Positions 1 to 64,000 of a stretch of 64,000 bases of DNA are shown here, piece by piece (within the stretch, counting starts at the first letter, position 1; every line of letters starts with the position of its first letter). This stretch comes from a virus (lineage: Duplodnaviria; Heunggongvirae; Uroviricota; Caudoviricetes). The notes under the pieces are model-generated. The model ran no database searches. It had not been told where the DNA came from and saw only the letters and a list, made by a program, of their open reading frames with translations. The stretch is taken from the IMG/VR virus record IMGVR_UViG_3300031993_004551, positions 1 to 64,000 of that record; one strand, given 5' to 3'. The position numbers and the translations under genes are program-made.

Positions 1-96
1 ATGGCCAAGCGTACCGAGAAAGGCCGCGAGGTCGTCTCGGAGAGCGGACAGTTGAGCTACAAGAACTTGGCGTATTATTGCGCATCTAGGTGGTAA
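1..96 (+). CDS. 3' end of an upstream gene (partial, unknown product)
   Basis: Frame-1 ORF runs from the window edge to TAA at 94-96. No recognisable motif. Confidence 0.3.
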   Translation: MAKRTEKGREVVSESGQLSYKNLAYYCASRW

Positions 97-98
97 GT

Positions 99-314
99 AT
101 GAAGAAGCTGATAGCTATTTCGATTTTGGGCATCTTGTTCGTAGGCTGCACGGAACCTACTATTGAGAACGGTTGCCGTGGCGACGTTATTGAAGACAAC
201 AACAAGTGCCTACGTGTCGTTAACGACCGACAGAGGCACCAGATCGACAGCCTGAACTACGAATTGAAGCTTCTGCAGCAGAAGTTCCACTACGAATGCA
301 CCGACCGCAAGTGA
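99..314 (+). CDS. putative lipoprotein (signal peptide + lipobox)
   Basis: MKKLIAISILGILFVGC: hydrophobic signal peptide ending in a Cys lipobox. The track start at 90 is a GTG; ATG at 99 preferred. Confidence 0.45.
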   Translation: MKKLIAISILGILFVGCTEPTIENGCRGDVIEDNNKCLRVVNDRQRHQIDSLNYELKLLQQKFHYECTDRK

Positions 315-317
315 GTC

Positions 318-1655
318 CTATAGCTTGACGTTGGTTTCCAGCCAAGTCGATATCGACTCCCTGCAGTTGCTGATGCAACGGTAGTGGCAGATTTCCTCGT
401 AAGTTGTTTCCGGGACATCGGCCTTCTCGTAGGTTAAACCTAACCGTTCCACCACTATCAGCTTTATCGTGCTGGTCATCGGCTTGTGGTCGGATTCCTT
501 GTAGTCCAGCGATGCGGCCTCGACCATAGAAGGCAGTGCTAGGCACTTGTACCTCACCTTGCCAGCCGACTTGCCGTACTTCCAGTCGAAATACTCGATG
601 TCGACGTTGACCAGTCCGCCCAAGTCCATTCCGCTGACCGGGTGTCCCTCGTACTCGGAGACGCCGAGAATCACGCCGGGGTAGCGGTAGCCGTTGAACT
701 CGACTTGGCTGTTGACGAAAGATGTCACGGCCATATTGTCCTGGATCCACGTCCAGTCGGCCTTCTGGCTATGGAAAGTGGCCTTCCAGTGGTTCTTCTT
801 CACGAGGTCCGGAAGGCTGTCTATTTTCTCCGCCCAGAACAGCTTCTTCTTTTCGGGGTCTTCCTTTGTGCCGACGTATTCGGCCTCGAACTCCTTGTCG
901 CCCATATACTTCCTCATATTCTGTTCGAACGCCTCTTCCTCCTTGGTTGTGGCACGCCAAGTGTTGACGGAGGCGTAGAACGGTATGTCGCAGTTCTTCC
1001 AGTACAGGGTGTTGGCCTCTGAATGTGCGCCGAATATCTGGGCGTTGGCAAGGACGAGGTGGGAACGTGCGCGGTTCTTTATACCCACGAACTCCGACTG
1101 GGTAAGTTCCAGCATCTTCTTGTCGGTCAGCCAGCCGAACTCGTCGATGAAAAGGTAGTCGGACGCGAACCCGGATATGCTTTTCTGGTCTGCCGGACGC
1201 GCTAGGATGGAGCTTCCGTTCTTGAAGGTGACTGTGTGTTCCGTCCAAGTCTTGACGCCGGGCTGGATGGCGTAGGGGAGCCTGATGATGGCCTGTCGGA
1301 TGTGCATCTCGAACTCGGCGTACGCCTGAGCCTTCTTGGGTGCGCAGTAGGTCAGTACCAGATTGGGCGTGAACATCGCCTTCCAAAGGAAATAGGAGAG
1401 CACGATGGTCGTGTAGCCGGACTGTCTGTACCAGTCCGACTTGATGAACCGCTGGTTCTGCAGAACTTCCAGCTCGGCTCGCTGTCTGGGGCTGGGTTTC
1501 AATATGTTGGTGCCGTCCTTGGAAGGCGTTTGCACGAATGAAGTGATGAACAGGTAGGGGTCGTTTTGGCAGAGCTTGAGCGTGTTCCGCTGCTCTTGTG
1601 TGAGTTCGACTACTTCGTCGGCGGATTTCAGGTTTTCTATTCCTCTATATGACAT
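318..1655 (-). CDS. terL: terminase large subunit (T4 gp17-like)
   Basis: RQSGYTTIV resembles gp17 RQMGKTTVV. IRQAIIRLPYAIQPGV...KNGSSI...DYLFIDEFGWL aligns with gp17 TKQAIELLPDFLQPG...DNGSSI...IYIDECAFI (Walker B). C-terminal nuclease-like region. ATG confirmed at 1653-1655. Confidence 0.92.
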   Translation of the reverse strand: MSYRGIENLKSADEVVELTQEQRNTLKLCQNDPYLFITSFVQTPSKDGTNILKPSPRQRAELEVLQNQRFIKSDWYRQSGYTTIVLSYFLWKAMFTPNLVLTYCAPKKAQAYAEFEMHIRQAIIRLPYAIQPGVKTWTEHTVTFKNGSSILARPADQKSISGFASDYLFIDEFGWLTDKKMLELTQSEFVGIKNRARSHLVLANAQIFGAHSEANTLYWKNCDIPFYASVNTWRATTKEEEAFEQNMRKYMGDKEFEAEYVGTKEDPEKKKLFWAEKIDSLPDLVKKNHWKATFHSQKADWTWIQDNMAVTSFVNSQVEFNGYRYPGVILGVSEYEGHPVSGMDLGGLVNVDIEYFDWKYGKSAGKVRYKCLALPSMVEAASLDYKESDHKPMTSTIKLIVVERLGLTYEKADVPETTYEEICHYRCISNCRESISTWLETNVKL

Positions 1656-1753
1656 AGTTTCCTCGGTTGTTTCGTAATCGAAGTTTATATCTCCGTCGGA
1701 TTTTTGAAAATCGCGGTCATTTTTCGAAAACCGAGGTTGATTTTCGGAATTCG

Positions 1754-1765
1754 TTGCTATATTTA
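1754..1765 (+). promoter_or_regulatory. promoter motif TTGCTATATTTA, plus-oriented, 28 nt upstream of the ATG at 1791
   Basis: Variant of the recurrent TTTTTGCTATATTTG element. Preceded by TTTCGAAAA-type palindromic repeats (1700-1750). Confidence 0.45.
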
Positions 1766-1790
1766 AAACAAATCAACAAAAGAGGACTAT

Positions 1791-1985
1791 ATGAACGTAG
1801 AAGAACTGAAAAAGGCAATCAAGGACAAGGTTCCGAACGTAGCAATCGAAGGCATTACCAAGGTCGTCGTCGCGAAGAAAAAGAAGCGCGGCGGCTACAG
1901 CATCTATCCGTGCGTGACCGAAGCTAATCTGGTCAATATCCCGCTTCTCGGCGGAGACTGTCTGGCCATCGTGTTCGAAGACTAG
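1791..1985 (+). CDS. hypothetical small protein (64 aa)
   Basis: ORF preceded by the promoter motif. Lys-rich. Confidence 0.4.
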   Translation: MNVEELKKAIKDKVPNVAIEGITKVVVAKKKKRGGYSIYPCVTEANLVNIPLLGGDCLAIVFED

Positions 1986-1988
1986 CCT

Positions 1989-2489
1989 ATGCGTAAACAG
2001 AGCAAACTCGAATTCTACCGTACCGTGACCGCAGTCTCGGTTCCGGTGTACAAGTACAGGTTTCCGAAGTCTGTGCTGAAGTACAAGTCGAAGGAGTATT
2101 ACGGCCAATGGAACTGGTATTGGGACCGTGACCTTCCGAAGAAGTCGGTGGACGACCTCCTGTCCAAGATCGCCGCCACGCTGACACAGACGACCTACGG
2201 TGTAGTGTTAGTCACTCGTCAAGGAAACGAGACCAGTTACAAGATTCCATACAAGGTCGTGTTCAAGGACAACCTTGTCAGGATTTACACGACACGGTAC
2301 CAGTTCATCAAGTCGCAGACCGGCAAGACTATCCTCACGACGCGCAAGGTGTATTTCTCGCCCACGCCGCATTTCGAGTGGGACTTCATTACATTGCGCG
2401 ACTTCAAGCAAGTCTTGTACTACTACGCATCGGACTGTGGATGCAAGAAGGCCAAAAAGCTTAGTGACAAGCTGACTGGTAATGGGTAA
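1989..2489 (+). CDS. hypothetical protein (166 aa)
   Basis: ORF tightly packed after the previous gene (3-nt spacer). No recognisable domain. Confidence 0.5.
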   Translation: MRKQSKLEFYRTVTAVSVPVYKYRFPKSVLKYKSKEYYGQWNWYWDRDLPKKSVDDLLSKIAATLTQTTYGVVLVTRQGNETSYKIPYKVVFKDNLVRIYTTRYQFIKSQTGKTILTTRKVYFSPTPHFEWDFITLRDFKQVLYYYASDCGCKKAKKLSDKLTGNG

Positions 2490-2865
2490 CCTACTTACTT
2501 TTGGAGAAAAAATGAGAGACTATATGGTACCTCCCTCGAAGGCCGAAGACCGTCGCGACAATCTATTGTGGATATCGGTTTTCTGGCCTATGCTTGCTGC
2601 GTACGTAGGATTGTTCTATCTGTTCTGGGTGGATAAGTTTAACCGATCGGTCGACCTGTTGTCGATTATGGGAAGTGTCGGCGTCGCCATCCTAGGTATG
2701 GTGCCGGTCGTATTCTTTTGGTTTATTTTTATCGTATATCCAGAGGTTAGAGACTGCCACTCGGAATACAATGACTGGAATTTCTACTGGTCGCACATCT
2801 TCGGTATCAACTTCTTTCCGTTAGCCGGTCTGTGCTGTTTTATCGGTTACAAGATATTCTGCTAG
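2482..2865 (+). CDS. hypothetical membrane protein (3-4 TM segments)
   Basis: Hydrophobic segments LLWISVFWPMLAAYVGLFYLFWV and VGVAILGMVPVVFFWFIFIV. Confidence 0.5.
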   Translation: MGNLLTFGEKMRDYMVPPSKAEDRRDNLLWISVFWPMLAAYVGLFYLFWVDKFNRSVDLLSIMGSVGVAILGMVPVVFFWFIFIVYPEVRDCHSEYNDWNFYWSHIFGINFFPLAGLCCFIGYKIFC

Positions 2866-3065
2866 GTTTTTTATAACATAGCGACGAGAAAACTCACCCA
2901 TCTTTAGTGGGTGAGATGAAAGCCGCTTGACGATTTTCGGAAAATTTGCTACATATATAAACTGATATACGAAGGCAACTCGCACTTGTCGTCGTGGGAA
3001 AGTTTAAGATGTACTTAGGTACATTGTGTCCTACCGGAAGTGCGAGTTCCGGTAGGATTTTTCGT

Positions 3066-4337
3066 ATGATAGTCAAGAAAGGCATAGAAATCAAGCTATA
3101 TCCGAACAAGGCGCAGAAGGTATTCTTTGCGAAGACCTTCGGTTGCTGTCGTTTCGTGTATAACCAGTGCCTTAAAATCAAGTCATATATCTACGAAGAG
3201 ACCAAGATGTCCTTCCAGCCGAAATTGAAGTCGTTTAAGGAAGAATGGGAATGGCTCAAGGAAGCCGACTCGCAAGGACTGGCTAATGCCTATATGGATA
3301 TGAACCAAGCCTACCAGAACTTCTTTACTGGTAAATCCAATTATCCGAGGTACAAGTCCAAGAAGGACAAGCAGAGCTACCGGAATGCTATGTGCCACAA
3401 GGATATTAAGAAACTAATTGTTGGCAATTCTATTGTACTGCCGAAGGTTGGTGCGGTCAAGTGCCGTTTCGGCAAGACATTCGAACACGAAAACATCGTT
3501 AAAATTTACAATGTTACAATCAAGAAAAGCAAGAAAGGCGACTATTATTGCTCAATATGTTGTGATGTTGATGTGCCGGAAATGGAACATACTGGCGAAT
3601 GCGTAGGACTCGACCTCGGCATCAAGTCGTCCATCGTGATGTCCAACGGAGAAGTGATTAAGAATCCACATTTCGATAAGAAGTCGGAACGAAAGATTAG
3701 GCATTTGCAGAGGAAACTCGCAAAGGCGAAGAAAGGCGGCAGTCGATACGAGAAAGTCCGTATTCAACTGGCCGCAGCCTATGAAAAACTGGGTAACAGA
3801 AGGAAAAACTTCCTTCATCAAGTATCGCACAGATTAGTCCGTGACTACGATATCATCTGTATGGAGAACCTTAACATAAAGGGAATGCAGAAAAACCATT
3901 GTCTTGCTGGCGCGTTGGCCAATCAGGCACTCGGTACACTAACTAAGATGATAGAGTACAAAGCTCAATGGCATAACCGTACGGTCGTTAAGGTAGGACG
4001 GTTCTTCCCCAGTTCGCAACTATGCAACAACTGTGGGCATAGATACCATACATTGAAACTTAGCGAACGCGAGTGGATATGTCCAGACTGTGGTAGCGTA
4101 ATAGATAGGGACTGGAATGCCGCCAAGAACATACTTGATGAAGGTCTTAGAATACTAGATAATGAAGGTACCCCGCGAACCGGGGAAGCCGTGGTCTTGC
4201 GACCGCTATGCCTTGCGGAGAACCCAACTGTGGATGAACGTCCTTGTGACCTAAAAAGCAGTGGTGCTATGATGCGGGAAATTCAACTGGTTGCATCGGT
4301 GGTTAACGAAACCCACCGGTCTTTAGCCGGTGGGTAG
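3066..4337 (+). CDS. tnpB: TnpB (IS605 OrfB-family RNA-guided nuclease)
   Basis: LYPNKAQ...GCCRFVYNQ N-terminus. RuvC-I GLDLGIKS. Zn finger CNNCGH...WICPDCGSVIDRDWNAAKNIL. Start moved to ATG 3066 (MIVKKGIEIKLYP). Confidence 0.85.
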   Translation: MIVKKGIEIKLYPNKAQKVFFAKTFGCCRFVYNQCLKIKSYIYEETKMSFQPKLKSFKEEWEWLKEADSQGLANAYMDMNQAYQNFFTGKSNYPRYKSKKDKQSYRNAMCHKDIKKLIVGNSIVLPKVGAVKCRFGKTFEHENIVKIYNVTIKKSKKGDYYCSICCDVDVPEMEHTGECVGLDLGIKSSIVMSNGEVIKNPHFDKKSERKIRHLQRKLAKAKKGGSRYEKVRIQLAAAYEKLGNRRKNFLHQVSHRLVRDYDIICMENLNIKGMQKNHCLAGALANQALGTLTKMIEYKAQWHNRTVVKVGRFFPSSQLCNNCGHRYHTLKLSEREWICPDCGSVIDRDWNAAKNILDEGLRILDNEGTPRTGEAVVLRPLCLAENPTVDERPCDLKSSGAMMREIQLVASVVNETHRSLAGG

Positions 4338-4532
4338 TTCATGCCTTGCTTTCATCCGGTTTCTTCCGGGCGGCCGCGAAGTATGTGCAGCCGTCGTCGT
4401 CCATGCAGTCCTCGTACTGCTGAGCGCGGTCCATTGCGGAAAGGAGGGTCGCACACGGCTGGACCATCTTGGTTTCCCCGGTATTTGTGTTACGACGGAA
4501 CACTCCGTACGGCTTTTCTTCTATAGTGCTCA
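4150..4532 (+). ncRNA. putative TnpB omega-RNA/RE region overlapping the tnpB 3' end
   Basis: In TnpB systems the omega-RNA is established to overlap the 3' end of tnpB. Hairpins seen here (ACCGGTCTTTAGCCGGTGGGT). No confident downstream ORF. Confidence 0.35.
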
Positions 4533-4931
4533 TTAGTGCAGTTCCTTAAGGTGAGGTTTTAAAACAGATATGAAGCTTTTGTATTGCTGTTCAGTCATCG
4601 ATGTCTTATGCATCTCGACCAAAGTATAAGCTTCAATAAATTTTGCCTTCGCCATATGGTTGTATGGCGCACAAAATGCCATAAAATAGATAGCTAAAGA
4701 CAACACAAGAATACCACCACCACTTAATGCCCAATTATAATATCCGCCCTGTTGATTAGAAAGTTGCGATGGTGATTTCCGAATATACAAGACGGCTGCC
4801 ATTACAATAAAAACAATTCCAATTGAAGTCAGAATTATTAAAAATATCGTTAGTGCCGTTTCAACACTATTGTAATTGTATGCTGTTTCAATACAATAAG
4901 TTATTTTATTGATGATATCATTAGACAGCAT
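4533..4931 (-). CDS. hypothetical membrane protein (2 TM)
   Basis: TALTIFLIILTSIGIVFIVMAAVLYI and ILVLSLAIYFMAFCAPY hydrophobic segments. Confidence 0.5.
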   Translation of the reverse strand: MLSNDIINKITYCIETAYNYNSVETALTIFLIILTSIGIVFIVMAAVLYIRKSPSQLSNQQGGYYNWALSGGGILVLSLAIYFMAFCAPYNHMAKAKFIEAYTLVEMHKTSMTEQQYKSFISVLKPHLKELH

Positions 4932-4933
4932 AA

Positions 4934-5530
4934 TTAAGTTTCCTCTTTAGGTTGATTGTCGATGGCAAATACCTTGAGCTTCTTGAGAATTTCAATCGCA
5001 TACGGAAGCCCACCAAGTTCGGGAAGCGTCTTGAGATACTCCATATTCCGCTCACACGCAACGATTACAGCTGGAAGTAGCGCTAACGCATTCTTGGTAA
5101 TCGATGCCTCGGCCATCTTAGAATAGTCGACATGTATCGGAGGAACATTGATTCCACGCTCGGCATTGAATACATCGATGATTTTCTGTTTGTATTCCTT
5201 ATCAGCGTTAGGTTCCGGAAAAATGTGGTAAACTCCCTCATCGTCCAGCTTAACCTGATAGGAACTACCGTCGACCGTTACAAGTCCGCGCCGCTTGTCC
5301 AACGGGGGAAGCTCGATTTTTCCAGCCAAACGGATGATATCGGCTGCCCTGTCAAGCATCCGGCACTTGTACTTGGTTTCCATAAACCCTCTTAGGGTTT
5401 CATCATCCATCAGCTTAAACTTTTTGTGGTTGAGCGTCTGAATCGCATACGCAAAGATATTTGGCCCTTCAACAGGGATATTCGAAGCGTCATCAACCAT
5501 TGGACTTATATTAGAGGCGTCATCAGCCAT
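4934..5530 (-). CDS. hypothetical protein with N-terminal tandem 10-aa repeat
   Basis: ORF runs to 5569. Starting at ATG 5530 avoids a 46-nt overlap with the upstream gene (start uncertain). PMADDASNIS/PMVDDASNIP is encoded by a 30-bp tandem repeat. Confidence 0.45.
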   Translation of the reverse strand: MADDASNISPMVDDASNIPVEGPNIFAYAIQTLNHKKFKLMDDETLRGFMETKYKCRMLDRAADIIRLAGKIELPPLDKRRGLVTVDGSSYQVKLDDEGVYHIFPEPNADKEYKQKIIDVFNAERGINVPPIHVDYSKMAEASITKNALALLPAVIVACERNMEYLKTLPELGGLPYAIEILKKLKVFAIDNQPKEET

Positions 5531-6530
5531 TGGATTTATTCTCCCTATTAGCAGCGCGGCACACCGCACAGTCGAATGTTGCGGTCACCTTGATTGGATG
5601 GAACATCAGGATTTTGTAAGTGTCCGGCAACCCTTCGATATTCCCGTGGGAATCGAACTTGCACTTCAAGGAGATGAGCAACGGGACATCATCGATGTTG
5701 TCGCCGCACCATATGATAGCCCGGCCATAGAAATGTATGTTTTCTACGCCAGGGTCGGACATCTGATACGGGACTACATGCTTGGTATAGTCATTGAGCG
5801 CAAATTCATGCACATCACCAATGTCGATTGAGCATTTCTTGTCACGAAGGGCTTCTTTCGGAATGGAATAAATTAAAGAATCTTTCGGAATGGAATAAAT
5901 TAAATCTTCGTAATACCTGTACGAATCGCTCACCGTTTCGTTTTGCTTCAACGGAAGAGCATACCACGGCTTCTTCCCGTTAGTGAACATTTTAGCACTA
6001 ATTATTCCCTGTTCAGGGGCGACTTCGGTAAGCCTTCCATTAACAATTTTAGGAGGAATCTTCCTGAAATATGCATACGGGGCTACCAACTTGGAAACAT
6101 TGTCCGCCGTCGCCTGTACCCAGTACGCAAGCTTAAATGCCCGAAGCGCCTGTTTAAGCGTCTTCAGTTCTTCAAGATATGGCTTACGAGCTTCAAGATA
6201 GAAGTTCTTAACCTGGGTTCTAGCCGGAAGCAAAGACTCCACCTTGTCCTTACCGAGCGAAGCTTCCCAGATAGTCTTCCCGGTCTTTTCACGGATAGCC
6301 CGTCGGTCGTCAAATGTAATTAAAGTATACACCGTATTGGAGCTTTTGTATGCCACCTTCAGGAGAGAGAGATTGGCGTTAACTTCGTCGATTCGCTTGC
6401 CGCACTTGTCTATGTAAGTAGGAATACTCCAATATGAATGCCCGTTGAACAAGAAACCAGAGTTGGTATGCTGTTCAGTCTTGATTTTCTGGATTATATT
6501 ATCCAGCTCTTTAAAGTTAGTAATTTTCAT
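5523..6530 (-). CDS. hypothetical protein (335 aa) with internal 9-aa tandem duplication
   Basis: Long ORF. DLIYSIPKDS-LIYSIPKEA is encoded by a perfect 24-nt repeat spaced 27 bp (5854-5904). Confidence 0.55.
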   Translation of the reverse strand: MKITNFKELDNIIQKIKTEQHTNSGFLFNGHSYWSIPTYIDKCGKRIDEVNANLSLLKVAYKSSNTVYTLITFDDRRAIREKTGKTIWEASLGKDKVESLLPARTQVKNFYLEARKPYLEELKTLKQALRAFKLAYWVQATADNVSKLVAPYAYFRKIPPKIVNGRLTEVAPEQGIISAKMFTNGKKPWYALPLKQNETVSDSYRYYEDLIYSIPKDSLIYSIPKEALRDKKCSIDIGDVHEFALNDYTKHVVPYQMSDPGVENIHFYGRAIIWCGDNIDDVPLLISLKCKFDSHGNIEGLPDTYKILMFHPIKVTATFDCAVCRAANRENKSNG

Positions 6531-6826
6531 TTTGCTTTCTCCATTAGTCGGCTAGCATTCTTCAGGATTTCGGTACCTACCGAGTCCATCCAATGTCGGA
6601 GTTCGATTTCATTCCGTTCAGTACCGCGCGGGATATTCTTGAATTTCACCGTAATATCATCGCACATGTGTATCCGGGAGGTTGCGTTATAGTAACAGTA
6701 TTCTATCTGTACGGAGGAGTCACGGCTGAATGCACCGAGCTGTATAGCGACTATTATCAACGCGGTAAGCCCGAAGCCCCACTTAAACAAAAACCCGATA
6801 ATCTTCAAAATAGTGTCTGTATTCAT
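6527..6826 (-). CDS. small membrane protein (99 aa)
   Basis: TM segment ILKIIGFLFKWGFGLTALIIVAI. Promoter motif lies 7 nt upstream. Confidence 0.5.
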   Translation of the reverse strand: MNTDTILKIIGFLFKWGFGLTALIIVAIQLGAFSRDSSVQIEYCYYNATSRIHMCDDITVKFKNIPRGTERNEIELRHWMDSVGTEILKNASRLMEKAK

Positions 6827-6833
6827 GATACTA

Positions 6834-6848
6834 CAAATATAGCAAAAA
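6834..6848 (-). promoter_or_regulatory. promoter motif (minus-oriented TTTTTGCTATATTTG) 7 nt upstream of the ATG at 6826
   Basis: Plus-strand text CAAATATAGCAAAAA. Confidence 0.5.
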
Positions 6849-6864
6849 CGATAAACACCTGATT

Positions 6865-7566
6865 ATGAAAGGCGACAAACTAGACTGCATAGTATCTCTC
6901 ACATCGTGGAAAGGACGGATATACACCGAATCGGTCCCGCTTCACCTATATTGCTTGACCCACCAGAAAACCTCATACAATTACAAGGTGGTGCTCGTCC
7001 TGTCCGACGAGGAATTCCCGGGGAAGGAAAAGGACATCCCCAAGACGATATTCGCGATGAGCAAGATGTTCCCGAACTTCGAGATTCTCTGGACCCACAA
7101 GAACACCCGGGCGCTGAAGAAGCTAGACCCGACGATGAAGCGATACCCGACGGTACCGATTATTACGACGGACGACGACATAATGGTACAGGAGAATTTC
7201 GTACAGTGCTTCATGGATTGCCACCGGAGGAACCCGAAGCACATCATCTATGCCCACATGTTCGACTTCCCGGGGAACCACGCCATAAAGGTTTCCGGAT
7301 GGGGACGGCTGTTCCCGCCGCTATCGCTATGCCCGCTCGACAACAAGTACTTCGACACCATATTCAAGGGGCTGGAGGACGATGTGTGGAACGGAATCCG
7401 CGCGTGGCTCGCCGGAACACCTATAATGAAGCTCGGGGCGTGGCCATTCGTGGAGCAGAAGGAAATCGGTAACACCGCGTTCTACCGCCAGTACTCCAAG
7501 GTAGACCCCGTGGCTTGCTACAATCGACTGATGGCGGAGCTTGCAAAGAAAAAATCCAAGGCATAA
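6865..7566 (+). CDS. putative glycosyltransferase (DxD-type)
   Basis: VVLVLSDEEF...PIITTDDDIMV has a GT-A-like DxD signature. Weak. Confidence 0.4.
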   Translation: MKGDKLDCIVSLTSWKGRIYTESVPLHLYCLTHQKTSYNYKVVLVLSDEEFPGKEKDIPKTIFAMSKMFPNFEILWTHKNTRALKKLDPTMKRYPTVPIITTDDDIMVQENFVQCFMDCHRRNPKHIIYAHMFDFPGNHAIKVSGWGRLFPPLSLCPLDNKYFDTIFKGLEDDVWNGIRAWLAGTPIMKLGAWPFVEQKEIGNTAFYRQYSKVDPVACYNRLMAELAKKKSKA

Positions 7567-7580
7567 AGCCTTGGATTCTT
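7555..7580 (+). terminator. intrinsic terminator hairpin after the gene at 6865-7566
   Basis: TCCAAGGC-ATAAA-GCCTTGGA is a perfect 8-bp stem, followed by TTCTT. Confidence 0.45.
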
Positions 7581-7653
7581 ACCCCTTTACAAAAAATATG
7601 GAATCATACCGTTGCCGGGACGCTTCCACTAACAAAAAGGAGGGTTAAGCTTA

Positions 7654-8934
7654 TTATTTAGCAGATAGCTTTTCGGTCAAGTTCATAAGCATATTCAAGC
7701 CTACGGCATCCATTGCGGTACCGGCGCCACCCTTAGAATCGCCACCGGTCATCATGATTTCCGGGACGAGCGGATGTGCGGACTTGGCGAGAGCTTCAGC
7801 AACGCCGACCTTGGTCTTGTAGTCCCATTCGGCGCGTTCCTGCGGGGTCAAACCAGCACTGACGAGAGCCCTGTTGGCTGCTGCTTCAGCTTCCTTCTCT
7901 GCCTTGATTTTCTTAGCGACTTCGAGAGCTCTCAGAGCTTCGAGACGGGCAACTTCCTGTTCCTTCTGAGCCTGGAGGACCGCCACATCGCGTTCCTTTT
8001 CAGCCTGGGTAACAGCCTTGATTTTTTCGACTTCCTGGTCAGCCTTTGCCTGAGCGATACGGGCCTTACCTTCAGCTTCGGCGGTAACGGCAGCCTGTTT
8101 TGCGGTTTCTGCCGCAGTAGCATTAGAAACACGCTTCATTTCGCGGTCCTTCACGATATCGAGCTGCTGCTGGGCCTTCTGGTCTAGACGGACATTCTGG
8201 ATTTCGAACTGGACAACCTTGATGCCATACTGGCGGAGCGCTGACGGCTTCGTGATAATACGGTTGCTGTTCTTATCGAGCTTCAACTTGGTGACTTTGT
8301 ATTCTTGCGTTTCAGCCTTCTTAATAATCTTTCCTTCGGCATTATATTCATCGTCACCGGCCTTTTCAGTAAGCACTTCGATTGCGGTAAGGTATTCGCC
8401 TTCGGTAAGCTGGTCTTCAGCAAGACGGCGGAATTCGGCAATCTTGGTAACCTTGGCTTCTTCGGCTGTGAAAAGCGGTGCGGTTTTTCTAACGGCCGAA
8501 AGCACGGAGTTTCTGATGAGGTCGTGCTTGAGCTTCTTGTCGGAGCGCTGTTCACGATGGATTTTCACTAGGTCTTCACAGTCAGACGGCAACTGGTACT
8601 TGAGGTAGCCACTGATTTCTGCGTTGGCGTTACGCGACAAAGTGACCGAGATGTCGTCTTCGTCATCGTCACCGCCTTCCCATCCTTCGCCCTTCACCTT
8701 TTCGGACGAAGAGTTGAAGTAGAAGTCCTTGGTGCGGTCATAGGAATAGATGCTTGCAAAACCCTTGAAGTAGAAACCGGCGTGGTCGATGCAGGACATC
8801 GTTCCGAACGGAGACTGCTTGACGAGAAGCTGTGTGGCACTATTATAGCCGATGCAGCACTTGAGCAAAATCAAGACAATGATTACGATACCGGCGAAAA
8901 TGATGTACTTAGAGTGCGATTTGATGTTTGCCAT
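7654..8934 (-). CDS. SPFH/band-7 (flotillin/stomatin-like) membrane protein
   Basis: N-terminal TM (IIFAGIVIIVLILL). Long Ala/Glu/Lys-rich coiled coil (AEAEGKARIAQAKADQEVEKIKAVTQAEKERDVAVLQAQKEQEVARLEA) typical of the flotillin C-terminus. Confidence 0.65.
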   Translation of the reverse strand: MANIKSHSKYIIFAGIVIIVLILLKCCIGYNSATQLLVKQSPFGTMSCIDHAGFYFKGFASIYSYDRTKDFYFNSSSEKVKGEGWEGGDDDEDDISVTLSRNANAEISGYLKYQLPSDCEDLVKIHREQRSDKKLKHDLIRNSVLSAVRKTAPLFTAEEAKVTKIAEFRRLAEDQLTEGEYLTAIEVLTEKAGDDEYNAEGKIIKKAETQEYKVTKLKLDKNSNRIITKPSALRQYGIKVVQFEIQNVRLDQKAQQQLDIVKDREMKRVSNATAAETAKQAAVTAEAEGKARIAQAKADQEVEKIKAVTQAEKERDVAVLQAQKEQEVARLEALRALEVAKKIKAEKEAEAAANRALVSAGLTPQERAEWDYKTKVGVAEALAKSAHPLVPEIMMTGGDSKGGAGTAMDAVGLNMLMNLTEKLSAK

Positions 8935-8964
8935 TTTGTTTTGTTTCCTTGTTTGGATGTTTTG

Positions 8965-9561
8965 TTATTTAGATGTTTCAAATGCGACGGCCGGCTTTCC
9001 TGCCTTCACAAGCTCGATTCGGCGCTTGATATCGGCAATCAGGTCGTCCATCGTCTGGAAGTCGAGCGCCATTCGGGAGACAGACATGCCCGTAAGGATA
9101 TACGGGAAGATATTGCGGTGTTCCGGGTACTTCTTGGCGATATTCACCGCGAGTTCGGACCCATTCACCTTGATGACGAAGTTCCAGTCGTCGCGGGTCT
9201 TTACCTTGTGAAGCTTGTGGGTTTCCTTGTCGATGTTGGCATCGGCCTTCTTGAACATTTCACGGAGTGCGGCGATTTCTTCATCGGAGAAGGATACATC
9301 GCGGGTTATGCTCTTCAGGTGTTCGCCGTCGACAAGATACTTGTCAAGCTCGTTATCCTTGACCTTTCCGAGTTCTTCCATGGCATTCTTGAGAAGCGCC
9401 GGGTCATACTTCTCCGGATTTTCCTTAACAAGTTTTTCCATAAGTTCGCTAGCTTCCTTACGGAGCTTTGAAATACGAACACGGTCCGGCGTAGCAAGAC
9501 GGGGAACGCTGTTGTCTTCGGAATCCAAGTCATTAATATTGGTGTTCACGGTTTCAGACAT
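8965..9561 (-). CDS. hypothetical protein (199 aa)
   Basis: Start set to ATG 9561 (MSETVNT) so that the promoter motif at 9586-9600 lies upstream. Confidence 0.5.
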   Translation of the reverse strand: MSETVNTNINDLDSEDNSVPRLATPDRVRISKLRKEASELMEKLVKENPEKYDPALLKNAMEELGKVKDNELDKYLVDGEHLKSITRDVSFSDEEIAALREMFKKADANIDKETHKLHKVKTRDDWNFVIKVNGSELAVNIAKKYPEHRNIFPYILTGMSVSRMALDFQTMDDLIADIKRRIELVKAGKPAVAFETSK

Positions 9562-9585
9562 AAAATCCTCACTAATTATCTGTTT

Positions 9586-9600
9586 CAAATATAGCAAAAA
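9586..9600 (-). promoter_or_regulatory. promoter motif (minus-oriented) 25 nt upstream of the ATG at 9561
   Basis: CAAATATAGCAAAAA on the plus strand. Confidence 0.5.
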
Positions 9601-9619
9601 GTTTCACTCGTGGATTGAC

Positions 9620-9632
9620 TTGCTATATTTGT
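9620..9632 (+). promoter_or_regulatory. promoter motif (plus-oriented TTGCTATATTTG) 4 nt upstream of the ATG at 9636
   Basis: Divergent partner of the 9586 motif. The very short spacer suggests a leaderless transcript. Confidence 0.4.
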
Positions 9633-9635
9633 GAT

Positions 9636-9911
9636 ATGAATATTAAATTATTTGCCAAATACATCATCATATTAGTTGCTGCAATCATCACCTTTCCGTT
9701 CATCCTGGCGACCTTCATCGTGAGCATGCTCGCACTCGGCATCTACTACCTAGCCTATGTAGTCCTGCTCCCAGCAATCGCTATATACAAGTTCGCCGGC
9801 ACCATTACCTTTATAGCAGATGAAACCAAAGCAAACCAGAAGAAATTAAAAAGCCCTCTATTACGGTTAGAGGACTGGCTTCTTGACCTTGCCGACTGGA
9901 AGGGCGTCTAG
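9636..9911 (+). CDS. small membrane protein (2 TM)
   Basis: IIILVAAIITFPFILATFIVSMLALGIYYLAYVVLLPAIAI. Confidence 0.45.
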   Translation: MNIKLFAKYIIILVAAIITFPFILATFIVSMLALGIYYLAYVVLLPAIAIYKFAGTITFIADETKANQKKLKSPLLRLEDWLLDLADWKGV

Positions 9912-10312
9912 AACAATTTCTTAACCCAACCGGCTACCCGCTCAAACAACCGCTTAGGTATAGACTTGGGCGGCTTTGGAGGATATATTGCTGCTACCGG
10001 GGGTACGTTATGAACGACAAAACGGCCATCTTCATATGGGCCAACCGTGCATTGTTTCTTCAATGCCTCAAGCAGTACCTTTTCCTGATGTGCCGGCTTT
10101 CCGGTGATTCGCTTCCAACGGACGAACAGCTTACCGTGGTCCCACCTCAGACCATTGATAAAATGGAAATAACCAAGCCACTGCTTACCATCTTCCCGCC
10201 AGTAATCCTTCGGTAAGTCCTGTGCGACATCCAGCTCATCGGGTTTGAACTCGAAGAACCGTGCAAACGGATAATATGCACTGACGCAAATCTTGAAATG
10301 TTCGCGTTCCAT
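9908..10312 (-). CDS. hypothetical protein (134 aa)
   Basis: ORF with 4-nt stop/start overlaps to its neighbours. Confidence 0.5.
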   Translation of the reverse strand: MEREHFKICVSAYYPFARFFEFKPDELDVAQDLPKDYWREDGKQWLGYFHFINGLRWDHGKLFVRWKRITGKPAHQEKVLLEALKKQCTVGPYEDGRFVVHNVPPVAAIYPPKPPKSIPKRLFERVAGWVKKLF

Positions 10313-10596
10313 CAGTTAATCCTTATTTTTTCTTCAGGAACCAGCCCAAGCGTAATACGGTAATTCCCGGTTGATTCAGCAACGCTTTTCAGCGTCTTAA
10401 GCCCATTGGAGACACATCCTACACTCGATGTGGGGTTACTATGGTCCTGAAGCCACTTCTCTAGCTTGGAGTTAAACTCGGTGGCAGCACGGGATTCCCC
10501 GATGGTAGCCTCGTACTTAGGCTTCCTAAGGGTTTCCATCGTCGGCTCGATGAGCCTACTGCAGGTTGCATCGACTAAAAGTTCTTTAGTGTACAT
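10312..10596 (-). CDS. hypothetical protein (94 aa)
   Basis: ORF packed against neighbours. Confidence 0.45.
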   Translation of the reverse strand: MYTKELLVDATCSRLIEPTMETLRKPKYEATIGESRAATEFNSKLEKWLQDHSNPTSSVGCVSNGLKTLKSVAESTGNYRITLGLVPEEKIRIN

Positions 10597-10715
10597 GGGT
10601 CATTTCCTCCTTTTATCCTTTTCATTACTGCTGGAAGGCCAAAACCAAAACCATATATCAACAATCAAATCAAGCAGCTCAAAAAGGTATTCCATATAGT
10701 GCCTCGATACACAAT

Positions 10716-11564
10716 CTATTTCTTTTTCGGCGTGAAAACCGGCAAATCCGCCTTTACGATTTTATGTTTCAACTCAAGGAGAATCCGCTGAGCTTCAAGT
10801 TTCATCCCCTGGCAGACCTCGATATAGGGGGAATCCCCGGCATTCTTTCCGGTGAACCCGAGGTTCTTGCCTTCCATGCTAGAATGGGTCATATCGACGG
10901 AATACTTCAAGGAAAGCTTGTTGTCCGCGGTAACGACCGGATTGAAATCAATCCAGAAAAAGAATTCATCATCGCCGACATCATGTATGTTGATGCCGAG
11001 GCTTTCATCGGTCTGCGCCTCGATAATACTGAACCTGACCTCGTTTGATTCGGAATCTTTCACGAATACCGGACGAAGGAACTTGTCAGCCAGATAATAC
11101 AGGAACACGAGCTGATACATCTTTTTACCCGGGGAACCGACCGTGTACTCAATCGGAACAGCGTGGGACTTAATTTTCTTGCCCATCTCGAATGGTTCGT
11201 CGTTAAGAATACTGTCCATAGAAATTTGGCGCAGTTCGGTCATAAATGGAGTAATCCAGTCATCCCCGTTTTCCCTTATCAGATTCCATAGCTCAAGCCG
11301 CCGGGTAACATTCCACATAAGCCGTTCGGTACATAGCAAGAGGAATGGATAGCGGGACAATTCAAGCTTCCTAATACCGGAATAGAAGAAGTCCGTAATA
11401 ATTTCCCGCATTTCGAGACCGGTCTTCCGGTAGTCCGGGTTATCCGGCAATTTCCTTTCATCCGGACGGTACAACAGGTTCATTTCGTATTCGGAAGCTT
11501 CCCAATGCGTCTCAAAGTCGCCGGAATCCCATGAACCCTTCTGTTGGGTATTAATATAAGGCAT
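10716..11564 (-). CDS. hypothetical protein (282 aa)
   Basis: Long ORF. No recognisable domain. Confidence 0.55.
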   Translation of the reverse strand: MPYINTQQKGSWDSGDFETHWEASEYEMNLLYRPDERKLPDNPDYRKTGLEMREIITDFFYSGIRKLELSRYPFLLLCTERLMWNVTRRLELWNLIRENGDDWITPFMTELRQISMDSILNDEPFEMGKKIKSHAVPIEYTVGSPGKKMYQLVFLYYLADKFLRPVFVKDSESNEVRFSIIEAQTDESLGINIHDVGDDEFFFWIDFNPVVTADNKLSLKYSVDMTHSSMEGKNLGFTGKNAGDSPYIEVCQGMKLEAQRILLELKHKIVKADLPVFTPKKK

Positions 11565-11581
11565 ACGTTTCCTCTCAAAAA

Positions 11582-12106
11582 CTAGTTATTATAGTAAAAG
11601 CCGTAGTAAGTGTCCACTTCCTGCATTACAGGGCGGATTACGCTATCCAAGGAATTTGCCGAGTGCTTCAAAAGTTCGTGAAACTCTTCCGGAAAATCTT
11701 CGTATATGTGATACGCTTTCTCGGCACGGTTAAGAAAGTATGAAACGGACTTCCTTCCGATGAAGCCATACAGTACCTGGAATTTATTTTTCCGCAAGCA
11801 TGCCAACGCTTGCATAATCATCGACTTTTCATCACGGCACAATATTACACGAGTAGTGTCTGGAGTAACCGGCATCTTGTTTCGAAGGAAAGTCGAGAAG
11901 TAGCACTTGTGGATATGCTCGGCATAGGTAATTATGTATGCCAGGCCCGGAGTAAACCCTATTTGAATTGCATCAATCGGGATATCCGGCAGCATCGAAA
12001 AAACATTATCCAATTTAACCTTACCGTTCAGGGTAATCGCAAAATGGCAACCCTTTACAGTTTGAACATCATCACATTTAATAATACCGTTGATAAAATT
12101 CGCCAT
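11582..12106 (-). CDS. hypothetical protein (174 aa)
   Basis: ORF with the promoter motif 29 nt upstream. Confidence 0.5.
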   Translation of the reverse strand: MANFINGIIKCDDVQTVKGCHFAITLNGKVKLDNVFSMLPDIPIDAIQIGFTPGLAYIITYAEHIHKCYFSTFLRNKMPVTPDTTRVILCRDEKSMIMQALACLRKNKFQVLYGFIGRKSVSYFLNRAEKAYHIYEDFPEEFHELLKHSANSLDSVIRPVMQEVDTYYGFYYNN

Positions 12107-12130
12107 GTTTCAAAAAATCCTGTTCAACTA

Positions 12131-12161
12131 CAAATATAGCAATTTCCTTTTGCTATATTTG
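12131..12161. promoter_or_regulatory. divergent promoter pair: CAAATATAGCAA (12131-12142, for the minus gene) and TTGCTATATTTG (12150-12161, for the plus gene)
   Basis: Two inverted copies of the motif separated by 7 nt between divergent genes. Confidence 0.55.
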
Positions 12162-12212
12162 TATTCACAACAGTTTCCTAATTAATATCTACCGACCTAT
12201 GGAGGGCCCATC

Positions 12213-12635
12213 ATGCCTATGTTATCACCTGAAGAGCAATGGCAGCGAGCGCTAGCCGCGCAAATGCCGCAGGCACCTAAGCCTACGACATCCATACATG
12301 AGGAAGTTGCCGCAGACCGGCGCAAACGCAACCTGCTCGCCAACAAGAAGTACCGCCACACCGAAAAGGGGCGCGAACGGAACAAGGAACACTGCCACAA
12401 GTACTACGAGAAACACAAGGACGAGTTCATCAAGGCTGTCGCGCAGTACAAGGTAAACTTCGCACTGTTCTACGGAATCGAGTTCAGCTCGTGGGACTAC
12501 TGGCGCAGAAAGATTCTTGCCAACAAGTGCCAGACTACCGAAGTTCCCGAAATGTACGGGAAGATACTCGCCGACTGGCTCGCCAAGGGAAAGAAGGGCT
12601 ACGGGTTCACCTCCGCAGACTTCAAGAAGAAATGA
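12213..12635 (+). CDS. hypothetical basic protein (140 aa)
   Basis: Lys/Arg-rich. Terminator follows. Confidence 0.5.
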   Translation: MPMLSPEEQWQRALAAQMPQAPKPTTSIHEEVAADRRKRNLLANKKYRHTEKGRERNKEHCHKYYEKHKDEFIKAVAQYKVNFALFYGIEFSSWDYWRRKILANKCQTTEVPEMYGKILADWLAKGKKGYGFTSADFKKK

Positions 12636-12654
12636 GTTTTGTTTACCTCAGGGG

Positions 12655-12681
12655 GCCGTCGGGAAACCGGCGGCTTTCTTT
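12655..12681 (+). terminator. intrinsic terminator
   Basis: GCCGTCGG-GAAA-CCGGCGGC stem with one G-U pair, followed by TTTCTTT. Confidence 0.5.
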
Positions 12682-12740
12682 ATGTACGAATAATGCCGCC
12701 CGGGAAACCCGGACGGCACCATTATGGCAACTAGTATCTT

Positions 12741-13025
12741 TTATGCGATTCGCACGAAACGCTTTTCCTCTGTAGCATCCGGGTACTTCAGCCTGTCCAC
12801 CTCCGAAAGGAACATATCGAGCGGACGGGCATAAATTCCGTTCCCATGGTTGCTTTCCTTGGTGTTGCCGGTGCAACGATAGATTACCAGGGGCTCCCCG
12901 GTTTCACTATGCGATGCCACCGTGATTACGACCGCCGTACTGCCCTTGAAATGGCGCCATACGCTGAACGGTTCGATAGCAACGGACGATTCGTCCGACT
13001 TAAGTTCTTCTGGTGTAGTGCTCAT
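12741..13025 (-). CDS. small protein, DUF1653-like
   Basis: Start at the internal ATG (MSTTPEEL). FSVWRHFKGSTAVVITVASHSETGEPLVIYRC resembles the DUF1653 core. Weak. Confidence 0.4.
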   Translation of the reverse strand: MSTTPEELKSDESSVAIEPFSVWRHFKGSTAVVITVASHSETGEPLVIYRCTGNTKESNHGNGIYARPLDMFLSEVDRLKYPDATEEKRFVRIA

Positions 13026-13026
13026 T

Positions 13027-13380
13027 CTATTTTCCTTTCTTGATGTAGTTGTAATAGCGCGGCGCCCGGTTGGTGGAATCCTTCTTGTACGATACATATT
13101 CCGAAAGGCAATCCGTGCTTAACGTGTCCAGCATTGTGTGTGTCCCTATACAGCTCGGCGGCACCACATTTTCGTTGAAATAGTCCATCGAGCCCCTGTA
13201 CATCGTTTCCATATCGGGTAACGCCAGCCATGAATATAGCAAGGCTACACCGGATATAGGAAGTAACACAAGAGCCATCTTCTTGTGGAAGGATAAAGCG
13301 CATGCACATCCGAATCCAGAGCAAATTATAGCCAATACCTTGCAAAATACATAGCAGTCGAAATCAGTTGCGAATATCAT
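13027..13380 (-). CDS. Cys-rich small membrane protein
   Basis: Start set to ATG 13380, directly (4 nt) downstream of the promoter motif at 13385-13400. Confidence 0.45.
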   Translation of the reverse strand: MIFATDFDCYVFCKVLAIICSGFGCACALSFHKKMALVLLPISGVALLYSWLALPDMETMYRGSMDYFNENVVPPSCIGTHTMLDTLSTDCLSEYVSYKKDSTNRAPRYYNYIKKGK

Positions 13381-13384
13381 AATA

Positions 13385-13400
13385 CAAATATAGCAAAAAA
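13385..13400 (-). promoter_or_regulatory. promoter motif (minus-oriented) with ATG 4 nt downstream
   Basis: CAAATATAGCAAAAAA. Confidence 0.45.
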
Positions 13401-13445
13401 GGCGCCTCCCCGAAGGAAGACGCCCATAAGAGCAAAACTCTTTTA

Positions 13446-15092
13446 CTAGCGGCGGCGCATCTTGGCGGCCTTGTTCTTTGCCGCGTAAGCCTTCCACGGG
13501 GCATCAAATGTCTGCCCGTCGACGGTATCGACATGCGGCTCGGCGGCCATAAGATGGTCGTCAATCTGGCCAGTACTGTACGAAAGTTCATTAGGCGGAG
13601 TCCACAGGGTCATCCCGCGGAAGAACTTGTCCATGAACAGCTGAGCCTTCTTCGGCCACACCATCTGGCTGACATCGTGGTTCTTCACCTCGTACTCGCA
13701 CTGGCAGGCAACCTTGTACGCCTGCTTGATGTCGTTCATCAGGTTCTTGCGCCCGTGGCCGTTGTCGGACTGGTTCGTGCCGGAGAACGGAATTCCGCTA
13801 TTGAAAGACCGGCTCTCTTCCGTGCCGAGATGTTCCTGAGCATACCTGAGAATGCTGTCGTCAGTCTTAATCTTCAGCTTAGTGGTATGCATACCTGTCT
13901 TGGGCATTTCCACCCAGTCACCGGTGGCAACTAGGAACTTGTACAGCGGACGGAGGTCACTGCAGACCACGCCGCCTTCCAAAATCGCCATATACCCCTC
14001 GACCAGAACCTTGCGCAAGTTCGCATCGGTAATGTGGCTCATGCACTCAGTAATCGCGTTCATCTTTTTCTCTCCTGTAGTTTCGGATTCGCGCAGCGGG
14101 AGTCCGTCCCACATACGCATCTGGGATGCATAGCTGTCCCCGTTCTCGGAAATCCAGTTAAGGCAATCCCTGTAAGTTTTCTTGGCAAGCAGCGGTCTCG
14201 ACGGGTTCTTCCCGTAGACCGACCAGTTCGCCGTGTCAAAATTTGCCGTATCCATCACCCCGTCGTACTTGACGAGAAAGCAGCTCTTTGGCTCGTTAAT
14301 GTCGAATATGACCTGCCGTTCCCGGTCGCCATCATGGTCCACCACGACACCGCTACCCCGGAACACTATACTTGCACCCGGTTCGGCATAAGTATACTTC
14401 AGCCCGTGGTTACGGTGGCGCTCGCCCGGTGCAGGTGCATCGGCAAGCCTGTATGCGAACCCATACTTTCCCTGGCGGTCATTCGCCTTGTAGCCATATG
14501 CAAGGTACCCGAGGTAGTTCCCGCGGCGGAACCCGGAATTGTAAATCTGGCCGGCGTGGTCCGAATTATGGACTAGCCACCCGTTGATTACCCGCCGGTC
14601 CGCAGTGTCTTCAGGCTGGCTCAAGTTCCGCTCGTCAGAAAGGTCCCAGTCGCTTATGATTGGGTCCAGCACTATAGACGAAAGGATGTTCGGAATAGTC
14701 TCCATTACGGTTATTACGGTGTCCACGCTCAGCGGCATTTCGTCGCGAGCGGCGCGTAGCATATCCTTTTCCTTATTGGAAAGCCTAAGCGCCTCGTATT
14801 CGCAGGCCTCGGAATTACGCATATCCCTGATGTCCATCCCGAGCGCATAGTCGATAGCCCTACGGAAAGCCCTCAGGGCATCGCGGTTTCCGCTGACGAG
14901 GTAATGCACGACCTTTTCCGGGTCGCCCTTGGTAGAATAGTCGTTCGTGAAGGCGGTGGCGAACTTACTGCGGTCCAGATGTTCCGGCGAGTCCACCTCG
15001 CGGATGTACCTTGACAGGGCATTGAAGCCCGGCGTGATGCCCTCGAGTATAGTATCCTGTATTTTTTCAGCACATCCGTCCATAATACACAC
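13446..15092 (-). CDS. hypothetical protein (548 aa)
   Basis: Long ORF. No recognisable motif, and no canonical promoter motif upstream. Confidence 0.55.
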   Translation of the reverse strand: MCIMDGCAEKIQDTILEGITPGFNALSRYIREVDSPEHLDRSKFATAFTNDYSTKGDPEKVVHYLVSGNRDALRAFRRAIDYALGMDIRDMRNSEACEYEALRLSNKEKDMLRAARDEMPLSVDTVITVMETIPNILSSIVLDPIISDWDLSDERNLSQPEDTADRRVINGWLVHNSDHAGQIYNSGFRRGNYLGYLAYGYKANDRQGKYGFAYRLADAPAPGERHRNHGLKYTYAEPGASIVFRGSGVVVDHDGDRERQVIFDINEPKSCFLVKYDGVMDTANFDTANWSVYGKNPSRPLLAKKTYRDCLNWISENGDSYASQMRMWDGLPLRESETTGEKKMNAITECMSHITDANLRKVLVEGYMAILEGGVVCSDLRPLYKFLVATGDWVEMPKTGMHTTKLKIKTDDSILRYAQEHLGTEESRSFNSGIPFSGTNQSDNGHGRKNLMNDIKQAYKVACQCEYEVKNHDVSQMVWPKKAQLFMDKFFRGMTLWTPPNELSYSTGQIDDHLMAAEPHVDTVDGQTFDAPWKAYAAKNKAAKMRRR

Positions 15093-15117
15093 AGTTTATA
15101 CAGTAGAGGCACCAGTA

Positions 15118-15132
15118 TTTTGCTATATTTGG
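15118..15132 (+). promoter_or_regulatory. promoter motif (plus-oriented TTTTGCTATATTTGG) 28 nt upstream of the ATG at 15161
   Basis: Motif match. Confidence 0.5.
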
Positions 15133-15160
15133 AATAACCCTCTTTACAAAGAGTGAACCT

Positions 15161-16048
15161 ATGGAATACAAAATGGACAAGATTAACGCCTTGGAACTCC
15201 CGTACACCAAGGGCATATCCCTCGTGGATGACCACCTAGAGTACGGGGCCAGGGTAATAATACCCGAGAACAAGTGGACCATAATCCGGGTAGACGGCCA
15301 CAACTTCAAGCGCTTTGCGAAGCCCTTCAAGAAAATCAACCCGTTCCACCCGCTGGTTAACCTCGCGATGAAGACCGCGATGGAAGCGCTCATCAAGGAG
15401 TTCTCCCCGAAGGTCGCATATACGCAGAGCGACGAGATAACCCTCGTCATCGACCCTGGCCACCGGAAATACTCCGGAAGGACATGCAAGCTAGCCTCGC
15501 TGTCCGCGTCGATTGCCACGATGGCGTTCGACGACGCGATGAACCGCAACAACAAACTTGTTCCCGAGGAACTGCGGAAGGCATCGCCGGACGGCATCTA
15601 CCGGTGCGACGCCATCTTCGACGGAAGGGCGTACGCCGCCAACGAGAATGAGATAGCGGGTACCCTCCGGTGGCGCCAGAGGGACTGCATTCGAAACTCG
15701 ATTTCGAACCAGGCAAACCGCTACTTCTCCAACAAGCAGCTGCTCGGAAAGAACAATACCCAGCGGCTGGAGATGCTGAGGGAAATCGGGCATCCTTGGG
15801 AAGACCTGCCCTTCTGCGACAAGTACGGCATAATAGCCGTTCCGGTCCTGGAGGTGGTCGAGGTCGACATCGAGAAGCGCCGGGCGGAAGGCGCAAGCGA
15901 ACGCGAACTTGCCAACATCGCAGCGCACGATGGCCACACCCTGCGCTCCGTAGTAACCTACCCGTTGTACCCGCCGATGAAAGACATCAGCAACCTAATG
16001 GAAGTCCTGATTGAACACAAGGACCCTATCCTGAGAGGACAAAAATGA
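15161..16048 (+). CDS. Thg1-like protein (tRNA-His guanylyltransferase family, 3'-5' nucleotidyltransferase)
   Basis: [20 protein letters not shown] resembles Thg1 [33 protein letters not shown] resembles AYGQSDEYSFVF (catalytic acidic residues). [11 protein letters not shown] resembles SWRQADCHINN. Confidence 0.85.
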   Translation: [295 protein letters not shown]

Positions 16049-16506
16049 AAAAACTGTTTAAATTCATCTACACCTGCTATGAAATCTGGTGGCTTGCCAT
16101 AATCGCAAACACGGTCATCGGCATACTTGAAAAATGGATGCTGAAGAACCGCAAGAAACCAGCAAAGCCGGCCAACCCGCAGAAAGCCCTGTTCGAATCC
16201 AAAGAGGAACTTCTTCGTAAGGAAAGGGAAAAGCATGCTCAGACGAAGGCATTTTACGACAACTATCCCAAGATAGAACCGTTCGGCATCTCCGCGCAGG
16301 TAGCTACGCCGATTTCCACTGGCGAACGAGGAAAACAACTGATGCTCGAATCGTTCTCCCCGGAAGAACGCGAGCAGTTCATGGCTGCCGAGCCGACATC
16401 GAGCGCAAAGGAACTCACCAAGGAATGCATGAAGCAGTTCGACAAGCTGATGCGCGTGTTCGAGAAGAAAGAAGAAGACAAGATTCGCAGCGAGGAGGAT
16501 TTCTAA
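16045..16506 (+). CDS. hypothetical membrane-anchored protein (153 aa)
   Basis: N-terminal TM (IWWLAIIANTVIGIL). Overlaps neighbours by 4 and 1 nt. Confidence 0.5.
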   Translation: MKKLFKFIYTCYEIWWLAIIANTVIGILEKWMLKNRKKPAKPANPQKALFESKEELLRKEREKHAQTKAFYDNYPKIEPFGISAQVATPISTGERGKQLMLESFSPEEREQFMAAEPTSSAKELTKECMKQFDKLMRVFEKKEEDKIRSEEDF

Positions 16507-17258
16507 TGCCAAAGGCAATATCTTGCGGGTTCATCATCTTCGACCAGCACACCGGGGAAATACTCGGGTGCCACCCGACGGGACGCCCGGGAGGACCCGA
16601 GATGTCATTCGACATCCCCAAGGGCCACCTGGAGGAAGGAGAGGAACCGCTGGTCACCGCTCTCCGTGAACTTTACGAGGAAACCGGGCTTATCCTGCCG
16701 CAGGACTACCCGGTACACCAAATCGGCCTCCGCCCGTACCAAAAGCAGAAGTCCCTGTTTCTGTTCTCGACCGAAGTCGACAATCTTAAAGCAATGCTGC
16801 CGAACCTGAAATGCAACTCAATGTTCACCGACAGCTTCGGTAACCAGAAGCCAGAAGTCGACCGCTATACCGCAGTTGCCGACCCGAACTGGTTTTTCCA
16901 CAACATGCAGCCGCACATCAAGGCGGAAATCGAACGGGCAAAGTGCGAACCCGTGTGTCGCGTAGAGGCGACCGTAGACGATACCACTACCTATGTGAAG
17001 CTTCAGCTGACTGAAGAACTCAGGAACAAATCCCGCGATTCAATCGTGTACCTCAAGGACTCCAATGTGTATCCGAACGGGATTTCCTTCGATGTGAAGC
17101 TATCCACCGGCGATTATGCCAACATCGACATGGACGACCTGCAGAAAGCACTTGTCAACCCGGTCGTGGTAGATGTTACCGGCCTTACCGGGGCATTGCC
17201 CACATTCGACATCAACGAATGGCTCGACCAGGCACTCGCCCACGAGTCGTTGCACTAA
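16506..17258 (+). CDS. Nudix hydrolase
   Basis: Nudix box GHLEEGEEPLVTALRELYEETGL. Start at ATG 16506 (TAATG overlap with the upstream gene) rather than the track's 16425. Confidence 0.8.
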   Translation: MPKAISCGFIIFDQHTGEILGCHPTGRPGGPEMSFDIPKGHLEEGEEPLVTALRELYEETGLILPQDYPVHQIGLRPYQKQKSLFLFSTEVDNLKAMLPNLKCNSMFTDSFGNQKPEVDRYTAVADPNWFFHNMQPHIKAEIERAKCEPVCRVEATVDDTTTYVKLQLTEELRNKSRDSIVYLKDSNVYPNGISFDVKLSTGDYANIDMDDLQKALVNPVVVDVTGLTGALPTFDINEWLDQALAHESLH

Positions 17259-17290
17259 CGAAATTGATACGCAATCAATGTCTTCATATT

Positions 17291-17324
17291 AAAAAACAAG
17301 GCAGCCGCAAGGCTGCCTTTCTGC
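17291..17324. terminator. bidirectional intrinsic terminator between convergent genes
   Basis: AAAAAAC-AGGCAGCC-GCAA-GGCTGCCT-TTCT: an 8-bp stem flanked by A and T runs. Confidence 0.55.
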
Positions 17325-17345
17325 GTCTTAAAGAAGACCGGCCGA

Positions 17346-17711
17346 TTATTCGTCGCTAGCCTCGCGTACTGTCTTGCGAAGAATCTCCTGAGCTTCCTCT
17401 GAAAGCCCCGGGATTTCATCAATAGGGGTTTCAGGAATCTCATATATGCGGAGTATCTCGATATTCCCGCGGAGCGCAGGAACGGCATCGTAGAAAGCCT
17501 TTGCAAGGTGCCTAGCCTCGCCACGGTGCAGGTCGCTGACGATGGCATACTTGTGGTACAGCCGGATTGCGTACCAGTCGTCTTCATCCATCTTCACCAT
17601 CGGGATGACATCATCCATTTCCTCCACGATTTTAGCCAGTGTACGGCGAGTGAAGTGGAAGAATATAATGAGATAGACTGCGCTAAATACTTGTTTCATT
17701 ATCTTGTCCAT
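17346..17711 (-). CDS. hypothetical protein (121 aa)
   Basis: ORF. N-terminal hydrophobic segment. Confidence 0.45.
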   Translation of the reverse strand: MDKIMKQVFSAVYLIIFFHFTRRTLAKIVEEMDDVIPMVKMDEDDWYAIRLYHKYAIVSDLHRGEARHLAKAFYDAVPALRGNIEILRIYEIPETPIDEIPGLSEEAQEILRKTVREASDE

Positions 17712-17753
17712 AAGGTTTCTCCTTACATATCCCTTGCACCACCATACAGTAAA

Positions 17754-19481
17754 CTAGTCCATTTTGGACATCTGTTTCGTGTTCGGGTCGAAAAGATACA
17801 AGTTATTTTCAAAATCTTCCAGTTCGATAAGGAAGCTACCTGATTCATTGTTGATATCAATGTAGTTGAACGGCTGGTCCAGTGCCGGCTTGCTATCCTT
17901 ATAGAGATAATAAGCCCTAGACTTACGCTCTTGAGAGAACCTTGCGATGCGATAATATCCATCAGGAGTAAGAATGTCATCGACATACAACTCGACACCG
18001 GGATTCGTTATCTTAATGCATTCGTCCAGCCTAGACCCGGCCTTTCGCACGATATAGATATCGTCGCCTACCGCGGCAGCCCAGAAATCGGTATCCTTCA
18101 TGCCGACCAGGGCAGGCTTCTTGTTTACGCAAGAGCAGAACTTTGCCTCAGTAAGTTCACATTCGGTATCCTTTGAAAGGAACAGGGGCATCCCGGCTTC
18201 ATACAAGAATATCCCATTGGCTATCCGGTGGGAACCAGGCTTGTATACACGGAGCATCGAGTGATTTTCATCCAAGTATATCTGCCCGTCGGTTGAAATA
18301 TTCATATTCTTTGTATCAAGGACAACATTCCCATCGGTATAGTCTACAAGCAAATGCCCGTTAGCCACGACAAAATCACCGGCCTCGTTATCATTGAATG
18401 CCTCGATACTGTCATATACATCTGTAGTGTAACTGGGAATATTATCGTCATGCAGGATGCAATACCCTCTTTGCCCATTGCCGGAAAAGCCAACTATGCA
18501 GTATTCCGATTTATTAAGTCGTTCGCAGTCGGGAAACACGCTTTCCGGGTCAAGCCGTTCGTGCTTCATCACATCGATAGCATTGCCGAAACTGGACGCT
18601 TCCGATGTATTGAGCCCGGAGTTCTCAACGATTTGCCGGACGATATTCTTGCTTACGACATCGTTTGCCCGGTCAAACGCGAACACAACATCGCCGTATG
18701 CGTTCAGGGTGACACCAATCACCGAATACTTGTCGTAAGACTTTGACTGGTCGGCGCCGCGGCGGACAAGCAAGTAGAACCTCCCATCGCCATATAAGCT
18801 GTAGCGGTCCCAGTCATCCTCATGCTGTACATTGCACCAACGGTCGAGGTGGAACCTTTCGGAAAGCCTGCGCAGCTCATCCCACGAATTTACCCGTATT
18901 GCCTCGTAGTTAAGGGAACCGATGTCCTGCTCGATATCAGAACCGCTGACCTCGGTGGCCAAGTTATCGAAAGCGTCGTCACTCATCTCGGGTGCGCCGT
19001 TCGGGTAGTGCTGCTTGCAATACTCTACGAACTTGGTGGAAAATTCTTCAGCCGCTTCCCTACGGTATGAAGGGCTTCCCATGCGGTACCGGTCGACCAT
19101 CATAAAAGTCAACTGAGGGAACAGCGGAAGCATCTTCTTGAAAGTCGGGTCCGTAGTCGGGCTAACCCCGGGAGCAGCAAGGGGGTCCAGGAAGAGATGC
19201 CTTGTAGCAAGGACTACCTGATTTGCCAGTTCCTTGCTCATCCCGCGGGCATGTACCAGTCCATCACGGGTCCCGTCGATGATGCGACAGACCATCCCCT
19301 TCCCTTCCAGAATAGCACGGTAGCCGCTGTTGAGCGCCTCGGCAAGTGCAGCATCTTTAATTCTAATCTTCCTGTCCATAACCCGGAGTTTATACAATAA
19401 ATCCGCCGGATATAAAAAAAAAGAACGGACCTGGTGCGCGATGCCTTCGTCAATACGCAAGGTAGAGGCGTGTCCGTTCAT
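17754..19481 (-). CDS. hypothetical protein (575 aa)
   Basis: Long ORF. No motif recognised. Confidence 0.55.
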   Translation of the reverse strand: MNGHASTLRIDEGIAHQVRSFFLYPADLLYKLRVMDRKIRIKDAALAEALNSGYRAILEGKGMVCRIIDGTRDGLVHARGMSKELANQVVLATRHLFLDPLAAPGVSPTTDPTFKKMLPLFPQLTFMMVDRYRMGSPSYRREAAEEFSTKFVEYCKQHYPNGAPEMSDDAFDNLATEVSGSDIEQDIGSLNYEAIRVNSWDELRRLSERFHLDRWCNVQHEDDWDRYSLYGDGRFYLLVRRGADQSKSYDKYSVIGVTLNAYGDVVFAFDRANDVVSKNIVRQIVENSGLNTSEASSFGNAIDVMKHERLDPESVFPDCERLNKSEYCIVGFSGNGQRGYCILHDDNIPSYTTDVYDSIEAFNDNEAGDFVVANGHLLVDYTDGNVVLDTKNMNISTDGQIYLDENHSMLRVYKPGSHRIANGIFLYEAGMPLFLSKDTECELTEAKFCSCVNKKPALVGMKDTDFWAAAVGDDIYIVRKAGSRLDECIKITNPGVELYVDDILTPDGYYRIARFSQERKSRAYYLYKDSKPALDQPFNYIDINNESGSFLIELEDFENNLYLFDPNTKQMSKMD

Positions 19482-19490
19482 AATTCCTGT

Positions 19491-20255
19491 TTATACAGCC
19501 GGAATCATTTTTTGGAACTTTTCAGCCGTTTCCTTCAAAAAAATATCGGGAGGCAACCTAAGTACCTTGCATAATGAAACCGCAAGCCGCCACGCCTCAA
19601 ACTGCGTCGGGGTGACATTTCCGCGGCCGGGCTTGGTCATGTTTACCACGAACTGCGTCTCCGGCGGTTCATAGGTCAACTGTCCCGGATTGGACACCAA
19701 GTCGAACACGACGGGATTCTCGCCGTTCTCCATGTACTCCACGCGGCACCCCGGGTCGATTGACTTGGTTACATCCGGCGAAGGACACTTGCGGGTGATG
19801 AAGGTCATCTTGTCCTTGAGCGCCGCAAGGGCTACACGGGAAGTCCAGTCGTCATCGTAAACGAGCCCTATCGGGTTCTCCGTCTTTTCGATGAAGGGAA
19901 GGACGAGCCTCCGGTAAGCCTCTACGGCACAGCAGTCACCAACAAGGTTCCAGTTCGTCTTGTCGACAAAGATGGTATCCACCATACCGGCAAGAATTGC
20001 ATCCCCCGTCACGGAATCCATGTAGTCCATCGCGGCTTCCCCGAAGGCAGGGTCCACGAGCATCCCGCGGAATATCCCGGCGCGAACCGTATTGGTAGCC
20101 GATTCAAGGCGGATGCGCTTTATACGGCAAGGGACTATAACCGACGAAGGGTCGGCTGATAGCATTGTCGCGAAAGCATTCATCCGGGGAACCCGGGAAC
20201 CTTCCTCGTGGAGGTACCCGAATACCATCGTTTCGGATGTGACCGTACTAGCCAT
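19491..20255 (-). CDS. hypothetical protein (254 aa)
   Basis: ORF. Confidence 0.5.
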   Translation of the reverse strand: MASTVTSETMVFGYLHEEGSRVPRMNAFATMLSADPSSVIVPCRIKRIRLESATNTVRAGIFRGMLVDPAFGEAAMDYMDSVTGDAILAGMVDTIFVDKTNWNLVGDCCAVEAYRRLVLPFIEKTENPIGLVYDDDWTSRVALAALKDKMTFITRKCPSPDVTKSIDPGCRVEYMENGENPVVFDLVSNPGQLTYEPPETQFVVNMTKPGRGNVTPTQFEAWRLAVSLCKVLRLPPDIFLKETAEKFQKMIPAV

Positions 20256-20550
20256 TCTTGCTCACCAAGACAACTTCGGCCTTGAATATCATCTTTGCAA
20301 CTTCAAGGTCTGCCGAAGCCTTTGCTGCCGCATCGCGAAGCGCAATAATGGACTTGTTACTGTCAATCGTGGCAAGAATCATCGATTCGGACGGCTTCTT
20401 GGAACCGTCGGTCGGGTTGCTGAGGCGTACAAATTCGGCAGCTTTTGCCGTGCGGTATGTACTGTCGGCCTCATTGGAAGCGGCGTAAAGTTTTTCGAGT
20501 TCTTCCTTGTATGCAGGAATTGTTTCTGCGGTAATAGGCTTGATTTCCAT
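20248..20550 (-). CDS. hypothetical protein (about 100 aa)
   Basis: Start moved to ATG 20550 (MEIKPI) so the gene does not overlap the terminator hairpin. Confidence 0.45.
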   Translation of the reverse strand: MEIKPITAETIPAYKEELEKLYAASNEADSTYRTAKAAEFVRLSNPTDGSKKPSESMILATIDSNKSIIALRDAAAKASADLEVAKMIFKAEVVLVSKNG

Positions 20551-20565
20551 AGGTTTCTCCTTATT

Positions 20566-20593
20566 AAAAAACACGGGTTTCCCCGTGTTTAAA
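20566..20593 (-). terminator. intrinsic terminator for the gene at 20614-20925
   Basis: ACACGGG-TTTC-CCCGTGT stem. On the minus strand it is followed by TTTTTAATAA. Confidence 0.45.
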
Positions 20594-20613
20594 TATAATA
20601 TAATGTATCGGAG

Positions 20614-20925
20614 TTATACCGCACCGTCGGGCAGAGAATACCGTTTAAAGTCGCACTTTGCCCACTTTGACGTGCCGCCGTCTGATACGAACACATGGTA
20701 GCCCTCTGCAGGCAATGCCGACGGGACGCTATCGATTGACTTCTCGGAAATATTGATTTCGCCATCGACACCAGGGACAAGGATTTTCTTGCCAACCCGA
20801 GGGTCAGCCGGCGATTCAATGTTAAGTTTCTTCGCGGCATCGATATTCGAGCGGGCATGCTGCTTCTGCGTTTGGTCCAAACCCTGATTTCCTGTCGTAA
20901 GAACTTTTGATTTAATCACTGGCAT
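20614..20925 (-). CDS. hypothetical protein (103 aa)
   Basis: ORF. Confidence 0.45.
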   Translation of the reverse strand: MPVIKSKVLTTGNQGLDQTQKQHARSNIDAAKKLNIESPADPRVGKKILVPGVDGEINISEKSIDSVPSALPAEGYHVFVSDGGTSKWAKCDFKRYSLPDGAV

Positions 20926-20956
20926 ATAATTTCTCCCGTCGATTTTAACCTAGTTT

Positions 20957-21424
20957 ATGTACCGAGAGGAAATTATGACCGATACAAATACAACACCAGA
21001 TATTATTGAAGCCACATTACACACCCCAACCGCAGCCGAGGAACTCCTGAAGATAGCCAAGGCATACCAGAACCGCACGATGGCGCAGAAGTACTACGAC
21101 GACATCTACGAGCAGATGGCCAAGCGTGCGGCACACGGGGTTACCCAGCTCAGGGATGAAAAGAAGAGCTTCGCGTTCTTCCAGCTGAGCTTCAGGGGCA
21201 TGCCGATTCCGTCGAACGTGACAGACATTGAACAGCATCTCAAGGACCTCTACAACGGACAGGAGGAATGCTACAAGATGCTCGAAGCGAACGGTTTCAA
21301 GGTGACAAAGGAAGAACCGCGGTTCCCGAGCCTTCTCGACCCGAACCTCACCGAGCAGCAACGGCAGCTCATCCATAACGAACAGATGAGCATCGAAGCT
21401 ATCGTCACGATTTCCTTGGAATAA
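20957..21424 (+). CDS. hypothetical protein (155 aa)
   Basis: ORF. Alternative ATG at 20975. Confidence 0.5.
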   Translation: MYREEIMTDTNTTPDIIEATLHTPTAAEELLKIAKAYQNRTMAQKYYDDIYEQMAKRAAHGVTQLRDEKKSFAFFQLSFRGMPIPSNVTDIEQHLKDLYNGQEECYKMLEANGFKVTKEEPRFPSLLDPNLTEQQRQLIHNEQMSIEAIVTISLE

Positions 21425-21450
21425 TGCCTCAGACATCGTTGTAAATAACA

Positions 21451-21487
21451 CAAAAATCCACCGGATACCTCCGATGGATTGTTTATT
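21451..21487. terminator. bidirectional terminator-like hairpin between convergent genes
   Basis: AATCCACCGG-ATACCT-CCGATGGATT (10-bp stem, 1 mismatch) flanked by CAAAA and GTTTATT. Confidence 0.4.
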
Positions 21488-21502
21488 ATGATTTCGAATG
21501 TC

Positions 21503-23470
21503 CTAATCGAACTTCTTCGAAGCGTTCTGGCGGCTTGTAAGTATGCGCTCAACGGAAACCTCAAGGTCTGCCGGCGTAAATGTGCCGTCTTCCTCGGGGG
21601 TTGCATAAAGCGAAATGTTGCTCACCGCCTCAGTAATATCGGCAAGGCTGAACTTCGCTTCGCTCATCTTACCAATAGCTACATTGAACGCCGGGTTCGT
21701 ATAGTCAGTCGGGTCTGATTCCGCCTTAATACGGTTGATTATGCTAGCAATTCTTCCCGCGTTAGGAGGCGGAACCTCGATAACCTCGTCAAGACGACCT
21801 GCTCGCTTAATGATTGTTGAATGGATTAAGGTCGGGTCATTGATGGTCGCCATGAAGATTAGCGAGATACCCATTGCATTAGCTCGGAGACGCAATCCAT
21901 CAATCAATAATATGATGAGCTCGACCAAGGCATTCTTGTTTTCGAGCTGAGCGGAATCGATATCGTCGCAGCAGATGAATACCTGGTTAAACCCAGCACC
22001 GGAAAGCGACTCGATAATCTCCTCGAATTCAAACAATGGCTGCGTATGCTCTATCATAAGCGAGCTGACGCTGAAGAACAGTACAGGGACATTTGGGAAT
22101 TCCCAGGTCAACTGGTTCATCATGATAGTCTTTCCGGTACCCGGATAACCGACAAACGCGAGACCGCGGGACTTCTTAGCCTTGAAGCACTGTTCAATCG
22201 AGTGGCGGATTGCACCATATTCGGGAATGACATGGAAATCCGTCGGTGAACAATGGGTTGAAATTCGCGACATGAACCGAATACTCGACGAACGGCGATA
22301 TGCCCAGTCACCCGGATTAATCGGGGTAGGTACATACCGCAAACTCGTCCGTTTCGGTTCGAACAGTCTAAACCGCATCTTCTTGTAGATTGAATGCGCA
22401 ATACTGTCGCCTTGCTGGGAATTTATCTGGTTACCGATACCCGATATTCCAGTACTAATACCATATAGGGGCGTCTTGGAAACATAGAGTGCGGCGAGCA
22501 TCTGCTGTCCAATCTTAGGACTGCTCGGATTTTGGCGCTCCATTCGGTTCATAAAGTAATACACATAGCCAACAATATTGTCCTTGGACATGTCGACCTT
22601 GCCATTACTCGCTTTACGGACTTCAAACACCTGCAGCCAATACCAGTATTTTCCGGCCGGCAACAAAGCGAACTCGGTCTTCGATTCGCCAGAAATCATA
22701 TCAATATGCGGAGCATAAAGGTATATAGATTTGGCAAACAGCAAACTGCCATTCAGGGTTCCAGCTCCACCATTCGGCTTGATAGCAATCCATTCGGACT
22801 TACGATGGGCATCCTGCAAGGAATACAATTCCTGGGCAGCTACAGAGAACGGGTTCAATGGCGTTATGCACATGTCCCGGTCATTAATGTTAGCCGGCAA
22901 GAACGGCTTCGGCATCGGATTGGAAGCATCCTTGATGTCAATCGTCTTAAAGCCAGCAAGCAAATCATCCTTGTTGGAACCGCCTTCGATAACAAACTTA
23001 GACTTGATATCGTGGTACAGTTGGCTCAATGCAAGAGTATTCCGGATGAACTGTGCAAATTTCTTGAGCCTCGGGCAACCGATTGGGTCACAAAGGTCGC
23101 ACAATATGGATGCGCCCAGCATACTAAACCGGAGCAACTCACGCTTCATCGTAGAGTTGTTCAATATAGCAGTCTGGAAATTGGTATGCCTTGCATCAAT
23201 GTTAACCGCCGGCAACGCATCGGTAAGCACGGTCAGATACTTCATGAACACAGGAAGATTTCCCCGTGAAGAAGCATCGTTCGACGGACCGTGAAGGTTA
23301 GCCACCTCGGGCCCAGCCAATGCACGAAGCATTTCCGGAGTCATATTGAACTCGACCGGAACCGGAGCACCCTGGGGTGTTCCCGGTTGCGACGACTGCG
23401 TAGTCGGCTGAGAACCCGGCTGCATAGCTGCCGGGTTTATCCGGTGCCTTATTTGGTATTCATACGCCAT
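21503..23470 (-). CDS. AAA+ ATPase with large N-terminal domain
   Basis: Walker A GYPGTGKT. Walker B FICCDDIDS. Sensor/arginine region in LIFMATINDPTLIHSTIIKRAGRLDEVIEV. N-terminus is P/Q-rich. Confidence 0.7.
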   Translation of the reverse strand: MAYEYQIRHRINPAAMQPGSQPTTQSSQPGTPQGAPVPVEFNMTPEMLRALAGPEVANLHGPSNDASSRGNLPVFMKYLTVLTDALPAVNIDARHTNFQTAILNNSTMKRELLRFSMLGASILCDLCDPIGCPRLKKFAQFIRNTLALSQLYHDIKSKFVIEGGSNKDDLLAGFKTIDIKDASNPMPKPFLPANINDRDMCITPLNPFSVAAQELYSLQDAHRKSEWIAIKPNGGAGTLNGSLLFAKSIYLYAPHIDMISGESKTEFALLPAGKYWYWLQVFEVRKASNGKVDMSKDNIVGYVYYFMNRMERQNPSSPKIGQQMLAALYVSKTPLYGISTGISGIGNQINSQQGDSIAHSIYKKMRFRLFEPKRTSLRYVPTPINPGDWAYRRSSSIRFMSRISTHCSPTDFHVIPEYGAIRHSIEQCFKAKKSRGLAFVGYPGTGKTIMMNQLTWEFPNVPVLFFSVSSLMIEHTQPLFEFEEIIESLSGAGFNQVFICCDDIDSAQLENKNALVELIILLIDGLRLRANAMGISLIFMATINDPTLIHSTIIKRAGRLDEVIEVPPPNAGRIASIINRIKAESDPTDYTNPAFNVAIGKMSEAKFSLADITEAVSNISLYATPEEDGTFTPADLEVSVERILTSRQNASKKFD

Positions 23471-23472
23471 TA

Positions 23473-23676
23473 TTACTTCTTAACCTTGAAGCGGAGTTTA
23501 GAAACCTGGGAGATAAGATACACCAAAATGCGGCCAACGATGAAACCATAGGTAGCCCACTGTGCGTACTTAAGTACATCGTCAACGGACGGGAGGCTCG
23601 GCTTCGGGAGCTTGAGCTTCGGAAGTTTGAGCTTGGGGAACTTGAACTTGGAGAGTTTCGGGAATTTGATAGCCAT
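23473..23676 (-). CDS. small membrane protein with KLKLP repeats
   Basis: FPKLSKFKFPKLKLPKLKLPKPSLP followed by a TM segment. Confidence 0.4.
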   Translation of the reverse strand: MAIKFPKLSKFKFPKLKLPKLKLPKPSLPSVDDVLKYAQWATYGFIVGRILVYLISQVSKLRFKVKK

Positions 23677-23698
23677 TGTATTTAGCCTCGTGTTAATG

Positions 23699-23977
23699 TT
23701 AAAGGGAACGGATAGTCACCCATTCGATACGGCCCGGGTAGACATCCTTGCGAAGGACAGCTGCGCTGTTTCCGTCTTCATCCAGGATTTCAGCACTGTC
23801 CAGCGATGTAACTTTCCTGTTCTTGAGAAGGGTCGTCGCTTCAGCCTTGCCGGTATCTACCGAGTTGGCGGTAAATTCGCCGGCACAGAACTTGTTGCCC
23901 ATCGTGGTGAACATGACCTTGAAGGTCTGCCTCTTGAAAGAGGAAGTGTCTTGCAGTGTAGTTTTCTTTTTTGACAT
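23699..23977 (-). CDS. hypothetical protein (92 aa)
   Basis: ORF. Promoter motif 19 nt upstream. Confidence 0.45.
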   Translation of the reverse strand: MSKKKTTLQDTSSFKRQTFKVMFTTMGNKFCAGEFTANSVDTGKAEATTLLKNRKVTSLDSAEILDEDGNSAAVLRKDVYPGRIEWVTIRSL

Positions 23978-23995
23978 TTGCTATATCCTTTTGTT

Positions 23996-24010
23996 ACAAA
24001 TATAGCAAAA
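23996..24010 (-). promoter_or_regulatory. promoter motif (minus-oriented)
   Basis: CAAATATAGCAAAAA. Confidence 0.5.
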
Positions 24011-24011
24011 A

Positions 24012-25124
24012 TCACAGGGAAAACAGCTTCTTTATGCGAGTCCGTATACCGAATGTCGCATAAAGCCATATCAGCTTCCATTTGATTGCACAGTCTTCAG
24101 TTTTACGGCAAGCCGTGATGCACAGTTCGATTAGCGATTTTGCCAGTCTACTGTCATCCGTCTTAGTAGCATTACAGAATCCGATAAGGGAATCATCGGT
24201 AATTCCCGGGATAGACTTGGTTTTCTTGTCGAAATAGTTGTTGGATACCAACTCGATATACCACTGCCTTCCAGGGACACGGGCAACAATCGCATCATCA
24301 TTGGTGACCATTATGACATCGCCAAGGTCAAACTTCGTCATGTCGGATATCGTAATACCACCCAGCATATGAATATCATCATCCGCGTGGCATACTGCAT
24401 ATAAACCGGTCAAATTTGCCCCGTCGACTGAATAAGGTGGATTTGATACATTCTCAACATTTAAACCCATACCACGAGGAACACCATGATAATCGATGAT
24501 TGAATTTGTTATGTGACAGTTGCTCAGCTGAGCTGGCCCCAGAATCCTAGACGAGAAGAGAAAGCAGCCATCGACCATTGTCGCTTTATGCAATTCAGAA
24601 TCCTTGAACTCTGAATTATTGATACGCATATTATGCAAGTCAATGATTGGAACCTCGGTATCGCCAATCTTCGACCGATTAATGACGACTTTTCCAGATA
24701 TATGGACATTCATGCACCGTATCGTGCTCTGCTCCATCTTTAACGAGGCAGAGTAAAGAAGTGCACATTTTTCAGCAACCAATATCTTAGAGTCACGCAA
24801 GCAGATGTTGGTATGGAAATCAGTGCTACCGGAGACAATACCGTTAACCTCCGAATGACTAATATCCCCATAAAATCCACCCATTCGGCAATTAGTCAAT
24901 TTCGACCCGACAATATGCAAATCACCGTATACAGAAGTATTGACCAACATAGAGGTTTTATCCGCCCAAGAATCATCTTCCTGTGAAATGTTCGAATCTT
25001 CATCTATGATGGCGCCAAGGTCACCCTCGCTGAAAAACTGACCGTCCCTCAGCGCCTTTATGCGGCGTTCAAGTTGGCCGTTATCGTTCTTAACAGTAAC
25101 AATCTTGTATTTCTTCTTAAACAT
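24012..25124 (-). CDS. beta-helix-like repeat protein (possible glycan-modifying enzyme or fibre/spike)
   Basis: Periodic short repeats rich in N/G/S/I/V (GDISHSEVNGIVSGS..., NCHITNSIIDYHG...) suggest a parallel beta-helix. Adjacent to glf. Confidence 0.4.
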   Translation of the reverse strand: MFKKKYKIVTVKNDNGQLERRIKALRDGQFFSEGDLGAIIDEDSNISQEDDSWADKTSMLVNTSVYGDLHIVGSKLTNCRMGGFYGDISHSEVNGIVSGSTDFHTNICLRDSKILVAEKCALLYSASLKMEQSTIRCMNVHISGKVVINRSKIGDTEVPIIDLHNMRINNSEFKDSELHKATMVDGCFLFSSRILGPAQLSNCHITNSIIDYHGVPRGMGLNVENVSNPPYSVDGANLTGLYAVCHADDDIHMLGGITISDMTKFDLGDVIMVTNDDAIVARVPGRQWYIELVSNNYFDKKTKSIPGITDDSLIGFCNATKTDDSRLAKSLIELCITACRKTEDCAIKWKLIWLYATFGIRTRIKKLFSL

Positions 25125-25134
25125 ATACTTATCC

Positions 25135-26277
25135 TTACTTTAAGTAACAATCGGCAAGCTGCAAAGCCTGCGAAATAGTGTCGTCCATGTCGTTATAGCG
25201 GTACATCCCGAGGCGCCCCGTGGGTACCACATTGAGTGGGAGCATTTCACGGTACTTCCTGTACAGCTCGGAGCTTTCCTTGCTCTTCACCGGGTAGTAT
25301 ACCTCTGTATCACGGGTCATTTCCTGCGGGTACTCGAAGCTCACTATGGACTTGGATTCCATCATGGCAAGCTGGTTCCACGGCTCGAAATGCTTGTGCT
25401 CGATGGTACGGGTGTAGTCCGGGTGGCGCTGGGTATAGTTCACTACGGCAACACCCTGATAGTTGTCGGTATCCTTTTCCTCGGTAACGAACTTCAGGCT
25501 GCGATACGGGAGGTCACCGAGCGAATAGTCAAAGTATTCGTCAAGCCGCCCGGAGTAAAATACCAAATTAGCCCGGTCATTCCATTCGTCCTTGCACTTG
25601 AGGTAGTCCTCTCCGGTGATGACCTGTGCAACCCCGTCGAACATATTGGAAATCCACTGGGTGTACCCGTTCTTCGGGATTCCCTGGTAGATATCGTTAA
25701 AGTAATTATTGTCGAAGCGGAACCTGAGCGGGATGCGGGTAATGATGTTCGAGTCAAGCTCTTTACAAGACTTCCCCCACTGCTTCTCGGTGTATCCCTT
25801 GATGAACAGCTCGTAGATTTCCTCGCCGACCATCGAAAGCGCCCTTTCTTCGAGGTTGGTATAGACCAGCTTCTGGAACTTCTTGGCGGATTCCTCGATG
25901 CGCTTCTTGGCGTCGGCTACGCTGAGCACATCGGGCCAGAGTTTTGTGAAGGTGTTCATGTTGAACGGGAGGTTGAACACTTCCGGATTCGTGTGACCCT
26001 CGCGGGTAACCATAGCAACCGGGCTGTTCACGAACGGCATCATCTCGTCAAAAAGGTTGGCGAAATCCCATACCTTCTTCTCGGATGTATGGAAAATATG
26101 CGCACCGTACTTGTGGACATTGATAGTGCCCATCCGTTCAGTAGCACAGTTTCCGCCCAGTTCTCCGCGGCGTTCAATGACAAGGACTTTCTTGCCCGCG
26201 TTGCCGAACTTATTGGCCAACACCGCGTTAAACAGGCCGGCGCCGACAAAGATAGCATCAAACTTTTGTTCTGACAT
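25135..26277 (-). CDS. glf: UDP-galactopyranose mutase
   Basis: FDAIFVGAGLFNAVLANKFGNAGKKVLVIERRGELGGNCATE...INVHKYGAHIFHT matches the Glf flavin-binding N-terminus nearly motif for motif. Start at ATG 26277 (MSEQKFD). Confidence 0.9.
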   Translation of the reverse strand: MSEQKFDAIFVGAGLFNAVLANKFGNAGKKVLVIERRGELGGNCATERMGTINVHKYGAHIFHTSEKKVWDFANLFDEMMPFVNSPVAMVTREGHTNPEVFNLPFNMNTFTKLWPDVLSVADAKKRIEESAKKFQKLVYTNLEERALSMVGEEIYELFIKGYTEKQWGKSCKELDSNIITRIPLRFRFDNNYFNDIYQGIPKNGYTQWISNMFDGVAQVITGEDYLKCKDEWNDRANLVFYSGRLDEYFDYSLGDLPYRSLKFVTEEKDTDNYQGVAVVNYTQRHPDYTRTIEHKHFEPWNQLAMMESKSIVSFEYPQEMTRDTEVYYPVKSKESSELYRKYREMLPLNVVPTGRLGMYRYNDMDDTISQALQLADCYLK

Positions 26278-28312
26278 TGTAGCTCCTCTTTGGAATGACG
26301 GCATCGTGCGCCTCTGTCTTTACTTCGACTACAGTGGACTCTTCGTTCACCGGGGCCTCTACCGGCTTCGGTTTTTCCTTGACCGGCTCAGTAAAGAACT
26401 TGATGAGCGTATCGCGGTCCATCTTGGTAAGGTCGAGGTCGACTTCACCCTGGTAATCCGCATTGACCGGATGGAAGCCAAATAGCTTGAGAACAGACAC
26501 GAGGCTAATCGTGCGGCCAATCTGCATAATGAGGGAGTCTACCATATTTACGGTATCGCCGTTCTTCATCGGGGCGCGGTTGTTACCGGTAGCCTTACCG
26601 ATGAGCATCACGAAGGAATGGTTAGCGATAGCAAGCGTAGTCCTCTTGGCGGCAATCCTGGAGTCAAGCTGAACGATAATTTCCTCGGGCTTCACCATGC
26701 ACTCCCCGTCTGCCAACGGGCAGGCATCCTTCTTGGCGAAGAACATACGGTAGCGCCCCTGCTTGGCCGAACCGCTGAACTGGTGGAGATTGAAGATGAC
26801 GCCACCATTAGCATAGCCACCGAAATAGATACATTCCGTTGCTTCCGGGTCAGCATTCGTCATGTCCCCGGAGTAGCGCAGATGGAACATCTTCTTCTTC
26901 GGGTCCTCGCCCGGGATATCCGACTTGAAGGTAGTATTCCAGGAAACAGTAGTGCCTTCCAAAGTGGACGCCGAGAGGTCAAAGTCATGCGTACCCCATT
27001 CGTTTCTCCAGTATACCCCAATTACATTGTGCTCGTAGCGGCGAAGCTTGGTACCCATCGGGTAGTCGCCGACGAAGTTTTTTTCGGAGGTCGGGAGCGC
27101 GACCGCGATATTATCGTCAACCTTGATGAACCCAGTCTTCTTCTTTTTGGTGATGAAGTTCGAGATAGACGCGATGATAAGACCCTGCACACTCTGGAGC
27201 CAGAGCATGGATTCCGGGGAACGCTTCGGAGCGTATCCCTTGCGGACAAAGAGTCTACCCGTACGGATAGTGTACACGCTATTCTGGAGAGGTCTCGGGG
27301 CAAGACGGTCGGCGACCGCCTGAAGGAGCCTGAGACGGCGGAACATCGGAGTCTTTTCGAGGGCTTCGGCAACGGCGTCAAGCTTGGCACGGTCACCCGG
27401 AACAAAAATGCAGTCGAGAACGCCCGGTTCATAAGGCTGTTTCAACTTCTTGGCAAGGTGGCTGATGCGGTTGATTGCCATATGGACGGAGTACTTTTCG
27501 ACATCGCCGTAGTCCACCCCGCGGAGCGCCATGAAAAGCTTCTTGAAGCGGAAGTAAACGGTAGCAAGGATTTTATACTCGGTCTCACCAAGGTTCTCGA
27601 AAATCTCGAGCAGTTCTTCATCGTTCTCGGTCGCCCGAATCTCCTGGCATGTCTTCTTGGTGTTCACCAGCATCGCGCTTCCGGTCGCCACATACACGAG
27701 GTAGCGAACGAATTCCACCGGGTCCGTGGGAGTAGTTGCCGTATCCTGATAAATCAGGCAGCGCGCTTCCCTGTTGCGGATTTCTGAAATGTCGCACCCG
27801 CCGTGGGCCTTGATATAACCATAAACGAGAAGCACCGTATCGGCACTGAGGGCAATCCCGGAAGCAAGCATCTTGATGCAGCGCTGCTTGAGTTCATCTG
27901 CAGTGACCGAAGGAATCGTGGTAAGCTTGCTGAAGTCGATTACATAGGTTTCCTGTTCGATTACCTTTTCAGTTTCACGGTTATTCGGCACATAGCCGTT
28001 CCCACAGGCAAAGTCCGTCCCGTAGGTGGACATATAGTGTACCATCTGGTCGAATGCAAGCTGGACTTCGGAGCGGCTTTCGATGTCGTTCCAAGCCTTG
28101 TAGAAGGTGCTGTTCGGGTCGGTAGCTGTATCGAGGAGCCAGTCGCGCACCAGTTCGGTACACGACTCGGGAGCCACCATGAATCCCCTCATGCAGGCGA
28201 GGCGGTTCACCTCGTTAAAGCTTACAAGTTCCCCGCATTCCCCGGGAACTACACAGTGGAACAACTTCAAAAGCTCCACCGGCATCACATATTTTTCAAT
28301 AGCTTCGGACAT
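26258..28312 (-). CDS. hypothetical protein (684 aa)
   Basis: Long ORF. Start at the internal ATG 28312 (MSEAIEK). 20-nt overlap with glf. Confidence 0.55.
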   Translation of the reverse strand: MSEAIEKYVMPVELLKLFHCVVPGECGELVSFNEVNRLACMRGFMVAPESCTELVRDWLLDTATDPNSTFYKAWNDIESRSEVQLAFDQMVHYMSTYGTDFACGNGYVPNNRETEKVIEQETYVIDFSKLTTIPSVTADELKQRCIKMLASGIALSADTVLLVYGYIKAHGGCDISEIRNREARCLIYQDTATTPTDPVEFVRYLVYVATGSAMLVNTKKTCQEIRATENDEELLEIFENLGETEYKILATVYFRFKKLFMALRGVDYGDVEKYSVHMAINRISHLAKKLKQPYEPGVLDCIFVPGDRAKLDAVAEALEKTPMFRRLRLLQAVADRLAPRPLQNSVYTIRTGRLFVRKGYAPKRSPESMLWLQSVQGLIIASISNFITKKKKTGFIKVDDNIAVALPTSEKNFVGDYPMGTKLRRYEHNVIGVYWRNEWGTHDFDLSASTLEGTTVSWNTTFKSDIPGEDPKKKMFHLRYSGDMTNADPEATECIYFGGYANGGVIFNLHQFSGSAKQGRYRMFFAKKDACPLADGECMVKPEEIIVQLDSRIAAKRTTLAIANHSFVMLIGKATGNNRAPMKNGDTVNMVDSLIMQIGRTISLVSVLKLFGFHPVNADYQGEVDLDLTKMDRDTLIKFFTEPVKEKPKPVEAPVNEESTVVEVKTEAHDAVIPKRSYNVRTKV

Positions 28313-28359
28313 CGTAAATCCTCGTAGATACAAAAAAGTACCGGCCACAGCCGATACTT

Positions 28360-28374
28360 TAAATATAGCAAAAA
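28360..28374 (-). promoter_or_regulatory. promoter motif variant (TAAATATAGCAAAAA, minus-oriented) 47 nt upstream of the ATG at 28312
   Basis: Motif match with TTTA in place of TTTG. Confidence 0.4.
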
Positions 28375-28384
28375 TACGGAAACC

Positions 28385-28897
28385 TTACGGCTTCAGCATA
28401 TTCCTGACAGTGGTAATAGCCTTGCCGAGAAGGTTCTGACCGCGCCAGTTAGCCTCGTCGTCAATGCCGTTGGCACCCATAGGCATCAGGATTCCCCAAA
28501 TTCCGTCTACCGGGGAAGCCTCGACGAAAGTCTTCCCGTCGAAGCGAGGGTCGAGCAACTTCTCCAGCAAATCCGGATTCTGCCGGTACTTCTCGAGATT
28601 GACCTGAATCATTATGTCGTACCGTACCTTGGCCCACTTTTCGTTATCAAACGGCTTCACCTGACGGCCAAGCGACTTGGCATCCATCGGGGTAGCCGCC
28701 TTGAGTATGGCGTCCGCCGTCCTGGTGTCGCCGAAGTAGTTCGCCTTTTCCCACATGAACGCCTGTTCCGTGCAGAAGAAAGTTTCCGTCTTCTTGGTTG
28801 TGCCGTCGATATGGCTGCTGTAGGCGAAGCTGCACCGCCTGAAGTTGGATGGCCATTCCTTGTAGAAGAATACATGCGTATCAGTGATATCCAGCAT
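28385..28897 (-). CDS. NADAR-domain protein (YbiA/DUF1768-like)
   Basis: FFYKEWPSNF...FCTEQAFMWEKA...WAKVRYDIM...GIWGIL matches the NADAR fold signature. Start at ATG 28897. Confidence 0.72.
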   Translation of the reverse strand: MLDITDTHVFFYKEWPSNFRRCSFAYSSHIDGTTKKTETFFCTEQAFMWEKANYFGDTRTADAILKAATPMDAKSLGRQVKPFDNEKWAKVRYDIMIQVNLEKYRQNPDLLEKLLDPRFDGKTFVEASPVDGIWGILMPMGANGIDDEANWRGQNLLGKAITTVRNMLKP

Positions 28898-28905
28898 GGC
28901 TACCC

Positions 28906-29529
28906 CTATGCGTCGTTGATGACGCGGCTGAGCCACCGTCCGAAACGGTTATCGTACATGTTAAGTTCCGGGAGATGCTTGGCGATAGCATCGATGCAAT
29001 CGCTGACGCACTCGTCGATACCCTTACGGCCATCCACATAGACCACCGGCGTATTCCCGAGGAACTTCTCGGTCTCCGCATACGCGGTACGCAAATTCTC
29101 GAGACGCCCCGGAGTTTCCTTGAGCTTGGGTTCGCGGTCATAGCAGGTCTCGAGCGGGGTCTCCATGAAGATGTACAGGTCGGGCTGCTTGAAGATGTTG
29201 AAGTCCTGATACAGCTCCTCGCAGAACGAATAGATGCTCGGGGAGAATGCCTTGGCATAGGCAAGCCCGCTCCATAGGTACCTGTCGAGCAGAACCATAT
29301 TCCCGTTGTAGAACTTCTGCTGACGGAGACGGCCTTCGAGGAAAAACACCTCGCGCTTGGCGTCCTTGCCCTTGAACTCGTCCGAGTTGAGCCGGTCAGC
29401 CTCCTCGGTGGAAAACAGGGGTTCCTTGCTCCACTTGAATTCCGGGTAGCGCTTGGCGATAATCTTGGAAATCGTGGTCTTGCCGGAGTTGTCCACGCCT
29501 TCAAACACGATAAGCGGATTATGCTTCAT
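28906..29529 (-). CDS. tmk: thymidylate kinase-like P-loop kinase
   Basis: P-loop IVFEGVDNSGKTT. LDRYLWSGLAYAKA resembles the dTMP kinase DRY..S..AYQ motif. Start at ATG 29529 (MKHNPL), not 29652. Confidence 0.68.
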   Translation of the reverse strand: MKHNPLIVFEGVDNSGKTTISKIIAKRYPEFKWSKEPLFSTEEADRLNSDEFKGKDAKREVFFLEGRLRQQKFYNGNMVLLDRYLWSGLAYAKAFSPSIYSFCEELYQDFNIFKQPDLYIFMETPLETCYDREPKLKETPGRLENLRTAYAETEKFLGNTPVVYVDGRKGIDECVSDCIDAIAKHLPELNMYDNRFGRWLSRVINDA

Positions 29530-30382
29530 TCTTCGGGCCCTCCTTGGGCTTCTGTAAACGGGTCTCCACGAGGGCAGTGGTCGCGTCAGCGTGAACAATA
29601 TTATATCCCGGGTATTTCCCTGACGCATTAAAGTTCTTGGTGTACGGGTCAATCTGCATCTGGATGGCCGGGGCGGTATACTGGATAAGCCCGGTACGGT
29701 GGCAAATCTTGGTGTTTGCGTGGTGGTAATGGCCGCAGCAGACGGTAGTAACCTTAGCGCTCTTCATAAGCACCCGGACGAACTCAAAGTTTACCGGAAG
29801 CGTGAACTGTTCCTGGTTCATGAAGCGGTGGAACGGACGGACAAGCGGCATATGAGTGAACGCAGTCATCGTATGTTCGCCGACATCTGGCATTGCCAAC
29901 AGGCGGAACAGCCCTTCGACCGGATAGTCCTTATGCGCCGTATCGAGCAGGCATAACCTTGTATTGGAACTCTTGCCCTTGGCAAATGCAATAGCCTGTC
30001 CCGGGACATTAAACGAGCCGTCGAACCGAAATTCGAAAAATGCATTCTTATTGTAAAGGTATACGAACTTTTTACGGAACGCCGTAAATGCTTCCTCAAG
30101 AGCAGCACGGTTATCGTGGTTACCCGGGGTTACCAAGATTGCCGGCTGATACTCTTCAGGCAAGTCCCCCCCGAACGCCCGTTGCAATCCCTCGAGAAGA
30201 TTAGTGTAATCTTCGACCGTAGCGTCATCCACGAGGTCGCCGGTAAGGACGATAAGGTTGTAATGGCTGTACTGCCTTCCGGCATCAGCCAGTACGGCGT
30301 CCAGGTTTCCCTGGACATCGAACATACCCTTCTGGTCCCCCTTGAGGTGTATATCCGAAAGTTGAAGTATTAATGATTCCAT
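29519..30382 (-). CDS. calcineurin-like metallophosphoesterase (CpdA/Icc-type cyclic nucleotide phosphodiesterase-like)
   Basis: Motif series SDIHL, GDLVDD, GNHDN, GHYHH. Confidence 0.7.
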   Translation of the reverse strand: MESLILQLSDIHLKGDQKGMFDVQGNLDAVLADAGRQYSHYNLIVLTGDLVDDATVEDYTNLLEGLQRAFGGDLPEEYQPAILVTPGNHDNRAALEEAFTAFRKKFVYLYNKNAFFEFRFDGSFNVPGQAIAFAKGKSSNTRLCLLDTAHKDYPVEGLFRLLAMPDVGEHTMTAFTHMPLVRPFHRFMNQEQFTLPVNFEFVRVLMKSAKVTTVCCGHYHHANTKICHRTGLIQYTAPAIQMQIDPYTKNFNASGKYPGYNIVHADATTALVETRLQKPKEGPKNEA

Positions 30383-30401
30383 AGGTTTCTAGGTTCCTTA
30401 T

Positions 30402-30869
30402 TTATTTGTAAACAATCTTGATTACATGCGGTGTTTCCAAGAACACTCCCTTGATTATCTCGGAGACGACCTCCCATTCCAACCGGTCAAGCCCGCAGCC
30501 GATTTTCGGCATCACGATGACCTTAGGCTCGGCAAAGTTCATCGCAAGGTACTGCCGAAACGCAACCAGGGACTTAGTGAGCGTAAGATAGGTCGGCTTA
30601 TCCCACGAATGCTCCTTCGTTATCAAGTTAATAAAAGTCCCTTTATCTGTAACGACCGGCATCGCCATTCCCGGGAACAAGTCGATAGTATTGCCTTCCG
30701 GGTTATTGCTGCACCTGTACCGGCACTTCTTTTCCGCATTGTACATATCGCGGATGATTACCGGGGCTATTCCGCTGCCCCATGCGAGGTCGGCCGCGAT
30801 GCAATGGGCAATGATTACTCCGGTCGTATCGACGGTCGTGATATCACGCTTTTCTTCAAAATATCTCAT
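30402..30869 (-). CDS. macro-domain protein (ADP-ribose binding/processing)
   Basis: VIIAHCIAADLAWGSGIAPVI resembles the macro-domain phosphate-binding loop (VVNAAN...G.GIA). Size 155 aa. Confidence 0.55.
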   Translation of the reverse strand: MRYFEEKRDITTVDTTGVIIAHCIAADLAWGSGIAPVIIRDMYNAEKKCRYRCSNNPEGNTIDLFPGMAMPVVTDKGTFINLITKEHSWDKPTYLTLTKSLVAFRQYLAMNFAEPKVIVMPKIGCGLDRLEWEVVSEIIKGVFLETPHVIKIVYK

Positions 30870-31713
30870 CGGCTTTAATTTCCTTCGTTATCAGGCGCGA
30901 ATAAAGGTTCGCGTATGCTTTAAACTCCTCGGCATCGATGAACGGCCCAAGATTCACTACCGGGTTGTTATGCTCGTTCACCACCTCGAATACGCACTGC
31001 GGATGTTCTTTAGTAGCGCGGTAGTAGGTATTCTTCTTGAGCAGGAGAATCTTCCTCGTCGTATATGGCGTATTGGCATAGTTGATTGCCATGCCATAAT
31101 TGCCCTCAAATGCTATCCCGTAACCGTTGCCAAGCTTAAGTCTAGGGAACAACTTGCGGTCGGACGCATCCTTGCCGCATATTTTCTTAACCCATACAAG
31201 AAAACGGTAATCCTCGTCGTGGTAGGCATTCCATATCCGGGAAACCTCCTGCACACTCTCCACGCCCAGTTCGGAGTCTTCCGTTATCATATAACGGACG
31301 CCTTCCGGAATATCAACAATGCGAAGCGTATTGTTGTCGTTCAGCTTGTCGAGCATCTTGTAGTCGCCACCGAGAGCATCCACATAGGAAACAAGGGTGT
31401 CGCGCAGTTCGCTACCGGTAGTGTCAAAAGAAAGGTTCACCGATGCGGTATCGGGCACATCTCCATGTAGAGGATTACCGGAATCGTCATAGCAGGACTT
31501 TGTAGCGTTAAAGTGGACAAGCCAAGCCTTGATGAGCTTGCTCGAACCCCCGAAAACAGCCAAGGCTTTCCCGTTGGAGTCCGCAGGTAAAAAATAAGGG
31601 TCGGGGGATACGGTATCCCCTACCCTTTCGGCCAAATACATTGCCGCCCCGAGAGATATCTGGGGTACGCCGATACTTGTCGAGACGAGCACCTTTGGCA
31701 TTATACGCCCCAC
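30856..31713 (-). CDS. hypothetical protein (285 aa) inside the NAD island
   Basis: ORF overlapping both neighbours (14 and 13 nt). No recognisable motif. Confidence 0.5.
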   Translation of the reverse strand: MGRIMPKVLVSTSIGVPQISLGAAMYLAERVGDTVSPDPYFLPADSNGKALAVFGGSSKLIKAWLVHFNATKSCYDDSGNPLHGDVPDTASVNLSFDTTGSELRDTLVSYVDALGGDYKMLDKLNDNNTLRIVDIPEGVRYMITEDSELGVESVQEVSRIWNAYHDEDYRFLVWVKKICGKDASDRKLFPRLKLGNGYGIAFEGNYGMAINYANTPYTTRKILLLKKNTYYRATKEHPQCVFEVVNEHNNPVVNLGPFIDAEEFKAYANLYSRLITKEIKADEIF

Positions 31714-32486
31714 TTCGGAATACGGACGATATCGCGCTTGAACTGCGATGCCTTTACACGGGCCTGGATTTTACCCAAAACGCCAATATTAAGTGTTTCC
31801 GGATTATTGACATAAGTCCGGATGTCATCGTAAGTAAAGCCGAGGTTGTCCTCGTCCGTCTTACCACTGAGGCCGTCGGACGGAGCCTTGTAGACAAGAT
31901 GTTCCGGGAGGCCAAGCGCCATTCCCAGCTTGCAGACATCCTGCTTGAACAGGGTACCAATCGGAGCCAAATCGCCAGCAAGGTCGCCCCACAAGGTACA
32001 GTATCCGACGAGAGCTTCTGAGAAGTTTCCCGTGCAGAGAACGCGGCCTTCACCGAGCGCCTGTGCAACCATGTACAGCTTTTCCATACGGATACGCGGG
32101 GCGAGATTGATTTCTGCCTGACGGTCATACATGTGCTTCGTACCGAGACCCTTGATGAGTTCAATCTGCTTCAGCCCAATCTGGTAATCGTCGTGGATGT
32201 TGATTGTAAGCGTACGGGTAATCCCGGCAGCTACTGCACAATTGTGAGCATCTTCAAGGTCTGGCTGGACTCCGTTCGGGAGGAACACGCCGATTACCTT
32301 GTCCGCGCCTAAAGTCCTCGTGGCAAGCTTGCCGACAACCAAGGAGTCGGTTCCGCCGGACATACCGAGAACGAGAAATTCGCCGTGATTTTCTTGCATC
32401 GTGAGCTTAATCCACTGTCCGATGCTATCGGCCATTTCGATGAACTTGGCGGTTTCTTCTTCAGTCATTTTATCTGGCGTGAGCAT
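31701..32486 (-). CDS. nadE: NH3-dependent NAD+ synthetase
   Basis: PP-loop LVLGMSGGTDSLV. Downstream LCTGNFSEALVGYCTLWGD is characteristic of NadE. Start at ATG 32486 (TAATG coupling to pncA). Alternative ATG at 32467. Confidence 0.85.
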   Translation of the reverse strand: MLTPDKMTEEETAKFIEMADSIGQWIKLTMQENHGEFLVLGMSGGTDSLVVGKLATRTLGADKVIGVFLPNGVQPDLEDAHNCAVAAGITRTLTINIHDDYQIGLKQIELIKGLGTKHMYDRQAEINLAPRIRMEKLYMVAQALGEGRVLCTGNFSEALVGYCTLWGDLAGDLAPIGTLFKQDVCKLGMALGLPEHLVYKAPSDGLSGKTDEDNLGFTYDDIRTYVNNPETLNIGVLGKIQARVKASQFKRDIVRIPKWGV

Positions 32487-33106
32487 TATGCGGCTCCTTT
32501 GTAAATAGTGGGGACGACATCGCAGAGCATGGAACGGGCAAGCGTGAATGCCGCTTCCTGAGCCTGCTTGTTCTGTTCGGCATTGATGAAGCAAGCCGCA
32601 GTAGCACCGTCGACCACCTCAATTTTTGCATCCGGGAACCAAGCGCGGTCGATTGCCCAGTTGGAGGCATCACAGATGTCCGTGCAGGTACCGGTATAGC
32701 GAATGACGATGTTCTTGCCACGGGTAAGTGCGGCAACGGCATCCTGGTCCGTAGAGTCGATATCGAACATAACCTTCGGCCAGTTGATGAAACCAAAGTT
32801 ATGCTTGTCGATGATGATGGCATTCTTCTTCTTGAGAGCAGCCATGATTCTCGGCTCGATTTCCCATTCCGGTGTGCCGTAGACACAGTGAATCGGGAGA
32901 CGCTTGCCTTCAATAGACTGGTAATAGGAATCGTCGTCGAAGTGCGTATCGCGGGTGGCGATAATGATGCCGTCCCACGCCTCGATTTCGGCGATTACGG
33001 CGTCAATGATGGCTTCTGCAGCCGGATTCTTGAGGACTCCGGTTATGAATCCTATCTGCATGTCGATTACTTTGAGAATCTTGAGAGCTTTATCTATCAG
33101 GTTCAT
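32486..33106 (-). CDS. pncA: nicotinamidase (isochorismatase/cysteine hydrolase family)
   Basis: VIDMQIGF (D), conserved K region, GTCTDICD catalytic Cys. Confidence 0.82.
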   Translation of the reverse strand: MNLIDKALKILKVIDMQIGFITGVLKNPAAEAIIDAVIAEIEAWDGIIIATRDTHFDDDSYYQSIEGKRLPIHCVYGTPEWEIEPRIMAALKKKNAIIIDKHNFGFINWPKVMFDIDSTDQDAVAALTRGKNIVIRYTGTCTDICDASNWAIDRAWFPDAKIEVVDGATAACFINAEQNKQAQEAAFTLARSMLCDVVPTIYKGAA

Positions 33107-33121
33107 TTTTGCTTCTGTTGG

Positions 33122-34777
33122 TTATAAGCGTATTCCGCCGAAAAGGCCACACTGGTCTACTCGGTCAAGCGGTTGTTTCTTGATTCCATCCGGGAACTTC
33201 CTAATGTAGTCGTCGAGGATGCGGTTGTGGTGGAAAGCCAGCTGCATCTTCTGCGCATCGGAGATAGCAACCCACTGGACTTCCTTGGCGTCATCGGCAG
33301 GTTCAGCCCCGATGATATGCGGAATTTCAACGGCGAGACCCACATCGTATGCGCCGTGGTCTGGCTTGATGCCTGCGCGGGGGTCCGTCGGATAGTAGAC
33401 GCCGACACACTCGACTTCGGACTTGTCGATTGTGGTGATACTCGTCTCTTCCTTGACCTCGCGTAGTGCGGCTTCCTCGATATCCTCACCCGGGTCGGCG
33501 AATCCGCCCGGGAAGCACCAGTAGCCCATATACGGGCCATACTTCCTGCGGACAAGAAGGACGAATCCCTTGGAAACAATCAGAGTAGTCGCCGTCACGG
33601 AGAATGACGGGTAGTTATCCGGGTTTGCACGGGCAATCGCTTCCTTCTCGGCGGCATCGTATTCTTCCTGGGTAACCTGCCCGTACAACTTATTGTCAAC
33701 GATGTACTCGAGGGCTTCGCCCGGAACATCGGTACCGGCATACATCGGGTTGTGCAGGAGATTGAACCGTGCCTGCGTAGAGGATGTCGCCGGTATCCTG
33801 GCATTGACAATCCTGAGACGCTCCCCGACATCATCGTTGGGACGGTTAATCCTCCGGTCATTTAACGGAATGTCATTGCGCCCGAACACCATGAAGGAGA
33901 ACTGGGTAAGCAATTCCTCGCTATGCTCCCACCGGTGGAAATCGTGGAGCATACGCCATTCATCGGCGCCCATGCAGATGGTGACCTTCGACGGGTCAAG
34001 TTTGAGGGTTTCGGTGAGGAACTGGTATGTGCGCACCGGCTGTTCGACAATCTGAACAACATTGTCATCCTCGGCCCAACGGTCGGAATAACGACAAATT
34101 TCCTGAAATACTGTACGGAGCATGCGCTTTCGTGTGCCTGCCCTTACAGTATATTTCTTTTCGTCATTATTACTTACCATAAGGATGAGTGCAACCGGAA
34201 GAGGTCTATCGATATCAACCGGCTTAAACCTTTCGTTGGCAATCGCAATCATCTGGTTCAACAGGGCACGGATAATTTCCTTGTGACCGGTTGTCACCGG
34301 GTCGAACGCTCCTCCGTAAACAAGGATGTGCTTCGCATTGCGAACATTGTCATACAGAGTGACCTTATCCTTGACCTCAGCCGGCTTATCATGTAACGAC
34401 ATAACTGCAAACGACTTCTTTGCAAAGGACTTGGCAACTTCAACAGACTTGTTAAACACCGTGTAAAACAGGTCGCCCGGTGTTAAATCGATATCACACG
34501 ACTGGAGCACCTTAGAAGTCCTCTGGCGGCCCAAATCGTTAAGTTGTCCGGCAGCTTCTGCAATTCCATAGGCTTCCTTGCGGTCGACAAAGCGGAAATT
34601 GTTGCTATCTTCGCCGGCAATAAAGCCAGTACAGCTAGGTACATCGCTTGCAACCCATTCGTAGTCATCCTTGAGAGACATCAGGTTCATAGATGCATCG
34701 CCGTGGTCCTTCGCGACTGCAAACGGCTGACTGAAATTAGGGGCAAATCCCTTGAATGCACAGATAATCTTTTCCAT
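33122..34777 (-). CDS. nadM: nicotinamide/nicotinate mononucleotide adenylyltransferase fused to Nudix hydrolase, with extra N-terminal domain
   Basis: YGGAFDPVTTGH is the (H/T)xGH nucleotidyltransferase motif. C-terminal Nudix box GGFADPGEDIEEAALREVKEETSI. About 160-aa unassigned N-terminal region. Confidence 0.82.
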   Translation of the reverse strand: MEKIICAFKGFAPNFSQPFAVAKDHGDASMNLMSLKDDYEWVASDVPSCTGFIAGEDSNNFRFVDRKEAYGIAEAAGQLNDLGRQRTSKVLQSCDIDLTPGDLFYTVFNKSVEVAKSFAKKSFAVMSLHDKPAEVKDKVTLYDNVRNAKHILVYGGAFDPVTTGHKEIIRALLNQMIAIANERFKPVDIDRPLPVALILMVSNNDEKKYTVRAGTRKRMLRTVFQEICRYSDRWAEDDNVVQIVEQPVRTYQFLTETLKLDPSKVTICMGADEWRMLHDFHRWEHSEELLTQFSFMVFGRNDIPLNDRRINRPNDDVGERLRIVNARIPATSSTQARFNLLHNPMYAGTDVPGEALEYIVDNKLYGQVTQEEYDAAEKEAIARANPDNYPSFSVTATTLIVSKGFVLLVRRKYGPYMGYWCFPGGFADPGEDIEEAALREVKEETSITTIDKSEVECVGVYYPTDPRAGIKPDHGAYDVGLAVEIPHIIGAEPADDAKEVQWVAISDAQKMQLAFHHNRILDDYIRKFPDGIKKQPLDRVDQCGLFGGIRL

Positions 34778-34781
34778 AGCT

Positions 34782-34813
34782 CAAATATAGCAAAAATCCC
34801 CGTTTCCGGGGAT
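34782..34813 (-). promoter_or_regulatory. overlapping terminator hairpin (34796-34813) and promoter motif (34782-34796). ATG of nadM lies 4 nt downstream
   Basis: ATCCCCG-TTT-CGGGGAT hairpin. Its 3' T-run is the TTTTT of TTTTTGCTATATTTG. Confidence 0.55.
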
Positions 34814-34823
34814 TCTTTTAAGT

Positions 34824-36074
34824 CTAATCGGGTAGTCCGGTGTACTTCTTTCCGGTATCCACGCGCTCAAACTTCGGCATCGTGAGCTTTACCGCCATGA
34901 AGTAATCCTCGCCCATAGGTGTCGCGTTCGGGATAGCCCTTACCGCAATCAGTGATGAAGACTCATCGCGGTATATCTGAATATACAGCTCGCCGTTCTC
35001 GCCGCGGTCACCATTGTAGTACAGGAGACGCTGACCATCCGCTGTGCAAAGCTCCTTGCGGAAATCCTTGTCCAGCGTCGCGTGTAGAACATGCGTCTCG
35101 GGGTTGTACGAACGCTCACAGCCGGCGCCGGAATACCCCTCCACCAACGCAAGCAGCATATAGGCTTCGTCAATGTGGCACTGCGATGCAACCGTAGGGT
35201 CATGCTGGCGCAACTGGTAGTGAATCTCGGTAAGCCTTGCGAGAAGCGCGGGAACCTTCGGGGAACGGTCCGCGACAGCCTGCATCGCGCCGTTCAGCGT
35301 ATCCCAGAACACATCAAGGATGTCCAGGGTCTTCGAGCGGAATTCCCGGTATACCCTGTCGATATCGGCCGTGCACTCGTTGTACTTTTTGATGACCGTC
35401 TTGGCGGCACGGTCAATGTAGTCGAAGTCACTTTCGTCAGGATGCTTCGCCTCGTCGATTACTGTGTAGTCATCGAGAAGGCATTCCACAATCCTTTCAG
35501 GACCCTTTACATTGCACCGGAATCCAAACTTACGCGGAACCAAGATATCATTGTCGACAATATTAATCAGGGAATTCGCCCCGAGCATGGAAATCTTGCG
35601 GATACCCTCGATATTTTCGTTTACAAGGATGTTCCCGTCAAGCATTCCCTGCATCGTCTTCCTACCGGGATTAAACCATTCTGCGGACGAAACCTGTGAC
35701 AACAGGATATGGAACCGGTTCATAGCAACCTTTGCTTCTTCTGCCGTCTCATCGGTAAAGGTATGGTCCTTGAAGTCACGGTAGGACGGCTTCGGCTTAT
35801 AGGTCTTTTCATTATCGAGAGTCATCCCGAAGTTCTCGATAATGTAGTTCCTTGCGTCGGCTATAGCCTCCTCGGGCCGTTTCATATCACGGTTAATCAC
35901 CATAGCCCTGCCATGGGGCTGCCGCTTGTTGAACTTGATGCCGAACCCGTAACGGGTAACATTCAGCGTACCGACGACCTTGCAGGCATTTTCACCATCC
36001 GTATCGACAATATCAGCGGAAAAAAGAAGGAATGGCTTTGGAGCCACCCCTTCCTCGAATATCACAGTACGCAT
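34824..36074 (-). CDS. hypothetical protein (416 aa), translationally coupled to pncB
   Basis: Start ATG overlaps the pncB stop (TAATG). No recognisable motif. Confidence 0.6.
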   Translation of the reverse strand: MRTVIFEEGVAPKPFLLFSADIVDTDGENACKVVGTLNVTRYGFGIKFNKRQPHGRAMVINRDMKRPEEAIADARNYIIENFGMTLDNEKTYKPKPSYRDFKDHTFTDETAEEAKVAMNRFHILLSQVSSAEWFNPGRKTMQGMLDGNILVNENIEGIRKISMLGANSLINIVDNDILVPRKFGFRCNVKGPERIVECLLDDYTVIDEAKHPDESDFDYIDRAAKTVIKKYNECTADIDRVYREFRSKTLDILDVFWDTLNGAMQAVADRSPKVPALLARLTEIHYQLRQHDPTVASQCHIDEAYMLLALVEGYSGAGCERSYNPETHVLHATLDKDFRKELCTADGQRLLYYNGDRGENGELYIQIYRDESSSLIAVRAIPNATPMGEDYFMAVKLTMPKFERVDTGKKYTGLPD

Positions 36075-37492
36075 TAGGCAGCCACCTCGAACTCGTCGAT
36101 GATATTACCCTTCGGGTCAAACTTAACCAGTTTTCCACCGTAGATAATCTCATCGAGCTGCTTACGGCTGAAGCGGTCAATCGGAGCCCAGTTGTATGCG
36201 AGCTTTGTATCGATGATTGTCTTCTGGTCGGTGCACATGCACTTGCCTTCACTGTCGGAAAGCTTGACGACATGCTGGCCGTTGCATTCGGTGACCTTCA
36301 TCACGATGGGCAACGGCTGCTTTGCACCCGGCTTGCAGCAGATTGTGGCAGAGAGGAATGTACCGATACCGAATGCGACATTGATATCCTTGTAGAACTC
36401 CCAGGCAATCTTGAGTGCCTTGTCCGCATCCAAGCTGTCGCTCCAGCAGGCCGTCTTGGACTTCGGGTCGACCTTTCCACGCCTGTAGTGGTCGATGAGC
36501 ATGTGCCCCCACTTGAACGGGTCGCCGCTGTCGTGGCGGCAGCCGTCGTAGAGCTTCATGAAGGACACGTCGAAGTCGCGGAGGAACGCAGCGAAACCGA
36601 AGTTGTCGCTCAAGGCGATACCGAGGGAACCGCGGAACTCGTCGTCCCAGTTGGAAAGGACCCACTTCTGGGCGTCCTTCAGGCGAATGCCCTTTGCCTG
36701 TGCGATTGCGTAAAGCTCGTGGGCAAATGTGCCAATCGCTTTACAGTCGCACTTGATTGCGAGCCAGACGTTGGATGTTCCCACGAATGCCGGGCAGAAC
36801 TTGAGGAGGTACATGACCATGTACTCGTTCCACTCGTTGCTGATGCCACGGCGGACACCGAAGTCGGAAACCGTGAAGCGGCATCCTTCGCGCCAAGCCT
36901 TGTTCCACTTGACGACGACTTCCTCGAGGTTCTTCTTGGCGTATTCCCAGTCGAACTCCTCGCCCTCGAAGTAGAGCTGCTGCACAATCTGCAGCACATA
37001 TATTTCGAACCAGAACACATCGAGCTGCGGACCTTCGGCAACGATGCGGACGCCGCCGTTCACGGACGGGTCGGCGAATACGCGGATGTACTTGCGGTCA
37101 AGCTGGAGCTTCTCGAGGTAACGGATGAAGTCATCGCTGAGCCACGGGAGCTTCTTGCGGATGCCCTCGATTTCTTCCTTGGTGTAGCGCAAGGTGCAGA
37201 GCCAGTCGAGTTCGGCACAGATGTCCTCAATGAGATAAGTGAGGTCTACGCCCTTCGTACGGAGGCAGAATTCCCATTTAGCCTTATCATTATAACAGCG
37301 ATGCTTGTAGAACTGACCCATTGAGTATTTATAAGTATCTGTTTGGGTCAGATGCTCAATGATATGCTTATCCGGGTTGCGCCGGGTAAACTTCTTGATA
37401 GCCTTCGTGATAATCTTCTTGCGCTTCGGACGGGTCTTGAACGGGTCAATTCCCTTCTTGAGCAAAGCCTTGTCACTTAGTTTCCGTGTCAT
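36074..37492 (-). CDS. pncB: nicotinate phosphoribosyltransferase
   Basis: TDTYKYSMGQ, WFVGTSN, GTFAHELY, LGIALSDNFGFAAFLRDF, GCRHDSGDP and KVTECNGQHVVKLSDSEGK all match E. coli PncB blocks. Extra 40-aa basic N-terminus. Confidence 0.9.
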   Translation of the reverse strand: MTRKLSDKALLKKGIDPFKTRPKRKKIITKAIKKFTRRNPDKHIIEHLTQTDTYKYSMGQFYKHRCYNDKAKWEFCLRTKGVDLTYLIEDICAELDWLCTLRYTKEEIEGIRKKLPWLSDDFIRYLEKLQLDRKYIRVFADPSVNGGVRIVAEGPQLDVFWFEIYVLQIVQQLYFEGEEFDWEYAKKNLEEVVVKWNKAWREGCRFTVSDFGVRRGISNEWNEYMVMYLLKFCPAFVGTSNVWLAIKCDCKAIGTFAHELYAIAQAKGIRLKDAQKWVLSNWDDEFRGSLGIALSDNFGFAAFLRDFDVSFMKLYDGCRHDSGDPFKWGHMLIDHYRRGKVDPKSKTACWSDSLDADKALKIAWEFYKDINVAFGIGTFLSATICCKPGAKQPLPIVMKVTECNGQHVVKLSDSEGKCMCTDQKTIIDTKLAYNWAPIDRFSRKQLDEIIYGGKLVKFDPKGNIIDEFEVAA

Positions 37493-38699
37493 TTTCGTTA
37501 TCCCTGTTGATGTTTTCCTGTTTAAATTCCTGCATTTTCAGATTCTCCAAGGTTACCTTGCGCATACCCTTGTAGATACTCTCGCGGATGGCCATCCAGC
37601 CTTCCTCGGATATCGAACCATTCAATGCCCACCGTCCCGCCGAAGCGGCCGCGCCGATGACCGTCGGGTAATCGTCGAACTCCTTGCGAGCCAGCTCGTA
37701 AACCGCCCGGCCGGCGTCAACCTTGTCGCTAACACATCTGTCGGCGAATCCCTGTATACGAGTATACAAGCTGTCGAAGATTTCGCCGAAGCTTTTCAGG
37801 AACGCCTTAATGTCCACCAGTTCCTCCGGGACGCTCTTGACGGTTTCGTCCGGGAACTTCCCGTCCTTCCACGAGAATATATCCAAGAGGTTCCTCGGGG
37901 TGAGGCTGTGGAACAGCTTCTGCGCGGCAAGGAACTCCGGACCCTTGAGCTTCACCTTGAACCCGTCGCCGTAGGTAAGGACGAGCCCTTCCTTGCTTGC
38001 CGGCAGCTTCTTGACATACTCGCAGGTAGCCTCGAAGGACGGAAGCTCGATGCGCTCGGCGAGAGGCACTCCCATCGCCTTGGCAATCATCTTCAGGTTC
38101 TCGTAGGAATATTCCCTGCCGGTAGCATTCAGGATTACCCCGGTAAGCACACAGGCCTCGTAGTCGTACCTGATAGGATGGACATCCTCCTTGCAGAGAA
38201 TCTCGAACATATAGGTACATCCGGAAGCCATGTAGTTCTGGATTCCCCTCTCGCGGAGCCACTTTTCGGCCCATTCGCCCTGGAAAGCCGTGAATGCACC
38301 CGAAGTGGTTACCAAAAGATTCCCGTCGACGATACCCGCGATGCACAGCGAACCGTCAAGCTTGTCGGTCGCGCTGAACCATCCTTTCGGGTCGAACTTC
38401 GGCTCGTACCCGGGAATCTTGCTGAGCAGGTCGAACAGCGAAGTATGCTGCATCGTCTCGCTATAGAGTTCCCCGAAGTTGAAGAACTTGGACCACGGGC
38501 GCAGTACGCACTCGCCGTCGCTGACCCTAAATACATGCCCCCTCGAGTTGAGGGTGATTTCGTCCCATCGCTGGTCGTATATCGTGTACTCGGTATACTT
38601 GAACTTGACATATTTCCTGTCAGGCGAATATGTCATGATTAAGTCCGGGCCGTCGGCACGGGCGATATACTCGGAAAGCGGGGGTAATTTTTCTACCAT
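37473..38699 (-). CDS. RNA ligase, T4 Rnl1 family
   Basis: LNSRGHVFRVSDGECVLRPWSKFFNFGE resembles T4 Rnl1 [31 protein letters not shown]. Motif I TDKLDGSL resembles KEDGSL. Confidence 0.85.
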   Translation of the reverse strand: MVEKLPPLSEYIARADGPDLIMTYSPDRKYVKFKYTEYTIYDQRWDEITLNSRGHVFRVSDGECVLRPWSKFFNFGELYSETMQHTSLFDLLSKIPGYEPKFDPKGWFSATDKLDGSLCIAGIVDGNLLVTTSGAFTAFQGEWAEKWLRERGIQNYMASGCTYMFEILCKEDVHPIRYDYEACVLTGVILNATGREYSYENLKMIAKAMGVPLAERIELPSFEATCEYVKKLPASKEGLVLTYGDGFKVKLKGPEFLAAQKLFHSLTPRNLLDIFSWKDGKFPDETVKSVPEELVDIKAFLKSFGEIFDSLYTRIQGFADRCVSDKVDAGRAVYELARKEFDDYPTVIGAAASAGRWALNGSISEEGWMAIRESIYKGMRKVTLENLKMQEFKQENINRDNENDTETK

Positions 38700-38730
38700 A
38701 GGTTTAAGCTCGCTTAAAATTTGTTAATTT

Positions 38731-38745
38731 CAAATATAGCAATTT
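38731..38745 (-). promoter_or_regulatory. promoter motif (minus-oriented) 31 nt upstream of the rnl ATG
   Basis: CAAATATAGCAATTT. Confidence 0.5.
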
Positions 38746-38775
38746 TACTGGCGGAGAGCGCCAAATACCGAACCT

Positions 38776-39351
38776 ATGAAATACAAGTGTGTGTATCCAA
38801 AGTGCGATTACGAGACAGACGAGCGTTCACTTATCCATTTCCACCATGTAGTCCCAAGGGAACTCAAGAGGAAGCTCAACAGGAGGCTGACGCTTCCTTT
38901 CTGCCCGATACACCACAACCTCATATTCCACCCGGACGCCCAGAGCGGCCAGCACTCGGAAATCAGGGAAGGCTCCCTTGTCATTGAGCAGGTGGCCCCG
39001 ACCAATACGGGCAAGGCGATTATCTACAGGGACATGGCGGGGAACGAAATAACTGTCAATGTGGATGTACGGAGGGTCACCGCGGGGACCATATCGGTGC
39101 TCCGGTGGGATATCGTGAACGGTCTGACCGAGGAAGAGCTCATCGAAAGCGACCCGAAGATTGAATCCGTTGTCGACCGTCGTGGATACTACACAGATGG
39201 GCACTCCATATACTTCACCGACGGGTTCCGCCATGTAGCAGTGGACCTCCTCCGCGGAATCATCTCCACCTACATAGCAAAGATGGAAGGTGAATACGAA
39301 AAGGCCCTGGCAAAAGCCAAGGCCGACCGCGACGAACTGGACAAAATCTAG
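38776..39351 (+). CDS. hypothetical protein with N-terminal HNH/Zn-finger-like motif
   Basis: CVYPKC...HFHHVVPRE...CPIHHNLIFH weakly resembles an HNH motif. Only plus-strand gene in this block. Confidence 0.4.
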   Translation: MKYKCVYPKCDYETDERSLIHFHHVVPRELKRKLNRRLTLPFCPIHHNLIFHPDAQSGQHSEIREGSLVIEQVAPTNTGKAIIYRDMAGNEITVNVDVRRVTAGTISVLRWDIVNGLTEEELIESDPKIESVVDRRGYYTDGHSIYFTDGFRHVAVDLLRGIISTYIAKMEGEYEKALAKAKADRDELDKI

Positions 39352-39713
39352 TTCTTCACTTCCTCTATATTGAGCATCTCGCGCATCTTCGCGTCGATGA
39401 TATCGAATGCCGTCGTCAATCCGCTATTGAACCCGGTACCGTAGGCATCGATAACACCCTGCGATATGTTGCGTGTAAGCTCCTCGGAAAACGCTACCCC
39501 CATTTGTTCCGGGGTAAGTATGTCAGCTTTCTCCTTACGAATCCTCTTCGCGTTCTTTTCGTAGGTATTGATAATCTTGACGACAATGGTCTCTATAGTC
39601 TGCTTATTCCCGTCAATCGCCCGGGATATCAGGTCCCCGATTTGGTCTTTGGAAAGAGTGACTTTAACCAGCCCCTCGATTGGCTTATTTTCTTCTCCGT
39701 TGGTTCCGTCCAT
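39348..39713 (-). CDS. hypothetical protein (121 aa)
   Basis: ORF. Confidence 0.45.
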   Translation of the reverse strand: MDGTNGEENKPIEGLVKVTLSKDQIGDLISRAIDGNKQTIETIVVKIINTYEKNAKRIRKEKADILTPEQMGVAFSEELTRNISQGVIDAYGTGFNSGLTTAFDIIDAKMREMLNIEEVKN

Positions 39714-39718
39714 GCCAG

Positions 39719-40483
39719 TTATTCCTCCTTGATGTCAGGGATGTATAGGTTTGTAACGCCGTCATCCTTGACAAGGGAATGACCCTTGGAATCCTTCCCG
39801 AACCGCTCGGTGAATGTCTTGGTGTTAAACGGCTTGGTAATCAGGTGAATCCCGGTGCGGCTATGGAGGACAGCAATTTTCTTGTCGCCATTGACCGGTG
39901 TGCAGGATTCGTTGATGAACTTCATGTAGGTATCGGAAATCTCCTCGACCGAACGAAATCCTTCGACATCCGGCTTAACGAGGTCCGCGTCGATATCGAT
40001 AATCCACTTTGTCGTAGAGCGGTCTTCGGAATTGTACATACCAAGCGCATTGGAGTATAAGCTTGCCGCAGACTTCAGCCGAGGGAATTTAAACGGCTTG
40101 CCGGTTACCGGGTCGACACGGTTGCCAGTCATTATCATCGAGGCATCCCCATGGCGGATAGCCTTGCGGATAGTGGCGTTATACTGGATTTCTCGACGGA
40201 GAATCTCAATCTGGACATAGAGGTTGGCTTCCTGTACATTCCTCTGGTTGAGTCGGATGATTGCGCGGGCGCCGAGACGGTCACATTCCGCCTTGATGCG
40301 GGGCTTGAGCGAATCCCACTCCTTGAAGGACTTAATATGGTAGTCGCGAACCATGCGTTCGCCAGTAGTCCCGTGGTCCTTGCCACGCCAAATAATTTCG
40401 ACGAAGTACATATCGCCGTTGAGTTCAAAGTGGATTAAGTCCCTAATCCTATCAAAATTGTCGACCATAATTTTTTCCTTCAA
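39719..40483 (-). CDS. hypothetical protein (254 aa)
   Basis: ORF. No motif. Confidence 0.5.
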   Translation of the reverse strand: MKEKIMVDNFDRIRDLIHFELNGDMYFVEIIWRGKDHGTTGERMVRDYHIKSFKEWDSLKPRIKAECDRLGARAIIRLNQRNVQEANLYVQIEILRREIQYNATIRKAIRHGDASMIMTGNRVDPVTGKPFKFPRLKSAASLYSNALGMYNSEDRSTTKWIIDIDADLVKPDVEGFRSVEEISDTYMKFINESCTPVNGDKKIAVLHSRTGIHLITKPFNTKTFTERFGKDSKGHSLVKDDGVTNLYIPDIKEE

Positions 40484-40499
40484 ATTATAGGGATTCGAG

Positions 40500-41006
40500 T
40501 TACCGCTTTAAATTTACATAATCGGTTGCTTCCCTTAGCAAAGATAGCAATTCCTCGGCAACAGGAGGTTCATACTTGCACAGCAACTCGTTGATATTCA
40601 AGTCTTTCTCGATAAAATAATTGGGGTCGGCCCACAGCAGGCATATTTCGTACTGCCCCTTGGTAAGCTTCAGGAATTTCTTCGCCGCATCAGTCTCGGC
40701 AAGCGCCGCAGCGATATACCCGGCATCCAAGTCGGATATCTTGATGTAGTTGCCGTACCGGTAGGTTTCCAAACGCATATCGATATACGGCGAAACATAT
40801 ATCGCATAATTCTTCGGCTCTTCTTCCGGCGCCCAACTGGCGGCAGCATCCTTGTGACCAACCCGGCGAAGCACCGAGGTAGACCTTCTCAGTATCCGTC
40901 TAAGCCAATGAAGAGCAATGAGCAGGTATAGCGCCTTCTTCAGCACAGTATAGATTCCCTCGCCTTCTTCAGCTTGAGATAGGTGTGGACATTGTAGTGG
41001 ACACAT
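40500..41006 (-). CDS. hypothetical protein (start uncertain)
   Basis: ORF. Its 5' end overlaps the phosphatase gene by 66 nt, so the true start is probably internal or non-ATG. Confidence 0.35.
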   Translation of the reverse strand: MCPLQCPHLSQAEEGEGIYTVLKKALYLLIALHWLRRILRRSTSVLRRVGHKDAAASWAPEEEPKNYAIYVSPYIDMRLETYRYGNYIKISDLDAGYIAAALAETDAAKKFLKLTKGQYEICLLWADPNYFIEKDLNINELLCKYEPPVAEELLSLLREATDYVNLKR

Positions 41007-41440
41007 GGATTATCCGGGTTAGTCTCGTTATGGTCCGGATAGAAGTCAAGCACATAGCGGGTGACCGCCTGGGAACGGGACTTGCCGGCCCTGCAGTGAA
41101 CCATTATGTCCATATCCTTGTGGGACTCGATGAACCGGACTATTTTCCCGGCGGTCTCATTGGTTATCCCGTGAGCAGTAAGCGGGTCGCTATTGTCGCC
41201 ATCGTCGCGCATATCGAAATAATCGACATCAACCGTTATGTCGTCGAACTCCACATTGAGGACATTTTCGTGGTCTTCGGAGAAGAAATGCGGGTCGCCG
41301 TCACGGAGAACCCGGTTAGCCACTTCCGGGTTGCAGCAGATGGAAATCACGGCGAAATCCTTGGGAGGATTAGCGTCGCTGAACCCGTGTTCACGGCAGT
41401 ACTTCTCGAAGTTTCGCTTGCTGAAACAGATTATCTTCAT
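40940..41440 (-). CDS. dual-specificity (CX5R) protein/RNA phosphatase
   Basis: VHCRAGKSRSQAV is the HCxxGxxRS P-loop of cysteine phosphatases. Confidence 0.7.
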   Translation of the reverse strand: MKIICFSKRNFEKYCREHGFSDANPPKDFAVISICCNPEVANRVLRDGDPHFFSEDHENVLNVEFDDITVDVDYFDMRDDGDNSDPLTAHGITNETAGKIVRFIESHKDMDIMVHCRAGKSRSQAVTRYVLDFYPDHNETNPDNPCVHYNVHTYLKLKKARESILC

Positions 41441-41449
41441 CGGGGGAAC

Positions 41450-41665
41450 CTACTTGAGCGAACTAGGAACCTTGAGCTTCTTGCCGCACGGGCACCTGAG
41501 AACCAAGTTCTTGTATCGTTCGAGCTCGGCCTTGAGGTTCTTGTTCTCGTTGCGCAAGGCGGCAAGCTCGATTGCAATCTTGCTATCAACTTTCGGGGAG
41601 CCGTCCGGGTTCATCCCGCACATATCCATAAGTTTTTCGTAGCTGAACGGATTATCATCAGCCAT
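41450..41665 (-). CDS. small hypothetical protein (71 aa)
   Basis: ORF with coiled-coil-like segment and a CPCG motif. Confidence 0.35.
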   Translation of the reverse strand: MADDNPFSYEKLMDMCGMNPDGSPKVDSKIAIELAALRNENKNLKAELERYKNLVLRCPCGKKLKVPSSLK

Positions 41666-41724
41666 AATAGTCTCCTTAATTTCCTTCCATAGGCATGTAT
41701 TGTCAGTTTAGCGGATGCCGCCGC

Positions 41725-42438
41725 TTATTCCAGCGCGACTACCGGATGTCCCTCGCACAGCCCGTGGTAGACATGGTTGGCCGTGTAGAGCTTTTCCGCC
41801 GGTATCGGGGCGTAGGCGACTTCCCAGGACACATTGTTCTGCATCTTGAAGTCCTTCCACGGGAGGGAGCTGAACCGTTCCTCCTCATGGGTATGCCCGT
41901 GTACAAGCACGGTCTTCGCCGGGTCGAGCTTCTGCCGGTACGCCATCAGGTTCCTGGAATCCGGACGGTCCACCTGACGCTTCGAGAAGAACGGAAAGTG
42001 CTGACAGAAATACACCTTGTCGTGCCAACGCAGTACGGCGTAGTCCCTGATGTCGACCAGGCCGCCATGTACGCTCTTGTCGTGGTTCCCGCGGATGTAC
42101 AGCTTGATACCCGGGAGCGGACCGTACAGAGCGTTGAACTTCTCGTCGAATTCCTCCTGCGTATCGGAGTGCCCCATCATGAAATCACCGAGGAACACCA
42201 CGACATCATCCGGCCGAATCAGCGTCATCCACTTATTGCGCATGTCGTCGTTCATTTCCTTAGTAGTCTGGTATGTCCGGATACGCTCGAAGTGCTTCGG
42301 GGACGCCGGAGTGAGCTTTGCGTGATTGAAATGGGTATCCGATATGAAGAACAGCCTGGAGCTATCCGGGATGACCTGGGAGAAATATGTTCGTTCGGAC
42401 TGTTCGTCCGGAATTGAAAGATTTAAAACTTCAGACAT
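41725..42438 (-). CDS. calcineurin-like metallophosphoesterase (lambda phosphatase-like)
   Basis: ISDTHFNH, GDFMMG, GNHD, VHGHTH. Start at ATG 42438 (MSEVLNL). Confidence 0.7.
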   Translation of the reverse strand: MSEVLNLSIPDEQSERTYFSQVIPDSSRLFFISDTHFNHAKLTPASPKHFERIRTYQTTKEMNDDMRNKWMTLIRPDDVVVFLGDFMMGHSDTQEEFDEKFNALYGPLPGIKLYIRGNHDKSVHGGLVDIRDYAVLRWHDKVYFCQHFPFFSKRQVDRPDSRNLMAYRQKLDPAKTVLVHGHTHEEERFSSLPWKDFKMQNNVSWEVAYAPIPAEKLYTANHVYHGLCEGHPVVALE

Positions 42439-43666
42439 TTTTATTTTCCTCTGGGAGTCTTCGGCGTTCCCGAAGTTCTCCCGGTGTGACACGGAATACC
42501 GGCAAGCTCGAAAACTCGTCTGGGAGCGACGCCAGCAAGTCGATGAACATTTCATCGAGCTGCTCGTCGGTTACCGGGTCGTGGAGATATTTAGAATCCT
42601 TGAAGCATTCCTCAACTTCCTTCACAAGGGAATCGCTCAGGTTCATCATATCTTCGTATGAATATGTACCCTTCTTGATACTGAGAAGGTAATCGCGCTT
42701 GTCGCTGCAGTCTACCGTCACTTTTCCGGTAAGCGCGATGTTCTTAGCTGTAAGCAGGAGACGGATGCAGTGCATCGTATTCTTTGCATCGTATCCCTTG
42801 CCGTGTTTTTCGGTTTCCGCATACCTGACCTCGTTGCGTTCCTTCTTTACCCAGTTCCAGTAATGGGTATGTTCCTTGCAGTCATGAGAGAACGCATCTG
42901 GGTTGAATGTCAGGAAGGCAACCGGATTGAGACCCTTCGGAATATGCTTGGCAAGCTGGATATCGCAGGCCTTCTTTTCGTCCGTGACGACGCCGTATGC
43001 CCAGCGCCATTTGTGTTCAGGAATTTCCTCGGGCGGACGGTCTGGCTGCAACAAGGAATAGCTAAGTCCTTCAGCTTTATCCTGATAGTACAGCGCATAG
43101 GTATTCTTGCAGTGGTCAATCTTTGCCAATCCGTACCACTTCTGGTCTTGTTTTGCCAGAGTATCCTGCTCAGCAAGGAACTGCTTGAACGGCTTGCACT
43201 TGATGTCCTGGCCGTACACATAACAGTAATCGAGAACCTGCGGAGCTTCCTCGGGGCACGGGTTATTGAATTTCTTGTTGAGGCCGTACGCGCGGCTCAA
43301 CTGAGTCTTGGCATATTCCTGGTAGGACTTGAGGACTCGGGTTGTAACCCAGATATCCTTCGGAATCGCGTCGAAAAGTTCCTTACCCTTGAGTATGCAC
43401 CTTTCGGGGCTATTGAGCAACTCCAGAGCGTTCGGGTTGCCCTGCTGCAAATACTGGAGGAAGTTGGAGAGTTCCCAGTATTCGGTGTTATTCTTGTCGT
43501 CAGCTACACGCATATCCGGCTTGAACGACACCCTTTCCTTCATCGGCAACACATAGACGCCGCGGACATCAGTATCAGATGTCTCGGTGGCAAGTCCGAA
43601 AGACTGGCTTCCCACGACAGCTTCCATGAGTATCCAGCCCTTTTCCTTGAGTTCTTCAATAGTCAT
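42431..43666 (-). CDS. Pol-beta superfamily nucleotidyltransferase (411 aa)
   Basis: VVGSQSFGLATETSDTDVRGVY matches the minimal NTase signature [GS]x9-13Dx[DE]. Confidence 0.6.
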   Translation of the reverse strand: MTIEELKEKGWILMEAVVGSQSFGLATETSDTDVRGVYVLPMKERVSFKPDMRVADDKNNTEYWELSNFLQYLQQGNPNALELLNSPERCILKGKELFDAIPKDIWVTTRVLKSYQEYAKTQLSRAYGLNKKFNNPCPEEAPQVLDYCYVYGQDIKCKPFKQFLAEQDTLAKQDQKWYGLAKIDHCKNTYALYYQDKAEGLSYSLLQPDRPPEEIPEHKWRWAYGVVTDEKKACDIQLAKHIPKGLNPVAFLTFNPDAFSHDCKEHTHYWNWVKKERNEVRYAETEKHGKGYDAKNTMHCIRLLLTAKNIALTGKVTVDCSDKRDYLLSIKKGTYSYEDMMNLSDSLVKEVEECFKDSKYLHDPVTDEQLDEMFIDLLASLPDEFSSLPVFRVTPGELRERRRLPEENKNV

Positions 43667-43682
43667 ATTTTTACCTCTATCC

Positions 43683-43716
43683 CAAATATAGCAAAAAGAC
43701 CGCCGAAGCGGTCTTC
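43683..43716 (-). promoter_or_regulatory. promoter motif (43683-43697) overlapping a terminator hairpin (43696-43715). 16 nt to the ATG at 43666
   Basis: AAGACCGC-CGAA-GCGGTCTT hairpin directly abuts CAAATATAGCAAAAA. Confidence 0.5.
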
Positions 43717-43770
43717 ATTGCTACCTGGCGACCTTCGATATGTTCGCCATAAGTTGACATACTCTCACGA

Positions 43771-44901
43771 CTAAAGTCGTGGGATTCTGGGAGTTGCCAC
43801 AGATGGGCAACATGTCCCAAAGGTAGATGCCCCTACCTTACATAAGTTAATTGCGGCATTCCTATCCCTATCGTGTTCCGCACCACATTTAGGACATATC
43901 CAATGACGGATTGACGCATCCTTCAATTTGTGGTTTTTATAACCGCATTCGGAGCATAGCTGACTGGATGGATACCACTTGTCTGCGTACATGACCGTCT
44001 TACCAGTCCTATGAGCTACATATTCGAGAACGCTCAAGAAGGTATCGAACCCGAAGTCATACATGGACTTTTTGTACTTCCTGGATAGATTACCCAAGTC
44101 CAGCGTTTCAAACACCATCACATCGTAATCACGGCAGAACCGCCGAGCCAACTTCCAGTGCATGTCCGAACGCTGATTAGCCACCTTCTCGTGTAGCTTC
44201 TGCAATGTACGCAGCGAGCCTCGCTTACCTTTAGACTTTCGGTATTTCTCCGATAAGTTCCTTAAAGAATTGAGGTTCTTCTGCAAGATTTTAGGCATAC
44301 TGCAATCATCACCGTTAGAGGAAACCAAGAAGTCATGCACACTGAAGTCGAAACCAACGATTTCACCCGATTTAGTCCACTCTGTCTGTGTACATTCTTG
44401 CTCTACGACTACATAAATATAGAAACCATTACTCTTGCGTTTGACGGTGAGCGTTTTAATCTTGCCGTCGAAATCCCTGCTGTTCCAGTAGGGAAAGTCT
44501 TTCTTGCCTATCTTAACATGATTTAAGTCGTGAAACTTGTATCCAGCTTGCTTCGTCGTGAATGAATGATATTTAGCCGTCTTCTGGAAGTGAGGAGGAT
44601 TAGTCTTCTTTCCAGCTTTCAAATTCGAGAAGAATAAATGGTATGCCCGGTCTATCCTATCCGTTATGTCTTGGATGGCTTGCGAAGGAACTTCGTTCCA
44701 CTCTGTATATTGTTTCTTCAACTTTGTGAGGTACTTCTGTAACTGGTACTTATTCAACATCTTATGGTAGATGCCATAGTACCGACGGTGCAGAGCAATA
44801 CAGTGGTTGAATATCCGACCAGCAATAACAAGTATATTGTCGAGATACTTCAAGGAATCCCGATTGTACAGCTTGTATTTGTATGTATTCAATTCAACCA
44901 T
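43771..44901 (-). CDS. tnpB: TnpB (IS605 OrfB family)
   Basis: RuvC-I VGFDFSV. SQLCSECGYKNHKLKDASIRHWICPKCGAEHDRDRNAAINL is the Zn finger plus RuvC-III. Start at ATG 44901 (MVELNTYKYKLY). Confidence 0.85.
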   Translation of the reverse strand: MVELNTYKYKLYNRDSLKYLDNILVIAGRIFNHCIALHRRYYGIYHKMLNKYQLQKYLTKLKKQYTEWNEVPSQAIQDITDRIDRAYHLFFSNLKAGKKTNPPHFQKTAKYHSFTTKQAGYKFHDLNHVKIGKKDFPYWNSRDFDGKIKTLTVKRKSNGFYIYVVVEQECTQTEWTKSGEIVGFDFSVHDFLVSSNGDDCSMPKILQKNLNSLRNLSEKYRKSKGKRGSLRTLQKLHEKVANQRSDMHWKLARRFCRDYDVMVFETLDLGNLSRKYKKSMYDFGFDTFLSVLEYVAHRTGKTVMYADKWYPSSQLCSECGYKNHKLKDASIRHWICPKCGAEHDRDRNAAINLCKVGASTFGTCCPSVATPRIPRL

Positions 44902-44955
44902 AGATAAGCAAAATGTCCACAGAACGCTTAATTTGCCCGTCAGCATTCCGTGGAC

Positions 44956-44983
44956 ATTCTAAATTCTAAATTCTAAATTCTAA
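44956..44983. repeat. tandem heptamer repeat (ATTCTAA)x4
   Basis: Four direct copies read from the sequence, 55 nt from the tnpB start. Confidence 0.8.
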
Positions 44984-45241
44984 TCGTGATAGGAGGACGG
45001 GCAAGAACTCTTATCTTAATAAAGTTTATAATAATATACTAAAACTTTTCCTACTTAGCAACCGTTTCCATCATCCTACGGCAAAAAAAAAACGTGACAT
45101 TTCGGTTCAGCGTAAGCCATTATAGCCGCGGATTGCGGTACTTGAACGGGTTCCGCAACGGATTCTACCTGGATATTTTCCTGTGGCGGAGACGGTATCT
45201 TATGTCTAGGAGTTTTAGTGGTCATACTTAAACCTTCCTTA

Positions 45242-46432
45242 TTAAATGTGGCCGTCAGAGGTTCCGAAACAGCGAATCGGAGAATACTCGATTAAATATG
45301 CCCAATCGTCGCCGACCGTCGTAATTTCGCCGACAAATACCGATTCCGTAATGCCGTCAAGCTGGAGTATCTTACGGTTATACATATTGTCCTTGAACGA
45401 GAAACATTCGGTCTTAAGATTATTGACCAATTCGTCGCAATGGGCCAATACTGCTCGTGCGAGCAGTTGCCTTAAGGTCTTCTCATTCATATTCAGCCAA
45501 GGTTCACGAGTCAATTCGCTGTTAAAATTGTTGGCATAGAATCTTTGCACATCGAGAATACCTGAAATATCCACCGAAGCAACGGCCAAGGTCGCCGCCT
45601 TATAGAACTTCGCCACATCGACTTCTTTGGCTGAAGCTTTAGGGTATATTGTCTCGAGGCCGCCCGTCTTTGGCGGTTCAGCCGTTTCGACCGGTTCTTC
45701 GGAAATGGTAGCTTCCGGCGCATCAGCGTCTACCGTGGTCACCTTGATAGCATTTGCCGCCTTCTTTACGGGAGGATGCACGACAGGTTCCGTATCATGA
45801 GAATCGTGCGGGTAATCACGGTCGACTACGGATATCGGCTGGCCGAAAGATTCGGACGCCAAAGTATTATATAGTTCAATTGTACCGATTCTAGCCAACA
45901 AGTCATTCATCATGATTGACGGTGAGCCAATCGTGGCGGCAGGAATATTATGCCATTCGGCAACATCAGGGTATACGGAATTATCATACAACAGTCCATC
46001 GGTATACCCAAGTTGAGTGTTATGTCCAAAACAAGCGCACAGCCAAATGCTATAATCGTTGTATTCAAGTATAAAGCCGGAATCAATCTTTTTATCAGTG
46101 GATAAAAAGTCTGCATAATCGCGCAAGCACAACGAACAATTAAAAGTCCATTCTGGGTAGTTGCTATCGTAAAAACGCGATTTCCCAACACGGTCAATAT
46201 AGGGAACACCCGAATTATTTTCAAGTGTAACATTAAGTTCTTTCTTTAAAAGCTCATTAATGGCGTCACAACGAGATGCAACTGAATCTAACGGTTGCTT
46301 ACCGTCCTTTCCCATTCGATATAAATATGATAACGCCTTGCCTAATGCAGAATCGGCTAATGATTCAATAAAGCGTTCTTGATTAGTAACACTCTTATGT
46401 ATATAGAAACTGATATTATAAGTAATTTTCAT
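45242..46432 (-). CDS. hypothetical protein (396 aa)
   Basis: Long ORF. Promoter motif 4 nt upstream of the ATG. Confidence 0.5.
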   Translation of the reverse strand: MKITYNISFYIHKSVTNQERFIESLADSALGKALSYLYRMGKDGKQPLDSVASRCDAINELLKKELNVTLENNSGVPYIDRVGKSRFYDSNYPEWTFNCSLCLRDYADFLSTDKKIDSGFILEYNDYSIWLCACFGHNTQLGYTDGLLYDNSVYPDVAEWHNIPAATIGSPSIMMNDLLARIGTIELYNTLASESFGQPISVVDRDYPHDSHDTEPVVHPPVKKAANAIKVTTVDADAPEATISEEPVETAEPPKTGGLETIYPKASAKEVDVAKFYKAATLAVASVDISGILDVQRFYANNFNSELTREPWLNMNEKTLRQLLARAVLAHCDELVNNLKTECFSFKDNMYNRKILQLDGITESVFVGEITTVGDDWAYLIEYSPIRCFGTSDGHI

Positions 46433-46436
46433 ATTT

Positions 46437-46451
46437 CAAATATAGCAAAAA
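46437..46451 (-). promoter_or_regulatory. promoter motif (minus-oriented) with ATG 4 nt downstream
   Basis: CAAATATAGCAAAAA. Confidence 0.5.
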
Positions 46452-46808
46452 CTACAGCTCGAGCAGTCGGTCCAGTTTCCCGGTCTCGACCATCGTGTCG
46501 ATTTGGGCATACGCCCTTTCGATAACAGCCAGTCCACCATCGATATCCTCGTCGCCGAACAGCAGCACGATGTCGTCATCAAGGTCGATTGACATGCTGT
46601 GAATCTGGTCCCCGAAGCATATCGTCCGCTTGTTTGGCGCAAGCACATCTATGTAGCAACGGTCGACACCAGGGTTGAATACCATCGGGTACCCGTGGAT
46701 GTCGCAGTACTTGACGAGCTTCATTATGCGCTCGTCTTCCCCGGTCCACTCCAGCAGGTTCACCCGGGCTGTCTTAGACGGGTCAAACGGCCCATTCTTC
46801 GGATTCAT
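46452..46808 (-). CDS. hypothetical protein (118 aa)
   Basis: ORF. 4-nt overlap with the upstream gene. Confidence 0.45.
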   Translation of the reverse strand: MNPKNGPFDPSKTARVNLLEWTGEDERIMKLVKYCDIHGYPMVFNPGVDRCYIDVLAPNKRTICFGDQIHSMSIDLDDDIVLLFGDEDIDGGLAVIERAYAQIDTMVETGKLDRLLEL

Positions 46809-47683
46809 ACCCGGTCCCCCACAAGCTCGGCAAGAGTCTTGAACTCGCCCTTGTACAACCCCTGCGACCTGAACAGGTACACCAGCTCCCTGCGCTTAGA
46901 CTCGAGCAGCTGCAGGAATGCGTCATGCTGGTAAATATTGGTTGGCCGGGGATGCTCTATATGGCATACACCGTCCCGTTCCATGACGGGCGTCGTCCGG
47001 ATAGGAATGCCACCGTAGAAGCACTCCATCCCGACGAAGCCGTCCTCCCCTCCCCATCTCCCGGCAAATGCCGGGCTGAAAACGGAACGGTGGCCATACA
47101 GTTTTCCGTTAAGGTCACTAAGGGCCTTGACGGCCTCCCCCGTAATACCGAAGTTGCAAGTCCATACCACCCCAGAATCGGCTATGTACCGTTCCGAAGT
47201 CACTGTACCCGGCTTGTCCGTAAAAATAGGAATCGGACGGGAAGCTATCGCCTCCCTCTGGTCGTGCGAACCCCACTTGCATTCCGTGCGGCGCCCCACG
47301 GTGACACACCCGGGCTCCATTGCGGCTACATGGGATTCAACCATCTGCGGCAACGGAATACAGTCGCCGTCGGTAAATATCACCAGGTCGCAGTCGTACA
47401 GCATAGCCAGCGCCAAGTCACGGCACCTCCCTGCGCCAAACGGAGGAACACCCGGCATCATCGGCGGCCGCCCCATCGGGTTCACACGGGTACTTACCGC
47501 AAGGAACTCGCATCCCGGAATTGCCGAGTACGCCCTGTTCACGGCGACCCGTTCGACGATTGACGGCCTGTCCATCACCACGAGCACACGGTCGGGCTTC
47601 ACCGTCTGGGAAAGAACGCCTTCCACGATGGCGGGGGCGTACTTTTCCTGTTCCTTGCACAATATAGTCAGAGCTATCTTCAT
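46805..47683 (-). CDS. putative family-2-like glycosyltransferase
   Basis: VLVVMDRPS...DCDLVIFTDGDCIP is a DxD region. Start at ATG 47683 (MKIALTIL). Degenerate promoter motif (TTTTGCTATAG) about 90 nt upstream. Confidence 0.45.
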   Translation of the reverse strand: MKIALTILCKEQEKYAPAIVEGVLSQTVKPDRVLVVMDRPSIVERVAVNRAYSAIPGCEFLAVSTRVNPMGRPPMMPGVPPFGAGRCRDLALAMLYDCDLVIFTDGDCIPLPQMVESHVAAMEPGCVTVGRRTECKWGSHDQREAIASRPIPIFTDKPGTVTSERYIADSGVVWTCNFGITGEAVKALSDLNGKLYGHRSVFSPAFAGRWGGEDGFVGMECFYGGIPIRTTPVMERDGVCHIEHPRPTNIYQHDAFLQLLESKRRELVYLFRSQGLYKGEFKTLAELVGDRV

Positions 47684-47759
47684 AAAATATTCGGCCAAGA
47701 AGATGCCACCTGCCGCGATTAGCGGTCCGGGACCCTTTAGGGTGGCATAGGAATAGCCG

Positions 47760-49165
47760 CCTCCAACAAAACTATAGCAAAATATATTGGAATTGGATAA
47801 AATATTTTGTAAATTATATAAACATTTTAATGTATCGGAATTATTGGCCTTCTTCTGGTACAAGATAGGAATTTTAGATGCTCGGTAGATACTGAAGGCC
47901 AAAATAAGTGTCTACCGGGCATTGCTTGTTTTATGGTGATTAGTTATAACGCAGTTCTCATCTTTCCTAATACGGAAACCGAATCGAGATACAAGGAAGT
48001 TCTCGATGCTGAGAAGGATTGCTATAACTATCTTAGCCAGATATTCGACCGAATAAACTTTAAGCACCATAGATTAAGTCGATACGATGTACAATCGGAA
48101 TATTACAAGGAACTTAGGGAGAAATTTCCATTATTAAGCAGCCAGATGGTCCTGAAGACTATATTGGAAGCTGTAGGCAACTGGACTACTTGCATAGCAA
48201 ACGAAAAGGACAATTTCGAACCGCCTATCAAAAAGAACCTTTCCATGGTTCTCGACAAGCGACTGTACAGCAATTTAACGCGTAATACCGTCGATTTGAC
48301 TATACCCGGTTTCAAACGGGTCCACTGTACCATTGAAACATACGAACAGCTAGACAAGTTGTTTGAGGTATACCGCCCGCAGAACTGCAATATATTCTAT
48401 CGAAACGGTCGGTTCTTCCTAACGATACAGTTCGATGTACCGGAAATTGAGCACACCGAAGGCGAAGCTATCGGTATCGACCGAGGAATTCGCCGTATAG
48501 TGACCTGTTCCGATGGAACCGGGTGGATTAACCGTGATTTCAACCGAGAACGAAGGAAGCTCCGCTATCTTCGCCGTTGCTTAAAGTCAAAGAATAGCAA
48601 GTCCGCTAAGCGTCATTTGAGGAAATTGTCAAAGACTGAACGAAATCGTTCGAAGAACGAAGTCCATCGAGTAGTGAACTGGCTTCTTACCAAGGACTAT
48701 ACTACCTATGTACTAGAAGATTTAAGCAAAATTAAGAAGTCTACTTCCAAGAAAACCATCAAGATATATGGGAAGAACACGGAAGTCAAACGAAAGAAGC
48801 ATAATAACCGGTTTGGGCAGATTCCTCTGAAAGAAATCCAGACCACGCTAGAGTACAAGGCACCGCTTCTCGGGAAGGAAGTGGTAACAGTTGAACCAGC
48901 TTATACATCCCGCCTCGACTACCGAGGATTGCCCGAAGGCAAACGGCTGGGTACTCGTTATTATGCCTCGAACGGAGAATTGCTTGATGCCGATGGTAAT
49001 GGCGCTTGCAATATCGCCCTCCGTCACCGCCCCGACTCAATCGTAGTCAAGCCGACATACGGCTCTATGATATTCTCGGGCAGGCCGATGTCAACCGGCC
49101 AATCGTGGTTACAACTATTTCAAACGGTTGCAACTACAAGCTCACCGCCTAAAGGCGGTGCGTAG
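47760..49165 (+). mobile_element. IS200/IS605-family tnpB-only element
   Basis: AT-rich noncoding LE-like region at 47760-47932. The tnpB 3' end carries the hairpin CACCGCCTAAAGGCGGTG. Confidence 0.4.
47933..49165 (+). CDS. tnpB: TnpB-like protein lacking the canonical Zn finger
   Basis: RuvC-I AIGIDRGIRR. RuvC-III-like GNGACNIAL. No CxxC...CxxC between them (YTSRLDYRGLPEGKRLGTRYYASNGELLD). Confidence 0.72.
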   Translation: MVISYNAVLIFPNTETESRYKEVLDAEKDCYNYLSQIFDRINFKHHRLSRYDVQSEYYKELREKFPLLSSQMVLKTILEAVGNWTTCIANEKDNFEPPIKKNLSMVLDKRLYSNLTRNTVDLTIPGFKRVHCTIETYEQLDKLFEVYRPQNCNIFYRNGRFFLTIQFDVPEIEHTEGEAIGIDRGIRRIVTCSDGTGWINRDFNRERRKLRYLRRCLKSKNSKSAKRHLRKLSKTERNRSKNEVHRVVNWLLTKDYTTYVLEDLSKIKKSTSKKTIKIYGKNTEVKRKKHNNRFGQIPLKEIQTTLEYKAPLLGKEVVTVEPAYTSRLDYRGLPEGKRLGTRYYASNGELLDADGNGACNIALRHRPDSIVVKPTYGSMIFSGRPMSTGQSWLQLFQTVATTSSPPKGGA

Positions 49166-49964
49166 TTGACTTTTTCCTCTCCTCGCAATGCTTGCGGTAG
49201 ACTTCGGGCGCATTCATCCCGACATCCTTCCAAAGCCCGTTATCAAGCACATGCTGAACCGTGCCAACAAGCTTATTAACCGGGCACTCGACAATAGCCT
49301 TCCCGAACTCGTTATGCGGGCTGCGCTCCGAAATGACACAAGCGCCATTGATTACCGGATAGAACATACGGACCTGTTCCTGCCGGCAGCCATCAACGAA
49401 AGAATGAACATTAAGAATTACCTTAGAACGGGCAATCATATCCTTCAGCTTGTCACCGGAAATCCCGGTAGCCCAGACGGTAGAATAAGAATTCCAGGTA
49501 TTCGCCATAAGAGCACCGAGAATACTCATCCGGCGCGGAGTAGGGAATCCATAGAAAAGGATGTCGATGTCCTTATCCTTCGGCTCGATATCCTTGAGCG
49601 CATCACAGAATACCATCGGGCGATAAACCGGCTTGAACCGGTGCCGTGCCATCCACTCCATATTCGACAGGTCGTATTCCCATATCTCGTCGGCGTTCGC
49701 CAGCCAGTTAGCCGAATGCGCCTGCTGCGGTGTACGCGGCGCATTCCCCCAAGCCCACTTGGAACTGTCAAACATCTGCTCCAACTGGTAGACAATAATC
49801 TTCTTCCCCGGATACTTCTTCCGGAGATGCATGGGAAGATACTTAGCGACATTGTAGCCAAGCACCACGACAGAATCGTCATAAGCCCTGTCCCCATCGT
49901 AGAGCGCGTGAAGCATGCGCTCCACTTCGGAGAACACGACCTTATTTTCAGAAACAACTATCAT
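49149..49964 (-). CDS. putative glycosyltransferase (GT-B C-terminal-like)
   Basis: SKVILNVHSF...EQVRMFYPVINGACVISE resembles the GT1/GT4 C-terminal nucleotide-sugar-binding region. Weak. Confidence 0.4.
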   Translation of the reverse strand: MIVVSENKVVFSEVERMLHALYDGDRAYDDSVVVLGYNVAKYLPMHLRKKYPGKKIIVYQLEQMFDSSKWAWGNAPRTPQQAHSANWLANADEIWEYDLSNMEWMARHRFKPVYRPMVFCDALKDIEPKDKDIDILFYGFPTPRRMSILGALMANTWNSYSTVWATGISGDKLKDMIARSKVILNVHSFVDGCRQEQVRMFYPVINGACVISERSPHNEFGKAIVECPVNKLVGTVQHVLDNGLWKDVGMNAPEVYRKHCEERKKSTTHRL

Positions 49965-51388
49965 CTGATTGCCGAGAAGTCAAAGAGACGGAGGTCGACT
50001 ACCTGCTTACCGTCAGTAATGAAACTGTAGCTAGAAGCCGGGAAGCCACCGTGTAGGTTATTGAGGGCGTATTCGTTCGGTCCAATCATACTCGGGTTGA
50101 AATACACCGGTGATACCGTGCCCGGTAGATACCAGAGACCGCCGATGTGCCAGTGTCCCATAATAGTAGCGTCGAAGTTCTGCCCCGTAGCGCCGAAGAT
50201 GGCCTGGTCCTTGAAGTTGTCGCGGATGACGGTGGAAAGCGGGGAAACAAATGCGGAGCCGCCCTTGAAACGGTCACCGTGTTCAATCTTCCAGCGCTGT
50301 TCGCCGACCGTCGTAAAGCGGACCGGAGAGTCGCCGAAGTTGACCTTGACATTATCGCTGCCCTTGAAGTGGTCCTGAATGAACGCATACAGGATGTACT
50401 CGTAGTTGGATATGCCCTTTTCCTTGAACTGGAACTTCATCGTGGTGCGGGCATGGTTACCGACAACGCAGTCAATGTAGATTTTCTTGTAAAGCTTAGC
50501 ATAAGAATCTATGAGCCCCGTAATGAACTGGTAGTACTCCACGATGCACTTGGTAATGCTCATCTCGTTAGATTCGCGGAGCTCGTCGTGGATGTTGCCG
50601 GAGAACATATCCCCGAGCATAAAGATGTGAAGCTCGTCGCAACCAAACTGGGAAGCGTACTCGTAGTTCTTCTGGAAGAAATCGATGTGGCGCCTGCGGG
50701 AAATGTCCGTATTGTACGCATTGGCGTTGTTGATTTCGCCCGGCTTGACCACTTCGCCCCAATGAATATCGGAAAGCGGGAGGATGTTATAGAACTTGCC
50801 CTTTACAATCCGCTTGGACGGAGTTACCTTGAGCTCGAACTTGTCGGGCTTTGCGGATTCGAGTTCGGCGCTAAGTTCCTTGACAAGCCGGCGGTGCTCA
50901 TACTCCATTATCTGGCTGTCGGTGTACTTCTTGCGAAGGTGGGTGATTTCCTTCTGCATCATCGCGACCATGCCGATATCCTGCGTTTCCACTGCGGATT
51001 CCACGAGTTCCGGGTCAATCCTTTCTTTCGGGGCCTTCTTGGACTTCTTCGGCTTTTCCTCGGCATCCTTGCGCGGACGCCCGCGCTTGGCCACCTGCGG
51101 AGGAGTAAGCATTTCCTCGCGGGACATCTGTGAAACTTTCTTGTCGACAAAGGAAGCGTACTTCGTGAGCTGCTTTTCCATTTCGCGCTCGGTCATATCC
51201 GATTCGACCCACCCAAGTTTCTTGAGCGTGTCGGTCCACCTGCACACCTGAGCAATATCCCCATTGAGATACTTCATTAGCTTGATGATGGCGGGGTTGG
51301 TCTTGACTGAATAGCTAGTTGTCGTGGTCGGTTTGCCAAGAAATGAAAGAATCTTCTCGGCCTCTGCGGTATCTTTCTTGCTGTTCAT
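49961..51388 (-). CDS. metallophosphoesterase with N-terminal Lys-rich domain
   Basis: C-terminal half has ELHIFMLGDMFSGNIHDE, VVGNHAR, GHWH. The N-terminal 200 aa is basic and coiled-coil-like. Confidence 0.6.
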   Translation of the reverse strand: MNSKKDTAEAEKILSFLGKPTTTTSYSVKTNPAIIKLMKYLNGDIAQVCRWTDTLKKLGWVESDMTEREMEKQLTKYASFVDKKVSQMSREEMLTPPQVAKRGRPRKDAEEKPKKSKKAPKERIDPELVESAVETQDIGMVAMMQKEITHLRKKYTDSQIMEYEHRRLVKELSAELESAKPDKFELKVTPSKRIVKGKFYNILPLSDIHWGEVVKPGEINNANAYNTDISRRRHIDFFQKNYEYASQFGCDELHIFMLGDMFSGNIHDELRESNEMSITKCIVEYYQFITGLIDSYAKLYKKIYIDCVVGNHARTTMKFQFKEKGISNYEYILYAFIQDHFKGSDNVKVNFGDSPVRFTTVGEQRWKIEHGDRFKGGSAFVSPLSTVIRDNFKDQAIFGATGQNFDATIMGHWHIGGLWYLPGTVSPVYFNPSMIGPNEYALNNLHGGFPASSYSFITDGKQVVDLRLFDFSAIR

Positions 51389-51551
51389 CGGTTAATTTTC
51401 TCCTACCTGTCGTACAAAACAACCGGTCTGTATCAACAAGCTACAAATATATCCACACGGTGTCAACAGCGAACAAATAAGATGTCAACAAAAAAACGGA
51501 AAGGTGCCCGGTCATCCCGGGCACCTTGAACACTATGAGCATTAAGAATAT

Positions 51552-52241
51552 CTATTTCTTGGACACTGGAGAGCAGAGCATCGTGTATGTGTTGCCCATC
51601 CCTACCGGGTCACCCACGGTAGCTCCCTTGACAATCTCGACAGCTTCATCATGGAGGAACGCCATGACATCTCCCGCGTGAGCCATCTCGCGGCCGCGGA
51701 ATCGGACACTGAGGCGAACCGGATGTCCTTCAGATACAAACTTGGCGGCCTGTCCAAAAAGCCTGAGACGGTCGGACTTGGATGAATCCGACTTGTCCGC
51801 CGGAAGCTTCAGTTCCTTGAGCTTGCTGGAGTTCGCGGCCTGACGCTGCTTCTTTTCCTTTTCTGCAGCAGCCTTCTTCTTTTCATACTCGTACTTCTTG
51901 AGGTCACCGAGCATACAGACATTCGGTGTGGAATTAGCGTTAAGTACAATAATGTCGAGTTCGGCTTCCTTCGCCTTAGCCCTGACTTCGGCGGCGGACA
52001 TAATGCCAATCATTTCGCGATTCGCATTGACCAGCCTGACCTGTTCACTGAGGATTCCATCTTTCTTGGGCGAGCCGAGCGAATATACAGGCGGGAAAGA
52101 CTTGTCGTTGACAGGTGTAAGGCGGATATTCTTCTTGTTGGCAATATCCTTAGCCTTGCCGGCGGGCATCACGCCCATTGAGCGTCCATTTTCGTCCAAG
52201 AGGGTCACCGACGGTGACGGAATGAAGAAATCGTTAAGCAT
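51552..52241 (-). CDS. infC: translation initiation factor IF-3 homologue with duplicated N-domain
   Basis: VRLVNANREMIGIMSAAEVRAKAKEAELDIIVLNANSTPNVCMLGDLKKYEYEKKK resembles the IF3 N-domain. RLSVRFRGREMAH matches the IF3 C-domain signature exactly. An extra N-domain-like copy (LLDENGRSMGVMPAGKAKDIANKKNIRLTPVNDKSFPPVYSLG) precedes it. Confidence 0.85.
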   Translation of the reverse strand: MLNDFFIPSPSVTLLDENGRSMGVMPAGKAKDIANKKNIRLTPVNDKSFPPVYSLGSPKKDGILSEQVRLVNANREMIGIMSAAEVRAKAKEAELDIIVLNANSTPNVCMLGDLKKYEYEKKKAAAEKEKKQRQAANSSKLKELKLPADKSDSSKSDRLRLFGQAAKFVSEGHPVRLSVRFRGREMAHAGDVMAFLHDEAVEIVKGATVGDPVGMGNTYTMLCSPVSKK

Positions 52242-52267
52242 TAGTTTCCTTTATATTTTTAATAATC

Positions 52268-52307
52268 CAAATATAGCAAAAAAGAAAAGTCCCGGTGGAA
52301 CCGGGAC
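52268..52307 (-). promoter_or_regulatory. promoter motif (52268-52283) plus terminator hairpin (52289-52307). 27 nt to the infC ATG
   Basis: GTCCCGG-TGGAA-CCGGGAC hairpin followed (minus strand) by a T-rich run merging into TTTTTTGCTATATTTGG. Confidence 0.5.
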
Positions 52308-52325
52308 CCGAATGAGCCGTTTCGA

Positions 52326-53669
52326 CTAGATTTTGTAATCCGGGGACTTCGCCTTGAAGGAGACCGAGAAGTCGTCCCTGCGGCGGAGCACAAGCCCTTC
52401 GCGGAGGTGGCTCAGGTTGTTCCCGTACACAGTCTTCGCCGTGGAAATCACGAGGAGATACTGGACATCTGCCGGGAGGCGGAAGTGGTCGTCGATGACC
52501 GGGACATACTGGAAGCCGTGCTTTTCGCAGAATGCAACGGTATCCTCGTAGTTATAGCGCTTTACAAACTTGCGGGTATCCGGGTCAATCGGGAACACAT
52601 CGTAGATACGGATGTCGTGTCCGCCGAGCTGGTAGATATTCTTCTGGATACCTTCACCGACATGCTCACCACGGATGAACCATTCGCCCGGAACTGCAAG
52701 GAGCTTCTTATCAAACCCGTAATCGACAACCGTCTTCCAGAACTGCATCTTCTTGCACTTACTGAACGGAAGGTTACGGGTGCGGCTCATGACATAGAGC
52801 TTCTTGGTCTTTTCGCCGGTAAAGCGTTCCTTCAACCTTGCAAAGAGGGAAGTGGAGTACCGGGTAGCGATGGAAATCGACTGGCCTTCTAGCTTTTCGG
52901 TAGCCACGAAATCCTCGTCCTTGTTCTTGTCATAGATGCTAGAGTAGATTTTCTGCGCGTTGGTCTCGTCGGACTTCAGAGGAGCCCAGTCTGGCCACCC
53001 AACAGGGTCATTGTTTACACACTGGCGCAGCCAACGGTACCACCTGAAACGCATGAGCTTCTTATGGATAATCCGGAACAGGAAGAACTTCGGCTCGTCA
53101 CCGCCAAGCCCTGCTTCCTCCTCGTCCTCCACCGGCTCGGTAATGCCGAGGAAATCGGTGAAGTCCGCGCCTTCCTTAATCTTGTTTTCCGGGATACCGA
53201 CTACCTTTGGGTCGAACAGGATACCCTCGGAAATCACGCCGAACTTCTTCATGAAGTTAAGGGACTTGATTTCAAAGTGGCGCTCGCGGAGGAACTCGAA
53301 GTACGGGTACTTGGACTTCTGCTGGGTAAGCTCCATAGCTTCCTTGAGCTTTTCGAGGGGGATATAATCAGCCGGTTCTTCCGGGACCGGCTCACCCTTG
53401 TCCAGCGCCTTCTGTACGGCGTTATTGTACTTCTTGGCAATGGAAGCCTTCTTGGCAAGAACATTGTAAGCATCCCGGTCGGCAATTTCGAGGCCGTCGG
53501 GCAAGATGGAACCGATTTCGACATAGAGTGCAAGGTCGCCTTCCTTGAACTCGCCCTTCTTGGCGATGAGGTTCCAGTCAAGAACGGTCACCCGTTCGAT
53601 ACGGTCGGCACCCTCGATAGGATGCACGGATTTTACTCTTTCGATATGAGCAAGCGATTTTCCAAACAT
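52326..53669 (-). CDS. RNA/DNA ligase-family nucleotidyltransferase with N-terminal OB (tRNA-binding-like) domain, DraRnl-like
   Basis: N-terminus VHPIEGADRIERVTVLDWNLIAKKGEFKEGDLALYVEIGSILPDG matches the Myf/EMAP-type OB fold. C-terminal motifs TEKLEGQS (I), WFIRGEHVGEG (III), DIRIYDVF (IV), REGLVLRRRD (V), KAKSPDY (VI). Confidence 0.65.
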   Translation of the reverse strand: MFGKSLAHIERVKSVHPIEGADRIERVTVLDWNLIAKKGEFKEGDLALYVEIGSILPDGLEIADRDAYNVLAKKASIAKKYNNAVQKALDKGEPVPEEPADYIPLEKLKEAMELTQQKSKYPYFEFLRERHFEIKSLNFMKKFGVISEGILFDPKVVGIPENKIKEGADFTDFLGITEPVEDEEEAGLGGDEPKFFLFRIIHKKLMRFRWYRWLRQCVNNDPVGWPDWAPLKSDETNAQKIYSSIYDKNKDEDFVATEKLEGQSISIATRYSTSLFARLKERFTGEKTKKLYVMSRTRNLPFSKCKKMQFWKTVVDYGFDKKLLAVPGEWFIRGEHVGEGIQKNIYQLGGHDIRIYDVFPIDPDTRKFVKRYNYEDTVAFCEKHGFQYVPVIDDHFRLPADVQYLLVISTAKTVYGNNLSHLREGLVLRRRDDFSVSFKAKSPDYKI

Positions 53670-53704
53670 AATTTACTCCTTACGGAGTAAACTATGTCAT
53701 TCTT

Positions 53705-54091
53705 CTAGAATGGAATGTCTTTTCCTAGACAATCTTTCCCCGGGGGAGGGTCCTTATCGAACCCGGCCGGGCAATACCCGTCCTTATCATGTGGAATCGG
53801 GTGCGGTGCAGATATACCGTTGCAGCAGAAACTTTCGTTTCTTTTCGCCATAGCTGCACCATCAGCCGGAGTAGCCTGAGGAAGCGCATCCAGCTGAGGC
53901 TTAACTTCTTCATGAGAAAGCTGTTTTCTTTTCGGTTTCTTCGGCTCCTTGCCGTCGTCATAGAAAAATGCGTACGCGCCGCCACCTCGGTTGGTATAGT
54001 GCACTACCTGGAACTCGTTAATCTTGAGCCCAAGCTCGTTAGCCCGCTTAGGCACATCCGGCAAACTCTTAATAGTTTCATAGGTTATCAT
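53705..54091 (-). CDS. hypothetical protein (128 aa)
   Basis: ORF. Cys/Pro-rich C-terminus. Confidence 0.4.
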   Translation of the reverse strand: MITYETIKSLPDVPKRANELGLKINEFQVVHYTNRGGGAYAFFYDDGKEPKKPKRKQLSHEEVKPQLDALPQATPADGAAMAKRNESFCCNGISAPHPIPHDKDGYCPAGFDKDPPPGKDCLGKDIPF

Positions 54092-54094
54092 TTT

Positions 54095-54514
54095 TTACTT
54101 CCCCTTTCTATTCATAAATTCCTGTATGGTCTGGCACAGGCTCGGGTCGTCGTACCAGTAGATATCGGCATCCTTGGTAACATCGGCCGCCGGTACCATA
54201 TCGAGATTCTTGGTACTCTTATGCTCGATAAGGACGGAGCCTACCCGGAGCACATCCGGGAGCTGCTCGGCGGCGCAACGCCACGGATGATTCTCCGAAT
54301 CGGTCTTCCAGTCGGCCCGCCGTTTCACCGGCTTCGTAAACCAGTACTCCACCTGGCACCATATCTGAACCGTCATCTTAGCCGAGATTGGAAGCATCAG
54401 GAAGCCACTGTCGGCAGACCAGGTTAGCCACATATTGCCAAACCGCTTCTCGTCCTTGGTAGGCACACGAGCAATCCCGTCTTCCACCGTTTTAATCCAA
54501 GTAGCGCCATTCAT
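54095..54514 (-). CDS. hypothetical protein (139 aa)
   Basis: ORF. Confidence 0.45.
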   Translation of the reverse strand: MNGATWIKTVEDGIARVPTKDEKRFGNMWLTWSADSGFLMLPISAKMTVQIWCQVEYWFTKPVKRRADWKTDSENHPWRCAAEQLPDVLRVGSVLIEHKSTKNLDMVPAADVTKDADIYWYDDPSLCQTIQEFMNRKGK

Positions 54515-54523
54515 AGTAATCTC

Positions 54524-55930
54524 CTAGATAAGCACATGAAGTTCCCGCGCGGCACGGGTGAACGCCGTGTACTTCAGCTTGTTGCGCTCGATGATATCCT
54601 GGTTCTCGTTCATGTCACGCTCGACGACAAATACATTCTGCACCGTAGTACCCTGCGCCTTGTGGGTCGTCATTGCATAGATGTAGTCCACCCAAAGGTA
54701 GTAGTTCCGGAGCTCCTTGTACGGCTTCCACGCCTCGGAATGGGTATAGAGCTTCCCCTTTCCGTCATGACCCGGTTCCTTCTCGCGCTCCTTGCATTCT
54801 GCAGCCTTCTGGGTAAGGAGGATATTGTATGCCTCTACCGAAGTGCTCTTCAGGATGTACGCGTACATGGTCATCTGGTTCTTCGGAAGTGCGCGGAAAT
54901 TGTTCACCTTCACTTTCCAGCACTCGAGTCCATAAACCGGGTCTGACTGGTCCTCCACCTCGAGAATCTTGAGGCGTTCCTCCTTGTTGTACACCGGGAA
55001 GTACGAGTCAGACTTTCCCGGGGTCTTACGACGGAGGGCTATCGCGGTGCGCACTTCTTCCCCCTCGGCATATTCATCGGTAAGGTCCGGGTAAATCCTC
55101 TTACGGATGTACTTGTTCAGCATATCGACAGCGTTATTGCGCCAGCATACCGCCATGCAGTAGTCGGTATCCTTCTTGTATTCTTCCGAGAGGAACCTGT
55201 TCATCATCTCTTGGAGAAAAAGGCCGCGGTTGTCATAAAACCGTACCCCGGAACCGTCTTCAAGAATATCATTATCATAGTCGAATTGGTCCTCAGGCTT
55301 CGTCATGTCCTGGCGCATCCGAGTAACAAGCTTGACTATCGGGTTGTCGAGAGCGGTACGCATTACCTGCCTGAGTTCAACCCATATCACCAGCCCGAAT
55401 ACTGCAGACTCGGTGAATCCATATTTCTTATCCTGTACAGGAGGGAGCTGACAAGGGTCGCCAATATAGAGAATCTTTGGACGGCTATGCTCAAGGAGGT
55501 CCTGCTCGATTTCCGCGATAACCTGACGGGGAAGCATGGAGGCCTCGTCCACCACGATGAGGTCATAGTTCTTCAGCTTGGATTCCGACCCGGGTTCCCT
55601 AACAATCCGTTCGCCCTTGTCGTCGTCATCCTTCACGGTAAGCCCCACGAGAGAATAAATCGTACGGTCGTATTCGCGGCCAGTATTCCTCGCAATGACT
55701 TCCACCGCCTTGTTGGTCGTAGCTGTACAAATATAGTCGAAGAACTTGCCACGCTTCTTTGCCTGGTCAATCTCGGCAAGCAGCACATTGACGATTGAAG
55801 TCTTGCCGGTACCGGCGGCGCCGCGGAGAATCATCTCACGGTTGGGGCCCTCAATAAATGCCTTGATGTATTTCAGGGCCGCCTTCTGGTCATCGGTCAA
55901 CATCGCGGCAGTCAAGCGCTTCTGGCTCAT
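54524..55930 (-). CDS. SF1 helicase, Dda/RecD-like
   Basis: Walker A GAAGTGKTS. Walker B LIVVDEASM. GDPCQLPPV. C-terminal YAMTTHKAQGTT. Confidence 0.85.
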   Translation of the reverse strand: MSQKRLTAAMLTDDQKAALKYIKAFIEGPNREMILRGAAGTGKTSIVNVLLAEIDQAKKRGKFFDYICTATTNKAVEVIARNTGREYDRTIYSLVGLTVKDDDDKGERIVREPGSESKLKNYDLIVVDEASMLPRQVIAEIEQDLLEHSRPKILYIGDPCQLPPVQDKKYGFTESAVFGLVIWVELRQVMRTALDNPIVKLVTRMRQDMTKPEDQFDYDNDILEDGSGVRFYDNRGLFLQEMMNRFLSEEYKKDTDYCMAVCWRNNAVDMLNKYIRKRIYPDLTDEYAEGEEVRTAIALRRKTPGKSDSYFPVYNKEERLKILEVEDQSDPVYGLECWKVKVNNFRALPKNQMTMYAYILKSTSVEAYNILLTQKAAECKEREKEPGHDGKGKLYTHSEAWKPYKELRNYYLWVDYIYAMTTHKAQGTTVQNVFVVERDMNENQDIIERNKLKYTAFTRAARELHVLI

Positions 55931-56706
55931 AGACGGTCAGCCGCCTCCCTGAACCACTTGCACCCGTCATCCTTAAGGAAGCAGACACGGGACAGCTCGC
56001 CTTCCCCGTACATGTAGCCCTGGATGATGAACGGGGGATGGTCGACTCCAGACACGAGCCATACAATCCTGCGATAGATTCTGCCGGCGATATCCTCGTC
56101 TGCAAGCAAAGAGACCTTTACCTTGTGGCCGTTAAGAAGCTCGACTTCAGAAAACGGAGTATCCTTGTTGACAAACTGTTCCAAGTCAAATGCAGTGTAC
56201 AGGTGAACGATGCAGTTGTAGTCGTCGCAGCCGGTACGAATCTGCTTCTGACGCCAAACGAACTTCTCGCGGAGCTTCGGCAGCCTTGACACCAGTCGGT
56301 TGAGGATATCGACAAGCCGTCGGTTCAACTCCTCGCGGAATTCCTTCGCGGATTCCTTCCCGGTAATCCAGCAGAGCTTCTCCTCGCGAAGATGGACCGG
56401 CTTCCCGTTTTCTCCCGTGGTCCACCCGAGCGAACGGCGTGTCTTGAAAATGGGCTTCACCAATCCCGGATGAAAACCCGCCCCGCACCTAGCCATTTCC
56501 TCTTGATTGCCGCCCAGAATGAACTGGTCGGCAAGGAAAATGTTCCCTGCCGGTGCATTGAACACATAGCCAAGCACTACGCCGGTATCGGCATAGGTAA
56601 ATACATAATCGCCATCATTTTTCTTCGTGACGGTGATGAAGTGCTTTTCGAGGTACTTCTTGTCGATAAGCGTGTCGAATTCGATATCTCTTTCGTTTGC
56701 AGTCAT
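55927..56706 (-). CDS. hypothetical protein (260 aa)
   Basis: Start at ATG 56706 (MTANERD), 33 nt downstream of the promoter motif. 4-nt overlap with the helicase gene. Confidence 0.45.
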   Translation of the reverse strand: MTANERDIEFDTLIDKKYLEKHFITVTKKNDGDYVFTYADTGVVLGYVFNAPAGNIFLADQFILGGNQEEMARCGAGFHPGLVKPIFKTRRSLGWTTGENGKPVHLREEKLCWITGKESAKEFREELNRRLVDILNRLVSRLPKLREKFVWRQKQIRTGCDDYNCIVHLYTAFDLEQFVNKDTPFSEVELLNGHKVKVSLLADEDIAGRIYRRIVWLVSGVDHPPFIIQGYMYGEGELSRVCFLKDDGCKWFREAADRL

Positions 56707-56739
56707 ATTTAACTTCCATTGGTGGGCCAATATTCTATT

Positions 56740-56755
56740 CAAATATAGCAAAAAA
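56740..56755 (-). promoter_or_regulatory. promoter motif (minus-oriented)
   Basis: CAAATATAGCAAAAAA. Confidence 0.5.
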
Positions 56756-56783
56756 TCATAAACTCCAGATAACGAGGTACAAA

Positions 56784-57578
56784 ATGTTCAAGCCGATTTT
56801 AAATGCACGACAGAAGCAGTTCATCCACAGCGTCGTTTCGAGGGATAACGGTGAAAACCGCCCCATTCTCGAAGCAATCGTAAAGTCCTACATCCTCAAC
56901 GAGGGACTGTTCCGCTCGGCGAAGATGCTCGCCTCCAATTTCCGGTCCGCACCGAAGCAGGCCGAACCCCCGAAGTGCCCCGAGCCAGACCCGAAGACAC
57001 TCCCGGACTACGCATCGCTCAGCCGTGCGATAATGTTCGAGAAGGACTGCTGGGAGAGGGACCTCCGCAAGTTCTACGAGAACTGCGAGCTCATCAAGTA
57101 CTACCTCTCCACCTACGGAATCCGGGACTTCAACCAGATAGTCCACTCGGAAGCGTTCAAGAACGCCCTGCGGATGGGTCAGCAGCTTGACAAGATGCGC
57201 ATCAACCCGTTAAAGCGGGACGAGGGTCGGCGCCAGAACATGCACGAGTGCCTCAATATGCTGAACCGCGGCGAGGACCGGGTGCTAATCGAGGGAATCC
57301 TGCTTGACTTCGACGACAGTGAACGGGTAGAAGTCGGGCTCCCGCCAGTCATGGAATCCCGTGAGGACAACCTCGGCCCGTTCAAGGAAGCGATGGCCGG
57401 CATAGCCAATTTCATGCGGCGCCACGGTAGCTACCCGTGGGAACAGTTCCTGAAGGAAAACCGGATGCTTCTCGCCCGTGCAAACCGATTCGACGAACCG
57501 ATAAAACCGGACCACTCGAATGCGAAGTCACCGAACAGCGACTTCCGCTACTCGTTAAACTTGAAGGCAACCGCCTAG
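56784..57578 (+). CDS. hypothetical protein (265 aa)
   Basis: ORF from ATG 56784 (MFKPILN). The track start at 56697 would overlap the divergent promoter. Confidence 0.45.
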   Translation: MFKPILNARQKQFIHSVVSRDNGENRPILEAIVKSYILNEGLFRSAKMLASNFRSAPKQAEPPKCPEPDPKTLPDYASLSRAIMFEKDCWERDLRKFYENCELIKYYLSTYGIRDFNQIVHSEAFKNALRMGQQLDKMRINPLKRDEGRRQNMHECLNMLNRGEDRVLIEGILLDFDDSERVEVGLPPVMESREDNLGPFKEAMAGIANFMRRHGSYPWEQFLKENRMLLARANRFDEPIKPDHSNAKSPNSDFRYSLNLKATA

Positions 57579-58141
57579 ATAATATCATTTTCGATTGAAT
57601 TTATTATGCCGAGGGAGATGGCTTCCTCGGCATTCAAGTATACATCGCCGGACATCATCTTGTCGCATTCGGTATCGGATACTCCGACATTCTTGAGTAT
57701 GCGCTTGAACATCCCGTTGAACATCTCGAGCTCCTCATACATTTCCTTAAGTTCTTTCGGTGTAAGGGTCTTGCTTTCATCACCCTCCTCGTAGCGGCCC
57801 GGATGGAACATCATTCTTGAATGGGAGTACATCGTACGAGTGTCCCCGATGCATGTAATCAGTGCGGCCATAGAATAAGCTTTTCCGGATACTACCGTGT
57901 GGATATGACAATTCTTCGTCTTAGCTATGGTAAGAGCATCTATGATGCGGAGTCCCTCCTCTATATCCCCACCGTCACTAGAAATAATAACGGTGATGTT
58001 GCCCGGGACTTTAGCGACTCTGTGCAATGAGAGAACGAACTTCTCCGAGGAATCCTCGTCGATTTCCCCCGTAATCCTTATTATTCTTTCCGCCTCTTCG
58101 TCCCGGGCAATATCAACATCGTCAAAATCGTCGTCGCACAT
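57575..58141 (-). CDS. clpP: ClpP-family serine protease (likely prohead/scaffold protease)
   Basis: ISSDGGDIEEGLRIIDAL...GKAYSMAALI (Ser)...RMMFHPG (His) align with the ClpP catalytic core. Confidence 0.78.
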   Translation of the reverse strand: MCDDDFDDVDIARDEEAERIIRITGEIDEDSSEKFVLSLHRVAKVPGNITVIISSDGGDIEEGLRIIDALTIAKTKNCHIHTVVSGKAYSMAALITCIGDTRTMYSHSRMMFHPGRYEEGDESKTLTPKELKEMYEELEMFNGMFKRILKNVGVSDTECDKMMSGDVYLNAEEAISLGIINSIENDII

Positions 58142-58299
58142 ACCTGAAGATTATATGACTTAGCATGCCGGGTGTGCACTTTTCATTGTTGATATCCTGT
58201 TGATAAAATGTTATTATCTTGGTTATAGTGTTGATAGATTTTCAAAAGCGTCATTTCCGTATTAAAAACGCTATTTCCAACTTGGAATATTCCAATATA

Positions 58300-58750
58300 T
58301 GTAAATGGACGCATTTTATACAAAAAATATCAAAAGTATAGCCAAAATAGCTAAATAGATGCTAGATTTGAATATAGCAAGCACCAATAATCAATATTTG
58401 TGTGTTGCATTTAGCAACATATATGTATTCATAAGGAATGCTCGCATCAACGGCCCATAGATGTATAATCTAAAAGTGAATCTTGAACTCTTTGCTCTGG
58501 ATAACACTTTTCGTTGATTAGACTCAGTGAAGCATAATAATATGCTGAACTATGTTAAAAAGACCATGACACCCTGAGATATTTGGCCAAGTCTCTCGCC
58601 CTGTCGAACGATATTAAACAACCCAGATGGGTAAGGGTAGTGTATCGTTCATAAAAATCTTTTTAACCTTGTCGATGGTCACCCACAGGGATTAATCCCT
58701 GCATTACCTATTAAATTAGGTATAAAAGGATAGCGAAATGGTTTATGTGT
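58300..58750 (+). ncRNA. putative IscB omega-RNA (upstream of and overlapping the iscB 5' end)
   Basis: IscB omega-RNAs are established to lie directly 5' of iscB. Hairpins GTTGCATTTAGCAAC and CAGGGATTAATCCCTG are seen. Exact boundaries unknown. Confidence 0.4.
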
Positions 58751-60021
58751 TGAACAAGTCGGGAACCCCACTAATGCCAACTAGACGGTATGGTAAGGTT
58801 CGCCGTCTTATCAAAACCGGATTAGCTATTGTAATTCAGCACCAACCGTTCACTATCAAATTATTATATGATACTCTTAACAAAGTACAATTTGTTAATC
58901 TAGGTGTTGATGCGGGAAGTAAACATGTTGGCTTTTCGGCATCTACAACACAAACAGTATTGTTTGAAGCTCAACTAGATTTACGAACCGACATCACTAA
59001 AAAAATAGCAACTCGCAAACAATATCGTATTGGACGACGCTACCACAAAACACGGTATCGAGAAGCTAGATTTAATAATCGTATCAAATCAAAACGACAT
59101 AATTGGGTAGCGCCATCAATTAAAAATAAAATCGATAGCCATATATATTGGATTACTCGAATATGTTCTTTTTTACCAATTAAAAAAATAATAATTGAAG
59201 TAGGACAATTTGATACTCAATTATTAAAAGCAAATGATAATAATGAACTTGCTCCCAGGGGACGTGACTATCAAACTGGTGTGCAACTCGCCTTTTGGAA
59301 TACACGCGAATATATATTATACCGCGACAATCACACTTGTCAATGTTGCAAAGGGAAAAGTGGCGATTCGATACTGAACATTCATCACATTGAAAGCCGC
59401 AAGATTGGCGGAAATCGACCAGATAATTTAATTACCTTATGTAAAACATGCCATCGCAACTATCACGCTGGTATTTTAAAATTACCTAGTCGAATAAAAC
59501 GACCCAAATCATATCGGGATGCCGCTACAATGAATATGTTTCGAAACCACATGTATAAACAATTAAAACAAATGCTTGAACCAATTATTCAAGTAAATGT
59601 AACATATGGATATATCACTAAGCATTGCCGCATTAAGTATAACCTACCTAAAACACATATAATAGATGCTAGATGCATTAGCGAACACCCATTAGCTAAA
59701 CCGAGTTCAACATATTGGCGTATCAAAAAACGAAGAAACCATAATAGACAATTGCACAAATCTACCATTCTTAAAGGTGGGTTAAGAAAAAATAATCAAG
59801 CACCATATGAAGTATTTGGATTTCGATTATTTGACGCTGTTAAATATCACCAAATGACTTGTTTTGTAACGGGACGCCGTTTAACCGGGTTATTTGCAAT
59901 AAACAATATTGATAAAACTATACGGGACAATTCAATTAGTTATAAAAAATTATCTCATATGTATCACACTAATTCTAACCTAATGGAGGAAATGATGTAT
60001 CATTCATCTAATACCAACTAA
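58738..60021 (+). CDS. iscB: IscB (OMEGA RNA-guided nuclease: PLMP-RuvC-bridge helix-HNH-RuvC)
   Basis: N-terminal GTPLMPT (PLMP domain). RuvC-I LGVDAGSKHVGFS. Arg-rich bridge helix RKQYRIGRRYHKTRYREARFNNRIKSKRHNW. RuvC-II IIIEVGQFD. HNH CQCCKG...NIHHIESRKIGGNRPDNLITLCKTCH. RuvC-III THIIDARCIS. Confidence 0.85.
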   Translation: MVYVLNKSGTPLMPTRRYGKVRRLIKTGLAIVIQHQPFTIKLLYDTLNKVQFVNLGVDAGSKHVGFSASTTQTVLFEAQLDLRTDITKKIATRKQYRIGRRYHKTRYREARFNNRIKSKRHNWVAPSIKNKIDSHIYWITRICSFLPIKKIIIEVGQFDTQLLKANDNNELAPRGRDYQTGVQLAFWNTREYILYRDNHTCQCCKGKSGDSILNIHHIESRKIGGNRPDNLITLCKTCHRNYHAGILKLPSRIKRPKSYRDAATMNMFRNHMYKQLKQMLEPIIQVNVTYGYITKHCRIKYNLPKTHIIDARCISEHPLAKPSSTYWRIKKRRNHNRQLHKSTILKGGLRKNNQAPYEVFGFRLFDAVKYHQMTCFVTGRRLTGLFAINNIDKTIRDNSISYKKLSHMYHTNSNLMEEMMYHSSNTN

Positions 60022-60024
60022 TGA

Positions 60025-61152
60025 GTGTATACATCATATATTTACATTATGAACCCTGTCATTTCATACTCAGATGAACACTATCACGGGTACCGCGGGT
60101 CCGAAATCATCCGGACCAAGCACGGTGAACCAATCTACGCCAAGACAGAAGGGCAGCAGCGCCTCGTCGAAGCAATCGCCAATAACGACATCATCTTCGT
60201 GAACGGTCCTTCGGGCACCGGCAAGACCGCCATATCCACCTGGCTAGGCATCGCCGGAATCGACAGGGGCATTTACAAGCATCTCGTCCTGACCCGCCCG
60301 GTGGTTACCTCGGGCGAAGAAATCGGGTTCCTCCCGGGTACGATGGATGAAAAGGTGGCTCCCTACATGGAGCCCCTGTATTCCGCCATCAGCCTCATCA
60401 AGGGTAGGCGCGACGAGAGGCCGGTAGAATCCAAGGAGCAGCTCCCGGTCGATTTGTCCACCAAGGAGAAACGCAAGAAGCGCGCCGAAAAGAAAGTGGA
60501 AGCAGTCGAAGAGCACAAGTCATTCTACGATATCGTACAGGTTTGCCCGCTCGCGTTCATCCGCGGCTCCACGCTCGCCAGTTCATTCATTGTCTGCGAC
60601 GAATTTCAGAACACGACCATCGCGCAGATGAAGACGATGCTCACCCGCATCGGCCGCGGCTCCAAGATGGTAATCTGCGGGGACAGCAAGCAGTGCGACC
60701 TCCCGGAAAATGTAGAATCCGGATTCACCCACGCGATGAAGCTCCTCAAGGGCCTCAAGCGCGTAGCCTTCGTGGAACTGGGCATCGACGACATCGTTCG
60801 TCACGGGCTCATCAAGAACATCATCCTTCGCTACGAGCGCCCCGAGGAAGCCAAGAATCTCTCCGAGGAGGAAGCCGCCATGGACTATGTGAAGAAGACA
60901 CACACGCCTGGCTGGATGAAGGAAGATGACGGAATCGACTTCTCCAAGGATGATATCGAAGACCAAGACGAAAACACCCACGACATCGACCCGGTGGAAC
61001 CCAAGGAAGAAAGCAGCGAGCCGTCCGGTTTCGAGCCGTTCGACGAGCAGGAGCTCATCAACCGAGAAAACGAGAAGTACGCCGCCGAATACCAGGAGCA
61101 AATGGAAGCTCGCCGCGGGCCTCACCACGGGAACTGGCGAAGGACCCGATAG
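60025..61152 (+). CDS. phoH: PhoH-like ATPase with internal Lys-rich insertion and acidic C-terminal tail
   Basis: Walker A GPSGTGKTA. LTRPVVTSGEEIGFLPG. CPLAFIRGSTL. VCDEFQNTT. ICGDSKQCDL. Confidence 0.88.
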   Translation: MYTSYIYIMNPVISYSDEHYHGYRGSEIIRTKHGEPIYAKTEGQQRLVEAIANNDIIFVNGPSGTGKTAISTWLGIAGIDRGIYKHLVLTRPVVTSGEEIGFLPGTMDEKVAPYMEPLYSAISLIKGRRDERPVESKEQLPVDLSTKEKRKKRAEKKVEAVEEHKSFYDIVQVCPLAFIRGSTLASSFIVCDEFQNTTIAQMKTMLTRIGRGSKMVICGDSKQCDLPENVESGFTHAMKLLKGLKRVAFVELGIDDIVRHGLIKNIILRYERPEEAKNLSEEEAAMDYVKKTHTPGWMKEDDGIDFSKDDIEDQDENTHDIDPVEPKEESSEPSGFEPFDEQELINRENEKYAAEYQEQMEARRGPHHGNWRRTR

Positions 61153-61174
61153 CCTTCCAAAATGAAAAATAAGT

Positions 61175-61207
61175 GCCTCCGGGTAAATGCCCGGAGGCAT
61201 CTTTTGT
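61175..61207 (+). terminator. intrinsic terminator after phoH
   Basis: GCCTCCGGG-TAAATG-CCCGGAGGC is a perfect 9-bp stem, followed by ATCTTTT. Confidence 0.6.
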
Positions 61208-61245
61208 ATAAACTTCGAAACATTAAGCAACGAGGAAATTCCACT

Positions 61246-61824
61246 ATGCTCTTGGAAACTCTCACTCCGCACATCCAGACGGCGACATCGTTCCTTATCG
61301 CGGTATCCGGGCTGCTAGCAATACTTGGTGCCTTTTTCAAGCCAGTACGAAGCTGGATATCAAGACGGTTTGCCGACAGTGAAGAACGCAAGAAGGAAAA
61401 GGAAGAACACCAGAAGGAAATCCTAGCCATCAAGGCAGCAATCGAAAAGACGAACTTGCGGCTGGACGAATACAAGGATATACTGGGCAAGGACCGCGAA
61501 GAACAGAAGCTCCTCAAGGAGGCGCTCGTGGGAATGCTCCGGGACAGGCTGACAACGATATACAACCAGGCGGAAACCCGGGGGTATATCGACACTACCT
61601 ACCGAGCAAACTTCATAGAGATGTACGACATCTACCGCTCGCTAGGCGGGAACCACTATGTGCACGACCTGTATGAAAAAATTAAGACGATGCCCGGGAA
61701 ACCCCCGAGGACAACCAAGAAGAAAGTGGTATTCTGGTCAGCCGATACCGAAAGAACCGTCGAGGAGCCAAGCGTGGTTCGCCGGCCGAGGACGACAAGG
61801 ACAAGAGCATATACGAGGATTTGA
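61246..61824 (+). CDS. hypothetical membrane-anchored coiled-coil protein
   Basis: Start at the internal ATG (MLLETL). TM segment SFLIAVSGLLAILGAFF. Lys/Glu-rich coiled-coil segment. Confidence 0.4.
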   Translation: MLLETLTPHIQTATSFLIAVSGLLAILGAFFKPVRSWISRRFADSEERKKEKEEHQKEILAIKAAIEKTNLRLDEYKDILGKDREEQKLLKEALVGMLRDRLTTIYNQAETRGYIDTTYRANFIEMYDIYRSLGGNHYVHDLYEKIKTMPGKPPRTTKKKVVFWSADTERTVEEPSVVRRPRTTRTRAYTRI

Positions 61825-61825
61825 C

Positions 61826-62119
61826 ATGAAAAAGACTTTATTTGACCGGGTTACCCCGATTTACAGGAGCGTGGTGATTCCCCAGTCACACTGGATGGCC
61901 GTAAGGCACCCGTACTTCATCCCGATTCAGCCCCCGCCGCCCCCGGGATGTTGCTGCCCGGTTCACGGGAGGCCAATCCTGAGGCCGACAAAGTACGGCC
62001 CGGAATGCATACTGAACCAGGCCAATATACCCTGCTGCATGGTGAGCGAAAAGCCGAGGTTCCCTGTAGCCAACCCGGCGGTACCCGACCCGATGATTCC
62101 GGAAGACCGAATGTACTAA
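61826..62119 (+). CDS. small Cys/Pro-rich protein (97 aa)
   Basis: ATG at 61826 (MKKTLFD). PPPPPGCCCP motif. Confidence 0.35.
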   Translation: MKKTLFDRVTPIYRSVVIPQSHWMAVRHPYFIPIQPPPPPGCCCPVHGRPILRPTKYGPECILNQANIPCCMVSEKPRFPVANPAVPDPMIPEDRMY

Positions 62120-64000
62120 TTGAAAAACCGTTGTCAAAAATCTAACAAAACCTACCAGTAGTAGATAATTGCTGATTTTCTATAGCTTGCTTGAACAAGC
62201 CATCGCAACGGCATTTTTCCAGACACTTCTTCACCTTCCACCTAGTAAGGAGTCCTTTCGGAATGAAGTACCTGTATTCGCTATCCCCTGCTCTTATGAG
62301 CAGGTTCCCTCTTAACACGGTCGAGGTAAGGCGAAATTTAATGTTCTCGGCCGAATGGATGTCGGCATTCTCGGAATGTCCGCATTCCACGCAGCAAAAT
62401 TCTTCTTGGGTCTGTCGGTTGCGGTCGTCGATGCAACCGCACTCACCGCACATCTTGGATGTATATTCGGGCTGTACAAGCGATACTAGCAAGCCGTACT
62501 TGGGTGCAATATGTATGAACTCGTCCTTCAACGAAGATAGTCCAGTCCGCAGATGCAACCTACCTAGATTAAATCCTTTTGAGTCATTAGCATGGAGTTT
62601 GCTCCCTTTGAAGCCGTCGAGGTTCTCCATTGCGATGTGCTTGAGTCCCTTAGCAGCAAAGGCTTGACAGAGCAGTACAATGGCTCGCTTGTTGGACTCG
62701 TTCAGCTTTAAGGTGATTGATTCAATGCGAGCTTTGTCCTTCTTGGATATCTTGAACGCATCGTGTTCCTCGCCTTCCTTAAACTTGGTATTGTAATTCT
62801 TCTGCTTCTGGTCTATATTGAGTAGTTCGGTTTCTAGGTCAGCTATCAGAGCATCGTCATTCGGCATGAACTCGCCGTTGCTCAATGCAAACATATTGTG
62901 CTTGGAATTGACATCTATACCGAGGGTATTTTCTTCGGTAATTTCCTCATTATTCTTGTATCGGTATCCGTCCCTAGCAAGAACAAAATGGATGTCCTTA
63001 CCACGGATAACTATTGTATAGGAAGTATCGGTTCCGTTGCAGTAACGGTTCAATGAACGGTGGTATGCCTTGTTATACTTGAACGGAATACATAGTGTGT
63101 TCTTACTATCGCCACGGTAGCCTTTGTCGTACCAATCCCAAGAAATTTCAATATAGTAGTCGAACTTTCCGGTCTCGTTCCTTCTGGCATCTACGATAGG
63201 ACGCTTGATGCGACTTCTGCCACTGAACGTAAGCGATTCGAAGGTAATCTTGCCTCGTTTCTCGTATTCAGAAAATACGGCAGACCGTCTTGATAGAGCC
63301 AACCGCATAAGGCGGTCAAACCCGAACTTCCTAATCTTATCCAATATGGTGCGGTAGAATTTCTGCTTTGTTGCATCAACCGTAGGAATTACTGATTCCA
63401 GCCAGTAGACAGTTTCATCCTTACCGTATCGTGCAAGCCAAGTCAGCACTTTGGTAAGTTCTGTCTTCTTTGTGCGAACTTCAACAGATTTAAGGTCACC
63501 TTTCTTGTGTCCCTTGACATTTATCTTGTAGAAAAATGGTACTAATTCATCAACCTTGACGAACTCAATCTTCCGGCGGATTGCATCGAACCGGAGCTGA
63601 TAGGCTCGCCATACATCCTCAATGGTCTTCTTCAAATAGTGACTAGACAGACGTGTATTGAATGTAGGGTTGAAGAAATTGAAAGCATCAAACTTGCTCA
63701 TATCTTGGAAACCGAGCATATCCGAGAAGAACACTTCGGATATGTCGTTTCTTACTGCACGGATTTCCTCAGCACGGTGGATGATTTCGGCTCGCTTCGT
63801 GTCGGACAAAAACATAGGATAGAACGCAGCCGAAAACTGCGATTCAAACCTATCTTTCAATGTCCAACAGTGCTTGCTCATATAAACAGAAATGGCTCGT
63901 AAGGAACTTATTGTGAGATTCAATTCCAAACGAGCCATCATAAATGGCTTCTACCTAGCCCAATGAAGAATCTCACTAATTCATTGAACCTCGATACATC
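62105..64000 (-). mobile_element. IS200/IS605-family element with long tnpB (extends past the window end)
   Basis: tnpB ORF 62142-63941. Only 59 bp of 5' flank lies in the window. Confidence 0.4.
62142..63941 (-). CDS. tnpB: TnpB-like protein, long form (599 aa)
   Basis: RuvC-I LGIDVNSKHN. Zn finger CGECGCIDDRNRQTQEEFCCVECGH plus ADIHSAENIKF (RuvC-III). About 200 aa longer at the N-terminus than the other copies. Confidence 0.78.
   Translation of the reverse strand: MMARLELNLTISSLRAISVYMSKHCWTLKDRFESQFSAAFYPMFLSDTKRAEIIHRAEEIRAVRNDISEVFFSDMLGFQDMSKFDAFNFFNPTFNTRLSSHYLKKTIEDVWRAYQLRFDAIRRKIEFVKVDELVPFFYKINVKGHKKGDLKSVEVRTKKTELTKVLTWLARYGKDETVYWLESVIPTVDATKQKFYRTILDKIRKFGFDRLMRLALSRRSAVFSEYEKRGKITFESLTFSGRSRIKRPIVDARRNETGKFDYYIEISWDWYDKGYRGDSKNTLCIPFKYNKAYHRSLNRYCNGTDTSYTIVIRGKDIHFVLARDGYRYKNNEEITEENTLGIDVNSKHNMFALSNGEFMPNDDALIADLETELLNIDQKQKNYNTKFKEGEEHDAFKISKKDKARIESITLKLNESNKRAIVLLCQAFAAKGLKHIAMENLDGFKGSKLHANDSKGFNLGRLHLRTGLSSLKDEFIHIAPKYGLLVSLVQPEYTSKMCGECGCIDDRNRQTQEEFCCVECGHSENADIHSAENIKFRLTSTVLRGNLLIRAGDSEYRYFIPKGLLTRWKVKKCLEKCRCDGLFKQAIENQQLSTTGRFC

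Follow-up and report, generated by a model that had tools for sequence, protein, structure and literature searches.

A tightly packed gene cluster on the minus strand

The window, as we call the whole 64-kb stretch of DNA that was analysed, carries ten ORFs on its minus strand between positions 28385 and 37492 that lie head-to-tail, are tightly packed and show no internal stop. The contiguity on one strand described in an earlier note on this DNA is borne out, and of its two gene counts the ten of the text is right and the nine of the title is not. Adopting the gene-caller coordinates of the source contig moved the starts of four longest-ORF calls, in each case shortening the gene (NADAR to 170 aa, the Tmk-like kinase to 207 aa, NadE to 261 aa, and an ORF rightly called unassigned but given as 285 aa to 281 aa). 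The features are, in the direction of transcription:

37473 to 38699, minus: T4 Rnl1-like RNA ligase, a context gene (PF09511 7e-12, phrog_562 4.5e-37)
36074 to 37492, minus: PncB, nicotinate phosphoribosyltransferase, 472 aa; predicted reaction NA + PRPP (+ATP) to NaMN
34824 to 36074, minus: unk416, 416 aa; TAATG overlap of its start codon with the stop of pncB
34783 to 34817, minus: terminator-like hairpin (34817 to 34792), then promoter-like motif TTTTTGCTATATTT
33122 to 34777, minus: 551-aa fusion of an N-terminal region, a NadD-like adenylyltransferase and a Nudix domain, by profile matches and motifs
32486 to 33106, minus: PncA, nicotinamidase, 206 aa; predicted reaction Nam to NA + NH3
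31701 to 32486, minus: NadE, single-domain NAD+ synthetase, 261 aa; predicted reaction NaAD to NAD+
30856 to 31701, minus: unk281, 281 aa, translationally coupled to nadE
30402 to 30869, minus: TARG1/DarG-type macrodomain, 155 aa; predicted ADP-ribosyl glycohydrolase or ADPR-derivative hydrolase
29519 to 30382, minus: predicted class-III metallophosphodiesterase (CpdA/Rv0805/GpdQ-like; Metallophos), 287 aa
28906 to 29529, minus: thymidylate-kinase-like (Tmk-like) P-loop kinase, 207 aa (PF02223 3e-14, above the Pfam cut-off)
28385 to 28897, minus: NADAR-domain protein, 170 aa; predicted DNA-guanine ADP-ribosyl glycohydrolase, AdfN-like
28361 to 28374, minus: the promoter-like motif again, just past the NADAR stop

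The source element is a phage, as its T4-type terminase, Dda helicase, RNA ligases, IF3 homologue and PHROG matches show, a large one and probably from the rumen or gut. Biosynthetic and other genes of the same phage include the IF3 homologue, ClpP, a UDP-galactopyranose mutase and the thymidylate kinase. Because the co-oriented minus-strand run spans ~24.0 to 38.7 kb, well past the island edges, and also holds the RNA ligase, a 696-aa ORF of no assigned function and the UDP-galactopyranose mutase, co-orientation alone is uninformative as evidence for an island.

Four predicted enzymes of NAD+ synthesis

Profile searches and active-site checks back the earlier assignments of PncA, PncB, an adenylyltransferase-Nudix fusion and NadE, and the full route from nicotinamide (Nam) through nicotinate (NA), NaMN and NaAD to NAD+ is encoded with catalytic residues intact. 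PncB matches PF04095 (6.8e-56), PF17767 (4.8e-22) and the curated equivalog TIGR01514 (327 bits, cut-off 270); it aligns over its full length with E. coli PncB (35% identity, 2e-69), with His258 at the position of the phospho-histidine His220, and its dN/dS is 0.05–0.06. PncA belongs to the isochorismatase family (PF00857, 35 bits, cut-off 27), and the best PDB matches of its family profile are nicotinamidases (1ILW 7.5e-18, Pnc1 6e-16, Mtb PncA). Its Asp15/Lys101/Cys145 triad and its metal ligands Asp53/His55/His73 are invariant across 23 homologues, at a dN/dS of 0.06–0.10.

The fusion protein opens with ~145 aa to which no function could be assigned. The adenylyltransferase domain that follows matches PF01467 (1.2e-7) and the NadD model TIGR00482 (2.9e-15; at 57 bits below the cut-off of 112), its best PDB match reaching only 0.011, and the Nudix domain matches PF00293 above the Pfam cut-off (2.5e-20) and the NadM-Nudix structures 2QJT and 2QJO at ~1e-10. 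Motifs lie at residues 155–165 (GGAFDPVTTGH), 332–337 (SSTQAR) and 425–444 (Nudix box). The protein is predicted to be a NadD-like NaMN/NMN adenylyltransferase joined to a Nudix domain of the ADP-ribose-pyrophosphatase type. Labelling the adenylyltransferase NadM, as had been done, was wrong, since it is NadD models that this domain matches and only the Nudix half is NadM-Nudix-like; a NadD-like enzyme, for which NaMN is a fitting substrate, also suits the nicotinate arm better than a NadM. NadE, finally, matches PF02540 (1e-47) and the curated equivalog TIGR00552 (173 bits, cut-off 64), has an SGGTDS PP-loop at residues 43–48 and lacks a glutaminase domain; it is predicted to be of the ammonia-dependent type.

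ADP-ribose-handling and other neighbouring genes

Profile searches and active-site checks also support the proposed NADAR, Tmk-like, CpdA-like phosphodiesterase and macro genes. The NADAR protein matches PF08719 (9e-41, 140 bits, cut-off 35) and TIGR02464 (125 bits, cut-off 74), has homologues in 719 GenBank phage records and is ~39% identical over its full length to NADARs of E. coli phages such as tuntematon and Schickermooser. The macro domain gave no Pfam match; the protein matches human TARG1/OARD1 structures (6e-15), the DarG NCBIfam model (8e-7) and phrog_335 (1.6e-20), its Lys85 (ITK) and Asp128 (GCGLD) align with the catalytic pair of TARG1, and it is 52–55% identical in distant relatives. 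In the phosphodiesterase, which matches PF00149 above the Pfam cut-off (1.4e-12), the CpdA model below its cut-off (5e-14) and, by profile, Rv0805, GpdQ and Icc at ~1e-8, all five metallophosphoesterase motifs are invariant.

The Tmk-like kinase looks like an ordinary thymidylate kinase, judging from its TIGR00041 match (5.6e-16, below the cut-off), its GVDNSGKTT P-loop and DRY motifs and its PDB matches, all 15 of which are thymidylate kinases (best 2e-8); distant relatives are 62–65% identical. For unk281, neither family profile searches nor a PDB profile search gave a match, and its AF2 model has a pLDDT of 38, too low to use. Its dN/dS is 0.15–0.23, and distant relatives carry homologues of 26–29% identity at ~3 kb upstream of pncB. 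Profile searches assigned no family to unk416.

Junctions and probable transcription units

The three stop/start junctions claimed before are all present (TAATG at PncA/NadE and at PncB/unk416, an 11-nt overlap at Metallophos/Tmk), and we found three further ones, namely TAATG at NadE/unk281, which gives NadE such coupling at its two ends, a 14-nt overlap at unk281/macro and a 20-nt overlap of the Rnl1 stop with the pncB start. Overlapping stop and start codons link PncA-NadE-unk281-macro and, separately, Metallophos-Tmk.

The TTTTTGCTATATTT motif behind the terminator-like hairpin ends 5 nt ahead of the NMNAT-Nudix ATG. It occurs 15 times in the 64-kb window (0.58 copies expected), every copy lying 5–27 nt upstream of an ATG, and resembles the Bacteroidota -7 box. 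Hairpin and motif make it probable that the island is split into two transcription units, pncB-unk416 and the other eight genes; pncB is parted from the other three pathway genes by unk416, the hairpin and the motif. The copy past the NADAR stop is the probable start of the next minus-strand unit, unk696-GLF-unk370.

Conservation in relatives and in other phages

The whole ten-gene order is kept in three related contigs (L003, L011 and L012) at 44–99% amino-acid identity, an arrangement that chance alone would not explain; there, too, Rnl1 is followed by pncB, and across these relatives all island genes are under purifying selection (dN/dS 0.05–0.27). A core of pncB, NMNAT-Nudix, pncA and Metallophos is found again in jumbo-phage contigs of more distant relationship, whose lineages include assemblies of up to ~470 kb, with homologues of the Tmk-like, macro and unk281 genes nearby and a PnuC gene near the same cluster. 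NadE, NADAR and unk416 are absent from the 20-kb neighbourhoods of these distant relatives. Only some lineages thus have the complete pathway, and the distant core would depend on host NadE. The same enzyme set is found in independent phage lineages (IMG/VR contigs L020, L036, L040 and L074, and Sinorhizobium phage Phosso), as contiguous NMNAT-Nudix/PncB/PncA/NadE sets in L020 and L036.

Relation to described NAD+ pathways

The cluster is real and conserved, and similar clusters are already known from gut jumbo phages. Li et al. 2024 (Microbiome, PMC11662467) described 174 "NAD-jumbo phages" from the gut that carry salvage or Preiss-Handler pathways, including a pncB-nadD-nadE cluster and mention of a phage pncA, and proposed roles in NAD+ self-supply and in countering NAD+ depletion. 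In view of these clusters and of those in L020, L036 and Phosso, the earlier note overstated its case for a distinct, undescribed solution. Like ours, the phages of Li et al. are large animal-gut phages with clustered pncB, nadD and nadE, and the predicted hosts of their Kuafu clade are Bacteroidota, whose -7 box the motif resembles. Their report is based on KEGG/BLAST annotation only, describes clusters that start from nicotinate, with pncA only in passing, whereas the cluster here starts from nicotinamide, and does not discuss a Nudix fusion or NADAR, macro and phosphodiesterase neighbours. In our literature search, we found no paper that tests a four-step phage route or ties a nicotinamidase to counter-defence, nor one describing an NAD+ pathway with NADAR and macro genes both beside it.

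Among the phage NAD+ pathways NARP1-3 (10.1101/2024.02.11.579819, PMC13464706), NARP2 (Nampt plus Nmnat-Nudix, like NadV-NatV of Vibrio phage KVP40) was shown to overcome NAD+-depleting defence and shares with our cluster the start from Nam and PRPP and the Nudix-fused adenylyltransferase at its end. It takes two steps via NMN, however, where four via nicotinate are encoded here; PncB (NAPRTase_N domain, TIGR01514) replaces Nampt, and nicotinamidase and NAD+ synthetase are added. NARP1 and NARP1-AP (Adps plus Namat, with or without the macro-domain phosphatase Adpp) likewise rebuild NAD+ from NADase products and can include a macro-domain gene in the operon (10.64898/2026.01.28.702374), but the PRPS-like Adps and NAMPT-like Namat are absent here, ADP-ribose recycling would be only indirect, through predicted Nudix cleavage to ribose-5-phosphate, and our macro protein is called TARG1-like by comparison with TARG1, not with Poa1p/Adpp. 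NARP3 (PnuC plus NadR-like; PMC13464706) also restores NAD+, but from imported nicotinamide riboside rather than nicotinamide, and PnuC/NadR were not found in this window. Orphan antitoxin-like phage NADARs (AdfN, PMC11825919) and a DarG/TARG1-type phage macrodomain (AdfM, PMC13309987) resemble our two genes, whose action on ADP-ribosylated DNA is predicted from sequence; the macro protein is only ~22% identical to PhiKZ gp104.

The PncA-PncB-NadD-NadE salvage of E. coli and Salmonella comprises the same four reactions and enzyme families, whereas here they are phage-encoded, clustered beside ADP-ribose hydrolases and include an adenylyltransferase fused to Nudix and an extra N-terminal region. 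The cultured jumbo phage Phosso (PV764938), of an unrelated lineage with an alphaproteobacterial host, carries NadE, PncB, Nudix, NMNAT and an isochorismatase-family hydrolase within ~6 kb. This hydrolase is annotated just as 'hydrolase' and has the PncA signature residues. In Phosso, Nudix and NMNAT are separate genes in another order, whereas they are fused here, and no NADAR or macro gene is annotated across the 13.2-kb stretch examined, whereas both are present here.

Proposed role and competing explanations

We read the locus as a deamidating Nam salvage and ADP-ribose-removal module, most probably directed against NAD+-depleting or ADP-ribosylating defences, and give this reading a probability of roughly 0.55. 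PncA would convert nicotinamide to nicotinate, PncB would combine nicotinate with PRPP to NaMN, the NadD-like domain of the fusion would form NaAD, and single-domain NadE would complete NAD+ with free ammonia as nitrogen source. The fused Nudix domain most likely cleaves free ADP-ribose to AMP and ribose-5-phosphate, by which the second product of NADase action would re-enter the pools of PRPP and ATP; making PRPP would remain a task of the host, and no PRPP synthetase is encoded nearby. The macrodomain and NADAR most likely remove ADP-ribose groups from proteins or DNA, like the anti-DarT proteins AdfM and AdfN, though the former could be an ADPR-1''-phosphatase or O-acetyl-ADPR deacetylase and the latter a YbiA-type N-glycosidase. 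Degradation of a nucleotide, either cyclic or derived from ADPR, may be the task of the class-III phosphodiesterase. During infection the module would preserve or restore cellular NAD+ and reverse ADP-ribosylation, a counter-defence role that the analogous NARP1-3, AdfN and AdfM make plausible; the Tmk-like gene, unk281 and unk416 may be bystanders. The four-step route is dearer in ATP than NAMPT-based salvage.

A less probable explanation that still carries some weight is a general metabolic booster, in which more NAD+ is supplied for NAD+-dependent processes of phage or host (replication, repair, redox) and the ADP-ribose hydrolases deal with products of NAD+-consuming enzymes belonging to the phage itself. 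Li et al. 2024 read their clusters mainly in this way (PMC11662467), very large phages commonly carry biosynthetic genes, as the IF3 homologue, ClpP, UDP-galactopyranose mutase and thymidylate kinase illustrate here, and the deamidating route is the usual bacterial housekeeping salvage. Yet we recognised no NAD+-dependent ligase, ADP-ribosyltransferase, Sir2 or Tpt1 within the 64-kb window, the start from Nam together with an ADPR pyrophosphatase, NADAR and a DarG-type macrodomain fits the recycling of NADase and ADP-ribosyltransferase products, and every experimentally studied phage NAD+ pathway (NARP1-3) serves counter-defence.

Treating all ten genes as one functional unit, as initially proposed, is without support, given the ordinary-looking kinase, the two unassigned ORFs and the promoter-like split. 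It is rather improbable that the module comprises just four or five NAD+ genes, with the Tmk-like, phosphodiesterase, NADAR, macro and two unassigned genes as independent neighbours in a co-directional early/middle block. The extent of the minus-strand run, its division by the promoter-like motif, the exclusively thymidylate kinase matches of the kinase, and the unrelated ORFs that in L004 and L008 part the macro, Tmk-like and unk281 homologues from the NAD genes all point that way; against it, pncA has Metallophos as its immediate downstream neighbour even in relatives where identity falls to 26–29%, homologues of the macro, Tmk-like and unk281 genes remain no more than 10 kb away from one lineage to the next, stop/start overlaps tie NadE-unk281-macro and Metallophos-Tmk, and macro domains adjoin NAD+ pathway genes in the unrelated phages L030, L034, L041 and L082. 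It is unlikely, lastly, that NadE acts like the NMN synthetase of Francisella and makes NMN from NaMN by amidation, with the adenylyltransferase then turning NMN into NAD+ and the Nudix domain trimming NAD(H) levels instead of recycling ADP-ribose. The substrate preference of NadE and of so divergent an adenylyltransferase is beyond what sequence settles, and the closest solved relatives of the Nudix domain are NadM-Nudix enzymes from NMN-using organisms, but the adenylyltransferase matches models of NaMN-preferring NadD and not NadM, and the canonical order from NaMN through NaAD to NAD+ is the commoner one in bacteria.

Gene layout and probable transcription units

Between 28385 and 37492, the minus strand carries ten head-to-tail ORFs with zero internal stops that encode, in order of rising coordinates, NADAR, a thymidylate-kinase-like (Tmk-like) protein, a metallophosphoesterase (Metallophos), a macro domain protein, unk281, NadE, PncA, an NMNAT-Nudix fusion, unk416 and PncB (unk281 and unk416 being two ORFs without family). 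The earlier note had announced nine genes in its title and listed ten in its text, and ten is the number found in the sequence. Two source contigs, one an ENA metagenome contig of 108,958 bp and the other from a Logan assembly, carry gene calls for the same proteins, and by these calls four genes are shorter than their longest ORFs, as listed here.

Island genes revised by gene calls
28385-28897, minus strand: NADAR, 170 aa
28906-29529, minus strand: thymidylate-kinase-like protein, 207 aa
30856-31701, minus strand: unk281, 281 aa
31701-32486, minus strand: NadE, 261 aa

The three stop/start junctions that had been claimed (nadE/pncA, unk416/pncB and kinase/phosphoesterase) are all present, and three further junctions are coupled as well, with a TAATG between NadE and unk281, a 14-nt overlap of unk281 and the macro gene and a 20-nt overlap of the upstream RNA ligase gene and pncB. 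The edges of the island are partly arbitrary, as the minus-strand run goes on downstream with genes for a 696-aa unknown (unk696), a UDP-galactopyranose mutase (GLF) and a 370-aa unknown (unk370) and upstream with a T4 Rnl1-like RNA ligase gene (Rnl1). A scan of the window for the motif TTTTTGCTATATTT found 15 copies, compared to 0.58 expected, and every copy lies 5 to 27 nt upstream of an ATG.

Copies of TTTTTGCTATATTT(G) in the window
First eight: 1751, 6835, 9587, 12147, 13386, 15117, 23998, 28361
Last seven: 34783, 43684, 46438, 47770, 52269, 56741, 58334

One copy follows a terminator-like hairpin between unk416 and the NMNAT-Nudix gene (34783-34817) and another is found directly after NADAR (28361-28374). 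The motif is probably the phage's promoter, and the TAnnTTTG inside it would, going by the known promoter consensus, resemble the Bacteroidota -7 box. If TTTTTGCTATATTT does act as a promoter, which its placement suggests, the region would fall into three probable transcription units, i.e., ...Rnl1-pncB-unk416, NMNAT-Nudix-pncA-nadE-unk281-macro-Metallophos-Tmk-NADAR and unk696-GLF-unk370, and a number of genes would have almost no leader. A hairpin precedes some of the motif copies. The annotated GTG start of the unk696 gene (26258-28348) lies inside a hairpin 3' of the promoter-like motif, and an ATG 12 codons downstream (MSEAIEKY...) is the likelier start; its product has no detectable family and is kept in the three close relatives of the window (contigs L003, L011 and L012).

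The four predicted enzymes of the nicotinamide-to-NAD+ route

Profile searches support the proposed identities of PncA, PncB and NadE, with PF00857, TIGR01514 and TIGR00552 all above their cut-offs. PncA is the weakest of these calls (35.0 bits with the isochorismatase-like PF00857 against a cut-off of 27, and no NCBIfam match), and we therefore built a family alignment of 23 sequences. The best PDB matches of the resulting profile are Pyrococcus horikoshii PncA (1ILW; 7.5e-18) and yeast Pnc1 (6e-16), followed by the nicotinamidases of S. pneumoniae, A. baumannii and M. tuberculosis. The triad Asp15-Lys101-Cys145 is invariant across the 23 homologues and aligned to the motifs of 1ILW, and the metal site Asp53/His55/His73 (DxH ... 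HCV) is likewise invariant and aligned to the motifs of M. tuberculosis PncA and Pnc1. An Asp/His/His metal site sets nicotinamidases apart from other cysteine hydrolases, and the protein is predicted to hydrolyze nicotinamide to nicotinate.

PncB matches both PF17767 and PF04095 and passes the equivalog model TIGR01514 (327.3 bits, cut-off 269.55). Over the full length it shares 35% of its residues with E. coli PncB (2e-69), and its His258 aligns with His220 of that enzyme, presumably, as in the Salmonella enzyme, the autophosphorylated histidine. NadE passes its model as well (PF02540 1e-47; TIGR00552 173.4 bits, cut-off 63.65), with the PP-loop SGGTDS at residues 43-48. It is a single-domain protein without glutaminase (CN-hydrolase) domain, to which the long glutamine-dependent models align with their synthetase part only, and should therefore use free ammonia.

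The 551-aa fusion (33122-34777, minus strand) consists of an N-terminal region of ca. 145 aa without assigned function, a divergent adenylyltransferase and a Nudix domain. Its adenylyltransferase part carries the (H/T)xGH and SxxxxR motifs as GGAFDPVTTGH (155-165, with TTGH) and SSTQAR (332-337), scores below cut-off with the NadD model TIGR00482 (2.9e-15; 56.8 bits, cut-off 112.45) and finds a NaMNAT as its best PDB match at only E = 0.011, which makes it a divergent relative, NadD-like and not an equivalog. The earlier note had called this gene NadM-Nudix, and the Nudix half of that label holds; NadM does not, as all matches to NadM-Nudix models and PDB entries are confined to residues ca. 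356-527 in the Nudix half and the N-terminal half matches NadD models. The Nudix box is intact (GFADPGEDIEEAALREVKEE at 425-444; PF00293 2.5e-20). Among solved structures, the domain is closest to the ADP-ribose-pyrophosphatase (Nudix) part of the NadM-Nudix enzymes from Francisella and Synechocystis (2QJT and 2QJO), and ADP-ribose is a candidate substrate.

Accessory proteins

The NADAR protein is firmly assigned (PF08719 140.3 bits, cut-off 35.1; TIGR02464 124.8 bits, cut-off 73.7) and has homologues in 719 GenBank phage records. It shares ca. 39% identity with NADARs of E. coli phages, among them tuntematon and Schickermooser, which we take to be Vequintavirus-type phages. Anti-DarT1 activity of a NADAR protein (AdfN, with AdfN-Bas60 as the tested protein) has been shown for phages of the Vequintavirinae (Johannesman et al. 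2025, PMC11825919), and by homology the protein studied here may be an AdfN-like guanine-DNA de-ADP-ribosylase that rescues from DarT1. The macro protein gave no match to the Pfam Macro model at E <= 0.01 and is matched by human TARG1 (4J5Q; 6e-15) and a DarG model (7.8e-7), with Lys85 and Asp128 conserved and aligned with the catalytic Lys and Asp of TARG1. Its similarity to the anti-DarT factor AdfM of phage PhiKZ is weak.

In the Metallophos protein, the five metallophosphoesterase motifs (D10xH12, GD49, GNHD at 87-90, H177 and GH218xH220) are invariant across five homologues, and its nearest relatives are Rv0805, GpdQ and Icc. With 52.3 bits it stays below the cut-off of 225 of the CpdA model NF008359, and we therefore place it as a putative class-III phosphodiesterase at superfamily/subfamily level only. 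The Tmk-like kinase has a P-loop and a DRY motif and scores above cut-off with PF02223 (53 bits, cut-off 27) and below it with TIGR00041 (58.8 bits, cut-off 83.25). Since all of its PDB matches are thymidylate kinases and the DRY motif is present, a nicotinamide-riboside kinase is ruled out.

For unk416, a word-index search returned one near-identical protein and an exhaustive HMMER search eight proteins, none with a known domain; its AF2 model has a pLDDT of 73. A protein search with unk281 found close relatives only, a profile that included its distant homologues had no match in the PDB, and its AF2 model is unusable (pLDDT of 38).

Conservation among relatives

The gene order from Rnl1 to NADAR is entire in three other contigs (L003, L012 and L011), with amino-acid identities from 99% down to 44% and, in L011, a 283-aa version in place of unk416. 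Pairwise dN/dS ranges from 0.05 to 0.27 across all eleven genes, with the smallest values in PncB, PncA, macro, Tmk, NADAR and NadE. The cluster that the earlier note had observed is thus confirmed by the integrity of its genes, their families and their synteny, and we add conserved active sites and, from dN/dS, purifying selection.

In more distant relatives, whose PncA is 56 to 62% identical and whose lineages include contigs of up to ca. 470 kb, the genes pncB, NMNAT-Nudix, pncA and Metallophos are consecutive, and genes for the Tmk-like protein, the macro protein, an unk281 homologue, PnuC and galactopyranose mutase are all found within 10 kb. NadE, NADAR and unk416 are absent from the 20-kb neighbourhoods of these relatives. 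The conserved core would therefore make NaAD and rely on the host's NadE, and the lineage of the window has gained nadE, which completes the route. The genes for PnuC, a nicotinamide riboside/NMN transporter, in the distant relatives L004 (1031-1597) and L008 (2147-2725) lie ca. 5-6 kb from pncB. The Tmk-like protein of the same two contigs has an extra N-terminal region of ca. 110 aa that is absent in the window. The gene for UDP-galactopyranose mutase (25135-26277 in the window) stays ca. 10 kb or less from the NAD+ genes also in L004, L008 and two further contigs (L013 and L016), which points to a larger region of auxiliary genes with conserved synteny.

The pathway in other phages

A megablast search with the island against 50,697 GenBank phage records returned a single 61-bp match only, and PncB alone as query found no IMG/VR locus. 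By pattern scan, at least 487 IMG/VR stretches encode a PncA of this kind. Among the best 80 of these loci, NadE lies within 10 kb in 65 and a PncB-type gene in 13; NMNAT-Nudix, PncB, PncA and NadE are contiguous on two IMG/VR loci (L020 and L036), with a similar arrangement on L040 and L074. In GenBank phage records, we counted 13 with PncB, 6 with PncA and 45 with NadE. The phages with PncB include Agrobacterium phage Atu_ph07, Sinorhizobium phage Phosso and several huge metagenomic phages. Phosso, a cultured jumbo phage (PV764938), encodes NadE, PncB, Nudix and NMNAT within ca. 6 kb (L095 4572-10213) together with a protein annotated solely as "hydrolase", an isochorismatase-family member with the catalytic and metal-binding residues of PncA. 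From its sequence, this cluster is a second, independent and complete nicotinamide-to-NAD+ set.

A different association is common in gut and IMG/VR phages, where a PncA-like gene lies beside Adps-like (PRPS-like), NAMPT/Namat-like and NadE genes.

PncA-like genes with NARP1-type neighbours
L028, 10010-13666
L034, 7042-10522
L094 (Phage Phass-1, OQ749652), 7001-11439

Many gut phages thus possibly carry a deamidated variant of NARP1, i.e., an operon of this type extended by nicotinamidase and NAD+ synthetase, and our literature search found no paper on such an operon.

Relation to known systems and possible function

Among the outcomes of bacterial anti-phage defence, NAD+ depletion is one of the most frequent. 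Experiments have so far proven three phage pathways for rebuilding NAD+ (NARP1, NARP2 and NARP3; also NARP1-AP with a macro-domain phosphatase), and none of them uses the nicotinate arm. The island differs from all three. Neither PRPS-like Adps nor NAMPT-like Namat domains of NARP1 are found in any of the ten genes. NARP2 combines Nampt (NAMPT_N and NAPRTase) with Nmnat, whereas the phosphoribosyltransferase of the island has NAPRTase_N, passes the PncB equivalog and matches phrog_448 (Nampt) only at 3.5e-10, so the island is not NARP2. With regard to NARP3, PnuC proteins of the relatives had no tblastn match in the window, and its gene tables contain no PnuC-like or NadR-like Pfam match. The NARP papers searched mention neither nicotinamidase nor PncB nor NadE, and our literature search found nothing that ties nicotinamidase to phage NAD+ reconstitution.

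Bioinformatically, the NAD+/ADP-ribose conflict repertoire of jumbo phages has been described to comprise macro, NADAR, Nudix and calcineurin-like phosphodiesterases as well as NadV with NadM or NadR, the nicotinate arm not being included (Iyer et al. 2021, 2022). Li et al. (2024, PMC11662467) described complete salvage or Preiss-Handler pathways in 174 "NAD-jumbo phages" of the gut, including a pncB-nadD-nadE cluster, with Bacteroidota hosts for one clade, and suggested a role against NAD+ depletion. The earlier note was essentially right about the identities of the genes for the four enzymes, but its "distinct solution" is of a kind already noted in these gut jumbo phages. The cluster is therefore not categorically new and is rather a well-preserved, unusually complete example, in which the pairing with both classes of anti-DarT-like hydrolase (NADAR and macro) is an interesting enrichment.

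From sequence, we infer all enzymatic activities and the phenotype of the island, which most likely lets the phage salvage nicotinamide to NAD+ by a deamidating route. Alongside this salvage, the Nudix domain would break down free ADP-ribose, and the macro and NADAR proteins would take ADP-ribose off macromolecules. By analogy with NARP1-3, AdfN and AdfM, we favour a role in counter-defence, with a probability of roughly 0.55. Its main rival is a general role in NAD+ supply, and if the route fails against defences, the cluster would be another case of housekeeping metabolism in very large phages. A looser reading takes the module to be the NAD+ genes only. The last two steps might also run in Francisella-type order, in line with the relatives of the Nudix half, and the NadD type of the adenylyltransferase suits a nicotinate-arm pathway better than NadM.

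The counter-defence role can be extended to a fourth, mechanistically distinct pathway of phage NAD+ reconstitution ("NARP4"), which strikes us as rather unlikely. Nicotinamide freed by NADase defences would be routed through nicotinate and ADP-ribose recycled via the fused Nudix domain, in a single counter-defence island that would unite the two known types of DNA de-ADP-ribosylase acting against DarT (NADAR and macro) with a signal-degrading phosphodiesterase and in which the 281-aa and 416-aa proteins, both conserved and translationally coupled, would act as novel components of the pathway or as inhibitors of defence. The cluster is valuable as a clean candidate for experiments on NAD+ reconstitution through the nicotinate arm: Together with its IMG/VR relatives and the cultured Sinorhizobium phage, the locus offers a concrete and complete gene set for asking whether the classical four-step route of bacteria also serves phages in counter-defence. 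It raises another question, i.e., whether the NADAR/macro pairing confers protection from NAD+-depleting and DNA-ADP-ribosylating systems alike. Should the route work, there would be more anti-defence genes to seek in gut and rumen viromes.

Two other explanations were considered. The genes are no phage-borne defence system, as the NCBIfam anti-phage models DS8, DS9 and DS32 score 31-40 bits compared to cut-offs of 240-790. A Tpt1-linked RNA-repair circuit behind the macro and Metallophos genes (ADPR-1'',2''-cyclic phosphate processed by a cyclic phosphodiesterase and then a macro phosphatase) is a weak possibility, since no Tpt1/KptA was recognised within the 64-kb window.

Phage identity and other genes of the window

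The window is from a phage, with genes for a T4-type large terminase, a Dda-like helicase, an Mre11-like exonuclease, two RNA ligases, PhoH and a Thg1-like enzyme; the terminase, PHROG matches and IMG/VR relatives rule out bacterial or plasmid origin. Related PncA genes are found on IMG/VR viral contigs of 250-350 kb and the same proteins elsewhere on contigs of up to ca. 470 kb.

Other genes in the window
2994-4337, plus strand: TnpB/IS605-family gene
43771-44946, minus strand: TnpB/IS605-family gene
47933-49165, plus strand: TnpB/IS605-family gene
62142-63815, minus strand: TnpB/IS605-family gene
51552-52241 and 57575-58141: translation initiation factor IF3 homologue and ClpP protease
37473-38699, 52326-53669, 41725-43666, 15161-16048 and 16425-17258: RNA-repair set

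The RNA-repair set comprises the Rnl1-like ligase overlapping pncB, a second RNA ligase, RlaP, the Thg1-like enzyme and an extra Nudix protein, and the RlaP gene is adjoined by a Metallophos_2 phosphoesterase. The TnpB gene at 43771-44946 shares 90-91% identity with copies on rumen MAG contigs, some labelled Fibrobacter and others Prevotella, so the habitat is probably the rumen, with labels that conflict on the host. The Fibrobacter-labelled MAG has two TnpB copies on one 37-kb contig, and such contigs may be mis-binned phage contigs or have shared mobile elements. Finally, GC content drops to 0.36 at 58001-60000, compared to ca. 0.50 elsewhere, which coincides with an HNH/RRXRR endonuclease ORF (58738-60021) that is probably a recent insertion.

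Follow-up and report, generated by a model that had tools for sequence, protein, structure and literature searches.

Known phage counters to ADP-ribosylation and NAD+ depletion

The phage NADAR proteins named AdfN (T4 gp30.3, Bas32 and Bas60) are anti-DarT factors that reverse guanine-ADPr, and the catalytic residues of AdfN-T4 are E36 and K43 (PMC11825919). Every phage NADAR examined by experiment acts as a guanine-DNA de-ADP-ribosylase (PMC11825919, PMC11125620); some NADARs active in vitro give no protection in vivo (PMC11125620). AdfM, a stand-alone phage macrodomain protein, counters DarTG2 (PMC13309987). Lysine K84 of TARG1 is the equivalent of K80 in DarG; TARG1 rescues DarT toxicity, and both TARG1 and DarG reverse thymine-ADPr (PMC8501950). 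Gut jumbo phages that infect Bacteroidota carry clusters of pncB, nadD and nadE (PMC11662467), and RyDEP, a cADPR glycosidase that degrades an immune signal, adjoins the phage NAD-rebuilding operon NARP1 (PMC13232231). Macro, NADAR and Nudix genes co-occur in large phages, an association with statistical support (PMC9503650). Macro or NADAR genes accompanied by Nudix and NAD genes in large phages are an already published kind of counter-defence island.

The stretch of DNA analysed here (the window, 64,000 nucleotides) comes from a metagenome and belongs to a giant gut or rumen phage. It resembles the gut jumbo phages with NAD genes (PMC11662467) and the NARP1/RyDEP islands (PMC13232231) in having an NAD-rebuilding cluster in a large phage, and the latter also in placing an ADPR-processing or immune-signal enzyme beside that cluster. 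It differs from these islands in containing a Preiss-Handler set (PncA-like, NAPRTase, NMNAT and NadE) plus Nudix, and in its accessory macro, NADAR and metallophosphodiesterase genes, which are not mentioned in PMC11662467. Assignment to NARP1 (Adps and Namat) or NARP2 (Nampt and Nmnat) was rejected, the neighbours being the Preiss-Handler set; no Adps, Namat, Nampt, RyR-domain or PRPP-synthetase-like protein was detected.

Gene content and limits of the unit

Four tightly packed genes occupy positions 28385-30869 on the minus strand (Table 1), coordinates confirmed by the ORF list; public contigs with identical sequence carry the same gene calls. An earlier note on this DNA had read the genes as NADAR, macro, phosphoesterase and Tmk-like kinase, lying beside NAD salvage genes. 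Profile and structure matches bear out all four identities, with E-values far beyond chance, and the NAD salvage genes do lie immediately upstream. Domain identities, catalytic residues, gene order, the motif-bounded unit and conservation were computed directly. The end of unk281, a gene that always follows NadE in sister phages, overlaps the start of the macro gene, and the start of the Tmk-like gene overlaps the PDE stop by 11 nt. The isochorismatase-family protein (35 bits against 27 on PF00857) is, from its context, a probable nicotinamidase, and the NMNAT-Nudix fusion is matched by NadM-Nudix NCBIfam models below their cut-offs. A nicotinate phosphoribosyltransferase (NAPRTase) gene is found in the transcription unit just upstream, and an RNA ligase unit is also directly upstream. 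Cultured-phage records gave no DNA match to the four-gene block.

Table 1. Features of the eight-gene unit and its flanks (window coordinates)
Feature	Position	Strand	Evidence or remark
NMN/NaMN adenylyltransferase + Nudix fusion, first gene of unit	33122..34777	-	PF00293, PF01467
Isochorismatase-family protein, probable nicotinamidase (PncA-like)	32486..33106	-	PF00857 E 2e-8
NAD synthetase NadE	31701..32486	-	PF02540 E 6.7e-48; TIGR00552 174 bits
Conserved unknown protein (unk281), 281 aa	30856..31701	-	
Macrodomain, stand-alone, 155 aa, TARG1/DarG (ALC1-like) class	30402..30869	-	solved TARG1 match, PHROG 335
Binuclear metallophosphodiesterase (PDE), 287 aa, Rv0805/GpdQ/CpdA branch	29519..30382	-	PF00149, motifs, fold
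Tmk-family P-loop kinase, 207 aa	28906..29529	-	PF02223, PDB matches
NADAR domain protein, 170 aa from ATG at 28897	28385..28897	-	PF08719, PnNADAR 8bau
Promoter-like motif TTTTGCTATATTT(G)	34783..34795	-	just after GC hairpin 34792-34817; 5 nt before NMNAT-Nudix ATG
Motif copy 28361-28373 and 11-bp hairpin 28335-28360	28335..28373	-	directly after NADAR stop; unit end

From the spacing of a promoter-like motif, the four genes appear to share one transcription unit with the NAD-recycling genes. The 13-nt motif TTTTGCTATATTT is present in 13 exact copies (21 at no more than two mismatches, against 1.9 expected), every one of them upstream of a start codon, and no copy is found in the interval from 34783 to 28373. 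The unit so delimited runs NMNAT-Nudix, nicotinamidase-like, NadE, unknown, macro, PDE, Tmk and NADAR, the block forming its distal half; in the related loci L004 and L005 the motif sets identical limits. Hairpins are found at both ends of the unit, terminator-like hairpins overall (19 against 16.6 expected) being not above chance. Adjacency as such is weak evidence, because phage genes are co-directional and syntenic anyway.

The NADAR and macrodomain proteins

The NADAR protein matches PF08719 at profile positions 12-163 of 163 (E 7e-41; 140.6 bits, cut-off 35.1). An upstream GTG at 28936 is a less likely start than the ATG at 28897. When aligned with the solved PnNADAR 8bau (E 2.9e-17), the E..K(+7) motif coincides, the catalytic pair E44/K51 in CTEQAFMWEK matching SEQYFMKRK and corresponding to E36/K43 of AdfN-T4. 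The protein shares its E..K(+7) pair and its stand-alone size of about 170 aa with the AdfN/NADAR family (PnNADAR, DarG1, YbiA). It differs from AdfN in that its best solved match is the oomycete PnNADAR, in lying in an NAD-salvage unit rather than a T4 context, and in also exceeding the cut-off of TIGR02464, the YbiA-type riboflavin-intermediate N-glycosidase model (125 bits against 73.7). Homologues occur in 726 phage records; those of 145-150 kb Escherichia and Klebsiella phages are 37-39% identical over nearly the full length. These phages are presumably Vequintavirinae-type, like the source of the tested AdfN-Bas60. Judging by its conserved residues, the protein most likely reverses DarT1-type damage by taking ADP-ribose off guanine in phage DNA.

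The macrodomain matches human TARG1/OARD1 (4j5q; E 6e-15, query residues 19-148) and PHROG 335 (E 1.6e-20), and no Pfam family at E<=0.01. Its K85 (LITKE) and D128 (GCGLDRL) align with the lysine of ITK and the aspartate of GCGLD in TARG1, corresponding to K84 and to a catalytic aspartate that we take to be D125. Like TARG1, the DarG2 macrodomain and AdfM, it belongs to the ALC1-like class and keeps the catalytic Lys and Asp, and its size is similar to that of AdfM and of the isolated DarG macrodomain. It is far closer to the eukaryotic TARG1 than to DarG (E 0.04), whose matches are partial; the NCBIfam DarG model covers only positions 70-146 of 338 (28.7 bits against 250). A DarG2 antitoxin was rejected as an identity: the 155 aa are macrodomain alone, without the C-terminal DarT-binding domain that distinguishes DarG2, and there is no toxin gene nearby. 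In a tblastn search no PhiKZ-type phage was among the matches listed, so that the protein is not close to the chimallivirus AdfM, to which it is dissimilar at that level. Across sister phages it is 63-81% identical. Macrodomains of the TARG1 class also accept ADP-ribose attached to protein, RNA or small molecules as substrate. The most likely activity, as predicted from its class and residues, is removal of ADP-ribose from thymine (DarT2-type damage) or from other ADP-ribose esters.

A clade of predicted metallophosphodiesterases on phage-like contigs

The PDE, matched by PF00149 (E 1.4e-12; 48.9 bits against 21.5), carries D10-x-H12, G48-D49-x-x-D52, G87-N88-H89-D90, H177 and G217-H218-x-H220, with all metal ligands present. 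Across 44 homologues there is no change at D10, H12, G48, D49, G87, N88, H89, D90, H177, G217, H218 or H220; D52 is almost, but not fully, invariant in the clade alignment. These motifs had been taken for a class-III phosphodiesterase set. All are indeed there, and the class-III enzyme Rv0805 is the nearest fold, although GpdQ, a promiscuous diesterase, is equally close (the two rank top among solved metallophosphoesterases in comparisons with the PDE model) and what the motif set defines is the calcineurin-like superfamily as a whole rather than class III. The description "CpdA-like" is apt for the branch (Rv0805/GpdQ/CpdA), and its closest relatives among cellular sequences carry Icc/CpdA annotations, but the score on the CpdA equivalog NF008359 (52.3 bits against 225) fails the cut-off. 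Rv0805, CpdA/Icc, GpdQ and Lmo2642 share all five metallophosphoesterase motifs with the PDE, whereas identity to solved class-III enzymes and relatives is only 16-21% and the PDE is 20-40 residues longer.

Two invariant motifs, F-T-H-M-P-x-x-x-P-F-H-R-F-M-N and A-P-A-x-Q-x-Q-x-D-P, are specific to the clade, which is small and seen only on phage-like contigs. Its cellular homologues are confined to three short rumen/cecum MAG contigs, the remaining cellular matches being ordinary CpdA/Icc proteins (22-28% identity). Cultured-phage records gave no tblastn match, and among the clade members in a full profile search covering 1.84 billion representatives there were no domain fusions, whether to sensor, ADPr or other domains. 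This clade is the sole new part of the block, the other parts being mostly of known kinds. The protein would be an active two-metal enzyme closest to Rv0805, CpdA and GpdQ, and most likely cleaves a small nucleotide phosphodiester, the candidates being cyclic nucleotides and cyclic phosphates or pyrophosphates derived from ADP-ribose.

Among the identifiable enzymes of the block, the PDE has the highest dN (0.074-0.083), with dN/dS up to 0.59, and is 64% identical to its L004 counterpart against 81-92% for the neighbouring enzymes. Since dN/dS is below 1, positive selection is not claimed. The rate is compatible with an arms race, as would be expected of a new anti-defence protein that destroys host immune second messengers (3',5'- or 2',3'-cyclic nucleotides, cyclic oligonucleotides, or cADPR isomers, the last by cutting the pyrophosphate). 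The confinement of the clade to phage-like contigs agrees with such a role, for which a signal-degrading enzyme beside an NAD-rebuilding operon is a precedent (PMC13232231). We nevertheless think the role unlikely. Relaxed constraint explains the rate equally well, the PDE lies far below the CpdA cut-off with GpdQ equally close in fold, and its clade has no fusions to sensor or ADPr domains. No metallophosphoesterase appeared as an anti-signalling protein in the literature searched. No result indicates the substrate of the PDE, or links it to the cADPR-type signals once proposed for it.

It is also conceivable, if doubtful, that the macro, PDE, Nudix and NADAR proteins do not repair DNA and instead process soluble ADP-ribose derivatives back to NAD+ synthesis, as a clean-up of by-products from phage NAD-consuming enzymes or from host toxins and signals. 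The PDE might then open ADP-ribose 1'',2''-cyclic phosphate (Appr>p), the macro protein dephosphorylate ADP-ribose 1''-phosphate or deacylate O-acyl-ADPR, and the Nudix domain split ADPR. Rv0805-type enzymes act on cyclic phosphodiesters of vicinal ribose hydroxyls, a chemistry resembling that of Appr>p; PHROG 335 is annotated "phosphatase", TARG1 was first deposited as an O-acetyl-ADP-ribose deacetylase, and the genes lie in one unit with those for Nudix and NAD enzymes, directly downstream of an RNA ligase unit. However, no Appr>p-making KptA/Tpt1, sirtuin or ART was found within the window, and the PDE clade is without known cyclic-phosphate activity. The tested phage NADARs, moreover, are all guanine-DNA de-ADP-ribosylases (PMC11825919, PMC11125620), and TARG1-class macrodomains reverse thymine-ADPr (PMC8501950).

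The kinase and its position after the PDE

The kinase matches PF02223 (E 1.8e-14; 54.3 bits against 27) and PHROG 761, falls below the cut-off of the TIGR00041 equivalog (57 bits against 83.25), and all 15 of its 15 solved-structure matches are thymidylate kinases. It has the P-loop G11-x4-G16-K17-T18 and D82-R83-Y84 (DRY), both read from the sequence, and aligns at full length with solved Tmks, features that it shares with cellular and phage Tmks. It differs from these in that the arginine of REP is replaced by lysine (read from the alignment), and it may act on a modified dNMP. In many lineages the gene after the PDE encodes a P-loop NMP kinase. The window, L004, L020 and L022 have a Tmk-like one; in L005, L014, L015 and L023 it resembles guanylate kinase. 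Sister phages carry a non-homologous guanylate-kinase-like (Gmk) gene in the same slot. These observations do not sustain the place given to the kinase in an ADP-ribose arm; as a predicted (d)NMP kinase for nucleotide supply, it would stand outside ADP-ribose chemistry.

Bacterial Pnkp consists of a metallophosphoesterase and a P-loop kinase. The recurrent pairing therefore recalls an RNA end-healing or nucleotide-salvage pair unrelated to ADP-ribose, in which the PDE makes or trims nucleotide or RNA ends (2',3'-cyclic phosphates) and the kinase phosphorylates the product, for phage nucleotide supply or for tRNA repair with the nearby RNA ligase; in L012 the PDE closes an Rnl1 RNA-ligase unit. 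We regard this as improbable. The kinase is a bona fide Tmk-family protein with only Tmk structures as matches and not a polynucleotide kinase, and the slot, filled by non-homologous Tmk and Gmk genes, has the look of variable cargo more than of an obligate partner. A second metallophosphoesterase gene (41725-42555), overlapping that of the RNA-repair nucleotidyltransferase RlaP, is a better candidate. A Pnkp-like role was further down-weighted on the ground that the PDE resembles Rv0805 much more than it does the protein-phosphatase-type members of the superfamily, the branch to which, we assume, lambda phosphatase and the Pnkp phosphatase domain belong.

Conservation of the block in related phages

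L004, L005 and L009 retain the order NMNAT-PncA-NadE-unk281-macro-PDE, with the PDE only 36-64% identical across these loci. One unit of L022 holds NMNAT-Nudix, PncA and, immediately after them, the PDE, and in L012 the PDE is the last gene of the Rnl1 unit; in both, the macro gene lies in a separate unit. CoaD/CoaE genes near the PDE in L007 were rejected as an alternative NAD module, being CoA and not NAD enzymes. The four-gene block exists only in the near relatives of the window and in L005. Most PDE neighbourhoods lack NADAR, and in most PDE lineages NAD genes, macro and NADAR are all absent within 10 kb. The proposal that the four genes form one arm thus holds in the closest relatives, while the PDE mostly occurs without macro or NADAR nearby.

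This distribution, together with TnpB insertions and recombination that reshuffle the region, would suit four independent auxiliary genes held together by family-wide synteny and functionally uncoupled. Such a lack of coupling seems to us rather improbable, since the PDE remains beside NAD genes in three different arrangements, and four of the eight unit genes plus the adjoining NAPRTase gene act on NAD or ADP-ribose, a known association (PMC9503650).

A predicted defence against NAD+-consuming immunity

The explanation in which we place moderate confidence is that the eight-gene unit defends the giant phage, a resident of an animal gut, from host immunity that spends NAD+, the host being probably a Bacteroidota species; from the features described we infer the enzyme activities, co-transcription, host and defensive role. 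NMNAT-Nudix, the nicotinamidase-like protein, NadE and the upstream NAPRTase would regenerate NAD+ from nicotinamide along the Preiss-Handler route, and the Nudix domain would split free ADP-ribose. Of the counter to ADP-ribosylation put forward in the earlier note, what stands is the NADAR and macro pair, with catalytic residues kept and classes of shown anti-DarT activity; the kinase and the cADPR link fall away.

A bolder and unlikely version would have the PDE found a phage-only, Rv0805-like clade that destroys an ADP-ribose-derived or cyclic-nucleotide immune signal and feeds the products to the NAD+ genes. The cut, equally speculative, might fall on the pyrophosphate of 2'/3'cADPR or open a ribose cyclic phosphate. 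Just as tentatively, the products would pass to the co-transcribed Nudix and Preiss-Handler genes, in an operon that also encodes DarT1 (guanine) and DarT2 (thymine) de-ADP-ribosylases. If true, it would be the first enzyme of the metallophosphoesterase type to serve as an anti-signalling factor in phages.

If the predicted activities hold, one operon would provide three answers to NAD+-based bacterial immunity: NAD+ rebuilding, removal of ADP-ribose from guanine and thymine in DNA and, possibly, degradation of a nucleotide signal. Both NAD+ rebuilding and ADP-ribose removal are established concepts; the main contribution of the locus is their extension to uncultured rumen/gut phages and to a TARG1-type macrodomain. 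The promoter-like motif is a practical tool for delimiting transcription units in this phage group. The structure model of the PDE is confident enough to guide mutagenesis, and its substrate, once found, could add a new enzyme class to phage counter-defences.

Four genes and their domains

The region 28385-30869 holds four minus-strand open reading frames (ORFs) with next to no space between them, and the same genes are called on identical public contigs (a 109-kb ENA contig and a 33.5-kb JGI contig, sample 3300028887). An earlier note had listed NADAR, macro, phosphodiesterase (PDE) and Tmk-like kinase genes here, a list borne out by the ORFs and by profile and structure-based matches. Identification of the NADAR protein is unambiguous: it matches PF08719 (Pfam, E 7e-41) and the solved PnNADAR 8bau (E 2.9e-17), and scores above the TIGR02464 cut-off. 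Its residues E44 and K51 are the counterparts of a Glu/Lys pair, E36/K43, shown to be important in AdfN-T4 (PMC11825919). The kinase is a member of the thymidylate-kinase family (PF02223, E 1.8e-14; Tmk in 15 of 15 solved-structure matches) with both P-loop and DRY motif, scoring below the strict dTMP-kinase equivalog cut-off. A Pfam search with the macro protein returned no match; it aligns with human TARG1 across 130 residues (E 6e-15), both catalytic residues matching up (Lys in "ITK", Asp in "GCGLD"), and has further matches to PHROG 335 and to partial DarG models. The PDE carries all the metallophosphoesterase motifs, which are invariant in 44 homologues.

Positions of genes, transcription units and promoter-like motifs in the window
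Feature	Position	Strand	Remark
macro	30869-30402	-	ORF
phosphoesterase (PDE)	30382-29519	-	ORF; 19-nt gap after macro
kinase (Tmk-like)	29529-28906	-	ORF; 11-nt overlap with PDE stop
NADAR	28897-28385	-	ORF; 8-nt gap after kinase
unit 1	between motif copies 38744 and 34795	-	Rnl1-NAPRTase-unk416
unit 2	between motif copies 34795 and 28373	-	NMNAT/Nudix-PncA-NadE-unk281-macro-PDE-Tmk-NADAR
unit 3	between motif copies 28373 and 24010	-	unk684-Glf-unk370
genes of unit 3	24012-28312	-	unk684, UDP-galactopyranose mutase, variable 370-aa protein
TTTTGCTATATTT(G), exact copies (examples)	6835-6847, 9587-9599, 12148-12160, 23998-24010, 28361-28373, 34783-34795, 43684-43696, 52269-52281
second metallophosphoesterase	41725-42555	-	Metallophos_2; overlaps 3' end of RlaP gene
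RlaP	42431-43666	-	"RNA repair pathway" nucleotidyltransferase
RNA ligases (two)	37473-38699, 52326-53669
initiation factor IF3	51552-52241	-	phage-encoded; IF3_N E 3.6e-25, IF3_C E 1.2e-7
TnpB/IS605-family gene	2994-4337	+
TnpB/IS605-family gene	43771-44946	-
TnpB/IS605-family gene	62142-63941	-

Upstream genes and transcription units

Going upstream from the block, the minus strand carries genes for unk281 (conserved; one of several proteins without assigned function, named here by length), NadE, an isochorismatase-family protein that is a probable nicotinamidase, and an NMNAT-Nudix fusion; unk416, NAPRTase and a T4 Rnl1-like RNA ligase follow farther upstream. A 13-nt motif, TTTTGCTATATTT(G), is present in 13 exact copies in the window, and in 21 when up to 2 mismatches are allowed (1.9 expected), always 5-60 nt 5' of a start codon and often after a GC hairpin. 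It contains TAnnTTTG, the Bacteroidota -7 promoter consensus, and is common to related loci. The motif is probably the promoter of this phage group and hints at the host. Minus-strand copies at 38744, 34795, 28373 and 24010 split the region into three units, with the same limits in L004 and L005, two related loci on other phage-like contigs; from this layout, the genes from NMNAT/Nudix to NADAR are predicted to be co-transcribed. This picture fits the "NAD-jumbo phages" known from the guts of animals, in which pncB-nadD-nadE clusters occur and whose predicted hosts are Bacteroidota; NADAR, macro and phosphoesterases go unmentioned in that description (PMC11662467).

The third unit may have a glycan-related function; two Synechococcus phages, S-CRM01 and S-CBWM1, and the gut phage Phass-1 have homologues of unk684. 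Elsewhere in the window, the second metallophosphoesterase, RlaP and the two RNA ligases suggest a separate RNA-repair set. PhoH, a ClpP-like protein and another Nudix protein were found among the 34 ORFs scanned, and G+C is 0.36 at 58001-60000 versus about 0.50 in the rest of the window.

Class and clade of the phosphodiesterase

The earlier note had read the motif set of the PDE as a mark of class III enzymes. The motifs define the whole calcineurin-like superfamily and are alone no proof of that class. A confident AlphaFold model (pLDDT 94.9; input alignment of 44 sequences) gave Rv0805 (E 8.5e-14) and GpdQ (E 4.9e-13) as top Foldseek matches, and fold comparison ranked Rv0805 (26.2) and GpdQ (24.9) ahead of Lmo2642 (22.1), ADPRibase-Mn (2nxf; 19.2), SbcD/Mre11 (about 17) and protein-phosphatase types (about 10). 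On this ranking, the label "CpdA-like" is fair for the structural branch. At the level of the equivalog, however, the PDE scores 52 bits against a CpdA cut-off of 225, and its identity to solved enzymes is just 16-21%.

The protein belongs to a clade of about 44 metagenomic proteins (30-39% identity; 35 representatives at E<=1e-30) with invariant motifs of its own. A search of 50,697 cultured-phage records gave no match to the clade. In IMG/VR, 12 contigs carry it (14-355 kb, 7 of them longer than 200 kb), and among 185,579 species genomes it is limited to three short MAG contigs from rumen/cecum. The clade was also examined for fusions to other domains, and none was seen.

Conservation of the block and rates of change

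The four genes form a conserved unit only in part. The block is whole in near-identical contigs and in L004. L005 has the gene order of the window, yet the kinase slot is filled by a guanylate-kinase-like protein non-homologous to the window's Tmk (E 0.05, P-loop only); a P-loop kinase of either type is frequently found 3' of the PDE. L009 keeps macro and PDE, with a TnpB insertion adjoining a NADAR remnant; in L012 the PDE adjoins NAPRTase and closes the RNA-ligase unit, and macro lies in a separate unit; L022 has an NMNAT/Nudix-PncA-PDE unit, and its macro is 5 kb off. L010 and L013 have just a PncA-like gene, 3-5 kb upstream of the PDE on the opposite strand. In the PDE neighbourhoods of L007, L011, L014-L021 and L023, concordant tblastn and HMM searches found no NAD gene, macro or NADAR. 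The PDE thus stands beside NAD/ADPr genes in about 6 of 17 lineages, in three different arrangements, so that the link is suggestive, not compelling.

TnpB/IS605 insertions reshuffle this region: such genes are also present in L009, L010, L012, L014 and L015, and the one in L009 occupies the kinase/NADAR place beside a 64-aa NADAR remnant. In the distant relatives L020 (11264-12223) and L022 (11087-12013), a Tmk-like kinase with an N-terminal extension of ~110 aa comes after the PDE, a promoter motif lying between; L014, L015, L017, L019 and L023 have a small membrane protein there instead. L007 has CoaE-like and CoaD (phosphopantetheine adenylyltransferase) genes at 14169-15486, 4 kb from the PDE; with these, the phage would itself encode late steps in the synthesis of CoA.

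Between window and L004 the PDE is 64% identical, versus 81-92% for neighbouring enzymes; with L005 the values are 38% for PDE, 70% for macro and 63% for NADAR. Among three close strains, dN of the PDE (0.074-0.083) is the highest of the identifiable enzymes, with dN/dS of 0.14-0.59. These values make the PDE the unit's fastest-evolving enzyme, although its active site is kept. An arms race and relaxed constraint are both compatible with this rate, which is not evidence for positive selection. The NMNAT-Nudix gene (window 33122-34777, L004 4944-6599) has a dS of 0.23 versus 0.8-2.1 in neighbouring genes, which suggests recent recombination of that single gene between lineages.

Comparison with known systems

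Phage NADARs of the AdfN type strip guanine-linked ADP-ribose and defeat DarTG1 (PMC11825919); NADAR subfamilies have guanine-ADPr activity in vitro, but their behaviour in vivo varies (PMC11125620). The window's NADAR is an ordinary one, since its family is found in 726 phage records. TARG1 has its catalytic lysine in common with DarG and rescues DarT toxicity (PMC8501950); the window's macro is of the TARG1 type and not close to AdfM, the stand-alone phage macro that defeats DarTG2 (PMC13309987). Co-occurrence of Macro, NADAR and Nudix in large phages was described by Iyer et al., who proposed that they counter ADPr signals (PMC9503650), and RyDEP, which adjoins NARP1, is an earlier example of an NAD-rebuilding operon fed by a signal-degrading enzyme (PMC13232231). 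No metallophosphoesterase acting as an anti-signalling factor was found in the literature searched; one from a mycobacteriophage targets host DNA (PMC12287305).

The PDE may act in immune-signal degradation, clean-up of ADPr metabolites or nucleotide salvage. The counter-defence arm proposed in the earlier note survives for NADAR and macro with NAD+ recycling, while the Tmk-like kinase is to be dropped from it. In the best-supported reading, NADAR and macro would be ADP-ribose-removing counter-defence enzymes accompanying NAD+ recycling, largely a case of already published concepts, and the PDE is the sole new element of the block.

Follow-up and report, generated by a model that had tools for sequence, protein, structure and literature searches.

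A Divergent, Fast-Evolving Protein Encoded within the NAD/ADP-Ribose Gene Island of a Clade of Uncultured Huge Phages

Gene content of the locus

The 64,000-nucleotide window (the whole stretch of DNA analyzed, positions 1 to 64,000 of IMG/VR record IMGVR_UViG_3300031993_004551) carries a gene island that encodes an NAPRT-family (NAPRT/NAMPT) enzyme, an NMNAT-Nudix fusion, PncA, NadE, a TARG1-type macrodomain protein, a phosphoesterase, and NADAR. The co-directional block containing the gene under study, hereafter the target, has the order NMNAT-Nudix, PncA, NadE, target, macrodomain, metallophosphoesterase, TMK, and NADAR. Its immediate neighbors are those named in the original prediction, which had placed the ORF between macrodomain and nadE genes (Table 1). 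The true length of the window NadE is 261 aa, versus 297 aa for the longest ORF. The downstream macrodomain protein is also matched by DarG models at an E value of about 1e-6, and it has no match in Pfam.

The ORF had been listed, with no strand, as 285 aa at positions 30856 to 31713, and it is present there on the minus strand when read from a GTG at 31713. The ATG four codons downstream is likely the true start, which removes four residues; the gene calls of relatives are 279 to 285 aa long, and all begin with MPKVLV. This ATG shares one base with the TAA stop codon of nadE in the junction sequence GTATAATGCC (TAATG), and the 3' end of the target overlaps the macrodomain gene by 14 nt (30856 to 30869). 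Thus, the overlap reported earlier on the macrodomain side stands, whereas that on the nadE side (31701 to 31713) holds only with the GTG start and is reduced to 1 nt with the ATG start, which still indicates tight coupling. The proposed co-translation within an NAD/ADP-ribose operon agrees with the position of the target inside the block and with its translational coupling at both ends, and co-expression with the island is supported. Two hairpins may bound the transcription unit of the target, but both are only suggestive because promoter and terminator scans of the window were overall at chance level.

The target is a real, conserved gene under purifying selection and not a chance ORF, with dN/dS values of 0.146 and 0.222 in comparison with orthologues of 85% and 67% identity, respectively. 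About 30 cluster representatives of its family were found among 1.8 billion proteins. The family is so far known from metagenomes only and is missing from the cultured-phage collection, in which tblastn searches with the target and two other proteins (P0011 and P0018) returned no matches. The DNA of the window has essentially no near match, and pattern scans of IMG/VR with alignments A1 and A6 and of genome contigs with alignment A5 returned nothing.

Table 1. Features of the target gene, its protein regions, and its surroundings
Feature	Position	Strand	Description and basis
Target gene	30856..31701	-	281 aa plus TGA stop, ATG at 31701 (likely start); ORF list, sequence, orthologue calls, dN/dS
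Residues 1-27, N-terminal strand, Gly loop, and helix, MPKVLVSTSIGVPQISLGAAMYLAER	31621..31701	-	First half of phrog_16527-like module; AF2 E3-7, E14-16, H17-26
Residues 28-95, variable insertion, poorly conserved	31417..31620	-	Alignment A2; regional conservation 0.26; gap in hhalign alignment
Residues 96-160, conserved N-domain core	31222..31416	-	Alignments A2 and A3; profile search; hhalign
Residues 161-281, family-specific C-terminal alpha/beta domain	30859..31221	-	AF2 model (pLDDT 87); alignment A2
NadE, NH3-dependent NAD synthetase, upstream neighbor	31701..32486	-	261 aa; PF02540, E 1e-47; relatives' calls also 261 aa
TARG1/OARD1-type macrodomain, downstream neighbor	30402..30869	-	155 aa, ATG 14 nt inside 3' end of target; PDB 4j5q, E 6e-15; phrog_335, 1.6e-20
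Hairpin, 11-bp stem, upstream of NMNAT-Nudix gene	34792..34817	-	Terminator-like scan; possible 5' boundary of transcription unit
Hairpin, 11-bp stem and T-run, just after NADAR gene	28335..28360	-	Terminator-like scan; possible 3' boundary of transcription unit

Domain architecture and conserved residues

The architecture of the target was derived from sequence alignments and an AF2 model built on a 25-sequence alignment (pLDDT 87), which replaced a discarded 6-sequence model (pLDDT 37). Conservation within the protein is highest in the phrog_16527-like module. Its first half has a regional conservation of 0.58 and is paired by hhalign with the motif MK.VIN.C.GGFGLS..A of a family of small proteins. 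The insertion that follows is mostly missing from short forms of 244 to 250 aa and from the stand-alone small family. The core at residues 96 to 160 consists of a helix, an LD.LN motif, an LRIV(D/E)(I/V)P(E/D)G strand, a hairpin, and an E.V.E..R.W segment, with R100, D118, N121, R127, P132, G146, and E148 as its conserved residues. The C-terminal domain is modeled as a helix (162 to 175), a five-strand meander (188 to 240), and a second helix (257 to 271), and it carries the motif YY..T..HP(K).

Across the 25 sequences of alignment A2, which are 23 to 35% identical, the residues N121, D162, and Y226 do not vary, and R100, D118, R127, and E148 hardly vary. The protein is acidic (pI 4.6 to 5.9) and is among the fastest evolving of the island, with identities of 25 to 35% versus 50 to 70% for PncA, NADAR, NAPRT, NadE, and GLF. 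Two leads from other proteins came to nothing. The additional C-terminal half of a 541-aa family member (P0027), which had hinted at a fusion, contains no Pfam domain, and the repeated matches of two giant proteins to residues 64 to 105 are probably spurious short matches; one of these (P0024) is built of Ig-like surface repeats (DUF7507/DUF11), and the other (P0028) has no Pfam domain.

Searches for known families and folds

The earlier statement that the ORF has no recognizable motif is borne out by searches of Pfam, PHROGs, NCBIfam, PADLOC, and PDB sequences. Neither the target nor the 25 family members matched any NAD/ADP-ribose enzyme superfamily in Pfam or NCBIfam, where macro, NADAR, Nudix, NAPRT/NAMPT, NMNAT, NAD synthase, isochorismatase, PRPS-like Adps, and metallophosphoesterase were checked. 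No anti-phage-defense profile of PADLOC-DB matched the target at an E value of ≤1, and when alignments A1 and A2 were used for sequence and profile searches of the PDB, nothing rose above noise (E > 0.1). Fold searches with the AF2 model detected no similarity to solved NAD/ADP-ribose enzymes or to any nucleotide-handling superfamily, and the C-terminal domain (residues 161 to 281) had no match to Pfam, PHROG, PDB sequences, or solved folds. The search of solved structures with the predicted structure, which had been recommended as a check for a new NAD/ADP-ribose enzyme, therefore gave no enzyme-like match. A relationship to the 278-aa protein found in phage PncA-X-NAMPT-NadE modules, of which the target might have been a diverged form, was also rejected: that protein is PRPS-like (Adps type), and hhalign gave a probability of 0.2% for the representative from locus L060.

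Relationship to phrog_16527

Residues 1 to 160 of the target, with their insertion of ~65 aa, are remotely homologous to phrog_16527 as judged by profile comparison: hhalign aligned this region with phrog_16527 proteins over 99 columns with a probability of 98.35% (E 1.1e-14). A profile of residues 96 to 160 alone retrieved proteins of 89 to 116 aa from 5.8 billion sequences, with E values down to 1e-5, and the N-terminal motif, which lies outside this query, nevertheless aligns with the small proteins. All 13 of the retrieved proteins are phrog_16527 (up to 8e-32). When the target was compared directly with the PHROG models, no match was obtained at an E value of ≤0.01, the phrog_16527 model included; one of the 25 family members matched another model, phrog_9951 (E 0.005). 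In a Foldseek search of BFVD, the only high-probability matches were four small uncharacterized phage proteins of 104 to 144 aa (probability, 0.90 to 1.00; E 3e-3 to 8e-2).

Both the small family and the target are acidic and contain a strand, a Gly-rich loop, and a helix, followed by a helix, LRIVEVPD(D/G), a β-hairpin, and E.V.E.(H)R.W. However, phrog_16527 proteins have a single domain of ~90 to 120 aa, a description that the 281-aa target does not fit, since it alone possesses the insertion and a C-terminal domain of ~120 aa. D118, N121, D162, and Y226 are conserved residues of the target family itself, and the window protein has G-V in place of the GG of the loop. No Pfam family covers the phrog_16527 proteins, and none has a solved structure. 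They stand alone in accessory or moron positions, without NAD genes, in phages of many hosts, including Vibrio, Synechococcus, Acinetobacter, and Clostridium. Cultured examples are those of Synechococcus phage S-CRM01 and Acinetobacter phage Mithridates. The target has as its core a generic module of phages, catalogued yet never characterized.

Distribution and gene context

All of the NAD-linked target loci belong to one clade of huge phages, in which the proteins share identities with those of the window of 56 to 66% for PncA, 57 to 70% for NADAR, and mostly 50 to 56% for NAPRT. Five rearranged sub-lineages of this clade have retained the target in the island, even though the target proteins are only 25 to 35% identical, and in every family-carrying contig of the clade long enough to judge, the gene lies inside the island or within a few kilobases of it. 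The gene upstream of the target varies and may be NadE, NMNAT-Nudix, or, in locus L013, an NAD-dependent DNA ligase. The locus of sub-lineage d contains no NAPRT, PncA, or NadE, and its target directly follows NMNAT-Nudix. Locus L049 of the same clade contains PncA, the phosphoesterase, and GLF and has no member of the target family within 10 kb.

An unbiased census covered 80 viral loci from IMG/VR that were anchored on PncA and examined for ±10 kb. It recovered NadE in 65 of them and the target family in a single locus, which belongs to the same clade. None of the 65 loci with NadE contained the family. Family members also occur in unrelated phages with GC contents of 32% and 42%, and no NAD genes were found in the recovered flanks of these loci, which span 8 kb on the upstream side and, on the downstream side, 2.8 kb in L005 and 0.9 kb in L012. 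Besides the target, no gene family is common with L005 or L013/14, and two weak matches were obtained with L012. The settings of family members and of stand-alone relatives include a small-ORF early region and positions adjoining a Mu-like head gene, close to YopX, close to AAA_33 and SMC-like genes, and adjoining a DNA ligase, and a search for a constant partner gene common to all family-carrying loci found none. The family, therefore, does not co-occur across independent phages as an obligate part of PncA/NadE salvage modules.

Possible roles of the target protein

The reading that we favor, tentatively, is that the target is a clade-specific, probably noncatalytic accessory binding protein rather than an enzyme of NAD metabolism. 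Since almost all other phage NAD clusters are without the target, a lineage-specific accessory protein is likelier than a new NAD enzyme. The product would be a soluble, acidic, two-domain accessory protein of one clade of uncultured huge phages, in which domain 1 (residues 1 to 160) is predicted to be a divergent phrog_16527 module split by the insertion and domain 2 (residues 161 to 281) an alpha/beta domain confined to the family. Its gene is translationally coupled, and probably co-transcribed, with the genes for NAD salvage and ADP-ribose removal, so that all of these proteins would be made simultaneously. We infer that the protein may act alone as a noncatalytic factor that binds a macromolecule or a nucleotide in the course of host takeover or counterdefense, with conserved polar residues of the module and of the domain junction (R100, D118, N121, R127, E148, D162, and Y226) as candidate binding residues.

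That the target is instead a new component handling NAD, ADP-ribose, or an NAD-derived signal, whether as an enzyme, a small-molecule binder, or a sponge, with NadE, NMNAT-Nudix, the macrodomain protein, or the phosphoesterase as its partner, appears somewhat unlikely. The translational coupling to the NadE and macrodomain genes, the retention in five rearranged sub-lineages in spite of low identity, the NAD-dependent DNA ligase adjoining the target in L013, and the invariant and nearly invariant polar residues are all consistent with this possibility, and a fold without known relatives might be a new catalytic scaffold. The conserved polar residues would also suit a small catalytic site or a pocket that binds nucleotides, and the retention through rearrangements hints at a functional connection with NAD-producing or NAD-using enzymes; both points weigh against the reading that we favor. 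However, the NAD-linked loci all come from a single clade, so the linkage can be inherited synteny, and the locus of sub-lineage d, L049, the census of PncA loci, and the family members in unrelated phages all speak against this possibility. The core module is common to phrog_16527 proteins in settings without NAD genes, and the target is unrelated to the PRPS-like protein of other phage NAD modules. The new ADP-ribose- or NAD-metabolizing activity for which the ORF had been put forward as a candidate is, therefore, not supported. A narrower form of the idea, in which the family has a hitherto unseen fold and binds or turns over a molecule derived from NAD at a putative site where the C-terminal domain meets the phrog_16527-like module, is distinctly improbable; the ligand could then be ADP-ribose, NaAD, or an immune signal of the cyclic-ADPR type, and N121, D162, Y226, R100, and R127 could form the site.

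A function outside NAD chemistry and defense, such as replication, nucleic acid handling, or some other general process of the phage, with the position in the island reflecting inherited gene order, is likewise rather unlikely. It would agree with the restriction of synteny to the clade, with the varied and unrelated settings of family members and module relatives, and with the lack of a constant partner gene in the loci compared. However, the island has been rearranged repeatedly within the clade, yet the target stays in it or within a few kilobases, and the start and stop codons that overlap with NAD and ADPR genes point to stoichiometric co-expression. There is very little probability that the target is a virion structural protein. 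Residues 87 to 164 matched the PM2 spike protein P1 family (PF22188; E 0.007), and PDB entry 2vvd was matched with an E value of 0.54, but the PF22188 score of 16.6 bits is below the 27-bit Pfam cutoff, only 1 of the 25 family members matches, the matched region is the phrog_16527-like core, and the genomic setting is a metabolic operon and not a structural module. This reading is effectively refuted; homology to an unrelated structural protein, which the original prediction had named as the finding that would speak against it, was not detected, the spike match being subthreshold and finding no support in fold searches.

Comparison with phage NAD+ reconstitution and counterdefense systems

Tad1, Tad2, and Acb2 exemplify the small counterdefense binders and nucleotide sponges of phages. 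The target may be likened to them in being small to medium sized, acidic, fast evolving, and found only in phages, and the genes beside it plausibly counter NAD-based immunity, although the likeness is one of analogy only. Because the target model had no significant match among PDB structures, it matched none of these three proteins. It also shares an operon-like block with the macrodomain (TARG1/DarG type), NADAR, and Nudix proteins but has no sequence or fold similarity to these domains.

Three phage NAD+ reconstitution pathways have been described: NARP1, which consists of Adps and Namat, and NARP2, which consists of NadV and NMNAT/Nudix (bioRxiv 10.1101/2024.02.11.579819), and NARP3, which consists of PnuC and NadR according to the accessible part of its report (PMC13464706). 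The target likewise lies among phage NAD-rebuilding enzymes, with the NAPRT/NAMPT-family enzyme and NMNAT-Nudix being NARP2-like and PncA and NadE being additional. However, it is homologous to no component of NARP1, NARP2, or NARP3, and the composition given for NARP3 in that part of the report rules out the island as NARP3. The preprint on NARP1 and NARP2 does not mention NadE, PncA, nicotinamidase, or Preiss.

NAD-depleting bacterial defenses and the phage routes by which NAD is restored constitute an active field of research, and a conserved gene of unassigned function in such an island is a candidate player. The expectation of a missing NAD enzyme is lowered by the finding that most phage NAD modules manage without the target. 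The two-domain architecture, a confident AF2 model without known relatives, and invariant residues suitable for mutation may be useful to experimentalists, and the link to the target could help to assign a function to phrog_16527 proteins across the phages of many hosts. If the family did prove to be an unseen fold acting on an NAD-derived molecule, it would represent a new class of phage NAD-based counterdefense component, and the widespread orphan phrog_16527 module would by extension gain a nucleotide-binding function. PncA-NadE pairs are widespread in phages and may be of more immediate interest than the target gene.

Gene model and coding status

The target gene lies on the minus strand between nadE and a macrodomain gene. 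The original prediction of a 285-aa frame was recovered as the longest ORF; however, an ATG at 31701, four codons 3' of its GTG, overlaps the upstream gene's stop codon by 1 base (GGGCGTATAATGCC), and independent gene calls of all close relatives give proteins of 279 to 285 aa starting with MPKVLV. Based on this ATG/stop overlap and the calls in the relatives, the start was corrected and the target is best placed at 30856 to 31701, encoding 281 aa. The downstream gene has its ATG 14 nt before the TGA stop of the target, so the overlap proposed on that side (30856 to 30869) stands, whereas the one proposed on the upstream side (31701 to 31713) is reduced to the single shared base. The dN/dS values, 0.146 and 0.222 against orthologs of 85% and 67% protein identity, respectively, mark the target as truly coding. 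The longest nadE ORF likewise overstates its gene, which was set at 261 aa from the ATG at 32486 because of its relatives and the PncA stop/start junction.

Features of the window and of compared loci (L numbers)
Feature	Position	Strand	Remarks
TnpB/Cas12f-like ORF 1	2994-4337	+	HTH_OrfB_IS605, OrfB_IS605, and Cas12f1-like TNB domains
696-aa protein	26258-28348	-	
NAD island	28385-37492	-	
Macrodomain, TARG1/OARD1 type		-	155 aa, downstream of target; PDB 4j5q, E 6e-15; phrog_335, 1.6e-20
Longest target ORF	30856-31713	-	285 aa from GTG
Target phrog_16527-like module	residues 1-27 and 96-160		Regional conservation 0.57-0.58, best-conserved part
Target insertion	residues 28-95		Regional conservation 0.26, poorly conserved
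Target C-terminal alpha/beta domain	residues 161-281		Regional conservation 0.32-0.44, family specific
NadE, NH3-type NAD synthetase	31701-32486	-	Upstream of target; PF02540, E 1e-47
Longest nadE ORF	31701-32594	-	297 aa from TTG
416-aa protein	34824-36074	-	
T4 Rnl1-like RNA ligase	37473-38699	-	Head of NAD island
Second RNA ligase	52326-53669	-	RNA_ligase + PHA02142 OB-fold type
HEARO/omega RNA	58446-58686	+	Rfam RF02033, 97.7 bits, E 8e-19
RRXRR + HNH ORF	58738-60021	+	Directly downstream of HEARO/omega RNA
TnpB/Cas12f-like ORF 2	62142-63941	-	TNB domain only
L013 NAD-dependent DNA ligase	1-1623	+	Contig of 3.3 kb
L013 family member	1634-2488	+	
L015 170-aa protein	2167-2679		
L016 170-aa protein	7435-7947		43-49% identity of copies to L015 copy
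L060 PncA/NadE module	10010-13666	+	

NAD salvage island

The target belongs to a codirectional minus-strand block with tight or overlapping junctions, in the order Rnl1 RNA ligase, NAPRT-family enzyme, 416-aa protein, NMNAT-Nudix fusion, PncA-like isochorismatase, NadE, target, macrodomain, metallophosphoesterase (weakly similar to Rv0805/Icc), thymidylate kinase (TMK), NADAR, 696-aa protein, and UDP-galactopyranose mutase (GLF). The NAPRT-family enzyme, NMNAT-Nudix, PncA, and NadE make up a complete deamidated NAD salvage set of the Preiss-Handler type, alongside which the island encodes the TARG1-type macrodomain, the phosphoesterase, and NADAR. No account of a phage PncA plus NadE deamidated salvage route turned up in a literature search, and neither enzyme is mentioned in the preprint on the phage NAD+ reconstitution pathways NARP1 and NARP2 (bioRxiv 10.1101/2024.02.11.579819). 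Two hairpins with 11-bp stems flank the stretch from NMNAT-Nudix to NADAR, which is only suggestive since the scan overall was at chance level. The window derives from an uncultured phage; the nearest terminase from cultured phages, that of T4-like cyanophages, is only 24% identical to its TerL. Relatives occur on contigs of 170 to 486 kb.

The 416-aa conserved protein, located between the NAPRT-family and NMNAT-Nudix genes, had no match in Pfam, PHROG, NCBIfam, PADLOC, or PDB sequences, and it is retained at 26 to 27% identity in a sublineage lacking NAPRT, PncA, and NadE. The 696-aa protein shows 43 to 45% identity in distant clade members, always between the NADAR and GLF genes, with only a subthreshold Ral-like match. 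Two distinct RNA ligase genes are present within 64 kb, and ARAGORN detected no tRNA genes in the window.

Target family and remote homology

As originally noted, the target carries no recognizable motif, matching no Pfam, PHROG, NCBIfam, or PADLOC model. A word-indexed search of 5.8 billion proteins retrieved only five close relatives, and when 1.84 billion cluster representatives were searched exhaustively with a profile, 32 matched (20 at E < 1e-10), nearly all of 214 to 310 aa. No family member had a meaningful match in Pfam or PHROG, and the family profile found nothing among PDB sequences. In a 25-sequence alignment, with identities to the target of 23 to 35% except for one close ortholog at 68%, there is no variation at N121, P132, D162, and Y226 and almost none at R100, D118, L126, R127, G146, E148, and L221. 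Two very long matched proteins, P0024 (2,295 aa; a surface protein with DUF7507/DUF11 Ig repeats and an OmpA domain) and P0028 (2,888 aa), align through 12 and 20 short stretches, respectively, with target residues of about 64 to 105, and were set aside because such similarity to the variable insertion is probably spurious.

A profile of residues 96 to 160 alone retrieved proteins of 89 to 116 aa that have in common with the target family an N-terminal MK.VIN.C.GGFGLS motif and a C-terminal LRIVEVPDD..W.I.EYDG.E.V.E.HRTW motif. Profile-profile comparison of the target family with these small proteins gave a probability of 98.35% (E 1.1e-14) over target residues 1 to 160, thereby covering an N-terminal strand-loop-helix that was absent from the query that retrieved them. 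The small proteins, 13 in number, all fall within phrog_16527, which carries the annotation "unknown function," and they have no Pfam family or solved relative. Matches in cultured phages of Vibrio, Synechococcus, Edwardsiella, Citrobacter, Acinetobacter, and Paenibacillus are all "hypothetical protein," and a match in Clostridium phage c-st lies on unannotated sequence. The homology over residues 1 to 160 therefore divides the target into three pieces, the module, an insertion, and a C-terminal domain. It has a two-domain architecture, and its N-domain is a remote homolog of an orphan module that is widespread in phages. Proteins of both families are acidic and free of hydrophobic segments, and the stand-alone proteins are encoded in a Mu-like head module and a temperate-phage early region, without NAD genes. 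Although phrog_16527, itself uncharacterized, is the closest catalogued relative, the target is a two-domain variant and not a member, as the PHROG HMM does not match it and size and architecture differ.

The AlphaFold2 model built from the 25-sequence alignment was confident and reached a mean pLDDT of 87.3 and a pTM of 0.64, against a pLDDT of only 37 with six near-identical sequences as input. The original prediction had proposed the target as a candidate for a new NAD- or ADP-ribose-metabolizing activity, and the fold comparison did not bear this out: Foldseek found no significant neighbor in the PDB (best probability, 0.11) and, in BFVD, only four small uncharacterized phage proteins (104 to 144 aa; probability, 0.90 to 1.00) with weak E values of 3e-3 to 8e-2.

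Genomic contexts of the family

Loci reached via the target were sorted into seven groups. The order is PncA, NadE, target, macrodomain, and phosphoesterase in group a (the window type) and the same without the macrodomain in group b. In group c, NadE is followed by one to three small ORFs and the target, with TMK and NADAR farther along. Group d contains Rnl1, a 416-like protein, NMNAT-Nudix, and the target, with the phosphoesterase, NADAR, and GLF farther along; NAPRT, PncA, and NadE are missing from this locus, which indicates that the target is independent of an adjoining NadE. Group e has NADAR, GLF, PnuC (opposite strand), a conserved 170-aa protein, and the target, and then, after about 3 kb of small ORFs, NAPRT, NMNAT-Nudix, PncA, and the phosphoesterase. 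In group f, on short contigs, an NAD-dependent DNA ligase lies directly upstream of the target. Group g comprises two unrelated phages (GC contents of 32% and 42% versus 50% for the window) with no NAD gene in the recovered flanks (8 kb upstream; 2.8 kb and 0.9 kb downstream).

Groups a to e are one clade, with identities to the window proteins of 56 to 66% for PncA, 57 to 70% for NADAR, 51 to 53% for NadE, 51 to 58% for GLF, and 50 to 56% for NAPRT (30% in L017 and L026). The target, at 25 to 35%, is among the fastest-evolving proteins of the island. Its family is the only one common to the island loci and L005 or L013/L014; L012 has two further weak matches, with L017 and L050. In L013, a family member that is 25% identical to the target begins 10 nt 3' of an NAD-dependent DNA ligase gene (adenylation, OB, and BRCT domains); no other NAD-related context is a candidate for lying outside the main clade. 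Within sublineage e, the 170-aa protein is always encoded directly upstream of the family member (L015, L016, L018, and L032 to L036), and a divergent gene for a PnuC-like NMN transporter lies nearby.

For an unbiased test, 80 IMG/VR loci (±10 kb) were anchored on PncA-like genes and not on the target. NadE was on the same strand as PncA in 65 of them, and this pairing is widespread in IMG/VR phages. The target-family HMM matched a single locus, the group e relative L050; L049, whose PncA is closest to that of the window (62%), lacks a family member within 10 kb. Phage PncA/NadE modules overwhelmingly do without the target. In L060, a typical unrelated phage, the module consists of PncA, a PRPS-like protein (278 aa; PDB 4twb at 4e-14, Adps-like), a NAMPT-like protein (489 aa), and NadE, followed by a P-type cation ATPase gene, and it resembles a NARP1-type gene pair placed between nicotinamidase and NAD synthetase genes. 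The PRPS-like protein was considered as a relative of the target and is unrelated (hhalign probability, 0.2%).

Possible function of the target

Translational coupling of the target to, and its coexpression with, the phage NAD-salvage and ADP-ribose-removal block are supported. A structural role is effectively excluded by the Pfam searches of the target and its family members and by the fold searches, and in the available text of their descriptions (bioRxiv 10.1101/2024.02.11.579819; PMC13464706), the target is not a component of NARP1, NARP2, or NARP3. A new NAD or ADP-ribose activity would agree with the invariant, family-specific polar residues D118, N121, D162, and Y226, with the stubborn association of the gene with the island, and with the family member adjoining the NAD-dependent ligase in L013. 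No enzyme family or solved fold to which the target is related could be detected, and the evidence now stands against this most exciting reading, which we consider unlikely.

About equally improbable is a function unrelated to NAD, with synteny that is purely inherited. Common descent accounts for most of the persistence of the target in the island, and its retention through island rearrangements speaks to some extent for a functional tie. We tentatively favor a clade-specific accessory protein that may bind a partner instead of carrying out a step of NAD metabolism. Considering the genes around it, such an accessory protein could plausibly act in host takeover or counterdefense. The target is a reasonable choice for experiments and offers clear sites for mutation.

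Mobile elements elsewhere in the window

The HEARO/omega RNA and the RRXRR/HNH ORF constitute an IscB-type OMEGA element within the phage genome, located in a low-GC patch (35.6% versus about 50% for the window). The two TnpB/Cas12f-like ORFs indicate that mobile RNA-guided nuclease genes are scattered in this phage.
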